Origin: Ascidiella aspersa
Lineage: Eukaryota
Reading direction: 5' to 3'
DNA: 64,000 bases
NCBI GenBank assembly: GCA_963924565.1
Contig: OZ004615.1
Span: 3,286,001 to 3,350,000, forward strand
In this document: in pieces, positions 1 through 64,000 of the stretch
Numbering within the stretch: the first letter of the stretch is position 1
Layout of the letters: each line of letters opens with the position of its first letter
Program-made: the position numbers and the translations under genes
The notes under the pieces: model-generated
What the model was told of the DNA's origin: nothing
The model's input: the letters and a program-made list of their open reading frames with translations, nothing else
The model's database searches: none

Positions 1-3000
1 AATGTTGCGAATTACAACCAAAAACGTGTATCCAAAATAAAACAACGTGTATACCGCGTGAAGTAAAAAAAACACATTAAGCCTATTCCTAAAGATTTGC
101 GTTTTTATAAAGCAGCTATACAAATGTCATTGAAAAGGCGTGTTTCCCATGGTGATTTTTAACCGTGCTAAGATTGAAAACATAACTATATATGACGAGA
201 GGAGAATTGTCGCACTATAGTTTAAGTTGCCAAACAAGCCAACTTGCAAAGGACTAGTCGTGATTTAATTAAATGTGTTTTTACACTTCAATCTCACAAC
301 TTGGTTAGTAAAACCAGCGATGTATTTCAGTTGAAAATGCCATTATTTCCGGTGTTCATGCAAAATTTCTAAAACTAATAAATTTCTCGGGAACATCCGA
401 CAATTGTTCAGGGAACACTAGTGTACTGCGGAACACCGGTTAAAAATCACTGCTATATAATTTTTAAAATTCAACAAGTATTTTATTTTTTTTGTATTGC
501 CACGTAAGTACCTAGTGATTTGTGGTTAAATTTCTCTCTATCCAAAGTTTAGTTTAGTGATGTAATATCTTCATATATATAAGTATGTATGTATACCTAC
601 GCTAGAATCGTCATTGGCTTCAGAAAACAGCAGTCTCTTATTTAGTGTTGTTAACTTTAACTTAAAATATATAAAGTCCAAGCCGTGAATAGCTAGTTAA
701 GTCAATGCTTTATTGTTTATTTCTACTAATATAACAATCAAGCCCAATAAGGTCCGCTTGGTACAAAATAGCATGGTTTCCGTTAAAATTGTAATTTATT
801 TGACCTTTTTGTAGCGCCACTTTGTGTAAGTGTAAGTCGAACTTTGAACAAACATCTGTTAAGGCCGTTAACCCGCCAGCTCATAAGTGTAGGCATAAAA
901 TTTCGTCTTCCTCCATTTGAATAGGCCTACGGTAAACATTGTCACGCCATATTAAGCGCATTTAACGGGTAGTTTAAATTTAAGACTTTTTTTGTGTGTT
1001 GCCCTTTGAGCTACAGGGAAAATGTTGTTGATTGGAATTGCTACTTTGAAATGAACTTTGATTTTTGCAAAACGTGATCAACGACATTTACATTCTGTCT
1101 CGAACTGGGGTGATTATATTGTAATTTACGAGATCTGCCGTAAGCTCAAAGTAAAAACAGGGTTGTTCCTAAGCAAAAATTTACACTCGCCAGTTGGGCG
1201 AGCGGTAATCAATCAGCACTCGCCCGGACGAAATACCACTCGCCAAAAATATGCGGTTATTTCTTGGGTTATCGTTAACCTGACTTATGGTTTCTATACG
1301 TAAACATTAGTTTTTATAAAAGTCTGGTCGTTTATTTCCATGCATGGATAAATACATTAATGACCCATAAAGCAGTTTACGCTTAAAACAATGTTTTTTA
1401 GCGAAATATTCGCAATCTTTAGTGAAAAAATAACGCCATTTTTCTAAAAATGCTCCCGTGCGCGCTCTCGTTTTTTCATATTGTGACATTTATTTGCTTG
1501 AAGGACGTTTCACCGTAGGTTGCTTCGCGCCACAAACAAAACGCAACATTTTGCCTAACACTATAGTTACTGGTTGAACAGAAAACACTGACAAAATTGT
1601 CAAATTTACATCTAAACCATTCATTCGAAAAAAAAAAAAGAAAGAAAAGTTAAAAACCACATGCACCAGAGGTTCTGTGCTGCGCGACGCCCTATAGTGG
1701 GTCGTTTCAATTTTTTAAGGGTCTCCGCAATGGTTCGGTTGTATCTTAACGTAATTCCAATAAAAAATATTTTATCTCATAAAAAAATGTTATTTTTTAA
1801 GCTTTGGCTTGGTTGACCGCTATTAAATTAAAAGATCGCAACACATACTTACGTAGACTAATTGCTAATTATCAGCTGTAGTTACACAAGTAGGCGACAC
1901 AACATGGCGTCTTTGATTGTTTGCCGGTAAACGACTTTTTGAAAACGGGACAAAGCGTCTTTATTACGAGCTTCAAACGTGACTTCGATTAACTTTATTA
2001 TTTGTGTAGTGTTGAATGTATTTGCGTCTTAGTGATTAAGGAAATAACTGGCGCTAAGTAATATTTCGCTTAGTAGTGGTGCTTAACACAAGTTGTCCTA
2101 CACTATAGCAACTAATTAATTTTTTAGCCGAAGCCACTCGCCAGTCGGGCGAGTGGTTGTCATTCAGCACTCGCCAGGAGCGATTTGCACTCGCATTGGC
2201 GAGCGGGCGAGTGCTTAAGGCCAACCCTGAAAAATATAATGTTTTAAATAAACTTTTGCTAAAGGATTTGGTGGAAAAAGAAAAAAAATATTGACGATCG
2301 TATATGACCGACTTGATCTGTTCTTGATTTTTGAGACTTGGCATATGATAACAATCGCTGGCCCGGAAATTATTTTAATTTGAAAAGTTTTGAAAATTAA
2401 TCCTGATTTTCGGAATGTGTCCCACAGAGGAATTAATTTTCATTTGAACTCGTTGATTGTAGAGTGCCTTTAAAAGTAGAATGCCTTTAACGGATAATAC
2501 ATTAATCGCAATGGCTAAGTTAGGAATAATCTTTTTTTTTGCAAACATTTGAAACAGCAAAAAACATTTTGAATTGATCTCGTTAACTTATAAATAATTA
2601 GTTCTATTAGAGTTTTGAAGGAATAATATCCTCAATCCAAATTGCTAAATTTCAAATAAATTACAAATATGTGCAAAGCAGGGTTAGTGGTGATTTCAAT
2701 TACCATCGAACATGTTAAATACGAGAGTGGTATGCGGAAAATACAGTTTGAAAACTTGGGATAGCAACTTATTCAAGACAAATATATATATATTTTTTTT
2801 TTGGAGGGGGGGGGGGGGCTTTAATTGAAACTGCGATTGCCTCCCGTTCGATTTTTGCAAACTGTGATAATCGGCAACAAAGTAGCAAATATTGTTGATT
2901 GTAATTTTTCCAAACTCTTAGCAGGATGATTGATGAGCAACAATTATATTTTTAACTATGAGCTCGATTATTTACGTCAAACGTTGCTCTTGAAGATTAG

Positions 3001-3109
3001 AGGGAAAATATTGTTCAACAGAATTATTAATTCGGTATAGTGTCTTTGTTTTTTTGTGAAGTGAAATAAAGAAAATGTCGCTTAAAGTTGTCGATTTACA
3101 GCAACAATT

Positions 3110-5990
3110 GGACTTTGAGCTTTAAAGGGAAACTACATTTTGCATCGAAGCAGGATAATTGACGAAAATCGTCCTTTGAGATTGATCAATTTTCCTAATG
3201 TGGGAATGACCTTGATATTTTGGCACAACGTGTTAAAGGGCACTAAATTGTGGCTTCAACTTCGTTAACAATTTACGGCAGCGCTATTAATAGACACGAA
3301 GGTCGCAAATTGAAAATCTCCGCTAGTTTGTTCAGTGTCACTTGAAGTTATTGCGACTAACAAAGGCCTTTACGACGGCCTACGGATGATGTAATAATCT
3401 TATTACGAAAAACAAACTCTTGATAAGGGCAAAAGGTTACTGTGCGATTGTAATAGGGGTTTGTTTCCAAGTACTTAGCTCCAAAATTATTAAGTTTTGC
3501 TGCTAGGTAACATTTTGGTCGATCAACATAATTTTTTTTTTATTTAAAGTATAAACAAACAACACATAATATAAAAATTTCGGTCTTCCGAAAAATATTG
3601 TATCACGTTTGTGTTTCATTACTTCACAACTTTCGAACACGAAGGTTAGGTTACCGGGATTTTTAGGCTGAAAAAAATAAACCCCGTGGAAAAGGTATTT
3701 TTTAAGTGGCAACGATTCTGCTATAATTGCAAATTTTAATTAAGGTAATACAACTTTAAGGCAGTCGAAAAAGTAATAAAAAACGGGTTTCACATTACAT
3801 TACCTTAAGTTTATGGAACTTTTTAGGCCTGAAATGATAATAACTTTATTGGTTAACTTTTGTGACTAAGTTAAATTTAGCAAATGTGAAGTCATACGCT
3901 TGGCAATTGAACCTGTTGAGTTAGTAGAGGGCAATCAATTGCGCACTATTTATCGGTGGGCGGTTTAAGCGCAGCTCGAACAAAGAGTCGCAATTAAAAC
4001 ATACCGCTACCATCGTGTATAAGAGAATTCTTGTTAATATTTTGAACCGCGTATTGCGGAGGCGAGAAATCTTTATATAAAAAGAACAAATAAAACCTTT
4101 GATTTTAAAACGTTTTCGACCTTTGTATGGATGTAGGGCTCCAATTTTAACAACACAAATCGCGCAATGTTTATTAACCCAGAGTTATCAGCTTATTAGC
4201 TCCTACCTTATTTGCATGCAGCGTATTAAGCCATTAGACGACCAGCAAACACTTAACTTTTGCTCAAGAGTTTCGCGCTACCATTCGAGTGCATTACCTC
4301 ATCATCAAAAGTCCTCGGGAAAAAACATTCAAAGGTGGCCAAGGGCAAACACATTTCGAAAACTCGGAAAGTATTTCATTGAAGAGAAATTGTTTATTTG
4401 AACCTTTAATTGAAATACTTTAAGTGCGATTGCTTACTTAGGAATGTTGTTCAATTTTATTTTGACGATAGAACTTCTTAATTCACAACAACATGTTCAT
4501 TTGAACTTCAATTTGAAGCAAAAATTGCTGGTTGTAATTTTCGACGAAAATTACTAATTCGGTCATCAGATGCACTTTGAGCCTTAAAGGGCAACTACAT
4601 TTTGCATCGAACCAGGATAATTGACGACAATCGTCGCCCTTTGAGTATCAGGGTAAAAGTATTATTGATCGACTTTCCTAATGTGGGAATGACCTTGATA
4701 TTTTGGCACAACGTGTCAAAGGGCAATAAATTGTTTTATGACAGCTCAATTAATATACAGGAAGGTCGAAAATTGAAAAAACACGGCTAGTTTATTTAGT
4801 GTCAGGTGAAGTTATTGACTGACAACGATTTTTACGACGGCCTACGGATGATGTCAGAATCTTATTACGGAAAAATACTGGTGTAAAGGTCACTGTGCGA
4901 TTGTATGAGGGAATGACAACTGATTCCTTTTCTTGATTTTTATGAATCTTTCTCGACACTCGAGGTTTAAAATAATTCAGTTTTGCTGCTAGGTAACATT
5001 TTTACCGACCAACATATTTTTTTAGTTTGAAGTATATAAGCAAACAACACATAACATACAATTGCGGTCAACACATAATATAGAAAAATATTGTATCACG
5101 TTTCATATCTATATACTACACAACTTTCTAATATGTAGGTTAGGTTACGGGGACTTTTATTGCACAAAATCGAAATCCTGCAGCAAGTTTTTTTTTTTAA
5201 ATTACCAACGTTTCTAAAATAAATGCAAATTTCGTGCAAGGTGAAACAGCTATAAAACAGTCGCAAAAATAAAACGAAACATGTTTGAAATATATTATTT
5301 AAGATTCATGCGAAAGTGAAATAATATACGTTACATTGATTTACGCCTGAAATTATGTCCATTTTATTGAATGACTTTGAGACAAAGTTAAATTTAGCAA
5401 ATCTGAAATGGGCCATTGATTCTGTTATTCTTTGGTAAAGAGTCAATTGACCATTATTCGGTAAGAACGTTTTGCCCGCAGCTATTGCGAAGAATCGCAA
5501 TTTAAAAATACTGTTAGCATCGTTCATAAGTGAAATCTGGTTAATAGTTTTAACGGCGTTTTTTAAACGAGAATTCGCTTAAAGGATAAAAAGGTAAAAC
5601 TGTTGTGTTTTTAACCTTTGTTTTCCCAAAAGTTGCCCAAAAAACCTAAAGTTAGGTGCATGAGCATCAATAAGCGATTAGTCGCGTAATTTAAATTGCG
5701 ATACAATAAATAATTATGAACATGTGACTAAAGCACGCGGCTCAGGGACTGCGTGATCACTCCATGACAAAAACTTTTGATTTTAAAACGACGTTTGCGA
5801 CCTTTGTGCCGATGTTAGGACTCCGAATTTCAACAACCCAAACCGTGCGATATTGATTGACCCTTAGTCATCAGCTAATTAGCCCCTACCTCATTTGCAT
5901 GCAGCATATTTCGCCATTAGACGGCCTGCCAACACGTAACTCGCGCTCAAGGAGTTTTGCGCAATTATTCAAGTACATTTCCACTTTATC
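3110..5990. repeat. Diverged direct duplication, units ~3110-4330 and ~4575-5990
   Basis: Collinear shared blocks: actacattttgcatcgaa (3132/4593), ttcctaatgtgggaatgaccttgatattttggcacaacgtgt, gttttgctgctaggtaacatttt, cttttgattttaaaacg, atttgcatgcagc. Confidence 0.85.
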
Positions 5991-8469
5991 CGACGAAACA
6001 TGATTGACCTTTGCTTTTTCGTAGGCCATGGAGGTGCGACAAGGCGCCATTTTTACATCGAAACATCACGTTCAATTTTCAAGGTCAAATATAATGTAGA
6101 AGGTCAATTCTCAACCAAGCGTCGTGATGGGGCAAGGGCGATGGTTAGGTCATGCCATTGAATTGCGATATGAGCGTAGTTTTACATGGAATTGCGATAT
6201 GACCGAAGTTTTACATAGAATACATCTCGTTCGATTTTCGTGGTGGAAGTCCTAATGTATAACAGGCGTTTTTAAACTGGGATTCTCGGACACATTTAGG
6301 GTTGCTGGACTAGTTTTAAGGGGTCTATAAATGCCTAATTGAAATTTTAGTGTTTAAACTAAAAAAATGAAAAAACTGGTAGGGTTAATAGGGTTTAATG
6401 TATTGCTTTAATAATCGCTTTATAGGAACCAAAAAGTATTATTTTGGGCAAAAAATAATATCTTAGGCAAAAAATAATCTCTTAGGCAAAAATAACCACT
6501 TCTAAAGCTAAATTCGTGCCAACCAAGCTATAGTATAACGTTATAAATTGAAAGTTGGGCCAATTTAACCTATATAAATGCAATATTTGATTATGCCCGG
6601 TTTCAGCTGCTAGGAGGAAGAAACGAACACTGACGAGCGAAAATTCGGGGGTACGAACGCTTGCAGAATAACATGGGGGTTCGACAGGTTACCAAATGTT
6701 AAGAACCATTGATCTAGCAAAAAGACAGCTTAAAAGGGGTTTTCAAGGGCAAGTTGTTGCTCCCCTGACGGCGACCTTTGGAATATCGCTTACGTGCTCC
6801 GGTCCATGATATTCAGGCCCCACCGTAAATTCAAATGCGCTCAACAAAGACCCCTTGTGTTTTGCGTTGTGTGTTTTAGGTTTTTCGTGCCGTTTCGTCC
6901 GCGGGACCAGGCGGGTGTTACTCGGGCAGCGGAAAATAACAGACACACCCCTCTCGATATCACATGATGGAAAGTTTGAGCAAGGAAGGTGACAAACATG
7001 TATGGCCAGCGACTCTGAAATAAGACCCCAAAGTACAAGCAGTATACCCACCATTGAAACATACAAAACCCACATTGTATATCATTTTTTGGTCGCTGAG
7101 GTACACTTTATTTCAGTTAATCTTATGGAAGAAATAAAAGTGAAAAAGCTATAAGGAGATGTGGGTTATATTAAAATAAGTGACCGTAACTTTCTCATTT
7201 TTTATTAGTTCAGGCCATTTTGTCAGCAATCTTTTACAATAAAGATACAGATGCCGGCTCGACGAATGGCCTGAAATATTAAACAGCCCATGTTAAAAGG
7301 TTAATATTCTTCCTTTTTTGTGTGTAGTATTAGGGGTAGTGGAAAGTGCCAGTTAGCAAATACTTGGTATTTTTTTCCGACACCAATACCAAATGACGTC
7401 CTTTTTATGATCCAAAAAGCAAAACAGATAAAATGCAATGCTTAAAGGTAATTTTTTTCAGGGCATTAAGAAAAAATATGTTTTTGTACAAAGCAAAAAT
7501 TTGCTTTATTGTAAACATTTTTTTCTAGATGCCACTTTTTTTTAATTTTCCTTTCAAGGTAAAAAAACACAACGCTGCTTTGGCGCAAATCACAGCCAAA
7601 TACCAAATTAATCTCGTTTCGGATCGGCACCAAAACCAACCTAGTATCGGTATAGTAGCGATACTACCGTGGGTATCGGATTGCGGCACCAACCCAATGT
7701 TATCAGACATCCCTTGTATATAGTGGTAATTAGGATCGAACTTTTGCGCCCCTTTCTCACTCCAAAAACAGCTTCTGCTTAAAAAAAGCGATTCACCCCA
7801 ATTAGGCAAACATCGTATGAAACTGACTTTATTCAAATTGATTATTTTCCGCGTAAGATAAACAACAATTATTTAAAAAAAAAAACAATATTTTTTAAAG
7901 ACCATTTTGTTACACGATTAGAGCGATACTTAACCTTGAACTTGTCGAAAAAAGCCAAGTTCGTAAAGTGGAGAAAAATTGTTTTACAAATTTTAAGTAC
8001 GGGTGAAATAAAAAAATATTTTCCTATAATACTATATAACTACGAGGTGACGTCGAAGAGATATCTCAACTTAATTCCAGTTTTTTAGGTCTATTTGTTA
8101 TTAGACACTTTACATATTTTCTAAACAACACTATTTAGTTTTTACAGCAATATTTAATTTACTTCTGATTGTTAGTAATCTACAACTCCTGAATCAAATT
8201 ATTTATATTTTTATATTTCGAGGGCGGACGCTCTCATTTGTTGTACCCCGGTTATGGAAAATTAATTATTTTCAGGGTGCTGGTACGATGATGTCATTCA
8301 GTTTGTCAGAGAATCATTACCAGAAGTTAAAAATCGCCCCATCAGCAAAAAATCGAAATTTTCCCCGCGACATCGCAACTAGACAAACAATGGCGCCACC
8401 TTGCACAAGACAAACAAGTCAAAGTTCCTCTTGCGATCGATACCAAGCAAAAAAACAACTTCAGGCGTC

Positions 8470-8476
8470 TATAAAA
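8470..8476 (+). promoter_or_regulatory. TATA box of the chitin-binding protein gene
   Basis: TATAAAA 114 nt upstream of the ATG, with a pyrimidine-rich Inr-like TCACAC ~30 nt downstream. Confidence 0.6.
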
Positions 8477-8583
8477 GACGGTTACCCACGAGATTTTCTT
8501 CACACTTCAAGCTACAACTTGAGAAGGAATCTTGCAGCAAAAGAAGAATTTTGAAAAAAACGACTCGACGAATATTTTCCGAA

Positions 8584-11500
8584 ATGTTTTTGCGTGGAAC
8601 GGTGACATTTTTGGGCTTGGCTCTTCTGGTTTTTGCAGAGGCCATTCCTATGGAGATTGAGGCGGTAAGATAAATCAATAGACTTTAAATTGAATATAGA
8701 CTTTGATTTTGCTTAGTGTTTTATATTTCATATACTTCAGATAACAAATCCTTTTTTCCTTAGGAACAGTTCTCTTTTATGTCAAAAAATGCGCAAATTG
8801 TTTATGAAACTCATTATTTTAAGTGATAAAAATTCTGCTTTTCTTTTGTAAGGCCAATAACTTCGCATAATACGTATCCCTGCATTTGTTTTATTTATTT
8901 AAACTTGTGCGCAGCAAAAACACAAAGTTCTCCCTTTACGTCAAAAAATGCGCAAATCGTTTACGAAATTCAATATTTTTAAGACAAAATTTGCATTTCT
9001 TTCGTAAGGATAACAGAATTGCATAGAACAGATAAACGTAGCACTCATTTTTTTTCTAAATTGTGTTTGCAAACAGGCTTCGGAAGAACAAGCTTCAAGA
9101 CAGAAAAGAGCCGCTTTGAGTGGTAGGTCTAGCATAAAAGATAAAACATTTACGGACGTTAACTCTTCAACTTTTTAAAACATATTTTCGCATTATTTTG
9201 TTGCAGATTTATGCCATGACTCTAGCGGAAAGCCAATCAGCGGTCCACCGTTTGAAAAACCTGGAGACTGTGACCACTTCTACCAGGTTTTTGCACTTTT
9301 TTACACTTCACATTTTTCCGCCTTTTCTTGCTATATACTTAAATGCAAAAAAACACACTGTGAATCTCAATTATGCGTCTAGTATATGTCGTTTTGCTTT
9401 CTAGTAAGCCTGTTTTGATAAAAAAGCGTTTCAGTCTGAAGCGTATCACCCTCATTTTTTTTCCTCTTAAATTAAACCACTAACAAATAAAAAAAATTGT
9501 ATAAAGTAGATCTTCACGACGCTTGTTTTAGATGTAACTTCGTGACGTCACACTTTGAAGTAAATTTGTGACGTCAACCTACGACGTAATTTTGTGACGG
9601 CATCGTAAAAAAAATGCATATCCACGAACAAAATGCTGCCTGGCATATGTATATCAACACCTGGAATCAGCCACTTCGTAAATTAACTGGAAAAACACAG
9701 TGCTTGCTTACTCATATATAGGTTAAAACACCCTTTGACATTCCATCAATGTGGCTTCGGTTGCTTTGCAAAACATTAGGTTGATATTTAGGACTTAGCC
9801 TAATTGCCAGTTTTTATTTGCCAGGGTAAATGTAACAGATTGGAACATTTCCCTTTAGAACAGTTTTTAAGTTGTCGATGTTTTGGGTTGTTTTCAGTGT
9901 TCAAACGGCTACTTGTATGTGATGCCATGTGCGCCTGGAACCGCGTTTAACCCCGACATCGGTGTGTGCGACTGGCCTTACAACGTAGAAGGCTGTGGAA
10001 CCGGTGGTGATCCAGTCCCGCCAGTCAGTTGTACGTATACAGTTTAGTTTTCTGCGGTAATCTGTCTTTCTGGCGCAAGTTAAACACAGTTTGCAATTGC
10101 TATAGTCTGCATAAGATTTTTTTGGCTACCCTCCAGTTCATATAACCAGTTGCAAATATGGGCAAGGCTTAAAATAAAATACTTTTCATATTTAAACAGG
10201 CATGTAAATTTTTGGTGATGACGTCATAAAGTTTCTAGGCATCACCTACATTTTTGATAATGTTTAAGCAAAACAGATAAACAAAATAACGTTCTATCTA
10301 ACGAAAAAAAGGAAATTAAATTTGCGATTTTGAAATTGATTTGTTTTCGCGGAACGAAACTGGGAACAATAATGGAAACATAATGCAAATTATGAAATTT
10401 TCCAGGGAGATAATCTTACCTACTATGTTTCCGTGAAAAAACGAATACAGGTTCGTAGTTTTCAATTGGCGACAAAATACCATTTCTCTGTTTTATTTAA
10501 GGTTTGTGCTACGACAGCGACTTGAAACCAGTGACGAAGGGACCGTTCGAAAAACCAGGCGATTGCAACAACTTTTATCACGTAAGTCTTTTGGGTTTTT
10601 TTTGAGCAGGGGTGGATCCAGGGAGGCACGTAGCCATTACCCTCCCCCCCCCAAAAAAATAAAAATTATATATATATTGTATTACAAATAGGTATACAAT
10701 TTGTTTTAAAAAAAAAAAAATATATATATATAATATAACTATGTTTTTAAAGTTATATACAAAGGCATTTTTTCACGCTGCACGCGATTGTTTTTCGTCT
10801 TTCCAATATTAAAAATATGCCACGTTTTAACGTAACGATGCCACGTTTTAACGTAACGATATGACGTAATTTGTGCTGTCACGTTTTGACGTAACTCTGA
10901 CTTCAAATTGAAACTTTTTTCATATCGCCTACATACGAAAACCAACCCTTGCGTACCCATACTTCAAACACGCTAACTTATATATTACATTTGTACAGTG
11001 CGTAGATGGGAAATTGGAAACCCACTCATGTCCGTCAGGTCTTGCCTTCAACCCTGACACCAAAATGTGCGATCACCCACACAACGTTCCAGGTTGTGGG
11101 GCGCCACCAGTTTGTACGTACTTGTTTATATTGCAGTTTAATACCGTTTATCGAATTAACAGTGTTGTAAACAAGCAATTTTGAAATGATTCACGTCCCA
11201 ATCAATAGATTAGTATAATTACCTAAGTCCAAGATAATTATTAATGCAAAAAAAAATTCAATAAAAATTTGGATCAACACCGATACTGCAACTTGACATC
11301 GGATATTGGTTCCGATTCAAAATTATCAGATATCCCTGTAGCTAAGTTTATAATTAGCGTTGTATGTGTGCTTCCAAAAGGTATGTGCTTTAACGAGGAC
11401 ATGGAACCAATCAGCACAGGCCCATTTGAAAAGGCGGGCGACTGCGACAACTACTACAAGGTAACCGTTTTGACAAATTCAATTTACTACTTATTCATTT

Positions 11501-14500
11501 TAAAACAATGCTTTCAAATATTTTTTGGCTTACAGCATCATATGGAATATACATCGCACACTTCCTAGCATTTAATTTGTTTAGTATCAAGTTAGCAAAA
11601 TTTAAGAACACGCATCAACAATGTTGGAGGCCATTTTTTTCATAGTCTACCTTGTAAAGTCAAATAATTCCATTAATAACCTTACTGAAAGAACAGTATT
11701 GGCAAAGCAGTGGCTCGAGACCCGCAAGCGTATGATGTTTGTAATGTTAGATATATAGTGAACAATATGGTATGCCAATTTGCCTAAAGTTACAAATTGA
11801 ATTGGGCAGTTACTCAAATCCTTATCTATAATTTTAAGCATGATCTATATTAAACGCGTTAACAGGGTGATTGCATGGAGGTCTTGGATATTTTTAATCA
11901 ATACATATTGTATGCGTAGTCTACTTATTATTGATGTTGTGTACCGTTTCCAACAAATCTGACTATATATGTGTAAGTGAGGATGAAACGATTATGTTCT
12001 GACCATGTGTCAGGGGTTGCTCTTCTTGGGTAACACAGTACGCTTGAGTCGCACTCGAGACTCAACAAAGTCGGTTTATTACGCTGGAGTCGGATTCGGG
12101 GCTCGATTAAGACTTACGTAAGACTGCCGATTCCCGAGTCCAACGTGCGCATGCGCAGTACCAAATTTTTAAACCGATGGCAGCAAACTGTGAATTGAAA
12201 AGGTAGAACATTTTGAAATATTTTCCAACCATGTGTTATGGGTGGGTGAGTTATATCAAACCCAGCTAAGTGGATTGCTGTATATACACCGCATTTTTGT
12301 TACGTAAATGGGTGGAATATAGGCTGCAAAGTCCTAATAGGAAAAGAGGCTCTACGAAGTTGGCAATTTGGCTAGAGTTAGAATCGACTTTATTTATTAG
12401 GAGGAATTCGTGCTCGGAAGTGGGCTATTAACAGACCCACAACCCTGGTCTCTAGATATCATTTAACATTCAGAGCGGCAACCCGGTTCGATGAACATAG
12501 CATTTAAACTAACCAAAAAAACAACGTTTTTAAAAGTGTATCGACGGCAACTTGCACACGATTGCATGCGATCCTGGAACCGCTTTTAACCCTGCAACCT
12601 CATCATGCGGCAGCCCAAGCAGCGTACCAGGCTGTGGACCGGTCAGTGGAACAACACCTGGACCATCAGGCAAGCCAAACTAGTTCAAAACTACTTATAT
12701 TATGACTGATGGACTGTTGATGTGCGCCGACACATTTTAAGGTTTATACCAGAGGTTTTTAAACTGTGCGTCGCGACGCCCTGGTGAGTTGTTTCAATTT
12801 TCTAAAAAAAGAACGTCGCACACTATTTGCGTTTTGTATGTATACTCGAAGGATCACTAATTAATTGCATAACTGTAAACAGAAAAAGTAATTTAAAGCC
12901 CATGTTATTCGATTTGCTAGTATTATATCGTAATGAAAAATGGTAAGGGTTCCAAATACAGAACCGGATTGTGACGTATTAAAACTGTGCGTCGCGACGC
13001 GATGGTGCGTCTTTTCAATATAATTGCCTTACACGCGCGATTAAACTCATTGTGACCGAAATAATGCAGCAACCTATTATAATTCTAAGATACAACAAAC
13101 AAATAATAAATCAATAAAGATAGATTTCTATCGCTTGGTTCGTCGCAAGACCAACAAACTTTTCCAATTGAGTCGCACGAAAAAAAGTTTGACAACCACT
13201 GGTTTGTATTATATAGAAACTCCGCATTAAAGCTTGTTTGCGACAACAACTTGTACATAACTGAACTCGTATCAAGGGGATTTTATTTCAGCCAAAGTTA
13301 CGAAATTTCTTCACCTGTTTGCTAGTTTGTTAGGCGTTTGATTGGCGGATTATTAATTTTAATATTGTTAGTAGAAGTAGTAATTTGAAGCCAGTTTTAT
13401 CACGTCTGCTAATGTTGTGTCGTAATAAAAAAAGTAAAGGTTCCAAGTTTCCAACTCTAAAGAACCGGTATGTCACCCCATGTACATATTGTCTGGCACT
13501 TATTACTGCGGCCGATTCAGAAGCTACAGTCAATGCTCTATATGGAGTTGATAGAAACTTTATTCTGGTACTGTGTGGCACATGAGGGCTTGACAAAGAT
13601 TTGACAATTAATGTGGGTTGTATACAGGACCATCATGCAAAGGACCGAACGGCGAACCTTTGAGCACAGAACCCTTTGAAAAGCCCGGCTCTTGCACACA
13701 GTTCTACCAATGCGGAGCAGGTAAGACTTTGATTCCAAGCCATAAAGGAATCAGGTGGCAGTATATAAAGACAATTTTTATTGATTCTCGACAAGCTTTT
13801 GCCCAAAACAATTTGACCTGACATATGCGCCCCCTGATTACCCTATTTAGAATTAGACAAATACGGCCATTCACAAAGGTTTTAAGTAATGTTTCTTAAC
13901 CTATTTAGGCGCCTTTACCCATGAAAAGAGCTTGTTGGGTTTAAACAGGTACTTTAAATAATGCAAAACTGCAGCCTGATCTAAAATGTTGAATAAACAA
14001 CTTCGGAACGACATATTAACAAAATAGGGATTACAAACGTAAACAAATGGATCGCTGAAGACTACTTCTTTCAGCTGTTCAAATACAGCATCTTACATCA
14101 CTGTTTATTCAAAGATTAATATAAAAAACAATTGCCAGCCCAAGTAAACAGTACAGTGGTTCGCATTACGCCACACTAGTTTATTGTGCATTCAGTAACT
14201 TGTGACTTTAGCTAATGACATGAATTGACAAACGTTTTATCAGTTTGATTGCACTTGTTTATTCAAATGGTGGTTGTAACGCTCCGAGTGAAGTTAGTTA
14301 ATTCTTGTTTCGCATTTGTATTTACATGTAATACTAATTATAATGACTTGGATTGATCAAAGAATGACTTATCAAGGACTAAAGTTATTTATAAAAAGAA
14401 TTGACTGGAACTTATCATGGAGAACAACCGGTTTTTAACACTGCTTATCATATGACCTCGCCCATTTGAAATAAAATATACTTTAAATAGTAAATTTTCG

Positions 14501-14633
14501 TTTTAAAAAGTAGTGAAAGAGTTTGTCATTTTTATTTCCAGGTATCCTTTACACCCACAACTGTCCCGCAACTCTGGTCTTCAATCCAGATCTTAAAGTT
14601 TGCGACTATTCTTACAACGTGGCAGGGTGTTAG
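8584..14633 (+). CDS. Secreted chitin-binding protein with four CBM14/peritrophin-A (ChtBD2) domains, ~310 aa, 10 coding exons
   Basis: Exons 8584-8664, 9077-9122, 9207-9286, 9898-10030, 10502-10581, 10999-11113, 11381-11460, 12537-12669, 13628-13720 and 14542-14633 join in frame (933 nt including TAG). Signal peptide [20 protein letters not shown], then RQKR. Four 6-Cys repeats, e.g. [58 protein letters not shown], match the CBM14 pattern (FYxC..CxxGxxFNP...CDW). Confidence 0.92.
12750..13201. mobile_element. hAT-type MITE
   Basis: CAG(a/t)GGTT..AAAC terminal inverted ends; degenerate 8-bp TSD gtttatac/gtttgtat; related sequence near 1665-1720. Confidence 0.65.
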
Positions 14634-14660
14634 TGTTTTACTCTGTAGCGCTACTCATCT

Positions 14661-14961
14661 GTAAGTTATGATGTTTTATGACTAAACCTTTAATTTCGCA
14701 TAAATGTCAAAGGGTGCAATTTTAAAATCAATAGGACAAAACTACTAAGATTAAAGTAAGAAATTAATTTATAATAATTTTTTTACACGCATCTCAAAAG
14801 AGGCTGACATAAGCCTTTATAAAAGTTATAATATGCTCTTAAGCAAAATCTCTACCGAAATTAACTGCAGCAAAAACGTCACAATATCTTTTAACGTAAA
14901 GTTGGGAAAATTTATGTGACTTGACAAGTTGGGTTTATACGTTGATTACTTTTTCTTTCAG
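14661..14961 (+). other. Probable 3'UTR intron of the chitin-binding gene
   Basis: GTAAGT donor 27 nt after the stop codon; TTTTTCTTTCAG acceptor ending at 14961. Confidence 0.55.
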
Positions 14962-15309
14962 ACAATAATCATCAATGCAAATCCAATCACGCAATTACAT
15001 ATCACGCGCAATGATGTACATCAGGGGTCTTCATCAATCAACCTCTCACGTATACAACATGTATGGCTATACAATTAAACGGTATAGTTGTCCACTGACA
15101 GTATAGTCCAATTCATCACAGACTTTTGACTGCTTTTATACATATCCATACTTGTTTAAGACTGTCAACTCCGAAATTTAACATGCAGAATTACTCTAAC
15201 TTGTTTAAGCGTTCACTTTTAATATTAAACCACAGTGTATTAAGAGGTTATTAACTGTTCCCCACTGTAAAATCGTGCGATTACACTTATATACGCTTTC
15301 GCAATCTTT

Positions 15310-15315
15310 AATAAA
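15310..15315 (+). terminator. Candidate polyadenylation signal
   Basis: AATAAA followed ~20 nt later by a GT-rich tract (tgttgtgtg), at the end of the putative last exon. Confidence 0.5.
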
Positions 15316-18300
15316 GCATACAATCAATGAAACATGTTGTGTGATGTAATACGTAGCAATGCGTCACTTAGATGGTGTCAGAAAGACCGTACAGATGCCG
15401 CAACTGTTAGCAATCTTCAACATTAAAGCGCATTATTAGACCCACTTAACGCTTTTAATCTTGTGCATTTCATTGGTTTGAAACTAAAAGAAAGTACATC
15501 AAAATTAAAGGTAAAAGTACTACCAAAAGGTGTCACTTTCATATCATGGATTATTATAAATTACACATTAATTGTTTATCTTAATATTGCAAAATCATAA
15601 ACACGCATACTGAAATGTTTTTGACGAAATTTTAAAAACTTTATAACTGCTAGCGGTGCTAAAGAGCAAACTAACATACGGTGCTCTTTAAAAAATAAAA
15701 ACGAAACAGTAAGTGTGTTTTCCAAGACTCTATTACGTCGAGTTCTTGTTAAGCAGTTTTAAGGCAACCGGTCAAACAAACTTATTTAGTGCTTTCTATA
15801 GTTTTCACAACCGTTGTGCAACTTAAAAAAAAATTCCCCATAGTTTTGATAGTGTTTTGCAAGTTACGATGCAAGTCACAGTTTGTTTGGAAAAATTGTA
15901 CAACAAAAGTAAAAAAACTGCGATGATCAAATTTCTGCAACGTAACAAACAAACTAACTAACGATTTAAAAACACGGGTAGAAACGTTTTTGTTATTCTT
16001 ATGGGTAAAACCTTTTTTGTTTTATCGTGCGGCATGTGTGTTGTTTCGATTTTAATTCTTCTGCGCTTTTAGCCAAAAAACAACGTTTTTTATCACTGGT
16101 CAATTTGACAAAGGTATGCTAGATTCTATTATGCTTTCACGGAATAAGAGTATTTAAATTTTATTATTTTGTTAACGGTTTATGATATTTTAAGTCTTCG
16201 CCTTGGGCTCACTCAAGTAATCCAATTTAATTTGTTTGACATCACGTTGTTTGTTTGTGCAAACATTTTGGCCGACAGTTTTCTCCCATTGTGTTTTTTA
16301 ATGTTGCAAATATGCTCTGAACATTGATACGACTGCTGAATACCAAAACAATAACAAAAACCCGGCCAGTTTGAGTGGAAATCTTTTACATTTTTTTAGA
16401 TTGTAGACTCTTCTTACATATACGAAAAAATTATCTAACTATTGTATGAAATCCACTTAGCCAGTGCTTTTCAACTTTTTGTTGTTCGCGACACACTATT
16501 TTTACCAGTTATAATTCAAATTGTTGTATAGTTATTACATTAAGACAATGTAAGAATGTATCGATCGAATAGAAAACTATAACATAATAAAATGCCTCGC
16601 TGCTTGTTGAAATAACGTTAAGACACGCTAATCGGTACCGAAGCTGTCCTTCCCAAACATCAGTTACAACCATCAGTTTTTACAAAAATACAAATTTTGC
16701 GGTATGTAAGTTTTCGTTTAATCTGTAACGCTTTCAATTCAGCAGTTTCAAGCGTTTAAAATCTTAAAAGGTTAATGAATTGCGAGCCACAAAAACTGTA
16801 ATTCCTTCAGACACTTAACACCTTCCTAAACAAGCACCCGTGACCAGTAAAGTGTCTACACTGCGTTGTAGGTTACTTGACAAATACTGCCGTAGACGTA
16901 TTACAATATTCCTACACTGTTCTCGAATTTGTCCTAAGAGTCAAAGTTAGTGATTCATGACTTGTGTGCGTTAAGAGATTCTCAAGGAATGCACAGAACC
17001 CTTTTTTGTAGAAAAAAATATTCGTATTAGATTAACGTATAGGCAAGAAAACCGATAATATTCATATTTACCTATTGTCTTGCAGTCTAGTTAGGGTAAT
17101 TTTCAGGTTTTCAAAACACTGTTTTGCAGAAAGCTTGTCGCGATTTATTTTTTGATTTTCCGTTTGTGCTGCAAGCCAAAGGTTGACACTGGAATACGTA
17201 AATATATAAGTAACAAGATTTTTTTAATCAATTTGTTGTATTATACAAATACTTGACACATTAACCCAAATTAAATAACAGCATTTGAGAGGGAAACATT
17301 CGCAAACAACGCAAAGTATTCATAGGTTTAAAAAGCAGACAAAGCACTCGAATATGTAGGGCCTTTTGAAAGACTCCTGCAGTAAGACCAAATTAGAATA
17401 ATATCATCGTCAAAATAAAACACATATCGGTATGAACCAAATAAGGACTAGCCGTAATAACGTCTAAATTAGAACTTGACCTTATGCTTTCTGAATAAGT
17501 CCAAAAAAGCCAGAATAAGACCGGGACAACTTTTCTTTTACATTCCTAACTTCAATACAAACTCCACTAATAATTTCAACCCTAACCCAATTGATAACCC
17601 GAACCATTGCTGCAAACAAGACCAAGCCGTTCAAACTACGGCGCCAAAAGTCGGTGTAAAAACGGCTGATTGCTGAACTGAGGCGCCCAATCTTTCCAAC
17701 CCCTCTTCCTATACAGTTTTAGGTGCTGTTTTTTTCCACTTAGTTCTTATTCCGATGAGTTTAGGACTTATTCCAACAAGTTGGTCTTGTTTCCATGACA
17801 ATTTAAGAAGTTTGTCATTTACTTAGTTAAAATAGGCAAAATACAGTTTTGGGGGGCATGGCCACGCGTATCATGCTTTTAAGTGTTTTAGGGTTTCAAA
17901 CGATTTACCACACAAACACCGTAAAAATCTGCCCTTTGTTGTATTCCTCTTACCTACACAACAATGCCTTCACACGACCCACCGGAATAAAGCTCTCGAG
18001 TTGTAGCACCAAACAGAGAAAAAGAACCTTAACCAGGTCAACCAGCGATCGTCGGTCTGTTTTGTAAGTTTGATTTCTTGGTCTCCAAAGCTTCGAAAAA
18101 ACAACAACAGCGCAGAAAATACTCGAGACTGCATGATTAGTAAGTCACTCGGTCAGTCAGGTGCGTGTATCGACGGTGCGGGTGGAAATACGGCAAATCG
18201 GTTGCGTGACGTGTTATTATTTGTCCCCCGAATTTTGTAAGGCGGTCGGCTTAGTGACGACATAGCGAAAGCGAAGAGTGCTGAGTAAGGCTTTTGTGGC

Positions 18301-20144
18301 AAGAGAAAGGACGCACTGTCTATTAAGGTTTCGAACAGCAAGCTGTTGTTTGGCGCTGCAGCCGGTGTGAGTCAGGGGTTGTTGTTTATTATTCAGGAAA
18401 AATAAGGGGTCAAAAACACTAGCGTTCGCAAATTCAGCTGAGATAATGCTAAGTTGATGTTGCGTCTATTCGAATACACGTTTTATGTTAAAAATGCTTA
18501 AAGAGTTATTCGAAACGTTTAAAATGCTGCCTACTTTTGTATGGGCTTGGATATTTATTCTACGTCTAACTACAACCCCCAGCCATTATCTTAATATTTA
18601 TTCAATACGTTCACATAATGCTATCTACTGCTGTGTGGGCTTTGATATTGTTACTTCGTCACATGTGTTAGTATTTTCGGTTGTTTATGCCAAGTTCATC
18701 GGTTAAGATGTCTTAGTCTTTTCTAAATGTAAGATTAAATTCATATCAAAATTGATGTAGATTCGTTTAAAACTTTTGCCAGTTCGAACGAACAGTTTAG
18801 GCAAGTTTGAGTTAAACAATTTCATGTAACCTTTACAGACGAGCGCATTCAAGGCCCACTCGCCCGGCGCCAATTTCCTGCCTTAGAAAAAAGGCGAGAC
18901 CTTGCACAGCATGAACAGACACTTTCAATGCGGCTCTTTCTTGAATACGTGGATGCAACGCGTCTAGTCTGGCGGCAATCGTTTCCTTGCATTCAGTTTG
19001 AAGACGGCGCTCTTAAAAGGATTAAAACCGAAGGCCAAATTCACTTCCTCGTAATTCGTCACTAAACCTTTCCTTTCAAGGCCCTTTTTTGCGTTTTTTG
19101 TCATAACAGGCAATGTTGGCCTGTTGCTTTTAATATCGATTCAGAAACGCTTTACACATTGTGACGTCACCCAATGTCGCCTCGTGACGTCATATCAAAT
19201 TCGCAAACCTAAAAAACTCGCGACGAATTGCCCTAAGTGGATCTATCTTGTCGCCTTGTCTAGGGTTTGCTTTTGCGGTGATAAACAAACCAAGGATAAG
19301 AGGTACACAAACATAGCACACCCCTTCGTTAACGGCAAAGTCAAATTTGCAAACTACAGGTTTCACTCAAAGCAAACGAACGATAAAACCTACTTGAAAA
19401 ACCAACCACCAATCCTCAACTCATGTACACAATAGTTTTCTCTTTTGACGATTCTCGTATGTCATCACAGTGTTAAATGTTTGTAAAGCAAAGGCATAGA
19501 GGCTAGTATATATAGGTATATATTAAACAGGCTTTTGTTTTTCCAGAGATGCACTGCAGCATTACAGCCAAAGTTGCAAAGTTTGAAAGGTATTTGAGAT
19601 TTTTTTTTAAATTAGGAGAGATAAAAATTAACGAATTTGCGATTTTTAAAACTCAATTTGGCGATTAGTGTTAAAGTAGTCTTAACTTAGTGATGTGATG
19701 TTGGAAATATTGGGCTGGCTATATAATCTTGTTGGAAGAGTGACAAAATCGATAAAAGCAAAAATCAAACCTTTGAACAAATTAAATTCTAGTTAAAATT
19801 GTTCAAAAATCAGCTACAATTTGCCGCACCATATAATAAATATCAGTGCACTGCTTTAATTAGAGGCACAATAGAATCTATCAAAGTCGATTATATGTTG
19901 ACATGAATTGTCTTGTTTTTCGAGTCTGGCTGTGTGCCCTGATATGCGCGTTGCTGAGTCTGCACACCGCACAGCGTACGCCTTGTTTTTGCATGCCTTG
20001 CACGACTGCACGTGTTGTTACAAGTTTGCACACCGTCTGAACTGCCACGACGGCTGGCCCGCAGTTAAGTAGGCCCCCTACGAAGTAGGGCCGTTTTATT
20101 TTGCACGCAAAAACTTGGGGCTTTTCCTTTGTAAAATCTGATTA

Positions 20145-20440
20145 CCAATGAAAAATCGGTCAAATTTACACTGAAAAATCCGTCAAAATACCACTAAAAA
20201 TCGGCCAAGTTTGCAATGAAAAATTCCAACAAAAAACAACTGAAATTCGGTCAAATTAGCACTAAAAATCCAACGAATGTGCACTAAAATATCCGTCAAA
20301 ATACCACTAAAAATCGCTCAAATTTGCAATGAAAAATCCGTTAAAATACAACTTAAAAATCCGTCAAATTAGCACAAAAAATCCGTCAAAATTCCACTTA
20401 CCAATTGGTCAAAATACCACGGAACAATTGGTCAAAACAA
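20145..20440. repeat. ~22-bp minisatellite (aaaaatccgtcaaatt...act)
   Basis: About a dozen degenerate tandem units. Confidence 0.85.
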
Positions 20441-21544
20441 ATCGGTAAGATATTAGATAGACGCAGGATTTACCCAAAATATATTTCATTCGCCGTTGAA
20501 GTAATATCACATAAAAGAAAGGTAATCTGTTCTTAAAGATTTTACCGTGTCCATTAGGGAAAACAGATTGGGCCATTCTTGACAGCACTAAAACATATCG
20601 AAATAAAATCGGTAAGTCATTGGTAAAGTAGGGTGGACAAGAGAGTAATCTTGTCTTAAGGTGTTAAAAAATACCATCGCTCGATTTAAAACTCGTAACA
20701 GGATAGTCAGGATAGTCACAAAGTAGTTACATTATATAAGCAGAATCGCAGCATAAATGTGGCCTCTATTTAAAGCTGTCAAAAAGAAGCCCTAACACGG
20801 CTCGTTCCGGCCTTGTTCACCTGTGCAACGATGCAAATGATTTGAGAAAAAAACGAAGCTGTCTAAGCACCCCGCAAAACCACCTGCTTTAAAGTAGGGC
20901 GCCGGTAACCCGCTGTTTCAGACACCGAGGGTTATTGCTCGAAGCACTTTGGGTCGCGTGTTAAAAAAGGCTTAGGCATAAGTGTTTTTATGTTGCTGTC
21001 AAAAGAGATTTTCGAAGGATGGTTTGGTTTCAAATTTTTAAGAATAAACCGTCCTTATTTCTAGGATTTGTCTTTGTCTTCCAGAACTTCACTTTGAAAT
21101 TATAGTTCTTATTTGTAAGAAATGTGACACAAGTCCTTATTTTGCAGGATTGTTCACAAACTATTGTAAATGCAAACCTGTCTATACCATCCTAAATTTC
21201 AATAGATTTTACGATGAGAATTATATTTATTTTATTTTATTGTGGTAAACTGATAATTTCGCTACTAAATCGGTGTTTCGCATAACAATAGAGTTAACTT
21301 GCTAAAATACGACAAAACGGAGACAAAAATTTTAGCTAGGATTATATGTTTGGAGAAAACGTGAAAATAACTTTATTTTTCTGTTCTTTGGTAGGTTTAA
21401 CTAAACTGATTCATCCGGTAATTAAAAACCTTTCGTTTTACTTTTGCTAACGACACGTGTCACCGAGGAATCGCCACGGCAGATTGAGAGTTCAGACGAC
21501 CTTGCCAGAGCGTTTGCCGACTATAGGCTCGCAAAACTGAAAAC

Positions 21545-21605
21545 ATGGGCGTTCTTACGCTTTTGCTCGTTGCGTCTGCTGCATCGATGGCTGCCAGCAT
21601 GCCAG
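21545..21605 (+). CDS. FN: Fibronectin coding exon 1: signal peptide
   Basis: aaacATGG start; MGVLTLLLVASAASMAASMP; CAG|GTAAGT donor, phase 1. Confidence 0.85.
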
Positions 21606-24600
21606 GTAAGTCTAATTGGTCCCGGTATTTCAGGTCTGCTAATATACTAGGAATCTCAACATATATTTTAACATGAGCATCGCAACTGCTGGCGATTATA
21701 ACGATTTTGGATGAAATGCCCAGAAAACCAAGACGACAATTAGTATTACTGTAATGTTTGCTCTAAGTATAACTTTTAGGAATTTTCAATCGAGGGCTGG
21801 ATATAAAACTACGCGTTAAACTTTTACATGATTGAGAAGTAAACATCATTGAACTAAAACATATAGTAACCTCTGTAAAACTGTCATGATAGTTTAAGGT
21901 TTATCACATATGTAATTATCCGGCAAATATTTTTTATTAAATGTACCGACACTTTGATAACCTTTTCAGAAAATTTTCATCAGGGCTATGATATTGCAAA
22001 CTGGAAAAGCATATATAGCAGTCAAACAATAAAGAACACAATGGAATACGTTTAAACATCGTCACATTTAATAAAAAAAGTATCTGTCAAGGGAACAATT
22101 TTACAATTGATACAATGCCTGGCAGCAACAGTATATTCATTTAACTTATATTTGCATTCGACAACATTTTTCACATCTGAGATTTAGTTTGGTGATTTCT
22201 GACTGACAATGTCAATAAAACGACCATAATGATTGCTCTCGCTTTGTGTTCAAGGCATGATGCCGTACAGGTCGTACCACTGCGTTGACAAGCAAGGAAT
22301 CCAGCATCCCATCAACTCGCATTTTACCCGGGCCGACGGCTGGAAGTGCCGTTGCGAGTTGGATGGGACGGTTACTCGACTCTCCTGCCAGTCGCCGCTT
22401 CTCACAAACTACCCAACGCGCAACAGAAACATGGGCTACGGTGACACCTCGCGTCTCGCCTACAACCAGCGCATACAGCCTTTAGGTTTGTGCCACAAGT
22501 TTTTTTTTGTTTTTTTATACTGTATAGCAGTTTGGTTTTCAACATATCTGTCACACTGCATTAGGTTTCTATCGCTTGTTTCTGTTACAAATTTTCACCG
22601 AGTTTGTTTTGATTATATTGTTTTAGCTTTTATCACACAACGTTTTAATTGTAGGCTTCTAAGTTTTTGGAATATATTAAAGAATATATTTAAGAGGGAT
22701 ATTAAATCGCAATGTTTTATCTTTTTGGGAACTCATTACAACTTTTGCCTAATTTACAGACGTTTAAGCCTTAGGGTTTGTTTTGTACGATTTTTAACAC
22801 ATTTTTAAAGGTTGGTGTTAGAAGGTTTATTTTCATAAGTTGTTATCATCGAATTTAGGTTGTTATGACCTATATTTATGTTTATACCTATATATGTACC
22901 TATATTTATGTTTATGACACTTGCATATAGGTATTTCATATTTGCTAGAAGTTTATTTTGAGTTTTATCATTTTAGGTTTGTCTCAAAACTTTCTGTATA
23001 AAGAACTACAAAAATGATTTTAACACCTGATTAACACAAAATAGGTTAAACAAAAGTTGTTTCTTACCTGAACATAGTCTGTCATGTGAAAATAAATTCT
23101 TTTTAGCCGTGTGTGTGGCGAACGGTCAGGAATATGCAGTTGGACAAACTTGGATGATGAATGGCATGTCTTGTGTTTGCAACGAAAATTCGTACTACAG
23201 ATGCAAAAGTGGACTCCTGCCAGTAAGTTAACAATCTGTGTTATCAGATATTTAATTAACCTAAAGAAATGAACATTTTACTTACCAGTCCGAAAACAGA
23301 ATAGACTTTTCCGTGTACAATAGATTTCTTCGTGTTTGTCACAGACAGTTAATTTGCTTTAAAATTCCGACACAACAATGTAACCTAAAAACAGCAGATT
23401 TAGTATTTAATTTAGCAAAAATCTAGGAAAAAAGACTGCTTTACAAAGACATTCCCGCGTGATTTCAGTACTGTGACGTAACAATGTTGCTCAGCCCAAG
23501 TAAAAACAGCCAGTAAAGAAAAAAACTGTTGTTTATTAGGGTTTTTACTTAGGCTAATCGGGTTTTGCAAAGTAAACCATCTTTGAAGTTAAATCTGGGT
23601 TATTTGCGCATTGTTGCAAAACTGCTTTAAGAAAGGACTTAACAGTTACTGGTGTCTGCTCTGCTTTTAATTAGGTAAACACCAGTTCGGATTTTATAGT
23701 TAGCCGCTACCTAAATTTGCTAAAATAAACAGGTTTAGATTTGTAAATCCCATGGCTATTTAAACCAACACAGCAAATTCGTTTAAATATTTGCCGTCTT
23801 GGCAAAACTTGTTTAATATTGCTTAAAGTTCCATGTTTAAATTTTAAAACTAATTGTATCGTTTGTTGTTCAGGGTCAAAAACACCGTGCAGGTCATTAG
23901 TAAGCAAATATTCTTCGGAATTTAGCGTACACTTGCTGAAAGCTGTTTCAAATACCTATATTATTATGGAAGGCTTCGTATTCATGCAATGTTGTTCAAA
24001 CTTAGGCTGGCTACAATCCCAGCCTTGTACAGCGTACCATAGACCCGGCAGATGACAGGTGCAGGAGCAGGGCTTTTCGGAACACGGAGAGATTCGCAGT
24101 CCAACAGCCCGGCGGATTCTTCTCTATTTGCTCTTGTGTGGGCACCGTTGCCAACTGCGAAGGTATGCTGTCGTATAGGGTTAGTTAAATAATAAGGCGC
24201 TTATCAATTAATGAAAATTTAGAAGTGCAAAATGCAATGCGGTTATATCAGTGTTTGTTTCAACCTTCGCGACCTAAAGATGGGTTGTTTGATTTGGTTG
24301 GTTCGCCGACTGTAGTAGTTCACATGGGTAGATTTATTGAGATTGGTTCTAATCAACATGGCCTCAAAATTTGGGATAATTGCCGAAGCAATGTTTGCGT
24401 TTTCTTCACAGTAATTTGGCACAACTTTGAATTGTTAGCCATCAATTGAAATGTAATGCCTTAATGGTAACGCTGATTTCTTGTAAGCTATCCAGCGCTT
24501 GTATTGAGTGTAAACACTACAGAATATATGCCAATAAAAGGGTATTTATTTTTTTATATAACATGTTGCTACTAGGCATAATATATATTCTTAGTGACAA

Positions 24601-27600
24601 TATAGACCAAATTTTAAGCTATACTCAACAACGAATTTCTGAGGCGTATTTTTGCGCCAAAATAACATAAAACGTTATCGCGAATGAAACAAAAAAAAAC
24701 GTCGTTTTAAAACATCCCCCCTATCCCCTGTGTTGCCTGCAGTGCCAACCACTTCAAGTGATATGTGCCAGTTTCCGTTTTTGTACAACGGCGAGGTCTT
24801 CTCGACCTGCACAAGTCAGCAGGTGGGTCAAGCACCAATCTGCGTAACCAGCCCGGCGTCGGCGGCAAGGCAGACCATTTCAAGCTGCATCACCAACATA
24901 CAGGGTAAGACTAGACGCCGTTACGCCTGTAATTGGGGTTTGTCGGATGGGTTAATAGGGGGACGGGGTTCGAAGAGTGTTTGCAACCATGCACAGCGCT
25001 TTTTGCTGCTAATTGCCTTTCGCGTTGATAGTTGAGAGGGATTTACAGTGAGTTTTAGCGGGTTGACAAATTTGAAGTGTGATTGCACACTGATTTGCAT
25101 AATACGCCACGAATTACTTTGTGGAAATATACATTAAAAAACATTTCACGTAGAACGAGCATCTAACATATTTTGAACGTTTGGAATAATAATTTTCAAC
25201 ACGCATTTGTGAAAATGAATATAATGATCATGCTGAAAATGAATAAAGTATTATTCGAAACGTTAAAAATATGCTACCTACTTGAGTATGGGCTTTGATA
25301 TTCGGTATACGTCTAACTACAACCTCGATCTATTTAGCTCCAAAAACATTTTAGTTAATTACTTGAGTACACCTAAAAATCGCAACTTATAGTAACAATA
25401 TGGTATAGGTCAGGTCACGGATTATTATAAAATCCAATAGCTATGCTTTTTAGTCGGATGTATTAGGTAAAAACGTAATTCAGGCGAATTTCGTACACCC
25501 GCATTTTGCCGGCACCTATCATGAATTGCGCTTTTTGTATAGAATTAGAATTGCCCCCCGACCGATAAAAAGGTTGTGGCAACGTAATCGACATCATGCC
25601 TGCGTGTAGCGCTCCTTACGTCGACTGTAGGGTCCTGGCGTGCTCGCCAATTTGTTGCGCCAAAAATGCTGGATCCTCTACTTAATGGCCTGTCGGTTGC
25701 CTGAACGCTACACGAGGCTGATAATATAATTGTTATAAATGCAGTCTAAATACATGCTAATGCGAAAGGCGTAAAACGATATGCGGCCATAGACACAAAG
25801 AGGGCTTGAACATTTAATTGCAATTTCAAATCGGTCTCCCAGCCTGCCCAAACCTGATTGCCAACTGAAACACAATCTTTACCAAAAGTCTGGGTGATGA
25901 GAAAAAGGTGTGAGTGCAGAAGGTGACCAATGATAAAAAGGTGCCAGTGTAAAGCGTGGAAAGATAAGAAATAAAACTTCCGTGTAACAGAATTACTCCG
26001 TGACAGACGCATATTAATATTTTTTTGTAAAAAATAGTGGTTTTCAAGTAAGATTCCCGATATTTATGTTCTTAGTTTACTGAAACGTATATTTATTGTT
26101 CATAGAGAAGCCTGTTTTCGCCAAAATCAGTATTTTAATAAAATTAGTCTTTATTATATTTTTTCTTTTTTACATAAGGGCGGCTTAAAATATAATTTTG
26201 GATAAAAAAATATTCGTACGGCTTTGAAAAAAAGTTTTTTTCTCGCAGACCTGGACAGATACTACGGCTTCGTTTTCACCCACGGGGGTAACGCCAATGG
26301 GGCTAAATGTCACTTTCCCTTCACCCTTGGTGGACAGCAGCACTACAGCTGCGTAACGGAACTGAACAGACCAAGCTGGTGCGCTACTACGGCGAACTAC
26401 GACGTGGATGGAAGATACGGATACTGCCGCGGTAAGTTATTGAGAATTATTAGAAGCTGTGAAAAGAGCAGAGGTCGTGATTAGAGATACCCGGTACGTC
26501 TTTCACTCCGATGGCAATACTCAACAGCAGTCTTTTAAAACGAAAATTTCAATTTCCAAACGCACCGTACGCGATTTTTTCGAGCTCTTTGTGTACTGGG
26601 TGTTTCAATATTTATGTTGCGATGTTTTGATAAATATTTCATTTCGATTCACCTTTACCCCTTAAATATTCAACCTTTGAGTCCTATAGTTGCAATGTTT
26701 TTTTCCTTTTGTAATTTTAAGTGTAATCCTTCCAGAAAATTATGTATTTTTTTTAGTAATGACTTTCTTCTATTTCTAAACCTGCCCTAAAACACACAGT
26801 CTTGCTAATTTGGCAGTCTTGCGCAAAACTCCCCTAAACTCCCAATAACTCTCATACTTTTGCTCCCCATTTCTCCATTCAAGTTGGATGTGTTTTGATG
26901 AATGTCCCATTTTGATTTACCCTTTATCCCTTAAATGTTTAACCTTTTAGTTTGCGTAGTTCCATTATATTTTTCCATTTGTAATTCTAGCATAGTTCAA
27001 CCAGAAAAACGAATTAAATGCAACGCAACAAACTTGCATTATACAGCTTCCCCTAAAACATTGTAGCACTGTCAATTTTGCAGCCTTGCGCCAAAATCCC
27101 TCCCAAACTCCCACTCTCACTTTTTCGCTGCTCATTGCTCCTCTTGCTCCGTGCAGCTCGTCGCAGTTCTGGCACCGTGTTCAACAGACTGGGCGAAAAC
27201 GTCACGCTCGAGTGCCGATACGATGACGTACGGGGAGAGACGCCGAACATCAAGTGGTACAAGCTGACCGGCGACCATCGCCAGCACATCTACACCTATA
27301 ACGGCGCCACACAGTCCGGAGAACCCGTGAGTGTTAAACTGTTATCCCAGTGGTTCTCAACAATTTTCCTCCCGTTGATCATAAAACTCAATTTCGCCAT
27401 AAGAAAATCAGCACTTGTGAATTTGTCAATATACGAAGATACTCTTAAAAACCTTAAGTTCTTGCGTACTAAATTATTAGTAATTTACTTAAATCTCTTT
27501 AAAATCTATTAGTTTAAGCTCTTGCGTACCAACTTTCTGGGAATCACCTTAAAAAATAACTCCTAATTACGGACCCCCGTGAGTTTTTAACTGTTAGCCT

Positions 27601-30600
27601 AGTCCCAGTGGTTTCTTACCGTTTTTACCCCGTCGACTATTTTAACCGCTTTTCAAAACTCAATTCTCATTTGAGAAAAAAAAAACTGATAAAGTTGTGC
27701 GTTCTTAGACGGTCTCCAGCTATAGGACCGAAATAAGAACAACATCAACAACGAACTAAAACACAAAAAAGACCAGAATATGACAGAATAAGTCGTAATA
27801 ACGTCTAAATCACAATAAGTCCTAAATCGACCGGAATAACACCGAAATGGCCAGACACCAAAACGGCCAATGCCACGCTGATGACCCCGTTCGCCCCACA
27901 CCCTCTCCCTGCAGTTCCAGGCGTTATTTTGGCTTTTAGGCATTTCCGATAAATTTAGAACTTATTCAGACGATTACTGGGTATTTGGCTTTATTATGTC
28001 GTCGGTTAATACTACATGGTTTTATAGATTGTTCTGCTTTAGTTATTATTGCTCTTTGGGTTTTATTGCGTGTTTCCTCTTAGACTGCCACTGCCGGATT
28101 CTACCGCACCCGTATCTCGATGCCCAACTCCCGCCAGCTGCAAATTGTCAACATGAGGATTGAAGACGCCGGTACCTTTGAGTGCGACGTGCATTTTCCT
28201 GGACGACAGGACGCAGTACAGTTGACTGAAGTCAGTGTGGTGAGTGCCGTGTCTTGATCAGTTTTGTTTTTCGTTTAGGTTTAGGGAGTACGGCGACGGC
28301 GAAAATTGCCAAATTTTCACGGCGAAAATTGCCAATTTGGTGGCTCAACTATCTCGCTTTTGTGAATGGAGCGGATAAAACAAAGCGGCAACATTGTGAA
28401 TCCGCTTGGGCCTTTAAACAACTTTTTTGGGTTAAATTAGGGTAGATATACGCTTGAACATTTAGTGGAATTTTCAAATCGGTCACTCATTTCAATAAAA
28501 TTATGCTTCCTTGAAATATTACAGGAAGAGATTAATTTAAAAAAAGCACAGAAATCTGGGAACGAGATGTTTCTCTGCCTTTATTGGGGTGGAATATGGG
28601 AATCTCACCCTTCGCGTGAGAATCCCTCACAAACACAGTTACTCAACTTACATCCCTGTCGCCGAGCATATATGTTGCAACTACGCGAGTTCGTCAAAAC
28701 AGCGTAAAAAAGCGCACGTCATTTCGGCAGGTCGTTGCCCTGTGTGACGTCACAGTCAGTCGAGCGTGGCGACGCCGGTTGTTTTTCGGTGTTTGGGGTT
28801 AAGGGACCCCCTGGGGTTGTTGACAAGGGGTTCGCAACTTCTCACGATATTTTGCTGCTTCGCCAAGAAGCGACAAAACATTTCGTTTGATTCACCCTTA
28901 AAGGCCTGTTTACACTACAGCTGCACTGGGCGTGAAATTATTTTCACTGCAGCTGCAGTGAGCTGCGCTGGGCGTAAAAATCGCTCCAAACGTAACGTTT
29001 TACTATTGCTGCACTGGGCTTGAGTTTAGCAAAGCGTGGAAATCGCTCCAAAGCGTATTTTTTCCAGCTGCACGGGGCTTGAGTTTAGCAAAGCGTAACT
29101 TTAAGCTAGCTGCAGCTGCTGCACGGGGCTTCAGTTTAGCAAAGCGTGAAACGCTCGCCACAATAGAATTTAAATGCAAATTACGCTTTGCTCAGCTCAG
29201 TGCAGCTGTAGTGTAAACGGGCCTTAAGTCAGCAAATCGCCTTTGATTGTGTAAGTGATAAAAAAGAAAATCCGCTAACTTTCAACCATATTGGTTGAAG
29301 GTTTTAGTTAACTTATGGAAGGAAAATCGAATCCCATACAGAAGTGCGTAACATTTTAAACGTTTTTCGACTATCTCTTTATACATTTTCAACCATGTTG
29401 ATATACTTCTGTTAGGCTTTGATATTCCTAGAACACGTAAAAATCGCTGGCATATATATATGTATATCGGTTGCTTGTTTGTCAATTGTTCGAGTTTAAT
29501 TTTAAAAGTTCAAATTATTAAAGCAAACGGCATTTTGTTGCAGTTTGGGGATTTTTACTAGGCTCTGTAGTGTCAGTTGTAACTTCAATTATGAACAACT
29601 ATGGCGATTTAGGGTTATAGGTCATGTTAATTGGTCATTGTAGAGTGGAAATTATGCATTTCGAATTAGATATTTTGAATTAGTCTTTCTTCGGCATTTT
29701 TCGTTTTAATCTAGCTTTGATCATTTCTTGAATTATTCTGTACACGTTGGTGGTATAGCGACTATTTGTCAATCTGGTTTAATGCTGTACAGTATACATG
29801 TTCGTCTAGCTTCGGTGTTTTTTACGCCATACTGTTTTCGAAATTATAGTGTTTATCAATTTTTTGTGTTTAACCGCAAACAGCGTTTAAAAGAGGTAAA
29901 AACGTATTAATATCAAACCATTAGCCAAACCCAAATTCTTACTTTTTTGTCCAGGACTCCTCCCCATCAAACTTGTACTACGAGTACATCCCCAGGAACA
30001 GCAGTGTTATATTTCACTGGACGAATCCGACAGAGCAGTTTGATTCAGTGCGGCTCGAATATCAAAAGGTATATCGGGGAAAAGGATAATTATTTCTCCT
30101 AATGTGTAATTTTTTTTTTTTAAGTTTCGTTTTGACTACGTGGTTTTAAACCAGGGAGTCGAACCGTTTGACTTTTTCGGTTCAGGTTCGGTTCGGGTTC
30201 AAGGATTTTTTCGGAATCCTGTTCAGTTCCGGTTCGGTTCGGTTCGGTTCGGTTCGGTTCGGAGCATTTTAAAAGTTCCGGTTCGACAATCGTTATTTCA
30301 AAACCGGTTCATAAAGTTCCGGTTCGGATACGATATAAGTTGCGTTAAATCTAAAAATATGGGGCAATAAATGTAGAGAATAATCTTTGAATTGTAAGTC
30401 ATTTAATCTAAGTTACGTGACGTATTACAAAAACAGCAACTCATTATTGAAATGTCTGAAAAATAAAAATCAACGTTTTTTTAATCAATATTCTTATTTT
30501 TTTTTATAAAATTTCAAACTTAGCATAACTTGACTCTATAAAATACAAGTTGTGACGTCATGCTGGAGAGAACCGCTTTTGTTGACAGGTTCGGTTCAGT

Positions 30601-33600
30601 TCCGATTAGGCTCCACGGTTCGGGTTCGTTTACGGTTCGGAAAAAAATTATCCCAAAACCGGTTCATAAAGTTCCGGTTCGACTTCCTGTTTCAAACAGG
30701 GCGCAGCCATTAATTTGTTTTACATCGGTGATATTTATTTGCTATCAAATCATGACCGTCAACTATAGTCAAAGAAAACGCACCCGTAGATTGAATTATA
30801 AATGTGTGCCAAAATAAATTTAAATACCTAAAAGTCTGACACCACTTTTGCTGTTAGGTATAGTTAATGTAGTCTTGTCTTACTAAAGTTTACTAAAGGT
30901 CAAATTCTGGAATAATTAAGCGCACTTTATAAAGCTATTGATAAGAAAATAAAAAGTAAATTTAACGTGGTTTTAAAGTCGTTTAAATAATGATTACTAA
31001 GTTCATTTAAAAAAAAATCTGTACAACCCAATTCTAATTTATAAGCCTTATTATTTTTTGTGCTGCAATAAAAACTAACACGGCTTGGTTTTATTATATG
31101 GTTTTGCTCACAGACAATTGATTTTTTCATAAACAACAACAGGTTGTAACTGAGTCAGTAACCCCAACGATACAGACTTATCCCGTTTCGACACACACTT
31201 CATCAGCTAATGTGACCGAAATAAATTCAAATAAGAACAATATTAAAAAAAAAAAAAAAAAAAAATGTCGACGCTAAAAATAGGACAATTAGAAATAAGG
31301 ACGCTTTTTAAATACACCAGAGGTATCAAAAACATTAGTTCACAAGCATATCTCAAAATACAGTACTTTACTTTTTCTCAGGTCCGGAGCACACAATGGC
31401 GTCGTGTAACCTTGGGTCGGAACCAGCAGATGTTGGTGGTCTACGGTCGTTTCAGACCCGGAACCCCCTACCAAGTGCGGGTAATCACCCGAACAGGGGG
31501 CCGCGACTCTCAACCCGCCTCCCTACTTTTCACCCTGCCCCGGATCGAGTACTCGGGTACTTGTTTTTGACGTTCAAGGCTTGTACACGTGAATCCCTCC
31601 AAGCAGTGCTGTAATGACTTACGCGATGCCTTGGTTTTAGATTGACAAGTCCTTTGAGTAAAACGACTTAAGTTTTTTGGCTTAAATAACTAAGGGGTAA
31701 AATAACTTGAATTTTATTGGTAAACTTGACTTGGACTTAAGTCATTTAGGCAAATGACTTACATCAATATTAAATAAATAACTGCCAACTCAGTTATAGA
31801 CAGACTTGCACAACTAGATAATTGTGTTGTAGTTCGGCGAATTAGATCAATTTGTTGCTAGTTCCAAAACTAATCTGATTTGTAAATTGTTCAATTACAC
31901 TTAAAATGCGGTTGTTATTAGTTGATTAAGAAATGTTTGTCAGAATCAAACGCAAACAATTTTTTTAGAAAGTTTTGCAATTTCACAGTTCGAAAGTTGT
32001 AAATCATAATCTTTAAAGGTTCTGCGTTGAATAACATTCAATGCAAAAAAGCTCGACAAAAAATGTTTTATAAAAAATTATTGAAAAAGTAAGCTCTATC
32101 CGTTATCATTGGTCAAAAAACAGCTTCAGAAGGACTAGATCACAGTTGTTGAACATATATGTGTGTGTAGGTGTATCTTTCATTGAACTCTACACATTTA
32201 TGAAAACAATGTCATTTACGTTATAAACGTCGCCGTAATTTTGCTTCCTACAGGCAGAAGAGTGACAGGCCAAGGCGGTCAAACCATTCCCACGGCCGAC
32301 AACCCTCTGGCGCCACCAGGTGTTAGCGAAGACCAGATAACGCTCAACTGGTACGGCTCCCCTATCCCCGACACACAAGTCGACGGTAAGCTACATTTTT
32401 GGCGCTGTCATTATAGCCAGACGAAATGGCCATTTTTTGTTAAGCTGTCTGTTCGATGTAAGTAAATTTTGCTGAAACACTTTTTTTTATAATTTTTTGA
32501 GTGCGTTATTAATGACTGAGATATATATGTTGATGGAAAATAATGAAAACGATGGGGGGGGGCACGGTGTAAAAAAGGTTAGGAACCCCTGTTTTAAGCA
32601 ATACTTAAAAACTGCAAATACAACGAAAATACAAAAAAATCTATTTCGCAACGCATTTATTTTGCGTAACTATATAGTGATCTGCCCTTTTTGAAAAAAA
32701 ATTTGTTTAGTTGCTTTCGAGATTTTACTCAAATTCGTTTCTACTCAGGTTGGATCGTTGTGTACGAGGACACGCAAACGGGGGTTTCCCAAAGCGTGCC
32801 GCTGACGTCAGGAGTGACGTCATACACGGTGCGTGACCTCGAATCGAACACGAGATATCGCGTCACCCTGTTTGCCCTGGTTGGCGAAAATCGGATTGAG
32901 GTGGATATATTCATTATTGTTTTTTATTTTTGTTACTATAGGGTGGTTATTAACCTTTAGGTAATTAATCCCCACTTAGGGGTATTTTAAAGTTTTTACT
33001 TGTTAATTTTAACCGTGATTTGGGATGCTGGTTTTTGCCAATAGAAAAATAGTTGTATTAGCTTGTCGTTAGTTTACATGATTTAATATTTGTCCGAATT
33101 GTCATTATTGGGTCGTTCTAGCTCCTCAATCGGATTGAAGGTCAATTTTTTTTAATTTTTTTTATATATGGTCACTAAAAATGAAAATTATTTTTAATTT
33201 CATTTTGTTTTGTTGCATACTGAGTGATTTATAACAAGTTCATTATTCTAAACGATTTTATCGAAATGCCTAAAAGATAAATTGTTCAGTTTAATGAGGC
33301 CTAAATGATATTTACAGAATAAGTTATTCTTAATTGCCTGATAAAAGTATATATTTTGGAAGCATATATGCCTTTTTCCTGAAATTAACTTTGATTAAAA
33401 AATACTTAAAAATAGTTGTGCAAGTCTTAGTCTTTTGAAATAATTTTAAATTCATAATTTTGAATCGTAAGTCAAACCAAAATGTGTTCGCTTTTTATTT
33501 AATCATTTCACAATAACGCAAATTTTTCTCGACGTAAGTTGTAGCATTGCTTTCAGATCGGCTCTACCGAAACGACCACCGAGTACACGCCGGCCGAGCT

Positions 33601-36600
33601 TCCGTCATCAATACGTACCGATGACGTCACCGACCATAGCGTGACGTTGACCTGGGAGGCGCCAGAGAGTCCAGTGACCGGATACGAAGTTGCGTATAGG
33701 TCAGTGAATGGTCATGTATCCTTTATGCAGGGTTGTGGAGTCGGTTAAAAATAACCCGAGTCTGACTCCCCAGTTCCGAGTCCGAACCAAATATGCGATT
33801 TCGTCGAGTCCAGAGTCAGGCTCAGACTCTCCACAGCCTGTATTCCTCCACTAAGCGTAACTAAATAAGGTGGATATTCAGCAATCCACTTCTAGGGGCT
33901 TCATATAATTCATCCACTCACACAACTTGGTGGAAAATATTCACCATATGCTGTTCCACCTTTACAATTTACAGTTTGACAATCTCCTAGATGTAGGAAC
34001 ACAAAACCAAGTAAAAATAAACCCGTGTAAAAATGCACCTTAAAAGGCACATAAAAGGACATATTGCTCAAAATTACGTCATTTAGGTTATAGGGTAAAT
34101 CAGTTGTTCTCAACCGTGGTCCCGCGGCACTCTAGGATGTCATTTTTAACGCTAAAGGGTGCCGAGAGTTTTTTCAAATAAATTTTCAAACGAAATTTGA
34201 CATTTCAAAACAATTTTCGTATACGATAAAAGTGCCAATCATTAAAAAGGTTTTACCAACCTTGTTACACAGATAATGCTGTTTCAATCTAGTTTATAGC
34301 AACGTTACAGTTAACCACTCAGCAAAAATACGAGCAAGGGTGCCGCGAACGATTTGTGATTTCTGCAGGGTGCAGCAAGCCAAAAAAAATTGCGAAACAC
34401 TGGCCTACATCAACAAAAATAAACCTTGCCGCTGTTTCATCTGCCGCTGTTTCATCTGCCGCCCTAGGGGGAATTAGTGAAACAACCCGGGCACAAAATA
34501 ACAACACTTTGTTTTTGCACCGACGCAGAGACGTAAGCTCAACCAACAATCGATGGAGAAAGGTGCGCGTTCCAGCAAGTCGTCAACCCGAAATAACGCT
34601 GCAGAACCTTATGCCGTCCAAGATATACGACGTCCACGTCACTCCCATAACGTAAGGCTTGAGTATTTTTAGATGACACTGAACTGTTTAGCGGGCCGAC
34701 AAAAACAAAGCCAAAAATATTGTACGAAGGAGGACAACGGAAATGACAATTGGATAATTTTCCATTCTGATGTATTGTTTTTGGATTGAAAATAACTTTC
34801 CCTAGATATATAACAAAGCTATTTTAGTTAAGTCTTTCCGGCATGTAACGCCCTTGTACAGATTATATTCCAAACGTTTTTTCTTTATTTTTTTTCTTAT
34901 TGATTTAGTTTTCAGAACATAGCGTATATTCCAAACCTGCTACACGCCATTAACATTCTAAAAATGACGGACACCAACTTTTTGTTGTTCTTTACGACCC
35001 TTAAGCTTAAATTATTCTCGTATTTTCGTAACATATCGATTTGACCTAATTTCCTTCTTGACTTTTGTCTGAAAAACAAAACTCAATTGAAATTTAAAAA
35101 ATCCAACCCGAAAAAATTGTACAACACAGGAACGGACAGCGTGGCGTTTACACCCCCGTCACAGTTTCAACCCCCGACGCCGCCCCAGTACAGCCCCCCG
35201 CCAATCTGGTGTTCGAAGATATCAGGAAATCGTCGGCCACGGTAGTTTGGGACGCTCCTCTGGTTGGGGATGTCAAACACTACGTGTGAGTAAAGGTTTT
35301 TTTCTTTTGGACAGAAGGCCCAATTTTTGGCGCTCTTTCACTATTGTACGTAAAAAAAAAAAAAAAAAATGTTCTTCAAATGCCGCATACCACAAAGACA
35401 TATTGTTTGGTTTAGGGTGCGGGTTAGCGTTTGGTTGAGGGTGGGTCAAGTTATTATTAATAATAAACATAATATTACTTGACCCACCCTCACCCAAAAG
35501 CTACCCTTTTTTTTGCATAACTTTTCACGTACAATAGTGAAAGAGCGCCCAATTTTTTACTGCATTTTCCATTACTGTGCAAGGAAACTGAACCGGGTTA
35601 AAGTAACAATCCTCGCTTACAAAAAACATGTTTTTTAATTTTTAATTTTTTGACACATGGCTTTTTTGCTGAAAAAAACGACACACCCGTAAATATATGT
35701 GCGAGATGTTGCTTTGTCGGCCTTATGCCCGATCATGCGAACCAAGCGATTCCCGTTAAACACTACATGCAAGTGAAAGTTTTTTTTTTATATGAAAATT
35801 ATTTTTTTATGGAAATGTAATGGTTATGTTATTCTATTTTTCTGCTGTCCAATAAAGTGTAATAGCTAATATGGGATAATTAGAGAAATTTACTGGAAAT
35901 CAGTTTGGAATGTTCGGATGTTCAAGACTAACTTTAAAAAATGCAAAAAATATACACTTACAGTTTGCCAGTTGCTGCGAATTATTTTTGGGTACAATTT
36001 ATTTTTAATTTGCACAATCTGGTTAATTGGTTACCGGAACGAATGTTTTGTGGCTTAAGTTGTTATTTTGATATTTGCACTTTTCTATAAATGTTTTAAA
36101 ATGACATCTTACACGAATTGGCCGTTTTCGCTTTAAATGGTAGCTAAGTTTTTTAATCTAAATTTACAAATAAAATTTGATTACCTTTCTTACTTTTTTT
36201 GTCCCTGTTTCGGGTTAGGTGTGGCTAATGGGTTGGGTTAGAAATTGGGGTTAGGTTGAGGATAAAGTTAGGGGTTACGTTTGGGGTCCGATGTTTATGT
36301 TGTTTAAATTTCAATCTTACGGCTGGATTCCGTTAAGGTTAAAATATAGGCATAACAGAAAAAAAAATCAACATTGCCCCCTTCAACAAACGACCTTTCT
36401 TGGCAGGGTGGAATTCGAGCCGCTGCCCAAGACGGAAAACAGTATTCCATACAGAACGATCGCCTACCAACCGATCTACTACCTCAGTGGCCTCCTGAGA
36501 GGCAAGCCCTACACATTCTCAGTCAAGACTGTAGCTCCCGATGATACTGAAAGTGAACCACTAACTGGTCGCTTTACCACAGGTGAGAATAGCCCTGTCG

Positions 36601-39600
36601 CTTTTACGTTGTTCGAAAAGTTTAGCAAATAGGATACACAGGGGTAGACAGGGACGGACTAAGGGTACTGTAGGCCTAAGACTGTTTGCTAGAGAAGGGC
36701 CTAGTTTTGCAAACCATAGCTACAAAAAGGAATAAAATTACATACATGAAAAATTAAAATTATACAATAATGAAACTGTGAGATAAATGATTAAATGATT
36801 AAACAATAAATGAGTTTTTTCTATGTGATACAGAGACAAGACAGCATAAATGGAACGATTTGTTTATCTACTCACACACAAGGCACATATTGACTCGACT
36901 TAGTCATTCGTTTTTACGCAAAAACTTGTAGTTGCACCTGTACTGGATCTGTATCACCATCAGCCTTGCACAAATTTAACCTTATTGAGGGCCGAATTGT
37001 TCCAGGGCTTAAGGCTATAACCATAGTGGCCTAATGGTTAATCTGGCACTGGATACTAGTAGATCAACTTTAAATACTAGTAAATCAACTCACAGGGATA
37101 ATTGGAAGTGCTGTGATGACTTAAGCCTTGACCCAAAAAGTGCACTTATATCACTGTTTTCAAATGACTTCACTTGAACTTTTGGACATAATATTTTCTG
37201 CATATCTAACTTTTTTGGCCATAATAACTTTACTGGAGGTATTTTTTACATTACCAAAACTCGGCAAGTTTTAGTTTTAGTAGTTCAATGTTTAATTTTT
37301 GTGTCAGTTACAGGACTCGAGTGTAGTTGATTTAATAAAGTCTCGACTTGGATTTGACTTGATTTTTTTTAAATATTGACTTGTTTAAGACGCTGTTAAC
37401 TGGCAATAATTGCTTCAGACGAGCGAGCGAGCGCGCGGAAAATCCCAACCCTGCGTTTTTTGAACGACGCGTGTTCCACAAACGCGACAATCGCCCCAAT
37501 GTATACGTAACAAATGTTGCATTTTCCCTGTAGAGAACAAGGTGTGTCAGGTCGACGGGAGATGGCGAGGACATGAGGAGAAGTTCTACAAGCTTAATCC
37601 TGCCGGTTACATGCAGAACTGCACTTGCACCAGACTGCCTAGCGGGGGTGGACGTTGGACATGCGATCCTATCGGTAAGAGTTCATTCACATGTGGTTTA
37701 GTGCTCTTTTAGGTGTAAAAATTCTGCAAATTTAAAATTGAAAAAATAGAGTCTAAATACATTTACAGAGTAGACAAAACCTTTTTGTTTAAATTGTACA
37801 ATACGACATCACTGAGGTCTCATAGACCGCATAAAGTCTACCTAGCACCAAGGGTTTAACGGAAACCATGTTAAGAACGCCTTGACTAGACTGAAAGACC
37901 TCGACAGATAAAGAAAATCAGTCGATCAAAAAGCAAAACAGTTTGAATCTCAACTCAGGCTAGTTGTTTTTTAACTTGCCTTGCATGCATCTTGATTGAC
38001 AGGTTTGGGTAATCTGTCGAAGGCTTTCCGTGAATTATGAAACATAAGCCGTTTCCGTTGTTCGAAAAACGACTTCCGAAGAGCTATCTCAGTTGTTCTA
38101 CGCGCATGTGAATGTATCTTCATTGGCTGAATGTGATTGTGTACTATAGACCATCTTAAATATAAATTTTATGCAGCAAGCAATTGTGTCACAGTTGCTT
38201 GTCGACTCGCTCTCCTCTGAGCCCTGTATAGATACAGTGGTTGTAATGTCCACGCATCTTTTATCCCTTGATTACGATATTAACATTTTCAATGCAATTC
38301 TATATAGTCTGCCTACACAACGGCATACAGCACGCGGTTGGCCAAACCTGGACCCAGCTTTCAAACGACGGAAATTACAACCAGGAGTGCACTTGCCTCA
38401 AGCGCGGCTGGAGATGTGTAGGAACTGGTGAGTTCGCTATGTAAAGGGTTCACAAAAATCCGCAGTAGTATAGTTCATTGTGCCCTGTTGGACGTTTCGA
38501 ACTTTTATGTACGTTTCGCTGGAGTGATTTAATTTGACCCATTTTTAGAAAGTTTAATTAGAATTGGAATCTAAAGCTTTGAAAAGCGTTTCATACTTTT
38601 TAACGTATTTTAAACGGTAGTCTAGCTTCCAACTGAGGTATATACTTGACTATACCTTTCTAAAGATATTTAAAGTTGAAAAAAACTACAATAATAAACG
38701 GCTCTGTATTTTTGATTACGGCCAATATAACAGTTGGCCAATTGAACGTAACCATTTTAAAATTTGACCGTGTTTGTCCTATTTTTGTTCGACTTTCTAA
38801 CCGCCAACGTTTGTTTAACAATGTTTATGAAGAATGAATTGCAAAAGCCAAATAGGTCGAACAGATCGACATCATCTTGATGACGTTACGTCTTCATCAA
38901 GATGATGTCGATATACGCGACGTTTTTTTGCTTTGCAATTCATTATGAAGAAAAAACTGCTGATTAAATTGTGTATTGTACCCGTTTTTTAACTTATTGC
39001 GTACAGGTCCGGCTGGTTTTCCGCAAGGCGATCTCTTGCGCCACCCAGAGGGCGGTCGACTGACGCTATCGTGTCCGCACGAGGTCACTGGCGACTTCCG
39101 CCCCACGATCAAATGGTACAAGCTAAATGGCGACGTGCGCACACTGCTGTACACTTATCACGGCCAGGGCGGTTTCGGCCACCAGGTAAATGGAACTATA
39201 CGACGTATTTTGTGAGGTTTAACGGCGCTTTGGAACAAATTCTAAAACACGGTTTTTTAACTTTTTTTCGCGGAGCCCAAATACTAAGCTCAAGTTAAGC
39301 AGCGAATCTCTGGCACCAAATAGACTTTTTGTAAGGCTTACTAAGAAATAATTTCGCAACACTGGTATTTTGGAAATCCCTACAGGCTTTCGCACAACCG
39401 CGCTTCATCAGGTCGAAGTATAAAACTTTATATCTATATAGCCTATCTTACTTACAGTGTAGGGCGGAAAGGGCGCGTCGTATTCCTGATATTCAAGCAC
39501 GTATCGCGACACCCCCTCGATGTTACTTGGTTGGTCCCACTCTACGGTGGCTTCGGTGGCTCTGACGAGTAGAAATGAAAGAAATTAAAATGATTTAAAT

Positions 39601-42600
39601 ATGCTTTCATTTATACATTGACCTAATGAAGCACAGTTATGCAAAAGCTTGTCGAGAATTCTATACAATTTGTCTATATATAGTGCCACCTGATTCCTCT
39701 ATTTAGAATTAGACAAATACGGTCATTTAGAAAGATCATAACTCAGAATTCAGGTTCATAAAAATTTCGTCCCACATTTTATAAGTCAATTACTTTCTCA
39801 TTACATTAACAGTCGATTACTTCTCAAGTCTCATTAAAGATAGTAAAAGTTCGTATCACAACGTCTTGATCAAGATGATATCGATCTATTCGACCTTTTT
39901 TGCTTTGCAATTCATTTTCGAACTACAAAGATTATTATTTTTAAATTTCTCCAACAATATTTTAAAACATGTGCAAATTCTTGAAAGAAAATCCAAAATT
40001 TCTACAAAACCGCTTTCAGGAAACGACGGCTGGCGACCTTTCGGGAAGGATGGACATGCCTAATGAGATAGAGCTGGAAATTAACCCGGTCCGTTTGTCC
40101 GACTCTGGTCGTTACGAGTGCGTGGTAACCTACAGAGGCCACTCTAGTGCTCCGGTCACCCACAGGGCAAGAATATTGGCGGTGAGTAGCGATGTCCGAT
40201 AATATCGGATCGGAGCCGATACCCGATGCCGAGTTAGAGTATCGATACTCGAACGATAATTGGGCGGTATCGATAAATGCCCGATACTTTGCTGATATCG
40301 CCAATCGTCCGATACTATGCTGGTATCGGTAATCGTCTCATAAGAGCTGTAGTTGTATGATCTAAATCTCGTTTAAAAGTGCCACCCGATATACAGACAA
40401 TCAACTACTTCTGATGAATAAATTACTATTCAAACCGACAACCAACGAGCAAATTTGACGAATTTTAAAATACCTGACTGTTAAAACTGCTTTTAACTTG
40501 GTTACAATGAAAGATACGCACTCATACGTGTTTAACAACTGTGATAAATGCCTTCTAAAATCCCTTTTTGATTAACGATAATGGCCTACGTATCATAGTA
40601 CACCAAAAGCCATTGCAGACTCACCGAATCAGTTGATCAATGTGAAAGCAAGGTAGGCTAAAGAGAGCCTCTAGGGTGGTGGAGCTCCCCTGGGCCGGAC
40701 TTGACTCCACGCCTTTCCCGGGGTTCATGGCCACAACGTCGACGTAGTAGAGTGTGTCAGGGAAAAGGTCTGAGTCAGAGGATAGGTTAATTTATTTATA
40801 AGTAAGTTGAAAAGTTAGTTTAGTTTTTAATGATTGGATCGTTTTGAAGTTCGCGGGAACGAGGGATTATTGGATCATGGTTTTTTTCGAGGCCGTCCGG
40901 AGGTCGTGAGTTCGAACCTCGGTGCAGGCTAGTTGTTTTTCTAGCCTACCTTGCTTGCATCATTGATCGAACGATTCAGTGAGTCTGCTATGGCTTCCGA
41001 TGTACACCTTACAAAGTTGAAGTTTAACCTCGTTTTGTTGCACACAGACCTACAACTTGGGCGAGTGGATTCCAGCGCCGCAAGTGACCAACTCTCAAAC
41101 CGACACAGTCGAACTCACGTGGGACGCACCTGACGAAAGAGTAACTGAATACATCGTGAAGTACACGTAAGTAGAACAGGCCTTATGGATGCTCGATTAT
41201 TTAATTGCGACACCGATACCCGATATATTTTGGACAAAACGTATGGCGATCCGATACCAAATGACGTCATTCATATGCTCCAACAAGCCAAATAGGTTAA
41301 ATTTAAACGTTCAAACGCTTTTTTTCATGTTATTTGGCCCAAATTTGCTTTAAAGTCAAAAAGTTTAGTTACCTCCTGTTGTTAACCTCGGCTACTATCA
41401 TTTTCCATAACTTTACCTTTCAAGTTTGAATCGGTGCGTTGGATCTCGCCTTGAAGGTTTGAAGCGAATTAGGTTTTAAGAACTAGGAATGTCCGATAAT
41501 ATCGGATCGGGTTCGATACCCGATGCCAAGTGCTAGTATCGGTACTCGTCCGATAATATCGGATCGGAGCCGAAACCCGATGCCAAGTGCTAGTATCGGC
41601 ACTCGTCCGATACTAGGGTGATATCGGTGCCGATTCGATACTAAATTAACATAGGTATTTTGACTTTGTCACCCAATGCAGGAATTTCTACGTTAAATAG
41701 TATATTCTCAAAAAAACTAGGCCAACAACTGATGGTGGTTAAATTATTTCAAACTATCAAAGATGTTGGCCATACAACCTAAGAAAATTAACCTTAAACG
41801 TTTTAATTAAAACTATTTTGTTTATTTAGGCATAGTTGTGACGTCATTGGTATATGGTAGGTGGCACTATATAAAGACAAAATTGTAAAAGCTTTCGCAC
41901 AACCGTGCCTCATCTGGTCAAAGTGATAATTTGTCTTTATATAGTGCCACCTGATTCCTCTATTTAGATTTGGACAAATACGGCCATTTACAAAGATCAC
42001 TTTATGTTCGTTCACGTTTATATTTTTACCAGCAACGTGGATCGTGAAAACGAGGAGCACACAGTCACAGTGAAGAACCCCTCGGTCGAACTCGACCAGC
42101 TTTCGCCTTCAGCCACCTACCGCATCACCGTCATACCTGTCGTGTGAGTTTTCGGGCTTTTGGTGGTGTAGACGTGCGGGAACGGCGTTTGCGCACCGCA
42201 TTTTGCCATCGCTTTCTACTAATGCTTGACACGCGGTACAAAACTTGACGTCATATTAAAAAAAACGCTTTGCCACAACTGAGTATACCAATATTTTAAA
42301 GCAAGTAATATACCTATTTCAATACGATTGAATTTTTAACATCGAATATTGAAAATCAAAATCCAATGAACTAAGTGATTTGGGATAAACTTAATTCTTG
42401 TTGAATAAAAGCAACAACGGTTGTGTTTATAAGATATTCCCAAAATGGCATAAATGTACTCGCTTGATAAGAAATATTTTCAAATTTTAAGGTAAAACAA
42501 TTCAATTGCCATTAAACTTAATGGCTTATTTTATATCACGACCGTAACGTTTTTAAAGTATTTTTTTACTTATAGCGAGCCACTTTTACTGTTAGTGGCA

Positions 42601-45600
42601 ACTCGAATACATCCGAATATAAAATTTTAGTATTTTTTTAAATAGCCTCATGGACAACTTACTACAATGAACCCGTGGCCAATTAATTAGCCTTGAACTG
42701 TTTTCTAAAGCCAACCAAAGACCTAACTTTAACCTAACCCTTCACAAGGGACGGAACACAAGGCGAATCCACCACATTCGAAGTTATCAGGGGTCAGGAC
42801 GGTCAGTCGGTCATTGGTCAGGTTCCAGGGGGTCCAGGCCCACTCGGGGACGACGAACCTCTCTTCACAACAGCCCCCCAGGCCACGACGGCCCCAACCG
42901 CGGCCCCTCTCGTGGCCCCAAGACCCCCTTCCCGGCTCCAGTTTGAATCGAAGGGTACAACATCGGTCACTGCAAGGTGGACAACACTTTTCGGACCAAC
43001 GGTGGACAGTTACAGGTTGGTTGGTTGGTTGTGGTAATGACTTATGCCAATGTCATATAAGTCAATGACAATGAGTGACTTGATTCAAGTGCACTTATGT
43101 CGCTATTTTTAAATAACTTGACTTGACTTATGATAGAAAAAATCGATAAAAACTCAATGATTATGTTAAAAGATTTAAATATCTATAAAGTTTCTTAAAG
43201 CAAAGTTGTAAACCTATGTTATTTTTTCGAACAGAGTGGAATACAAGCCGGTAGGTTCTCTCGAAGCACCTACAACACTAAGAACACGGAACAACTACTT
43301 GCGAGTGACGAACCTGGAGCCTGGTGAAAACTACACTTTCAGTGTTCGTTCGATTCAAGACGGTCTCGAAAGCATTCCTATCACTGCGATAGTCTCTCCG
43401 TGTAAGAACCAGATCAATAACCCACTTAATAATGTTTGTCAGAGTTATTTTTTATTAGGTCTGAGTCCGTTGAAAACAACCCGAGTCCAACTCCGGGAAA
43501 ATATTTAAACTCGAGTCCGAATCCCGACTACAACTCGACAGCTTGTATTCCACTGATTAACGCAACTAAAATAGAGTTAATATACAGTAATTCCAATAAA
43601 GAGGTCGTCATAAAACTCACTCACATATAGTTGGAAAAACATTTAACTATTTGCTATTCAACTTTTACAACTTGCAATTTGCGGCAGCCATACTTTCAAG
43701 TAATGGGATTTGCATAAGCCTTGGTCTTTATTTGATGCAAAGTTTTCGTTGTATTTTTTTGAGTCTACGAAACCAATCTTTATAGTGTAGAAGTCGGCTG
43801 ATTATGAGTTCTCATTAATACCTTGTTGCCCCGATCAATCACCTAACTTCTACAATGGGTAAACGGGTATACATAAAAGTGTAAAAAGTTTTTTATCAAT
43901 ATACCAAATTGTAAACAATGGTTTTACGATTTATCTGTCACTAACAGTCGGCGTAAATGTCATGCCAAACTGTCAATAGACATGTCTTTCATCATATTGA
44001 GCTCTGAAACCACCAACGACATTTCCAATTTACGACAAAACCTGCACTGGCCACTTGCCATCCACCTAAACACCAACTGTTCATGGCTAAATCGGAACTC
44101 GGTTTTATTTTGCCTTCCATTACATAAAAAGCAAATAATGTTTGCAAATTAAAAAAAAATAGTTTTTTTTTCTAACATCATTTCTCCAAACTGCCCAAAA
44201 AACATTTATTTTCTTATACTTAACACTGAAACCCACAATAAAATTTAACAATTACTACAATTGGCTACTCGCTATCTACCTAAAAGATAACCATTCATAT
44301 CAAAATCGGAATCTCGATTTTGTTTTGCTCTCCATTCTATAAAGTACATAATATAGATGATTTAGAAATGTTTAGAAACTGTGTTTTCCTCCAACAAAAT
44401 TTAACTCAGTTCTAGAATGCTACCACTTTTATACAATAGCGAAAACAAGTTGTTCAAAATGAAATTGCAAGAAATAAGCAAACATTGGGAAATAAATATA
44501 ATAATAATACCGGACCCACACAAACCTAAACGCTAACTCTCACCCTAACCCACATATTGTTATCAATATAAACCCCCGGACAAAAATATGGTAGGATTCT
44601 CAGTAAAGTACCCAAATATTGTTCCATACACATACCGCATCGGAAGCATACTGGCTTCTGGCTATCTACCTAAAAGCAAACCATTAGTGGCAAAAATCGG
44701 AATCACAATTTTTTTTAGCTCTCCACTTCCAACAACATTTAGCGCTGTTGAAGAATCCTACCACTTTTTCTAGAGTAACGAAACGAGTTGTCAAAAAAGA
44801 AATTGCAAATACTTGCCCCAGCCAACCCAAACCCTTGCTCGCACTATATCCCAAATATGGTTAGCAATATAAACCCGGATAAAACGGGGTAGGATACTAG
44901 ACCAGCGCTAAATGTTGTTGAAGGAAGACACATTTTATAAACATTTCTAAGTCATCTATAACATTTCTCCTACGCAGATCGCATCGGTAGCATTTTGGTG
45001 CAAGTAGAGAAGAATCGACGTCATTACGAGGTCGGCGACGACGCCACGCTTCAGTGCCGATATGACGTCGATACGCCAGGCAAGGCTGTGATCACGTGGT
45101 ACAAGCTGGGAGTCGGTCAAGCCAAGGACCTGATAATGACATACGACACTGCAACAGGGGCTCAAGTAAGTGTTGATCTTTGTTTGATCTTGATCGTTGT
45201 TTTTGAGTGCAGACACTCAGGAAAATTGTTGTATTTATTCCAATGCCAATGAAGGATTCCTACACATACGTGTACAACGACTGTGATCTCGACTCCCGGG
45301 TCCAGAGTCTTACACCGGCCAAATGTGCAAGTTCGTCGAGTCCCAGTTGGGCTCAGACTCTCAAATCTGTACGACATGACGAAAATCTTTAAAACGATTT
45401 GCGCATTGAAATGTTTTTTAATAATTTTTAAATTTGTTTGTGTTTTAAAAAGTCACGAAAGTCAAGAAATAAAACAATTTAGTATTTTTTTTTGTGTTGG
45501 CCCTGGCACTTGTGGAGTTTTGTTTTCAAATTACCTTCGAAAGAAAGTCGAGTGGTCTTATTTGAGGGTTCAAAACCCGTTTTTTTTATAAAGTGTGTCG

Positions 45601-48600
45601 CAACCCTGTTGCTATCGCATTTCCCATATTTCGTGTTTATCTCTTAAACCAACATTTCTCTCCATACTTTATTCACATTTTAAACACAGACGGTGGAGCC
45701 AGGGGAATTCCGGGGTCGAGTGACGTCATCTGACGGCAGGGACTTCCGCATCGCCGACCTGGGGCCGACCGACGGGGGCACCTACGAGTGTAAGGTGACT
45801 TACCCCACAGGAGGGGGCTCGGGACGCACCGATGTCGTCTTGACCGGGAGACCTTATCCAGTAAGTGCAATGTAGGGTAAAAACACAAGTTTATTTCGAT
45901 GTACTTTTAAGTGAAACTTTGAAGTCCAAAAAGTTGCAATTTCCAAAAAGCAAATGCAATATTTGCTTAAAACAGCGTTTCTACACAGTCTTTGAATCTT
46001 CAGAAGTCTTTCTATGTTTTAATTGATTTCTGAAAAGACTTTAAAAAAGGGTTTGGAGAACCCTACATTTTTTCAAAATATTTTGATTTCATTTTTTCGT
46101 GTAGCTTCAAGTTATGTGTTAAGTAAGTGCGTTTCTGAAACAACTTTTTAACTTTGTTTTATTCTGCTGACCATGGCATTTTTACTGTTTTGCTTTTTAA
46201 TTATACTAAAAAACGTCGAACGATCCTATTTTAGTTCTTCGAAAGTTTTTGAACGACAATTATTTTCATAAAACTGCTTGGCAACCTGTTAAATCGGTCG
46301 TTCAAATTTACCATTTTCTTGCATTCGTGGGATAAACATATAAATACGGCATAGTATCTGCTAAGTATGATTACAGCAGAATGAACCTTCGGATTTATTT
46401 TCCTTGTAAACTTGTGCATTTAGTGAGAGTAAGCGACTTTGTTTGTTGTTCAGGTGATCTACACTTCGTCCAATTACAGCGACTGGCAATCGAACTACAC
46501 ACTTTCGTGGAGAACTGTTGGACCCACTCCCGACAGTTTTATACTCCAAATCAGAAGGGTAAGCACAACACCAAACGACGTCTTTTTCATAATCTTGTAA
46601 GCAAATATTGTTTATATTTAAACGTAAAAGAATAATATTGTTAGTCCACAATTGCGTTTCAAGCACGGTTATTTTCATTTTATTAGTGTTTAAACTATGG
46701 TACAAAAAAGAAATTGTCACTTGTTGTAAACAATAATCAAAGTTGTCTTTGGAATAACAAAATTTGCCTGAATCCGAATGGTGAAAACAAAGAATTTTGG
46801 TGGCATATCAATGAGAAAGATTAAACTAAGTTCTGTAATTTGTTGCAAACAAGTTATGAAAGGACTGAAGTCCCAGACAAATCATTTGCAAAATACCTTA
46901 AATCAAGTTCAAGTCATTCTCGAGAATTAGATAGTCAGAAAATTGATAAACTCACCCAATCATCAGCGTTATTTGACGCAGAACCCCCCAAACTAAACAA
47001 ATATTGCAGCAAAGTGTTTTACGCAAAATAAAAAGAAACTTAAGTCAAGAAAATTCATTTGAAAACAGTGTCTTAATTGCATGTAAGCCAAGGCATTTGA
47101 AAACAGTGACTTAAGTCAAGAAAAATCATTTGAAAAGAGTGACTTAAGTGCATTTAAGTCAAGTCATTGGAACACAGAAACTTAAGTGCACTTAATTTGA
47201 GTTAAGTCATTCGAAAACAGTGACTTAAGTCATTACAACACTTATCCCAACATTACTTTTTTCTGTTTCCAGCGTGGATCAAGCAGTGGAAAGTACACGA
47301 CCTTCAGACCTCCAGGTCGGGCTTCGTCCTTTTTATTCCGTGGCCTGAAGCCAGGACGTACGTACGAGGGCAATATGGTGGCGGTAAAAGGAAGACATCA
47401 GTCACAACCTTCCGACTTTCACTTCACCACAGCGGCATCGGTACGTAAATGGCAATATGCTTCTTTTTTGCGGTTAACTATTATAAAATATGACTACGCA
47501 AGTGACTTGTGAAATAAGTTAAGAAGTCCAAGTCACGAGTTGCAAGTCCCAATTACTATTTCAAAAAATCTGACTATGCAAATTGTGCGGTTTTTATAAA
47601 TTAGTAGTGAAGGAACATTTATTAAGCCAACAACTAAAGATGTAACATTTCTAGTAGATCATCTTCGTTTTTTTCAACAAAAGATCTTGCTTCAAAATTA
47701 ATACCAGAACCCAATAGTTCCAGTGAATCGACCTTATCTTAATGAAAACTATAGCGATTTAAATCATCATGGCTGAAATCACTTGTTCTAATACAAACTC
47801 AACAACCGTTACGTTTGCGATTGGCTACTAACGGAACGTTTATTAGGCAACATTACTGCCATGCAAGATCACAATCAATTATTTCATTTTATTCAAGGGG
47901 CTACCGCACCCACCAACCGGTGTGAAATTGTCCGGTGCTTCCCCGAATCAAGTGAGCGTGACGGTTTATGGCCCAAGGCAAATATTCGACTACTACAGGA
48001 TCCGATATGGCCCTAAGACCCCGGTGCCAGGCGTACCAGATAGAGTAAGTATAAGTAGTTAAATATTGAAGCACATTAGCATATAAGGGATCTCCGGCGG
48101 ACAAAAATATTTATAAAAAGATGTTCACTTTACAAATCGGTTAGTAAAAATCAGGTACAAGAGTACTGTATCAAATCATTTTTTAGATTAGAGATAGGTG
48201 AAACATCATATTCGTTTAACTAAAAATCGCGCAAAAAAAAAAAAAAGGATTTTTTACATCGATTATAACAAATCAGATACAAGAGCATGAAATAATTTCT
48301 TATAGTTTACTTGGCAACTACAGATACGTGAAACACATTCGTATAAAGTAATCTCTTGTGGAGACAAAAAAAGAAAGATTTTCACTTTTATGAATCCAAT
48401 TGCATTACAAGGGTCAACCTACCAGCATAAACAAGTAAAATGTTAAAAGACAAAATTAATAGTGCGTTTGAGTAAATTAATAGTTAGGGAAATTTTGTTA
48501 AAACGTTTAGACAATTTTGTTCAACTATTTCCAGCTTAAAACTGCGTTTTTAAGAAAAAAAAAGCTATCTTATTTGGCATCGGTTTCGCACCGATACAGC

Positions 48601-51600
48601 CCTAGTATAGGACAGGAAACGATAACAATAACAACTGATTTTGTTTGTCTGTATAAAAAAAAGAAAAGACGACCCTGTACTATATGTCATCCATTTTTTC
48701 GCAAGCTTGCTAATTTTGATAAAGTTTCAAAAGCCAATGTTTTAATTTGTGATAAAAGAATAGAATTCGCCCGAACTCCAAAGTAGTGCAAATCAACATA
48801 TAAACATCAAGGGGTGCAAGCAAAAAACAGCATTCCGGCCAAATAGCCTATAGGCACCGCCTGAGGCTATTTACCCGGCTAACAAAGTATTTTAAATCAA
48901 TTTTCGAAAAAACATCGAAATTATGCTAACACGAAAGATTAAATCTAACACTATCATCACCCAAACTCCAACCCTAACCCAAATCACATAAAAAGTTACA
49001 AATTGGTGCAAGCGTAATGCAACGATTCGGTCAAATAGCTTCTCAAAAAATGTTATATTCCAGGTTGTACAAGGCAGGAACCCTTCGGACATTCTGACCT
49101 TGGACAACATGCTCCCCGACACCCAATACGTCATCGATGTGACTACAGTACGCGGCAACGAAGAATCGGAACCCTACAGAGGAGCCCTGACTACACCGAA
49201 GGTATAAATTGACTTTGAAACTGTTAAAACAATACAACTCAAAGTTTAAAAAACAGAGTAAAATCAGGATCAGACATTTTTTTAAAAGGAATATATATTT
49301 CGCCAATACTGGCATCGTCAGTTCCTTAATTCGAATGAAAACGTCTGATCTTGATTTTACTCTGGTTTTTAAACTTTGAGTTTTATTGTTTATATACGCG
49401 TCAGCGGAACAGTGATCGACAAGCAGAAACCTCCTGCCAATGATTTTGGATTCCATAACGAAACGCCCTTCCATAACGATAAATATAGTTTTGTAACAAG
49501 TCTGATAAACTGCTTGTCTGTTGGATTTTTTTATTTGGTTTAAAACAGTGCTTCTCAACCTTTTAACCCCCTCAGAAATAACAAATAGATTGCGGCACCC
49601 CTACAAGATTTTCCGTAGGTAATTTACTAGAATGTCACAATAAACGGAACTGGAACAGCATCAACTCTACACAACCTAGGAAGTTATTATTGGATTTATT
49701 CCACTCTAATTTTACAAAAAAAGTTGTAAGAGTAAGGCAAAGTTCAGATTCTTAAAGATTCTCAAATATCTCTCGGCAGCCTTGAGCATTAAAAATGGCA
49801 CCTAGGGTACTGCGGAACCCCGGTAGAGAACCACTGGATTATTTTTTTAAAACGTTTTACGTTAACGCCAGGCGCGTCTAGTGTGAAACAACCTTAAACT
49901 TTTCAAGAACATCACGTTAACGTCGAGGTTATTATTTTTCTTGTTATTCACTAGGTTGATTTTACAATTCATTAATCTGTGCGACTATCGATTTTTTCCG
50001 GAAGATTTATCATTAATTTGGGGGGCTGAGGGGGCTGAGGGCCCTAAGTTTTCGCTAGGGATACTCGGAGCACCCCGAATTCGGCGTCCATTTTCAAAAC
50101 TTTTTGGTAAAATATGAAAACTTATAATTTACGAATTCAACATAAATCCTTTGTTTTCGGATGAAATTGAAACAATTTAGTTGTAAGAATTTTCGATCGG
50201 CACCATAGTAAATTATACGGAAGACAATAAAGTATTTAATAACCTTTAAACTGCGATAAAGGACTTGAAAACGTTCGGCCATGGTTTGTAAATGCAAAGC
50301 GTTTTTTACTCTCCAACACAACGCCTTATATATTTTATTTTCTTGTTAGCCTCGACCAGCCGCTCCAACCAACCTTAACATTGTTCAACTCGAGCCGAGG
50401 GAAATCACCTTTGACGTCACTGGGCAGCAAGATGACGACACAGAGTATGAGATTAAGTATCGACCAACCACCGGCATTACCGAAGAAGTAATAACTGTAG
50501 GGTTATTCTTTTTTCAACTAAAAATGAGAAATTTTGATCTAAAAATTGAAACTTATTCCGATGGGACATGCACACATATGTGTGTTAATAACTGAGATCT
50601 AGCCCTTCTGAATTTTCTTTGTGACCAACGATTACGGCTTACGTATAATTAGTACACCGAAAGCCTACACTAGCCTGCCCTGCTTGCATCATAGATCAAC
50701 AGATTTGGTGAGTCTGCAATGGCTTTCGGTGTACTTATTCCGATAGGTTTAGATTCTACTCTGTCATGGTTATTACTGCGTATTTGGTTTGGTATGTCGT
50801 TGATCCTTATACTATGTTATAATAGACAGTGTTTTAATGACTTAGTCAATGCATTCAAATAACGGCTTTTAAATGACTTGACTTAAGTCTTGGTAAAATT
50901 TCTTGACCTGATGACTTTAGTCTTTTGGACAAATGGCTTGGGTTGAAATGAAATGTTTTCATTGTACATTTCATTCTAAATTTGTATTTATCTCAAGTTT
51001 TGCATGCAAAACGATTAGATTGTTACATTTTGTTGTTGTTTTTTTAGTTGAATAACTGCTTATGATTGAACGATATTAAAAATTTCAATGGTTTGTCGGC
51101 CTATTATTATATATCAGTGATTTGACTTGAAAATGACTTGCTCTAATTATGACTTGACTGGGACTTGACTTGGGCAACTGATGACTTGACTGGGACTTGA
51201 CTTGTTATTTTTTCAAAAACTTCACTTGGACTTAAGTTAATTCATAAATGACTTGGCTGGGACTTAAGTAAATTCAAAATGACTTGTTTACAACACCGAG
51301 TGTAGGTCCTAATGCAATGGTATTATATTATAATATATGTTGTTCCTTTGTAGGTATTTTACATTGTTTATGCTTGTGTGTGTTGCAGCAAACCTACAGG
51401 ACTGCGCCTGGCGTGAACAGAGTGGTTCTCAACCTGGAGCCGGACACTCAGTACCGAGTTACAGTACAGGCTGTGTCCGACGGTGGTCAAAGATCCCCTA
51501 TTCTAAGCACCTTCATCGAAACGCCCCCTGTAAGTAAAGCATAGCTTTGAAGGGGACATTTTTATACCAGCGCTTTCCCACCGACGACTTAAATATCTAG

Positions 51601-54600
51601 CATTGAGCGAGAATTGATCTCAAACTGATCACAGATGTTCATTTCACCTTTGTCGGAAAATCCTATAGGATGTTAGGCTTTTTTCAGCCTTTGACATTTT
51701 GCTGTTGCCGTAAGGTTTGACTAATACTTTTTGTTTCAATAGAACGCTTTTTTAGTCATATGATTTTTCCTTTACTAGAAAGGCAAATTAATGAATAGTT
51801 TAAGGAGAGTATATTAATGACTTTAACAGCACAATGAAACTGATTACGTTCAAATATCGTAGAATTTACGACCTACCCGCTTTTTTAATGTTTCAAACAG
51901 TGAAACAGCCTTGGGTCTTTAGGCAAACTTTAGAAATATTATGGGAGAAGTGTAATATGACAACACTGAAAGTATTTACCGATGGGCAAATTTCACCCGC
52001 TTACGCTGTGCACGTTCGAAAATTATATAAGTGGAGTTATCTTTGACACACTATTCGGTATTCACGAAATTGTAATGAACAAACACATTTTGGCAAACAA
52101 CTAAAGATCTAACATTTCTAATTGGCCTTATTATTTTCTAATAAGGTTAATTCTAGCTTAAAAATGAATACCAGAAACCAATAGATGGAATAAATCGAAA
52201 TCATCTTAATGAAGACGTTTCGATAGGTTCCGATATGTAAACAGCTTGGCTTTGGCGACCTAATGCTACTCACTGAAATTTTTGTAGGCTTAAAATAAAC
52301 TATAGCAAGATAGTAGCATTAATAAATTAAATTTTAATCAACAGAAACCCATCTCTTCATACTGCTTCCACAATTTTATTCAAATTTTAAAGACATCTTG
52401 CTTAAACCAATTTTAATGAATCTAACCATGTAAAACTACCACAGTCGGCGACCCAACCAAATCAAAAGGCCGTCCAATTTTTTGTCGCGACCTCTTGGTT
52501 CAGAAGCACTGCTATAAGTCAAAAAACCTTTCAGTCGTCCCGCGGTCAAAAAAGATTTACCAAAAACTCTCTGTCAAACTCTCAAAGGATGTTACACTCT
52601 TACAAGCTTGAATAGTTTGTTGTTTACCTCAGTGTTTCGCAACCTTTTTTGGTTTGCTGCACCCTACATAATTTATAAATAGTTTGCGGCACCCTTGCTC
52701 GTGATTTTGTTGAGTGGTTAAGTGTAACGTTACAATGAACGAGATTGAAACAGCACACTAACTGTGCAACAAGGTTGATCCAACAAATATGCTGTTGCTA
52801 CCAGGCATAGTATATTTAAAACAGGTTCCTCTGGCAATATATATTTAAAACAGGTTCCTCTGGCAATATATAGATCCAACCTTATAATTATTGTCACTTT
52901 TATTGTACCAAAAAAATTGTATCAAGAAGCTTACCAATAGAGCTAAAATTGGAATCCTAAAGAATTTAAAATATCTCTCGGCACCTTTGAGCGTTAAAAA
53001 TGTCACCCAGAGTGCCGCAGCATCCCGGTTAAGAACCACTGGTCTACCTCAAAAAAGTTGAAATTAAATGTGCGTTTTTTTAACTTATAGGAAGAACGCC
53101 CACCTTCCAGGCCGACCGACCTCACCATTAGCGAACCTGGAGTAAACAGCGTACGACTCAGCTGGGGCGGCTACACCTCGAATGTGCAGTACTATAACAT
53201 CGAATACAAGCTGGGGTCTGACACCAGGCCCACGGTAAGCTTGTAGTCGTAGAGACCAGTGTTGTAATGACTTAAGTCAATGATATGAGTTAAATGTACT
53301 TAAGTCACTGCTTTGAAATGACTAAACGTGACTTAAGTCGTACTTAAAACTAAACTCAATGTTTCCAAATGACTTGACTTGACTTAAGTCGGTCTTAAAA
53401 CTAAAGTCATTGTTTTCAAATTACTTGACTTAACGTAAGTCGTTTTGGCGAAATGACTTGAGTTGACTTAAGCCTTTGGTCAAATGCCTTGGGTTGAAAT
53501 ATTATGTCTTCATTAAGCATTTTTTATATAAAATTGGGTTATCTATCTTAATTTTTGCACATAAAACAATTTGCTTAAGGACTTAACTTGAAGTTGACTT
53601 GCTTTAATTATAACTGGACTGGCTCTTTATTTAAAAATACTTGACTTGGACTTAAGGTATTTTACGAATGTCTTGACTGGGACTTGTTTTGTATCATATG
53701 ATACTTTAGCCGTAATCGTTGGTCAAAAAGCAGCTTCAGAATACATAGATCACAGTTTGTTGATATGTGTGTGTATGTTTATTGTTTAAACCCATTTTCA
53801 TTTTACCAAACAAAATCAGAGTCAAGATACGCCAGGTGTGCAGCAGTCTGCTGTAATCAATGGACTTCTGCCAGACAGCGATTACACCATTTCAGTGAAG
53901 GCTGTCGGACAAGGAGGTCATTCGCCTAAGGTGGTCGGCACCTTCCATACACGGGTAAGTTGGCCTTGTGTTATTGTGTATATTGCGCTAACTGATTTTA
54001 TAGCTTTAAACGAAAAACGTCAAAATTTGCAAAAACTAAATAGCTTATTGTGTATAGCATCTCAAACTAGAAGCTTTGAATGGGTTTGGGAGCTGTGACA
54101 AAAAAAACAATTTTCAAAAATAACGGTTTAGAACAGATAGAGCATATCAGATACCCGGTTGTGGCACCGGTACGTTTTTTTTTTGTTTTTTTGTTCGTAA
54201 TAGAATACAATTTGTCATTTTTTCATCAAAATGGCCCAAGTTTTTATAATAAGGGTTTGGGGCACTGGCTGATGGAAACTATTCCGCGTTTAGTTTCGAA
54301 CTTGAACCTTAACATTAGTCGACATTCGTCCACGCGAAGGGTCCTCGGTTAAAAAAAGTTTAGGAACCCATGCTTTATCGACTGAGCTAAACAGGTTAGA
54401 AGCGCCCGGAACATATGCACGCCACTTTTGTCCGCTGCATTTTGTGAATAGTATTATGGCAATCCAATAAACCAGTGCTTTATAACCTGTGGGAAGGTAC
54501 CAACTTGTGTGGATGAAAACAATTATAATGCGGATGACATTATGTGTCATATTAACATGTATTACAGTTATAAAATAAGCTTGTGCGCCCACTACAGCTA

Positions 54601-57600
54601 AAGCAATATAGTCTCTCAGTGGTTCATTGCAGCTTAAACTATCTATTCGTATTTTTTACTTTACTTTTAACGCGTGTGTGTGTTTTGCAGCCCGAAGAGA
54701 TTGTTCTCGACGAAGAAGAAGTGCAGATTTTCGGCAGCACACCCAATGACGTCACATTCCAAGTGCCAGAGGCGGACTACTACATTGTCAGATATCAAGG
54801 CGAAGGAGATACCACGGTCAGTTAAAATTCGCTCAACAATCTCTAGTTTTCGTTTTATAAGCAAAAAACAAAAATATCTGTACAACAAGCAATGTGTTTG
54901 GCTGGTAAGCTTAAAAACGCAATTGCAGAGACATGGAAAGTTACAACTCATTTTTACATTTATTGATATTCTTAAAATAGGGTGGTCATCAAAAAGGGCT
55001 TTGTCTTTTTCGTCTTTTGTGTATAATCAAAGATTAAGTACTTTAGTTCAACACAACTGGCTTTAAACTTAGGTTATATTGCAATTAAATTTAGATAAAT
55101 TTAGCTATTTTTTAAAATTATTTTGCAAATGACTTAGTTGAATTTAAGCTATTTTCCAAATTACTTCACTTCACTTTATGCAAATGACTTAAATTGGCTT
55201 TAGGTTTAATTGCAAATCACTTGCCTTCAAAGAAGAAACAAATTGACTAAATTAAATCGGTTCAAAATGGCGCTCAGCCAACCGTTATCTAGAAGTCAGC
55301 ATTTTCATCAAAATATAGCCACCGAAATTCCACGAAAATCTTTCAACCAGGCAATCACATCGAGTTTTCTATCGATAAGACACGGAATTGATCGAACACG
55401 TGTTAAATATGAGCTATATTGCGAATAACTGGAGATGAATTTAATTTATCAGTTTCCTTCACTTTATGTTATTTGCAATTGCTCGAATTGTCTTTAAGCC
55501 TAATTTCAAATCATTTTCCTTGAAAGAAGAACCAAATTGACTAAATTAAATCGTTTCAAAATGGCGCTTAGCCAACCGATATCCAGAAATCAGAATTTTC
55601 CTCAAAATAATCGATGAAATCTTACAGTAATCTTTCAACCAGAATGCAGAATATTTATCATAAAATAATCGATGAAGTTTCGCGGAAATCTTTCAACCAG
55701 AATTCAGAATATTTATCATAAAATAATTAATCGATGAAATTTCACGGGAGTCTTTCAACGCGGCAATTAAACCGAGTTCTATTTCGACAGGAAACGCAGT
55801 TAATCGAATACGGGACCGTGATCACCCTCACGGACCTCACACCCGGCACTCGATACCGCGTCACACTTATCGCCGTCAAGGACAACATCGAATCGCGGCC
55901 CATTGTCAAGCAGATCGCGACACCCCAGGAGGTCAGTTGTGACGTCATAGTTGATTTTTGTGTGTTTTAATGCTGTCGAAACAGATATACGCGAGTATGT
56001 TTGAGTCTGCGTTTTTGAAGATTGTCGGTTTTATCTGTTATTTCGATGTTGTTTTAACTCAGTGTTGTAATGACAATGACTAGCTTAAGTGCACTTAAGT
56101 CGTTGGTTTTAAATAACTTCACTTGCGATAAATTTTTGAACAATATTACTTGACTAGAATTAAATCTTTTCGACAAATGACTTGAAACTTGACTAGGGCT
56201 TAAATCACTTTAAATAACCTGTTTTCAACATTATATAAACTATAGACCTACAGCTGTCTATGCCGCGTTACTATAGATACTAACCTTAAAATACAGAAAA
56301 TATCTTGCAGAATAATTTTCAAAATAAATCTGATGGACAAATTTATGACGTAGTGCAGCAACGTTACGCTGCCTCTAGTTCAACATATTTCACAAAAGAG
56401 TCGGATTTTAAAATAAGATTTTATCAAAAACGTAGATCTGAAAAACGGACAAAAGCTAATATGAACAACAATAAACTGCTATATTTTGGAGAATATAATA
56501 TAGTCAACCCTATAACAGTTTTATCAGGAATTACGACATTAAAAAATCCAAAAGCCACGGAAATAATAGATAAACGAACTACGGGATGAAAATTATTGAA
56601 ACTTTACCGCGAGAGATCACTTGACTAAAACATATATAAAATTGTGGGGGAAATAAAATATATATAAAAATCGCAGGCACAACTACCGCTCGTTGAAAAC
56701 CTACCTATGCTACACTTCATACATTTGCTTTTTTAGGCGCCTGAGCCGATAAAAGTCGCGGACATTAACTTGATTGAGGAGAAACCAGACGGCTTCACAT
56801 TGACGGTTCCACCAGCTGATTACTACTTCGTTTCCTATCGAACTCCCGACGGCACTTTGGTGGTAAGTAAATGGAGAAATATACAAACTGTTGCTTCTAG
56901 GCATAATAATAACATTAAAAAACAGCTTCTTCTGGTAATTGAAATGGAGGAATGTCGATATTTTGCATTTCGTGCGCTAATATTAGTTGGTTGCGGTAAA
57001 AAACGATAATAGTCACAAAAAATGTTATGCGATCTGATTACAAGGGTTAACAAATTGATAGCAAACGGTTTGGTCAGTTATAGCCTTTCGTTTAAAAAGT
57101 TTCGAAAAAGGTGAAAAAAGTTTCGAAAAGGTGGAACGTTCAATGGTTTTCTTTGCAAACACGAAAGATAACTTTATGTTTATTGGGGTAAGCAGATGGA
57201 AAACGTTTTTTTTGGCATTATGTTTTTTTGGGAAAATTACGCTCATCGAAATTTGGCCGTAATTGAGGGCCGAGGTTAAATTACAAACAATATTATTTTT
57301 TTTATTATTTTAGTGAAAGGTTATTTAAAATGTTGGGCACAACAAGAATTGTGTTAACCTTTTGATGTCTGATTTAAAATTTTTCATAAATCCATATGGT
57401 GTTTAAGGAAAACGGTGAAGTTTAACTTTAAAATTTTTTCCCCAGAATGTTTACAATGCTTTTTTTCTGGATAATGGCTTAAGATTGTAGTAAGGCGTAG
57501 ACCGAATATCAAAACGTTTACAAAATGCTATAAAAACTTCTGCAAAGGAAAGTTAATTTTTGTTTGAACAGTCTATCCTTCAGTCATCGGCTGAAAACAC

Positions 57601-60600
57601 TTTTCTATATTTCAAAAATTTTCCCTTTCAACTTTACTATATATATTGCACTTGCATTAGTTTGCCAGCCTATAAATAAGTATTTCTCGCTAAAAGTTTT
57701 TGCTGATGATGCTTTAAGTGCGACTGAATATCGGTTTACTAAGTGCTGTACTTAGCTTTATTTTTATCATTGATGTGCAACCAGTGTCGTTTGTTTTCCA
57801 CCATTCTTTTTACAAACAAAAAAAAATTCTTATTAGCAAAACATTAACGTCGTTTTTCTGCCCACAAAAAACAAAACAATTGCCAGCATAAAAAAAAAAA
57901 AAAAAACGCGCTGGTCTGTAGAAGCCTACCAGAACGCACCATATGCGGGTTAGGGTTATAGCGTTTTGGGTATAGGTTAAGCAAAATGAAATAATAAGTA
58001 TGATAAAAACAGTGCCAACAAAACTAGTTGTTATTTACAGGGCGACCGAATCATAAAGTACGGGCCTACCTTTACATTGGACGAACTCACACCAAGCACC
58101 GATTACACTATAACCCTTACCGCCGTGCGAAACGGTGTGAGATCGAACCCAGTCGAGATTTTGCTGACAACACCTGAAGAGGTAAGTTAAGCATATTTTC
58201 TTTTTGATTTATATGACTTCATTTCATTTCACATTTTTGAACGTCAGTAGGTTAATATAAGTTTTTTAAATTTGCATGATTTCATTTCAGTTTCACATTT
58301 TTTGGACCGAGAACAGCAAGTTTCTTAGGTTTATTGGTTTTATAACGTCCATTTATGACGTCACAATAAAAAAAAAAAAATTCGAGATTTTAAATTTCCC
58401 AAAAAATATTAATTGTTTTTTGAGTAAAACGCAAAGGGTATAGGACGATAGGACCTATACCTATGCTATAGGTACACTATACACCGATCTGTAATGTTAC
58501 TTAATAATGAATATTAAAGTCAAAAAGTCGAGTAAATTAACATCATGATGGCTCTTAAACAAAAATTAAACGCAAAAAGCTTTCCAACTGATTAAACGCC
58601 TATAAATTGGAAACAAAATATGACAGAAAAATGTTTATGTTGCAAAACGTTTAAAATAGAGGTATAAAATAAGTATTAAAAAACAGCTTTTTTTTGGCAT
58701 ATTGAAGCTTGACCACAAGAGTTTCCGTATTACTATGCATCTCAGAATTGGATCCGTTTTTTTGATGAATTTTTCCTTTAATAACAAACAAAATGAACAG
58801 AAACAACTCTTTAAAAGACAATATGCCTTATATTTAAACTCTCGTTATTTCGCCAGGTACCTAACGTGGGGCCGTCACAGCCGACCGGTTTAAGTCTTCT
58901 GGGAAAAAGTCCGACTGAAGCCAACTTCGAAGTGCTGGGTCCGACCGACCACGTGGACTTCTACCACATCGAATGGAAACCAGTGTCGCAGTTCGGACCG
59001 CCCCGTGTAAGAACACTTTCAACATTAGTGGGAATACTAAGCTCATATAGAAGTAGCTGAAACGTAAATATGAACAATGTGTATTCTGTGATCAAGCCCT
59101 TCTTGAGACAAAAAAAAGCAGTTTCCCAATTCGGACCACCGCGTGTAAGAACACTTTTATCGTTAGTGGGAATATCAAGCTCATATTAGAGAAGCAACTT
59201 TAACATACGTATACACAATGTGTGTTCCCGTGCATTTTAATTGCTTTGACTTCTACATTGACCTGATGAAGCAAGGTTGTGGTAAAGCTTGTCGAGAATT
59301 CAATGCACTTAAGAATTAAACAAATATGGCCATTTACAACGAAGTATATTCTGTTATCGAGATCGTCTTCTTACTGGCCAAGGACCCATTATATAGTACA
59401 CAAGATACATTCGGATAAGTTGATCAGTCAGCCTGCTAATCAGGGTTCAAGCAAGGCCAGGCTGAAAAACAACTATAGCCTGTGGTGGGGTTCGAACTCA
59501 CGACCTCCGGTCATTCCGGGACCCTAGTTCCTCAACTGAGCTACATATAGGTTCAAAGGGACGTCGAGAAACAACCCTAGCACCATTGCATATAGTAGGT
59601 AACACTTAGAACGTTAGGAAAACTCTTTATTTATCTTCAACCTGCTATATGGGCTTCGATATTTTAACTACCTCGAACAAAAATCTCAAACTTTTAACAT
59701 TCATATGTGTGGCTGCGCGCGAATTTTTTCACATTTCGTGAATGTGGATCAACTATATGGGCATTAAGACGGCAATTGCTGTCCAACACCTTACTGCAAC
59801 CTCGAAACATTATGACAAAATCTTGCTGTGATTAAAATAAAATCCCAAAATTGTCAAGCGAGGAAACATTTGTTAAGATATAACAGAAACATCTAACGGA
59901 AGTGTTAAACGTCTTTATACTACAAAACTTAAGGCCAAACAGCAAATGAGATAGAGAGCGATGTTCAAGTGAAGATAGAACACAAAGCAACCACAAAAAT
60001 GTAATATTTATATCCATATTTTACCCCGGTAACGGCAAAAACGTTGAAGAAAAGAGGAAACGTTTGAAAAAAAGAGTGGAAACAAGATCTTTCCTTCTTG
60101 TCAAATATTCCAGCTGAACTTTATTATTTTCATCATCTAAATTTGCAATGATTGTGAAAATGAATAAAGAGTTGTTTTCAAAACGATCAAAATGATAGCT
60201 AATTTCTGGGCTTTGGTATTCTTACTACGTCTTCCTAAAACCTCCAACCATTATACTCCAAAGTTATTCTTTAAAAAAAGTTGTTCCATTACTTTTCGTA
60301 TTTTTTTCGGATTTCTTTTTAATCACGTCGACTTTGTAATGTGATTTAGACCCGGGACACCGTTAATTCGAGAAACGAGATTCTGCTCACCCAGCTGATT
60401 CCATCGACAAGATACAGGATCCTTGTGAAGGCGGTGAAGAACAACATAGACTCGCAGCCCGTTACGGAATACTTCGTCACCAAGAGGGTAAAAATCACTT
60501 TTTTTGTTCGGCTTTGCTGTTATTTGGTTATAATTGATAAACATTTTCCACGAAAAAGATATAATTTAATAAAAATTTTCCACAAAAATGTTATAATTTA

Positions 60601-62215
60601 ATAAAAAAAATCCAAGAAATGGTTAAAAATGACAAAACAATTTTTTTTTTTCGGAGAAAAAATATCCGATCTGCAAAGTATTAAGTCCGATATTTTTACA
60701 GCTTCCGTCTGACGTGGAGTCCATCACCCCTAGCAACCTGCGGACTACTGACGTCAGACCCACCCAAGCCACCGTAGAGTGGGACCAACCAAGTAACCTC
60801 GACGGGGTGTCGCGATACGTGCTCGAATATCGAATTGATAATCCCTTCCAGCCCTACATTGTAAGTGATATATATATACAAAAACTATTGGACTTGTTTA
60901 CAATACTAAAAGTTTTGAAACTTTGAGTTTTTTTGTTTCTAAGTGAAATGTAAATATATAAAGGCGTATCTTTTGGAATCCAACCCATTTGCAGCAGGTT
61001 TCTGCTTGTCGATCACTGCTCTGCGTAGATAAAAAAAGTAAAACTCAAAGTGAAACACAGAATCAGACATTTTTAAATGGGTTTTTAAAACTTTGAGTTT
61101 TTTGTTGTTTGTAAGTGAGATGTATATAAGGGTGTATCTTTATGGAATCCGAAACCGTTGGCAGCATGTTTCTGCTTGTCAATCATTGTTTTTGTTTTGT
61201 TTGTAAGTAGTCGATATTGTGCGGTGATTGTCAAACTACAGGTTCTTCACAATTTTTTGGGCTAGTTTTGACGCAGTTGTTGATTTTGCGTGACCCCCTA
61301 TAGCAAAAAATAACCTAAAAATCACGCATTGGTAAGGTTTTCTTTAAAAAGACACTTGAATGCCAAATATCATGTTGTTGTTCCGTTGTTTTATCGTCAG
61401 TTGATTTAATGTGGTATTTTTTTCTCTTATTTTAGTATTCATAAAAAAATGTCGTAAATTATTATTTTCTTAAATAATAATTTAAAACATTAGTTTGGTC
61501 ATTATGCGAGAATTTAATTGTCGCAGTTAGTTCTAAATAAAAAAAAAATGCAAAAAAACACAAAGCAAGACACAAGAAAATCTGTAAAAGGTTGAAGACA
61601 TATATCGATGTCGTGCGTTTTTACACTGCCTAAAGTGCACTTAAGTCAAGTCATAATCAAGTCATTGTCTTAAGTCATTACCACACTTGTTTTAAATGAT
61701 TAAGAATTGGAACACAAAACTAGATACAAGAAAATCGGTAAAGACATATATCGATGTCGTACATTTTTACAGTGCCTAAAGTACACTTAAATCAAGTCAT
61801 GATCAAGTCATTGTCTTAAGTCATTACCACACTTGTTTTAAATGATTAAGAATTGGAACACAAAACTAGATACAAGAAAATCGGTAAAGACATATATCGA
61901 TGTCGTGCGTTTTTACAGTGCCTAAAGTACACTTAAATCAAGTCATGATCAAGTCATTTTCTTAAGTCATTACCACACTTGTTTTAAATGGTAAAGAATT
62001 ACAAAGCAAAACCAGACAATCTCCCAAACGGAGTCGTACGTTTTTGGAGTCGATTTTAACTCGACATTTCATTTCAACAGCGGAAGACCATTCATTCCTC
62101 CAACACTCACTCTGTCCTGACCCGGCTTCAACCGGGAACCACCTACACCGTTAAACTGTCCCCGATCAAGGGAGGAAGAAAAATACCCGACGCCATCAAC
62201 GCCACTTTCACAACG
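21545..62215 (+). CDS. FN: Fibronectin (tunicate-type, with interspersed Ig domains); 5' part only, 42 exons, ~2,090 aa, continues past the window
   Basis: In-frame GT-AG exons: 21545-21605, 22255-22485, 23107-23222, 24006-24162, 24743-24904, 26249-26431, 27157-27326, 28084-28239, 29955-30068, 31382-31556, 32254-32385, 32749-32900, 33557-33699, 34529-34651, 35130-35285, 36407-36582, 37534-37674, 38308-38427, 39007-39185, 40020-40181, 41048-41166, 42033-42143, 42749-43015, 43235-43401, 44978-45165, 45690-45860, 46454-46558, 47273-47440, 47898-48044, 49064-49201, 50350-50487 (or 50496), 51389-51529, 53091-53234, 53820-53954, 54691-54816, 55791-55931, 56737-56862, 58041-58181, 58857-59006, 60350-60487, 60702-60860, 62081-62215. 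FN1, FN2 and FN3 modules together in one secreted protein are diagnostic of fibronectin. Confidence 0.9.
22255..24162 (+). CDS. FN: Fibronectin exons 2-4: three FN1-like modules
   Basis: C..CxC..C patterns: CVDKQG..WKCRC..SC; CVANGQEYAVGQTW..CVC..YRC; CRSR..ICSC..NC. Confidence 0.75.
24743..26431 (+). CDS. FN: Fibronectin exons 5-6: two FN2 modules (first degenerate, second canonical)
   Basis: CQFPFLYNGEVFSTC..C..C and GGNANGAKCHFPFTLGGQQHYSCVTELNRPSWCATTANYDVDGRYGYC. Confidence 0.92.
27157..28239 (+). CDS. FN: Fibronectin exons 7-8: Ig domain 1 (V-set-like)
   Basis: GENVTLECRY...IKWYK...LQIVNMRIEDAGTFEC. Confidence 0.9.
28902..29224. mobile_element. PIF/Harbinger-type MITE with internal tandem repeats
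   Basis: TIR AGGCC(T/C)GTTTACACTACAGCTGCACTG at both ends, TAA on both flanks, and three internal gctgcac.gggctt.agtttagcaaagcgt units. Confidence 0.8.
29955..36582 (+). CDS. FN: Fibronectin exons 9-16: four FN3 repeats
   Basis: Each repeat has the B-strand W and a LxPxTxYxVxV-type motif (e.g. DLESNTRYRVTLFA, NLMPSKIYDVHV). Confidence 0.88.
30150..30700. mobile_element. Repeat element with (GGTTC)n subterminal arrays
   Basis: Two GGTTC-rich arms (30160-30330 and 30585-30695) sharing caaaaccggttcataaagttccggttcg. Confidence 0.6.
35329..35549. mobile_element. Young 221-bp MITE (Merlin- or MULE-like ends)
   Basis: Perfect 23-bp TIR GGCGCTCTTTCACTATTGTACGT; perfect 8-bp TSD CAATTTTT. Confidence 0.9.
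37534..38427 (+). CDS. FN: Fibronectin exons 17-18: internal FN1 pair
   Basis: CQVDGRWRGHEEKFYKLNPAGYMQNCTCTRLPSGGGRWTCDP and CLHNGIQHAVGQTWTQLSNDGNYNQECTCLKRGWRC; each is a single phase 1-1 exon. Confidence 0.88.
39007..40181 (+). CDS. FN: Fibronectin exons 19-20: Ig domain 2
   Basis: EGGRLTLSC...IKWYK...LEINPVRLSDSGRYEC. Confidence 0.9.
39456..39561 (-). pseudogene. Antisense intronic copy of an FN3 first-half exon with both splice sites
   Basis: Minus strand reads tttctttcatttctactcgtcag|A-ATEATVEWDQPSNIEGVSRYVLEYQEYDAPFPPYT|gtaagt; paralogous to sense exon 60702-60860. Confidence 0.85.
40665..40769 (-). pseudogene. Antisense intronic FN3 second-half exon fragment
   Basis: Minus strand reads ctatcctctgactcag|(D)LFPDTLYYVDVVAMNPGKGVESSPAQGSSTTLE; no donor; ends against a repeat arm. 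Confidence 0.75.
41048..43401 (+). CDS. FN: Fibronectin exons 21-24: two FN3 repeats separated by a Gly/Pro/Thr/Ala-rich linker
   Basis: VELTWDAP..QLSPSATYRITV; linker GQVPGGPGPLGDDEPLFTTAPQATTAPTAAPLVAP; NLEPGENYTFSV. Confidence 0.87.
41185..41660. mobile_element. CCGATAC-rich interspersed repeat (related copies at 7340-7715, 11277-11340, 40189-40335)
   Basis: Shared gatgtccgataatatcggatcgg..cgatacccgatgcc end; internal 58-bp tandem duplication at 41490-41610. Confidence 0.7.
44978..45860 (+). CDS. FN: Fibronectin exons 25-26: Ig domain 3
   Basis: GDDATLQCRY...ITWYK...FRGRV...FRIADLGPTDGGTYEC. Confidence 0.9.
46454..62215 (+). CDS. FN: Fibronectin exons 27-42: eight FN3 repeats, two phase-0 exons each
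   Basis: GLKPGRTY, NMLPDTQY, NLEPDTQY, GLLPDSDY, DLTPGTRY, ELTPSTDY, QLIPSTRY and RLQPGTTY motifs; every exon length is a multiple of 3. Confidence 0.9.
49546..49836. mobile_element. hAT-type MITE, same family as 52630-53041
   Basis: CAGTGCTTCTCAACC...GGTAGAGAACCACTG ends; shared atatctctcggca..ttgagc.ttaaaaatg.cacc block. Confidence 0.75.
52630..53041. mobile_element. hAT-type MITE (family members also at 49546-49836, 34101-34402 inverted, and ~400-452)
   Basis: CAGTGTTTCGCAACC...GGTTAAGAACCACTG ends; 8-bp TSD gtttacct/gtctacct; 3' internal block shared with 49760-49836. Confidence 0.85.
53258..53690. mobile_element. GACTTGACTTAAGTC-rich repeat family (also ~31605, 37110, 43030, 46850-47241 inverted, 50827-51297, 55120, 56059, 61630)
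   Basis: Common end CAGTGTTGTAATGAC and dense gacttga/cttaagtc motifs. Confidence 0.75.
55230..55760. repeat. Nested tandem duplications (~300-bp unit plus ~55-60-bp units)
   Basis: aaattgactaaattaaatcg.ttcaaaatggcgct twice; aatcgatgaa...tctttcaacc three times, with a related unit at ~55325. Confidence 0.8.
59394..59545 (-). mobile_element. tRNA-derived SINE-like repeat (related copies 40890-41005 and 37955-38015)
   Basis: Minus strand has A-box TAGCTCAGTTG and B-box GTTCGAACC followed by a shared body (caggct..agttgtttt..gcct..cttgcttg); no intact cloverleaf. Confidence 0.7.
61570..61995. repeat. 146-bp tandem repeat, three copies
   Basis: aagacatatatcgatgtcgt at 61595, 61741 and 61887; copies nearly identical. 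Confidence 0.92.
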
Positions 62216-64000
62216 GTTCGTGTCATTTTTTTCAAGTTTTTTTAAACGGGGTGTGGTGATTTTGTCGCGCTTTTCTGTATTGTGTCCTTTGATGGGCGGA
62301 AACAGCTTAATCACAAACAAACAGAAGTCATTATCTGTTGTGATTGCGTAGACTCACACCCAGGCTGGCAGAATCTTGCCAGCCTTCTGGTGACAAGCAT
62401 TTTGGGCGAAAATTCTGTGGTTTTTGGTCGCGCCCCTAAACTTAAATGATGTGTTCGCCAAAGGAATGTATGAACCTTGCCATGTTTTGGCGATAAACAA
62501 GGCTATTAATAATAAAATTAGACAAGAAAACGTAGCGCCGAAGGCGCAAAAAATTTTGTGACATGAAGTCATTAACAAATACATAAGGGACATGTGAAGG
62601 TACAACCTGGGGCCTGGGGATGTACGTACATGTCTGCTTTTCTTGCTTTAAAAGTGTTACATAGATAAGCTGTTTTCAGGCAAACTTGTGTGAAAACGTG
62701 CTGCTCAAAACCAGATTAAAAAGCACGAAAAAATATTCTTTGGCTAAATTTCCAATTTATATTGCTCAAAATAATGATATTTATAATAAAATGTAATAGA
62801 AATTGTCACAGTCACATTGCAACGTGCCCCATAGTATGCATATTACCTTTGGGATAGATTTGTTGAAAACAAAGACACATAAACGTAAAAAAACCAGGCT
62901 AAAGATTTTTGCATTTGCATAATTAAACAACCAAAAATATACTTTAGGCCTTAGGGGGAGAAGCATAGCCTGGTACATCCTTAATATGCCGATGCGAATG
63001 TTATACCTGTACATTTAACAGAAATGGGGAATTCAACTCAATATACAGGAAATCAACTAAATATAGCAGTACTTGCCAATTCAAAGTAAAACTGCCAACA
63101 CGTAACAATTGTATGATCAAAAATGTGTACTTTTTAAAATAATAAACAGTCTATATGCCTTACACTGGCTTTTTCTCACTTCACACTACCTTAACTTTTT
63201 TCAAAATGACACAACAAAATTAATTTCTGCCCATTGTAGTGTGTAATGTTATTACTTATTACATATTTCCGCTTTTCAAAAATATATGTGATTAAATATG
63301 TGTGGAAACAACCACAAGGTATTTTGAAAATTGGATGTTGAAAAAAACTTCAAAAAAAAAACTTCCGAAAAAAAAAGAAAAATTTTTTTTTTTTTTTTTT
63401 TTTTAAATTTTTCTTTTTTACTTGAATTTTTTTTTTGTACCAATTTCTTCAGTTTTCTGGCTGATTCTTTGGCCGACATAGTCGCCAAGTCGCCAGCATT
63501 CTGCCATACTGCTCACACCACTAATCAACACTCAATTTACTGTTTCCTATGTTTAAATTGATTTAGGCTGATTTTAATGTGCTGAATCCAAAAATAACAT
63601 TGGTTTTGCTTTATTAGGTCAAATTTTTTTACCTTCAACATTTATTTTATTTATTTTTTTCTATTCAAAAGTGTTTAACACTTTTCAATTGATTCAGAAT
63701 GATTTTGGTGTGAGGAAATTAAAAACAAGAATGACTTTCTTTTTTTGAGTTTTTCATTTTTAGATTCTGAACATATCACATTTTTTTCCCTTTTTTGAAG
63801 GTTAAAAGTAATAAAAGACTCATTAGTATATGTAAGCAACTAATAACAAGCTATAGTGCAATAGCTAGGGCTCCTTGATGCTTGAATTACAAACACAAAG
63901 TGAGGATGAAACACGATCAAAATCACCTGGACCAACAGACGAGTTAAAGCACATGAGTACGAGGAAAGCATGTAACAGTTGTAAGTGTTCAAAATGGCAC

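What the first reader, a model, noticed from the sequence alone, without database searches (positions are those of the whole stretch)
39456..39561. Complete antisense FN3 exon inside a fibronectin intron, complementary to an exon 21 kb downstream
Seen: in the intron splitting Ig2, the minus strand carries a 106-nt exon with a polypyrimidine-CAG acceptor and a GTAAGT donor, reading ATEATVEWDQPSNIEGVSRYVLEYQEYDAPFPPYT. Sense exon 60702-60860 reads PTQATVEWDQPSNLDGVSRYVLEYRIDNPFQPYI with the same donor position. They share a 32-nt perfect run and ~5 mismatches over ~78 nt, and the only indel is in frame (3 nt). Inference: it derives from a coding sister repeat, probably a further FN3 repeat downstream of the window, rather than being a decayed copy of this exon. 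In the pre-mRNA it could pair with the target exon(s) across the 5' splice site, acting as a built-in antisense splice switch (analogous to Dscam docking/selector pairing) or as an ADAR/siRNA substrate. Alternatively it belongs to an antisense nested transcript.
Basis: partly seen in the sequence, partly recalled or inferred. Interest (0 to 1): 0.85.

Follow-up and report, generated by a model that had tools for sequence, protein, structure and literature searches.

The report
Backwards exon fragment pasted into intron repeat
A 143-base piece spanning the end of a downstream FN3 exon and the start of its intron was pasted backwards into an old repeat inside an upstream intron of the same gene; it looks like a neutral DNA-repair patch, not a working exon or a proven splicing switch.

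Summary
The antisense FN3 sequence is real. Window 39435-39572 (minus) matches exon 60702-60860 (84%) and a sister exon 947 bp past the window's end (85%). These are the only three copies in the 308-Mb genome.

It is not a complete exon. It holds the last 109-112 nt of a 159-nt exon, the donor, and about 31 nt of the parent's intron. The "CAG acceptor" is the parent's internal coding sequence placed next to repeat-derived pyrimidines.

The 143-bp insert (39425-39567) cleanly splits one arm of a palindromic copy of a very abundant repeat. It lies 17-25 nt from the palindrome centre and is flanked by an imperfect 8-bp duplication.

Its seven private changes show no coding constraint. The host intron (39186-40019) is spliced normally in transcript contigs, and no splice joint uses the fragment.

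Best reading: a neutral templated insertion from a donor in cis. The antisense splice-switch idea could not be tested directly, because no reads were laid on the target exon. Nothing in the anatomy supports it.

The scan noted similar things before: a second backwards FN3 fragment in the next intron (s1-801928, checked here) and an antisense exon-piece in another gene of this genome (s1-806543, not checked).

The parts
39425..39567 (-). The 143-bp insert: an inverted copy of a genomic or pre-mRNA stretch spanning an FN3 exon-intron boundary
   Evidence: BLAST to 60745-60878 (84%) and to the sister exon (85%). With 39425-39574 removed, the repeat arm reads continuously against the family consensus.
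39456..39567 (-). Exon-derived part (112 nt, matching parent 60752-60860 plus the 3 nt that the parent later lost). An open frame of 35 codons runs 39560-39456.
   Evidence: fn3 E 0.071. Private changes fall at codon positions 1,1,3,1,2,3,2.
39425..39455 (-). Intron-derived part: the inherited GTAAGT donor and about 25 further nt of the parent's intron
   Evidence: Three-way alignment columns 191-221. This shows the template was unspliced.
39417..39424 (+). Left copy of the 8-bp target duplication (AGTATAAA)
   Evidence: The family consensus has this 8-mer once; the window has it on both sides of the insert.
39568..39575 (+). Right copy of the duplication (AGTAGAAA, one mismatch). Its first 5 nt can also be read as a continuation of the parent exon after a 2-nt gap (microhomology).
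   Evidence: Parent-exon contigs of run X3 leave the window sequence at 39567 (table 7).
39374..39424 (-). Outer piece of the repeat's left (inverted) arm
   Evidence: 43-52 bp at 84-93% to the family, in inverted orientation, unit positions 17-59.
39576..39592 (-). Inner piece of the left arm, abutting the palindrome centre at about 39592
   Evidence: Alignment of 39560-39600 to the left-orientation consensus.
39593..39736 (+). Right arm plus the fixed 3' tail of an abundant repeat family (at least 1793 first-look candidates genome-wide)
   Evidence: 87-91% identity to about 40 scored copies. The family is 224-1311 bp long, with a fixed 3' end, a variable 5' end and 11-12-bp target duplications.
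39186..40019 (+). Host intron (834 nt, GT..AG, phase 0) splitting an Ig domain of the plus-strand CBM14-Ig-FN3 gene
   Evidence: Spliced contig joint 39182>40017 (cut +3) in run X3. Ig half-domain matches of the flanking exons.
60702..60860 (+). Parent-lineage FN3 half-exon (159 nt). Its tandem sister lies outside the window at C9:3350947-3351102.
   Evidence: fn3 E 1.1e-4.

Best explanation
The feature is a neutral templated insertion. An older, palindromic, internally deleted copy of an abundant repeat already lay in the 834-nt intron that splits the Ig domain. A staggered break then occurred in one arm, 17-25 nt from the palindrome's centre. The break was patched with a 143-nt copy of unspliced sequence from the same gene, 21-25 kb downstream: the last ~112 nt of an FN3 half-exon plus ~31 nt of its intron, in inverted orientation. 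This left an 8-bp duplication of the target.

The exon-like look on the minus strand is inherited or accidental. The donor and the open frame come from the parent. The acceptor arises from the chance juxtaposition of the parent's internal CAG with the repeat's T-rich arm. Since insertion the piece has drifted, with 7 private changes (~6%).

Shown: the anatomy, the copy number, the cis donor, the lack of coding constraint, and normal splicing of the host intron. Inferred: that a break at the palindrome tip started the event, whether the template was DNA or pre-mRNA, and neutrality.
For: - Only three genomic copies by DNA and by protein search, all in this gene.
- Homology includes about 31 nt of the parent's intron and lacks the exon's first 43-50 nt.
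- Removing 39425-39574 restores a continuous repeat arm, and the 8-mer is present on both sides.
- The arms belong to a family with at least 1793 candidate hits. The right arm is ~12% diverged from other copies, so it is older than the insert that splits the element.
- Private changes: 5 at codon positions 1-2 and 2 at position 3, as expected without selection.
- The host intron is removed at GT..AG in transcript contigs of run X3, and no listed joint lies at 39456 or 39561.
- Four partial exon copies lie in this gene's introns, which marks a duplication-prone locus.
- Templated patches with and without target duplications are a described class (PMC5110952). Inverted templated insertions by template switching are also described (PMC8421209).
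Against: - The insert has a target duplication but no poly(A) tail or LINE-type target, so it fits neither published TSIP class cleanly.
- Five of the eight duplicated bases could instead be parent sequence.
- Neutrality is inferred from only 7 substitutions.
- The RNA run X4 had zero depth on the host exons.
- Presence in a second haplotype rests on a contig that reaches only 19 nt into the insert, below the tool's 31-nt bridging rule.
Confidence: 0.8

Rival explanations
1. Built-in antisense arm. In the pre-mRNA, the plus-strand RNA of 39425-39567 pairs with exon 60702-60860 and/or its sister across their 5' splice sites. This would cause regulated skipping, or create a long dsRNA that is edited or diced.
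For: - Predicted duplexes of -198 and -200 kcal/mol cover the donor.
- Both arms are in one transcription unit.
- Functional pairing over about 30 kb is known in ATE1 (PMC7797038).
Against: - Ordinary inverted repeat pairs in the same pre-mRNA reach -100 to -205 kcal/mol, so the pairing potential is not special.
- Every private change in the copy weakens the pairing: 17 mismatches plus a 3-nt bulge against 60702.
- The arm lies in a short 834-nt intron that is spliced normally, roughly 20 introns upstream of the target. It is probably removed before the target is transcribed (inference).
- Parent-exon contigs are present in transcript run X3, so at least one target exon is included (table 7).
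- As far as I know, proven long-range splicing structures are short, intronic and conserved between species.
Confidence: 0.07
2. Gene-fragment capture by the repeat itself (Pack-type transduplication). The element picked up the exon piece and carried it into this intron.
For: - The fragment lies inside a repeat between inverted arms.
- The next intron holds a second FN3 piece joined to another repeat, and the same repeat-plus-exon arrangement recurs 50 kb downstream.
- A Pack-hAT case was reported in this genome (s1-788244; not checked here).
Against: - The insert interrupts one arm and carries its own target duplication. It does not replace the element's interior.
- No other copy of the repeat carries it; there are only three genomic matches.
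- The family has a fixed 3' end, variable 5' truncation and 11-12-bp duplications. It therefore behaves like a retroposon, not a cut-and-paste element repaired by gap filling.
Confidence: 0.08
3. A real minus-strand exon of a nested antisense transcript.
For: A consensus GTAAGT donor, a plausible pyrimidine-CAG acceptor and an open frame of 35 codons.
Against: - All three features are explained by inheritance or juxtaposition.
- The best-supported joints in transcript contigs are all plus-strand GT..AG.
- No partner exons are known.
- Substitutions ignore the frame.
Confidence: 0.03

Closest known systems
Templated sequence insertions / TSIPs (Onozawa & Aplan; PMC5110952)
   Same: A short stretch copied from elsewhere (including unspliced intronic or genic sequence) is pasted at a break. 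Class 1 shows a target duplication of at least 5 bp; class 2 shows microhomology.
   Different: This insert has no poly(A) tail and no TTTT/A target (class 1). It has a duplication, which class 2 lacks. The donor is in cis, 21-25 kb away in the same gene, rather than at a distant locus.
MMBIR/FoSTeS templated insertions (PMC8421209)
   Same: An inverted copy of a nearby template, with possible microhomology at a junction and an association with a secondary-structure-prone site.
   Different: The events catalogued in that paper are mostly copied from within 100 bp. Here the template is about 21 kb away, and the target shows an 8-bp duplication.
Pack-MULE / Pack-type transduplication
   Same: A host exon fragment lies between inverted repeat arms of a mobile element.
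   Different: The fragment splits an arm instead of lying in the element's interior. It has not been amplified. The carrier family looks retroposed.
Dscam docking/selector pairing and long-range splicing structures (PMC12962786, PMC2724269, PMC7797038)
   Same: Complementary segments within one pre-mRNA, kilobases apart, that could act on splice-site choice.
   Different: In the cited cases the structures are conserved between species, and as far as I know they are short and lie in introns next to the regulated exons. This is a ~112-nt decaying copy of an exon, many introns away, with no conservation or splicing evidence.

Membership tests
Class 1 templated sequence insertion (LINE-mediated) | Target-site duplication of at least 5 bp | tested here: met
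   An 8-bp duplication, 7 of 8 identical, at 39417-24 and 39568-75. Five of its bases could alternatively be parent sequence.
Class 1 templated sequence insertion (LINE-mediated) | Poly(A) tract and upstream polyadenylation signal at the 3' end of the insert | tested here: not met
   Neither end of 39425-39567 carries an A or T run beyond the target sequence.
Class 2 templated sequence insertion (break patch) | No duplication; microhomology, microdeletion or non-templated bases at the junctions | tested here: inconclusive
   A possible 5-nt microhomology (AGTAG) at the right junction, but a duplication is present and the arm has no deletion.
Pack-type transduplicating element | The captured fragment lies between intact termini and moves with the element (multiple copies, or an element-level target duplication enclosing it) | tested here: not met
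   The fragment occurs once and interrupts an arm with its own duplication. About 40 other scored copies lack it.
Functional long-range RNA structure regulating splicing | Conservation of complementarity (compensatory changes) across species | not testable with these tools
   No relatives' genomes were reachable. An exon-peptide search found none. Within the genome, all 7 private changes reduce the pairing.
Functional long-range RNA structure regulating splicing | Alternative use of the paired exon or splice site | not tested
The target exon at 60702-60860 was not examined.
Spliced exon (minus strand) | Splice junction reads at both boundaries | tested here: inconclusive
   None among the best-supported joints, but 244 joints were not listed. 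Run X4 does not express the locus, and X3 is contigs only.

The most novel reading that the evidence does not exclude
The insert is one instance of a recurrent process in this genome. Breaks in introns would be patched with inverted copies of downstream exon-intron sequence from the same gene, for example copied from the nascent pre-mRNA or by template switching in cis. Some of the resulting exon-complementary arms would then act as dsRNA-forming regulators of their parent exons.

Two such backwards FN3 pieces lie in adjacent introns here. The scan also noted an antisense exon-piece in an upstream intron of another gene.
Probability: 0.1. Interest if true: 0.6.

Novelty: new member of a known kind. 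Interest (0 to 1): 0.25.

Why it matters
As it stands, this is a well-resolved example of how exon-like "ghosts" arise in introns. A repair patch copied from the same gene lands in a fragile palindromic repeat and inherits a perfect donor and an open frame. This is a useful warning for gene prediction and for sequence-only readings of antisense exons.

It would matter more if such same-gene, inverted patches prove to be systematically frequent in this genome. That would point to a cis-biased template choice in break repair. It would matter more still if the exon-complementary arm measurably affects splicing or editing of the FN3 array.

Tried and rejected
- RNA run X4 (raw reads): zero depth on the host exons. 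Its only reads here lie on repeats at 90-95% likeness, so it says nothing about antisense transcription or editing.
- Runs X1-X3 are contigs that break at repeats. None spans the insert. X2's contig 39277-39443 reaches 19 nt into it, below the 31-nt bridging rule.
- An exon-peptide search for relatives (Ig half-exon, 65 aa) found no candidate, so cross-species presence or absence was not tested.
- Rfam and tRNA scans of 38000-42500 gave only two sub-threshold chance matches and no tRNA.
The consensus was then rebuilt from the alignment file.
Exons were handled one by one by reference.
- Rejected: reverse-transcriptase template jumping during the repeat's own retroposition. It would need an antisense RNA of the parent exon and two switches.
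- Rejected: a decayed large inverted duplication. The insert has sharp ends inside a continuous repeat arm.
- The first script to pair the repeat's two ends printed nothing, because the ends are asymmetric. This was solved.

Full report
**What is there**

It has a weak fn3 match (E 0.071). A GTAAGT donor follows, and a pyrimidine-rich CAG precedes it.

BLAST within the window aligns 39435-39572 with 60878-60745 at 117/140 identities, E 2e-34. A whole-assembly DNA search finds only three places:
- the copy itself;
- exon 60702-60860 (84%);
- a sister exon at C9:3350984-3351108 (85%), which begins 947 bp beyond the window's end.

A protein search with the parent exon finds the same three places and nothing else. 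The match is therefore real and far beyond chance, and the donor pool is this gene alone.

**Context**

The window is G000:C9:3286001-3350000 of a 308-Mb assembly.

The plus-strand host gene encodes chitin-binding (CBM_14, E 8e-10), Ig and many half-FN3 exons. Spliced contigs in run X3 show the host intron to be 39186-40019 (834 nt, GT..AG), between two exons that match the N and C halves of Ig profiles.

Exon 60702-60860 and its partner exon around 62075-62263 are tandemly duplicated about 4.2-4.4 kb downstream.

**It is a fragment, not a complete exon**

- In the three-way alignment, homology to both sisters begins at the parent's CGTCAG (60752). This is 50 nt into the 159-nt exon, or 43 nt if a 2-nt gap is allowed.
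- Homology runs through the donor for about 31 nt into the parent's intron. The template was therefore unspliced: genomic DNA or pre-mRNA.
- The "acceptor" CAG is the parent's internal coding sequence. The pyrimidine tract upstream of it is the reverse complement of the flanking repeat.
- The in-frame 3-nt indel belongs to the 60702 lineage. The copy and the sister both carry those 3 nt.

**Where it sits**

- 39593-39736 is the terminal 144 bp of a very abundant repeat. A first look gave at least 1793 candidates, and about 40 scored copies are 87-91% identical.
- 39374-39424 is a piece of the same unit in inverted orientation.
- A consensus was built from ten fuller copies. It shows that 39576-39592 is the inner continuation of that inverted arm, meeting the right arm at a palindrome centre near 39592.
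- When 39425-39574 is removed, the left arm reads continuously against the consensus.
- The 8-mer AGTATAAA occurs once in the consensus. In the window it stands on both sides of the insert: 39417-24, and 39568-75 as AGTAGAAA.
- So a 143-bp insert (39425-39567) cleanly interrupts one arm, 17-25 nt from the palindrome centre, with an imperfect 8-bp target duplication.
- Five of those bases can alternatively be read as parent sequence after a 2-nt gap, that is, as microhomology. Parent-exon contigs in run X3 leave the window sequence exactly at 39567 (table 7).

The repeat family has these properties:
- lengths of 224 to 1311 bp;
- a fixed 3' tail;
- variably truncated 5' ends;
- target duplications of about 11-12 bp.

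It therefore behaves like a retroposed, SINE-like element with long internal inverted arms. The copy in this intron is a short palindromic derivative, like several others.

**Descent and constraint**

Over 109 exon columns the copy has 7 private changes, exon 60702 has 9 plus the 3-nt deletion, and the sister has 9.

Seven of the nine changes private to 60702, and its deletion, fall in one 14-column loop cluster. Outside that cluster the copy differs from 60702 at 8/98 sites and from the sister at 15/98.

The simplest history is a copy from the 60702 lineage (or from the common ancestor) made before that exon's loop region was remodelled. The parent cannot be fixed with so few sites.

The copy's private changes fall at codon positions 1,1,3,1,2,3,2. 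Five would change the amino acid. That is what drift gives, and each change also weakens the complementarity.

The right arm is ~12% diverged from other family copies and the insert ~6% on its own branch. This is consistent with an insert younger than the repeat it splits.

**Expression**

- The only raw-read RNA run (X4) had zero depth on the host exons and covered only repeats. It is uninformative.
- Run X3 behaves like a transcript assembly. Its joints are plus-strand GT..AG introns of the host gene, including 39186-40019.
- No listed joint uses 39456 or 39561, although 244 lesser joints were not shown.
- The DNA-like runs X1 and X2 carry the region. X2 is a different haplotype upstream (30 differences in 2.1 kb), and it has a contig reaching 19 nt into the insert. 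That is suggestive, but it falls below the tool's bridging rule.

**Pairing potential**

The plus-strand RNA of the insert could form a duplex of about -198 kcal/mol with either sister exon, across its donor. Ordinary inverted repeat pairs in the same pre-mRNA give -100 to -205 kcal/mol, so this potential is not distinctive.

The arm lies in a short, normally spliced intron roughly twenty introns upstream of the target. I infer that it is usually gone before the target is made. Pairing over 30 kb is documented in ATE1 (PMC7797038), so distance alone does not exclude function.

**Interpretation**

The best-supported reading (0.8) is a neutral templated insertion. A staggered break near the tip of a hairpin-prone repeat was patched with an inverted copy of unspliced sequence from 21-25 kb downstream in the same gene.

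It resembles published templated sequence insertions (PMC5110952) and template-switch insertions (PMC8421209), but it fits no class exactly. It has a duplication, no poly(A), and a cis donor.

Rivals:
- functional antisense arm (0.07);
- Pack-type capture by the repeat (0.08);
- real minus-strand exon (0.03).

**Neighbours**

The next intron holds a second backwards FN3 piece (40661-40941). I found its source 50 kb downstream (C9:3376295-3376603). There the same repeat-plus-exon arrangement recurs: 333 bp at 85% identity, with the exon part at 95%.

Self-comparison also shows local duplicates of exon ends at 44262-44960 and 58977-59227, matching earlier notes. The locus is thus prone to small duplications. 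Two independent inverted patches from the same gene argue for a cis bias in template choice. I could not measure how general this is.

**Limits**

- No relatives' genomes were reachable.
- Skipping and editing of the target exon remain untested.

Noticed in passing
window 40661-40941 (minus), arms 40598-40660 / 40942-41005: A second backwards FN3 exon piece in the next intron. It is a 333-bp copy (85% overall, exon part 95%) of a repeat-plus-exon arrangement found at G000:C9:3376295-3376603 (L067:1295-1603), about 50 kb downstream. So the repeat and the exon piece were copied together, or one chimeric unit exists twice.
   Followed up: partly
L005-L033 (e.g. L026:335-1645, L029:1500-1739); window 39593-39736, 13742-13878, 41859-41999, 59234-59342: A very abundant repeat family (at least 1793 candidate hits) with long internal inverted arms, a fixed 3' tail of about 34 bp outside the arms, variable 5' truncation, sizes of 224-1311 bp and target duplications of about 11-12 bp. 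This is a retroposon-like insertion signature on a hairpin-shaped element. The superfamily was not identified.
   Followed up: partly
window 60639-60884 and 62075-62263 vs L064 (window-equivalent 64872-65128 and 66458-66643): Tandem duplication of a whole two-exon FN3 unit, with a period of about 4.2-4.4 kb. The first half-exons are 82-85% identical and the second half-exons 74%. In exon 60702-60860 a 14-column loop segment was remodelled (7 substitutions plus a 3-nt deletion).
   Followed up: partly
window 44262-44960 and 58977-59227: Local direct and inverted duplicates of exon starts and ends next to their exons (74-113 bp, 79-83% identity).
   Followed up: no
window 38833-38944 and 39860-39916: Another palindromic repeat (114 bp, self-complementary at 77%) just upstream of the Ig exon, with a related piece inside the same intron as the insert. 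Rfam gives a sub-threshold miRNA-precursor-like match (MIR4374, 25.7 bits against a gathering score of 105), which is most likely chance.
   Followed up: no
run X3 on window 37200-43100: A run of unrecorded kind behaves like a transcript assembly. It gives host-gene joints 37673>38307, 38426>39006, 39182>40017, 41166>42033 and 42143>42749 (all GT..AG), which fix five introns of the gene model.
   Followed up: yes

Follow-up and report, generated by a model that had tools for sequence, protein, structure and literature searches.

Antisense FN3-like exon fragments between inverted retro-element pieces in a fibronectin-type gene of Ascidiella aspersa

According to the main text of Tan et al. (2021; PMC8277862), in which Ciona is not named, the single-copy Pack-TIRs of animals arise by a gap-filling process that is independent of transposition and biased in cis, 160 of 281 lying within 15 kb of their parent. 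Penelope elements, in the excerpted account of Arkhipova et al. (2013; PMC3846280), retain introns and capture sequence between their terminal repeats. Here we describe two fragments of FN3-like exons, each with a piece of intron, that lie antisense between inverted retro-element pieces in introns of a fibronectin gene of Ascidiella aspersa. The analysed DNA, hereafter the window, is a stretch of 64,000 nucleotides (GenBank assembly GCA_963924565.1, contig OZ004615.1, positions 3,286,001 to 3,350,000 of the forward strand), and all positions are those of the window.

The first of the two structures, the A-cargo-B unit, consists of the 3' part of a SINE on the minus strand (piece A), the cargo, and the head and body of a SINE on the plus strand (piece B). 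In the initial annotation it was considered a Pack-like capture of an exon by a fold-back element. Part of this claim stands: intron-containing exon DNA is indeed centred in an inverted repeat, and there is a second case 1 kb away, in the adjacent intron. The Pack element itself does not. The arms turned out to be SINE pieces and no other copy carrying this cargo was found, which largely goes against the capture as first proposed; the two arms may derive from a single fold-back event rather than from two independent insertions.

Host gene and position of the insertion

The host gene was assigned to the tunicate-type fibronectins (Table 1). Among the 16 host exon ORFs tested, weak Pfam matches to fn1, Ig and fn3 were revealed, and the domain order agrees with that of Ciona FN; the putative orthology is based on domain order and phases rather than on sequence comparison. 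As far as the excerpted text of Segade et al. (2016; PMC5006582) goes, the fibronectin of Ciona intestinalis contains 29 FN3 and three Ig modules and shares with the host gene the order FN1-FN2-Ig-FN3, the three Ig domains, and phase 0 following the second Ig domain, then a 0,2 exon. Counted from the ORF lists with Ciona FN as template, about 14 FN3 modules are located inside the window. The gene likely runs on past the window end, where about 15 further FN3 modules would be found if the template holds. The intron that contains the A-cargo-B unit is of phase 0; the second Ig domain precedes it and the next FN3 exon follows it.

Several other features of the gene should be mentioned. Two FN1-like exons (37464-37712 and 38247-38444) precede the second Ig domain; at this place the Ciona FN table has two exons with no domain assigned (PMC5006582, seen in excerpt). 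The host exon at 42738-43037 contains an RGD-containing stretch and a Pro/Thr/Ala-rich linker, and the canonical RGD is reported absent from Ciona intestinalis FN in the same excerpt. A direct local duplication at 58977-59227 comprises the 3' end of an FN3 exon, its donor site and the intron start (79%, 113 columns). At 55291-55400 there is a direct upstream copy of the intron end and FN3 exon start of 55699-55812 (72%, 114 columns), within a region of 58-nt tandem repeats, and a further tandem repeat occupies 61595-62000 (146-nt unit, 2.8 copies, 95% matches). The introns are rich in other palindromic or MITE-like insertions (41254-41853, 44352-44960, 49227-49391, 38824-38953, 35422-35506, 25164-25276). 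Upstream of the fibronectin gene, a plus-strand gene at 8383-14664 encodes repeated Cys-rich modules, which we take to be similar to chitin-binding (peritrophin-type) domains.

Table 1. Host gene, components of the two elements and related sequences, with positions in the window
Feature	Positions	Strand	Basis
Host gene, tunicate-type fibronectin (FN1, FN2, Ig and FN3 exons)	22233..62245	+	ORFs, Pfam, junctions, domain order
Piece A, 3' part of tRNA-SINE (body 40660-40598, the left arm, and tail to 40505)	40505..40660	-	Window matches
Exon part of the cargo: C-half of FN3, acceptor in phase 1, donor lacking, antisense to host	40665..40769	-	Frame and profile
Intron part of the cargo, upstream of the exon, with AG acceptor and pyrimidine tract	40770..40896	-	Junctions, single-locus depth
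Piece B, 5'-truncated SINE head with B-box, and body (right arm 40942-41005), no tail	40897..41005	+	84% to 59510-59448
5'-inverted SINE insertion	50563..50735	-	Tail and 3' part 50563-50665 (minus), inverted body 50670-50735 (plus)
Older diverged SINE copy, same fold-back layout	37890..38125	+	Self-inverted match 37890-38031, 66% over 147 columns
Second element, left arm: repeat family 2 with minimal-hammerhead core motif	39373..39424	-	79% over 52 columns to 39610-39661
Second cargo: exon of an FN3 N-half, truncated at its 5' end, with donor site and about 40 nt of intron, antisense to host	39416..39572	-	Match to 60.7-kb exon
Second element, right, longer copy of repeat family 2	39593..39741	+	Matches 59234-59310, 41928-41999, 13808-13885
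Sense host FN3 exon and following intron, closest source of second cargo in the window	60702..60895	+	Sequence match

The SINE pieces and their cargo

The imperfect inverted repeats noticed around the exon fragment were recovered (40598-40660 and 40942-41005 align at 84% over 64 columns, with E=1e-13 for a search of the window, and agree in 54 of 63 letters), as was the B-box segment between them, with the B-box at 40910-40918. They are, however, not the ends of an element: the left arm continues for about 90 nt into a SINE tail, and the right arm adjoins the B-box head unbroken. Piece A matches a plus-strand copy at 37970-38125 (69% over 159 columns), and its tail is matched at 50565-50665, 53687-53785 and 32100-32185. 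The read evidence covers four of the 11 listed runs (X1, X2, X6 and X7). In the DNA run X6, 9,331 reads (loose ends) contain an A-box-like tRNA head ahead of 40897, which is also present in the window copy at 59.5 kb, and 3,072 reads contain the SINE tail after 40996. Besides, 209 reads of this run pass in register from the right arm to the left arm, as in an ordinary SINE with head, body and tail.

Five SINE copies end in a TG-rich tail resembling a simple repeat, several truncated copies are found within the window, and the copy number is about 2,000-3,000 (read depth about 2,200-2,900x that of a single locus). The head carries A- and B-box-like motifs; ARAGORN found no tRNA gene. With a tRNA-like head, a high dispersed copy number and a tail, the arms belong to a tRNA-derived SINE.

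An 85-bp copy at 50651-50735 with perfect 15-bp TIRs had been regarded as an empty version of the element. In fact it is part of a 5'-inverted SINE insertion of about 170 bp (about 50563-50735), and the apparent TIRs are a 15-nt overlap at the inversion point. Outside this insertion lies a 15-nt duplication with one mismatch (50551-50565 and 50733-50747), which scores 13, while a score of 12 was reached by none of 1,500 random pairs. The copy represents one retro-insertion event in which the 5' part was inverted. The older, diverged copy at 37.9 kb has an inverted piece that aligns to the SINE body, and target-site duplications there are at chance level. In total, all three window copies that have both body and tail show the fold-back layout (40505-41005, 50563-50735 and 37890-38125). 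None of the 15 joints listed, of 468, matched the junction of the 'empty' copy, which gives no sign of an amplified empty family.

As for the cargo, a minus-strand acceptor and a C-half frame had been reported and both were found: an AG at 40771-40770 is followed by a frame of 35 codons (40769-40665) and preceded by about 125 nt of intron. No GT donor was found at the end of the exon. Its FN3 character is weakly upheld by the host profile and BLASTP. Against a profile built from the C-halves of 13 host FN3 domains the peptide reaches 10.2 bits, a value equalled by one of 2,000 shuffles, and its ORF is, narrowly, the best non-host ORF of 1,563 on this profile (8.9 vs 8.5 bits). BLASTP aligned it over 35 aa, at 46% identity, with a protein containing FN3 repeats (E=0.004; equalled by one of 200 shuffles). 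Pfam assigned it only to the NDNF-type FN3 family (E=0.1), with no match to PF00041 at E<=1. The suggested likeness to vertebrate fibronectin was not retrieved: a PDB search gave nine matches at E<=10, all nine to designed repeat proteins, which were discarded as spurious.

It had also been stated that no sense exon resembles the fragment closely, and indeed no match to it was found within the 64-kb window at the protein or DNA level. Two other origins were rejected. An in-place inversion of a working exon does not suit a phase-0 host intron and a cargo that starts in phase 1 and has no donor, and an interleaved antisense gene does not suit the finding that only the two minus-strand FN3 pieces are present among the 1,563 ORFs. 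The cargo is antisense, truncated and phase-incompatible, and therefore it shuffles no exon. The second cargo is antisense and truncated as well, so that neither case demonstrates the exon shuffling suggested initially.

The cargo bins had a depth of 6.4-6.7 in X6, as compared with a mean of 6.1 in five unique bins (1.08x single-locus depth); therefore, the cargo is not amplified. A second version of it, about 94% alike (11 other letters in 195, with gaps of 22 and 2), was revealed in other samples and keeps exon, intron and SINE head contiguous. It makes up one of the two X1 contigs (depth 47.6 against 45.2), is the sole version at five diagnostic sites in X2, and occurs in 4/7, 5/7 and 4/8 reads at three sites in X6. 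RNA reads over the cargo in X7 are oriented opposite to those on the host exons, that is, sense to the cargo; at 40759 all four of them carry the letter of the second version (one sample), and at 40811 three carry the window letter. These reads seem to end at the cargo acceptor, judging from the bin depth (2.81, as expected of four reads ending there) rather than from the joint itself.

The second version is probably a transcribed and spliced donor exon. Alternatively, it could be an allele of this locus: alleles of the flanks differ by about 2-9%, a range that includes its divergence, and the seven X6 reads at a diagnostic site have P=0.74 with one locus, P=0.31 with 1.5 loci and P=0.08 with two. 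The two versions could also both be alleles of the donor, the insertion being rare. One X2 contig, in which the right arm and host flank stand behind 41 other letters, is a hint of a cargo-free allele.

A word-indexed protein search (proteins <=2,000 aa) gave no match among 10 candidates for the cargo and none among 11 for the host exon at 60.7 kb. When the latter exon was used in a library search, 232 hits were obtained; those listed, 150 in number, proved to be generic FN3 proteins, none of which matched the FN1, FN2 or Ig exons of the host. In the excerpted text on Ciona FN (PMC5006582), exons with a phase-1 start within an FN3 domain are encountered from FN3-16 onwards. This pattern would fit, without proving it, a donor of the main cargo located downstream of the window.

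A second element and the origin of both

The second element is framed by repeats of another family, family 2, whose arms (39373-39424 and 39610-39661) are inverted and whose depth is about 900x that of a single locus. A minimal-hammerhead core motif is present in this family at 39411, and no such core was found in the SINE family (family 1). Rfam gave no match for family 2, and four pieces of this family folded no better than shuffles; two sub-threshold Rfam matches were treated as chance. The second cargo aligns to the sense exon and intron at 60745-60895 (81% over 159 columns, E=2e-31), with 100 of 112 aligned exon letters identical, and matches Pfam fn3 at E=0.018; the FN3 nature of the host exon at 60.7 kb was confirmed by Atlas. 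The in-gene source of the second cargo lies 21 kb downstream in the same fibronectin gene. Among 284 self-matches, no other represents a host exon copied in inverted orientation outside repeats.

Target-site duplications at the second element and at two other family-2 copies are at chance level. Head-to-head copies of family 2 that contain no cargo were observed at 13742-13907 and 41859-42022. Both repeat families show the layout of two copies in inverted orientation that meet at their 5' ends, one arm bearing a tail. It is likely that the second element arose like the main one, from another repeat family and with an in-gene donor.

For the main unit, we give about an even chance to the proposal that break repair placed a low-copy antisense fragment of exon and intron in the middle of a fold-back SINE insertion that was already present. 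The fold-back habit of this SINE, the SINE identity of the arms and the low copy number of the cargo are established. The first step would be integration of a SINE with its 5' part inverted, giving a head-to-head palindrome with the tail on one side, as is seen at 50563-50735 and presumed for the A-cargo-B unit. We infer that the palindrome then broke at its centre and that its right end invaded a homologous SINE piece. The latter would have been located in an intron of an FN3 gene region nearby, probably further down the same fibronectin gene. Copying would have run through the head of that SINE, about 125 nt of intronic sequence and the exon before the end was joined to the left piece. The product would be a single, immobile, non-coding passenger.

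Several observations agree with such a course. Pieces A and B differ from each other (9/63) more than the cargo differs from its second version (11/195), as two steps would give. Piece B and the inverted piece of the 50.6-kb copy stop at the same position of the SINE family, and both start at the same SINE position as A. Furthermore, A and B share a letter that is absent from three other SINE pieces of the window compared with them and is found in 1,325 of 14,088 reads of the family (about 9%), a hint of a single source for both; this evidence comprises the one rare site and one further site shared by A and B. The X1 contig of the second version ceases to fit at the site of this shared letter. 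On the opposing side, the junction between A and the exon is bridged by none of the contigs listed, and a DNA template and an unspliced RNA template would leave the same sequence product.

A one-step origin we consider possible but unlikely. In this case reverse transcriptase would have switched templates during insertion, from the RNA of the SINE to unspliced pre-mRNA of fibronectin, and A, cargo and B would have arrived together; in a variant, a 5'-extended antisense transcript would have been copied. Both cargos are sense-co-oriented with, and located 5' of, a minus-strand repeat piece, as template switching predicts (PMC13174262, in excerpt), but two out of two would also be expected from selection against sense exon inserts. 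The hammerhead core motif of family 2 and the introns and captured sequence of Penelope elements speak for a one-step origin, and the lack of this core in family 1 speaks against it. Around the whole A-cargo-B unit there is a weak candidate for an 8-nt duplication (one mismatch); however, its score of 6, the best at the unit ends, is at chance level, being equalled by 216 of 1,500 random pairs. In addition, the X2 contig in which other letters stand upstream of the right arm hints at arms that existed without cargo.

It is quite improbable that the inverted arms are meaningless, that is, that a 345-bp segment (exon, intron and piece B) was duplicated through end-joining beside an unrelated 5'-truncated SINE. 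The abundance of the SINE (about 2,200-2,900 copies) speaks for this, the identity of A and B (54/63) is no higher than that of A and the inverted piece of the 50.6-kb copy (56/63), and the head of B lies beside the intron in the second version too. Chance of this kind would nevertheless have to account for the family position at which B ends, for the letter found in 9% of reads that A and B have in common, and for the same layout occurring again 1 kb away in another family.

A working exon of an antisense transcript from this locus is highly improbable. The open frame, the intact acceptor and the minus-sense RNA reads could be read in its favour, and piece A contains a donor-like GT at 40624, but the frame stops too early for this GT to serve in register with a longer protein. 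Moreover, the RNA reads carry the letter of the other version (4/4), RNA on the second fragment is explicable by the 89%-identical sense exon at 60.7 kb, and no further minus-strand FN3 exon is present among the 1,563 ORFs. Finally, that a Pack-type TIR or fold-back DNA transposon captured the exon and mobilises it has hardly any probability in our view, for although intron-containing host DNA does lie within inverted arms, these arms are SINE internals without a duplication at their ends, the 'empty' copy is a retro-insertion whose junction is absent from the 15 joints listed of 468, and the cargo depth is 1.08x.

The best reading is that fold-back retro-insertions broke and that the gaps were filled from nearby DNA. 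For both cargos, local DNA repair is the likely means of insertion, rather than transport by a transposon that moves genes. The A-cargo-B unit is a genuine structural accident, though of modest weight, and a variation on capture routes already known; a tempting Pack-element call is hereby corrected, and 5'-inverted retro-insertions are shown to mimic TIR elements. Two captures, in adjacent introns and in two families, suggest that retro-derived palindromes often trap local exon DNA here. If this is general, the gap-filling route of animal Pack-TIRs would extend to retro-elements, and the cases could be counted in the full assembly. A stronger version, which we hold to be unlikely, is that fold-back retro-insertions of the two unrelated families, one of them a tRNA-SINE with Penelope-like head-to-head integration, are recurrent traps, genome-wide, for intron-containing pieces of the host gene in which they landed, copied from nascent pre-mRNA. 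If true, such insertions would be the retro-element equivalent of Pack elements and would give rise to internal FN3 duplications in tunicate fibronectin.

Comparison with known systems

In the literature searched, from which most subscription papers were missing so that absence is unproven, there was no report of SINE fold-backs capturing local exons in ascidians. With plant Pack-MULEs, as they are described in the main text of PMC8277862, the A-cargo-B unit shares a gene fragment between inverted arms. It differs from them in having no TIR termini, no flanking duplication and no amplification; the donors of Pack-MULEs are often in trans, whereas here the donors appear to be local.

LINE-1 chimeras formed by template switching and twin priming (PMC13174262, in excerpt) share a 5'-inverted retro-insertion and a cellular RNA sequence located 5' of, and co-oriented with, the 3' part of the retro-element. 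In contrast, the element here is an ascidian SINE with a TG-rich tail, its cargo keeps an intron, and there is no significant duplication around the chimera. The head-to-head insertions of Penelope elements (PMC3846280, in excerpt) are similar in their inverted terminal copies, the optional tail on one arm, a short overlap at the inversion, intron-containing host DNA between the repeats and a target-site duplication that encloses the whole insertion. Unlike them, family 1 bears a tRNA head and lacks the hammerhead core, and its cargo is a truncated exon rather than a whole gene; the likeness is known from the layout and not from a linkage to reverse transcriptase.

The single-copy Pack-TIRs of animals, again as presented in the main text of Tan et al. 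(2021; PMC8277862), have in common with the structures described here the intron-containing host DNA inside a repeat with inverted parts, the single copy, the internal breakpoints and, for the second element, a nearby donor. The difference is in the frame, which here is a fold-back retro-insertion and not a TIR DNA transposon, so that no transposase can move the unit and it is not a member of the Pack-TIR class. In the way it would work, the A-cargo-B unit nevertheless appears to be closest to these single-copy animal Pack-TIRs.
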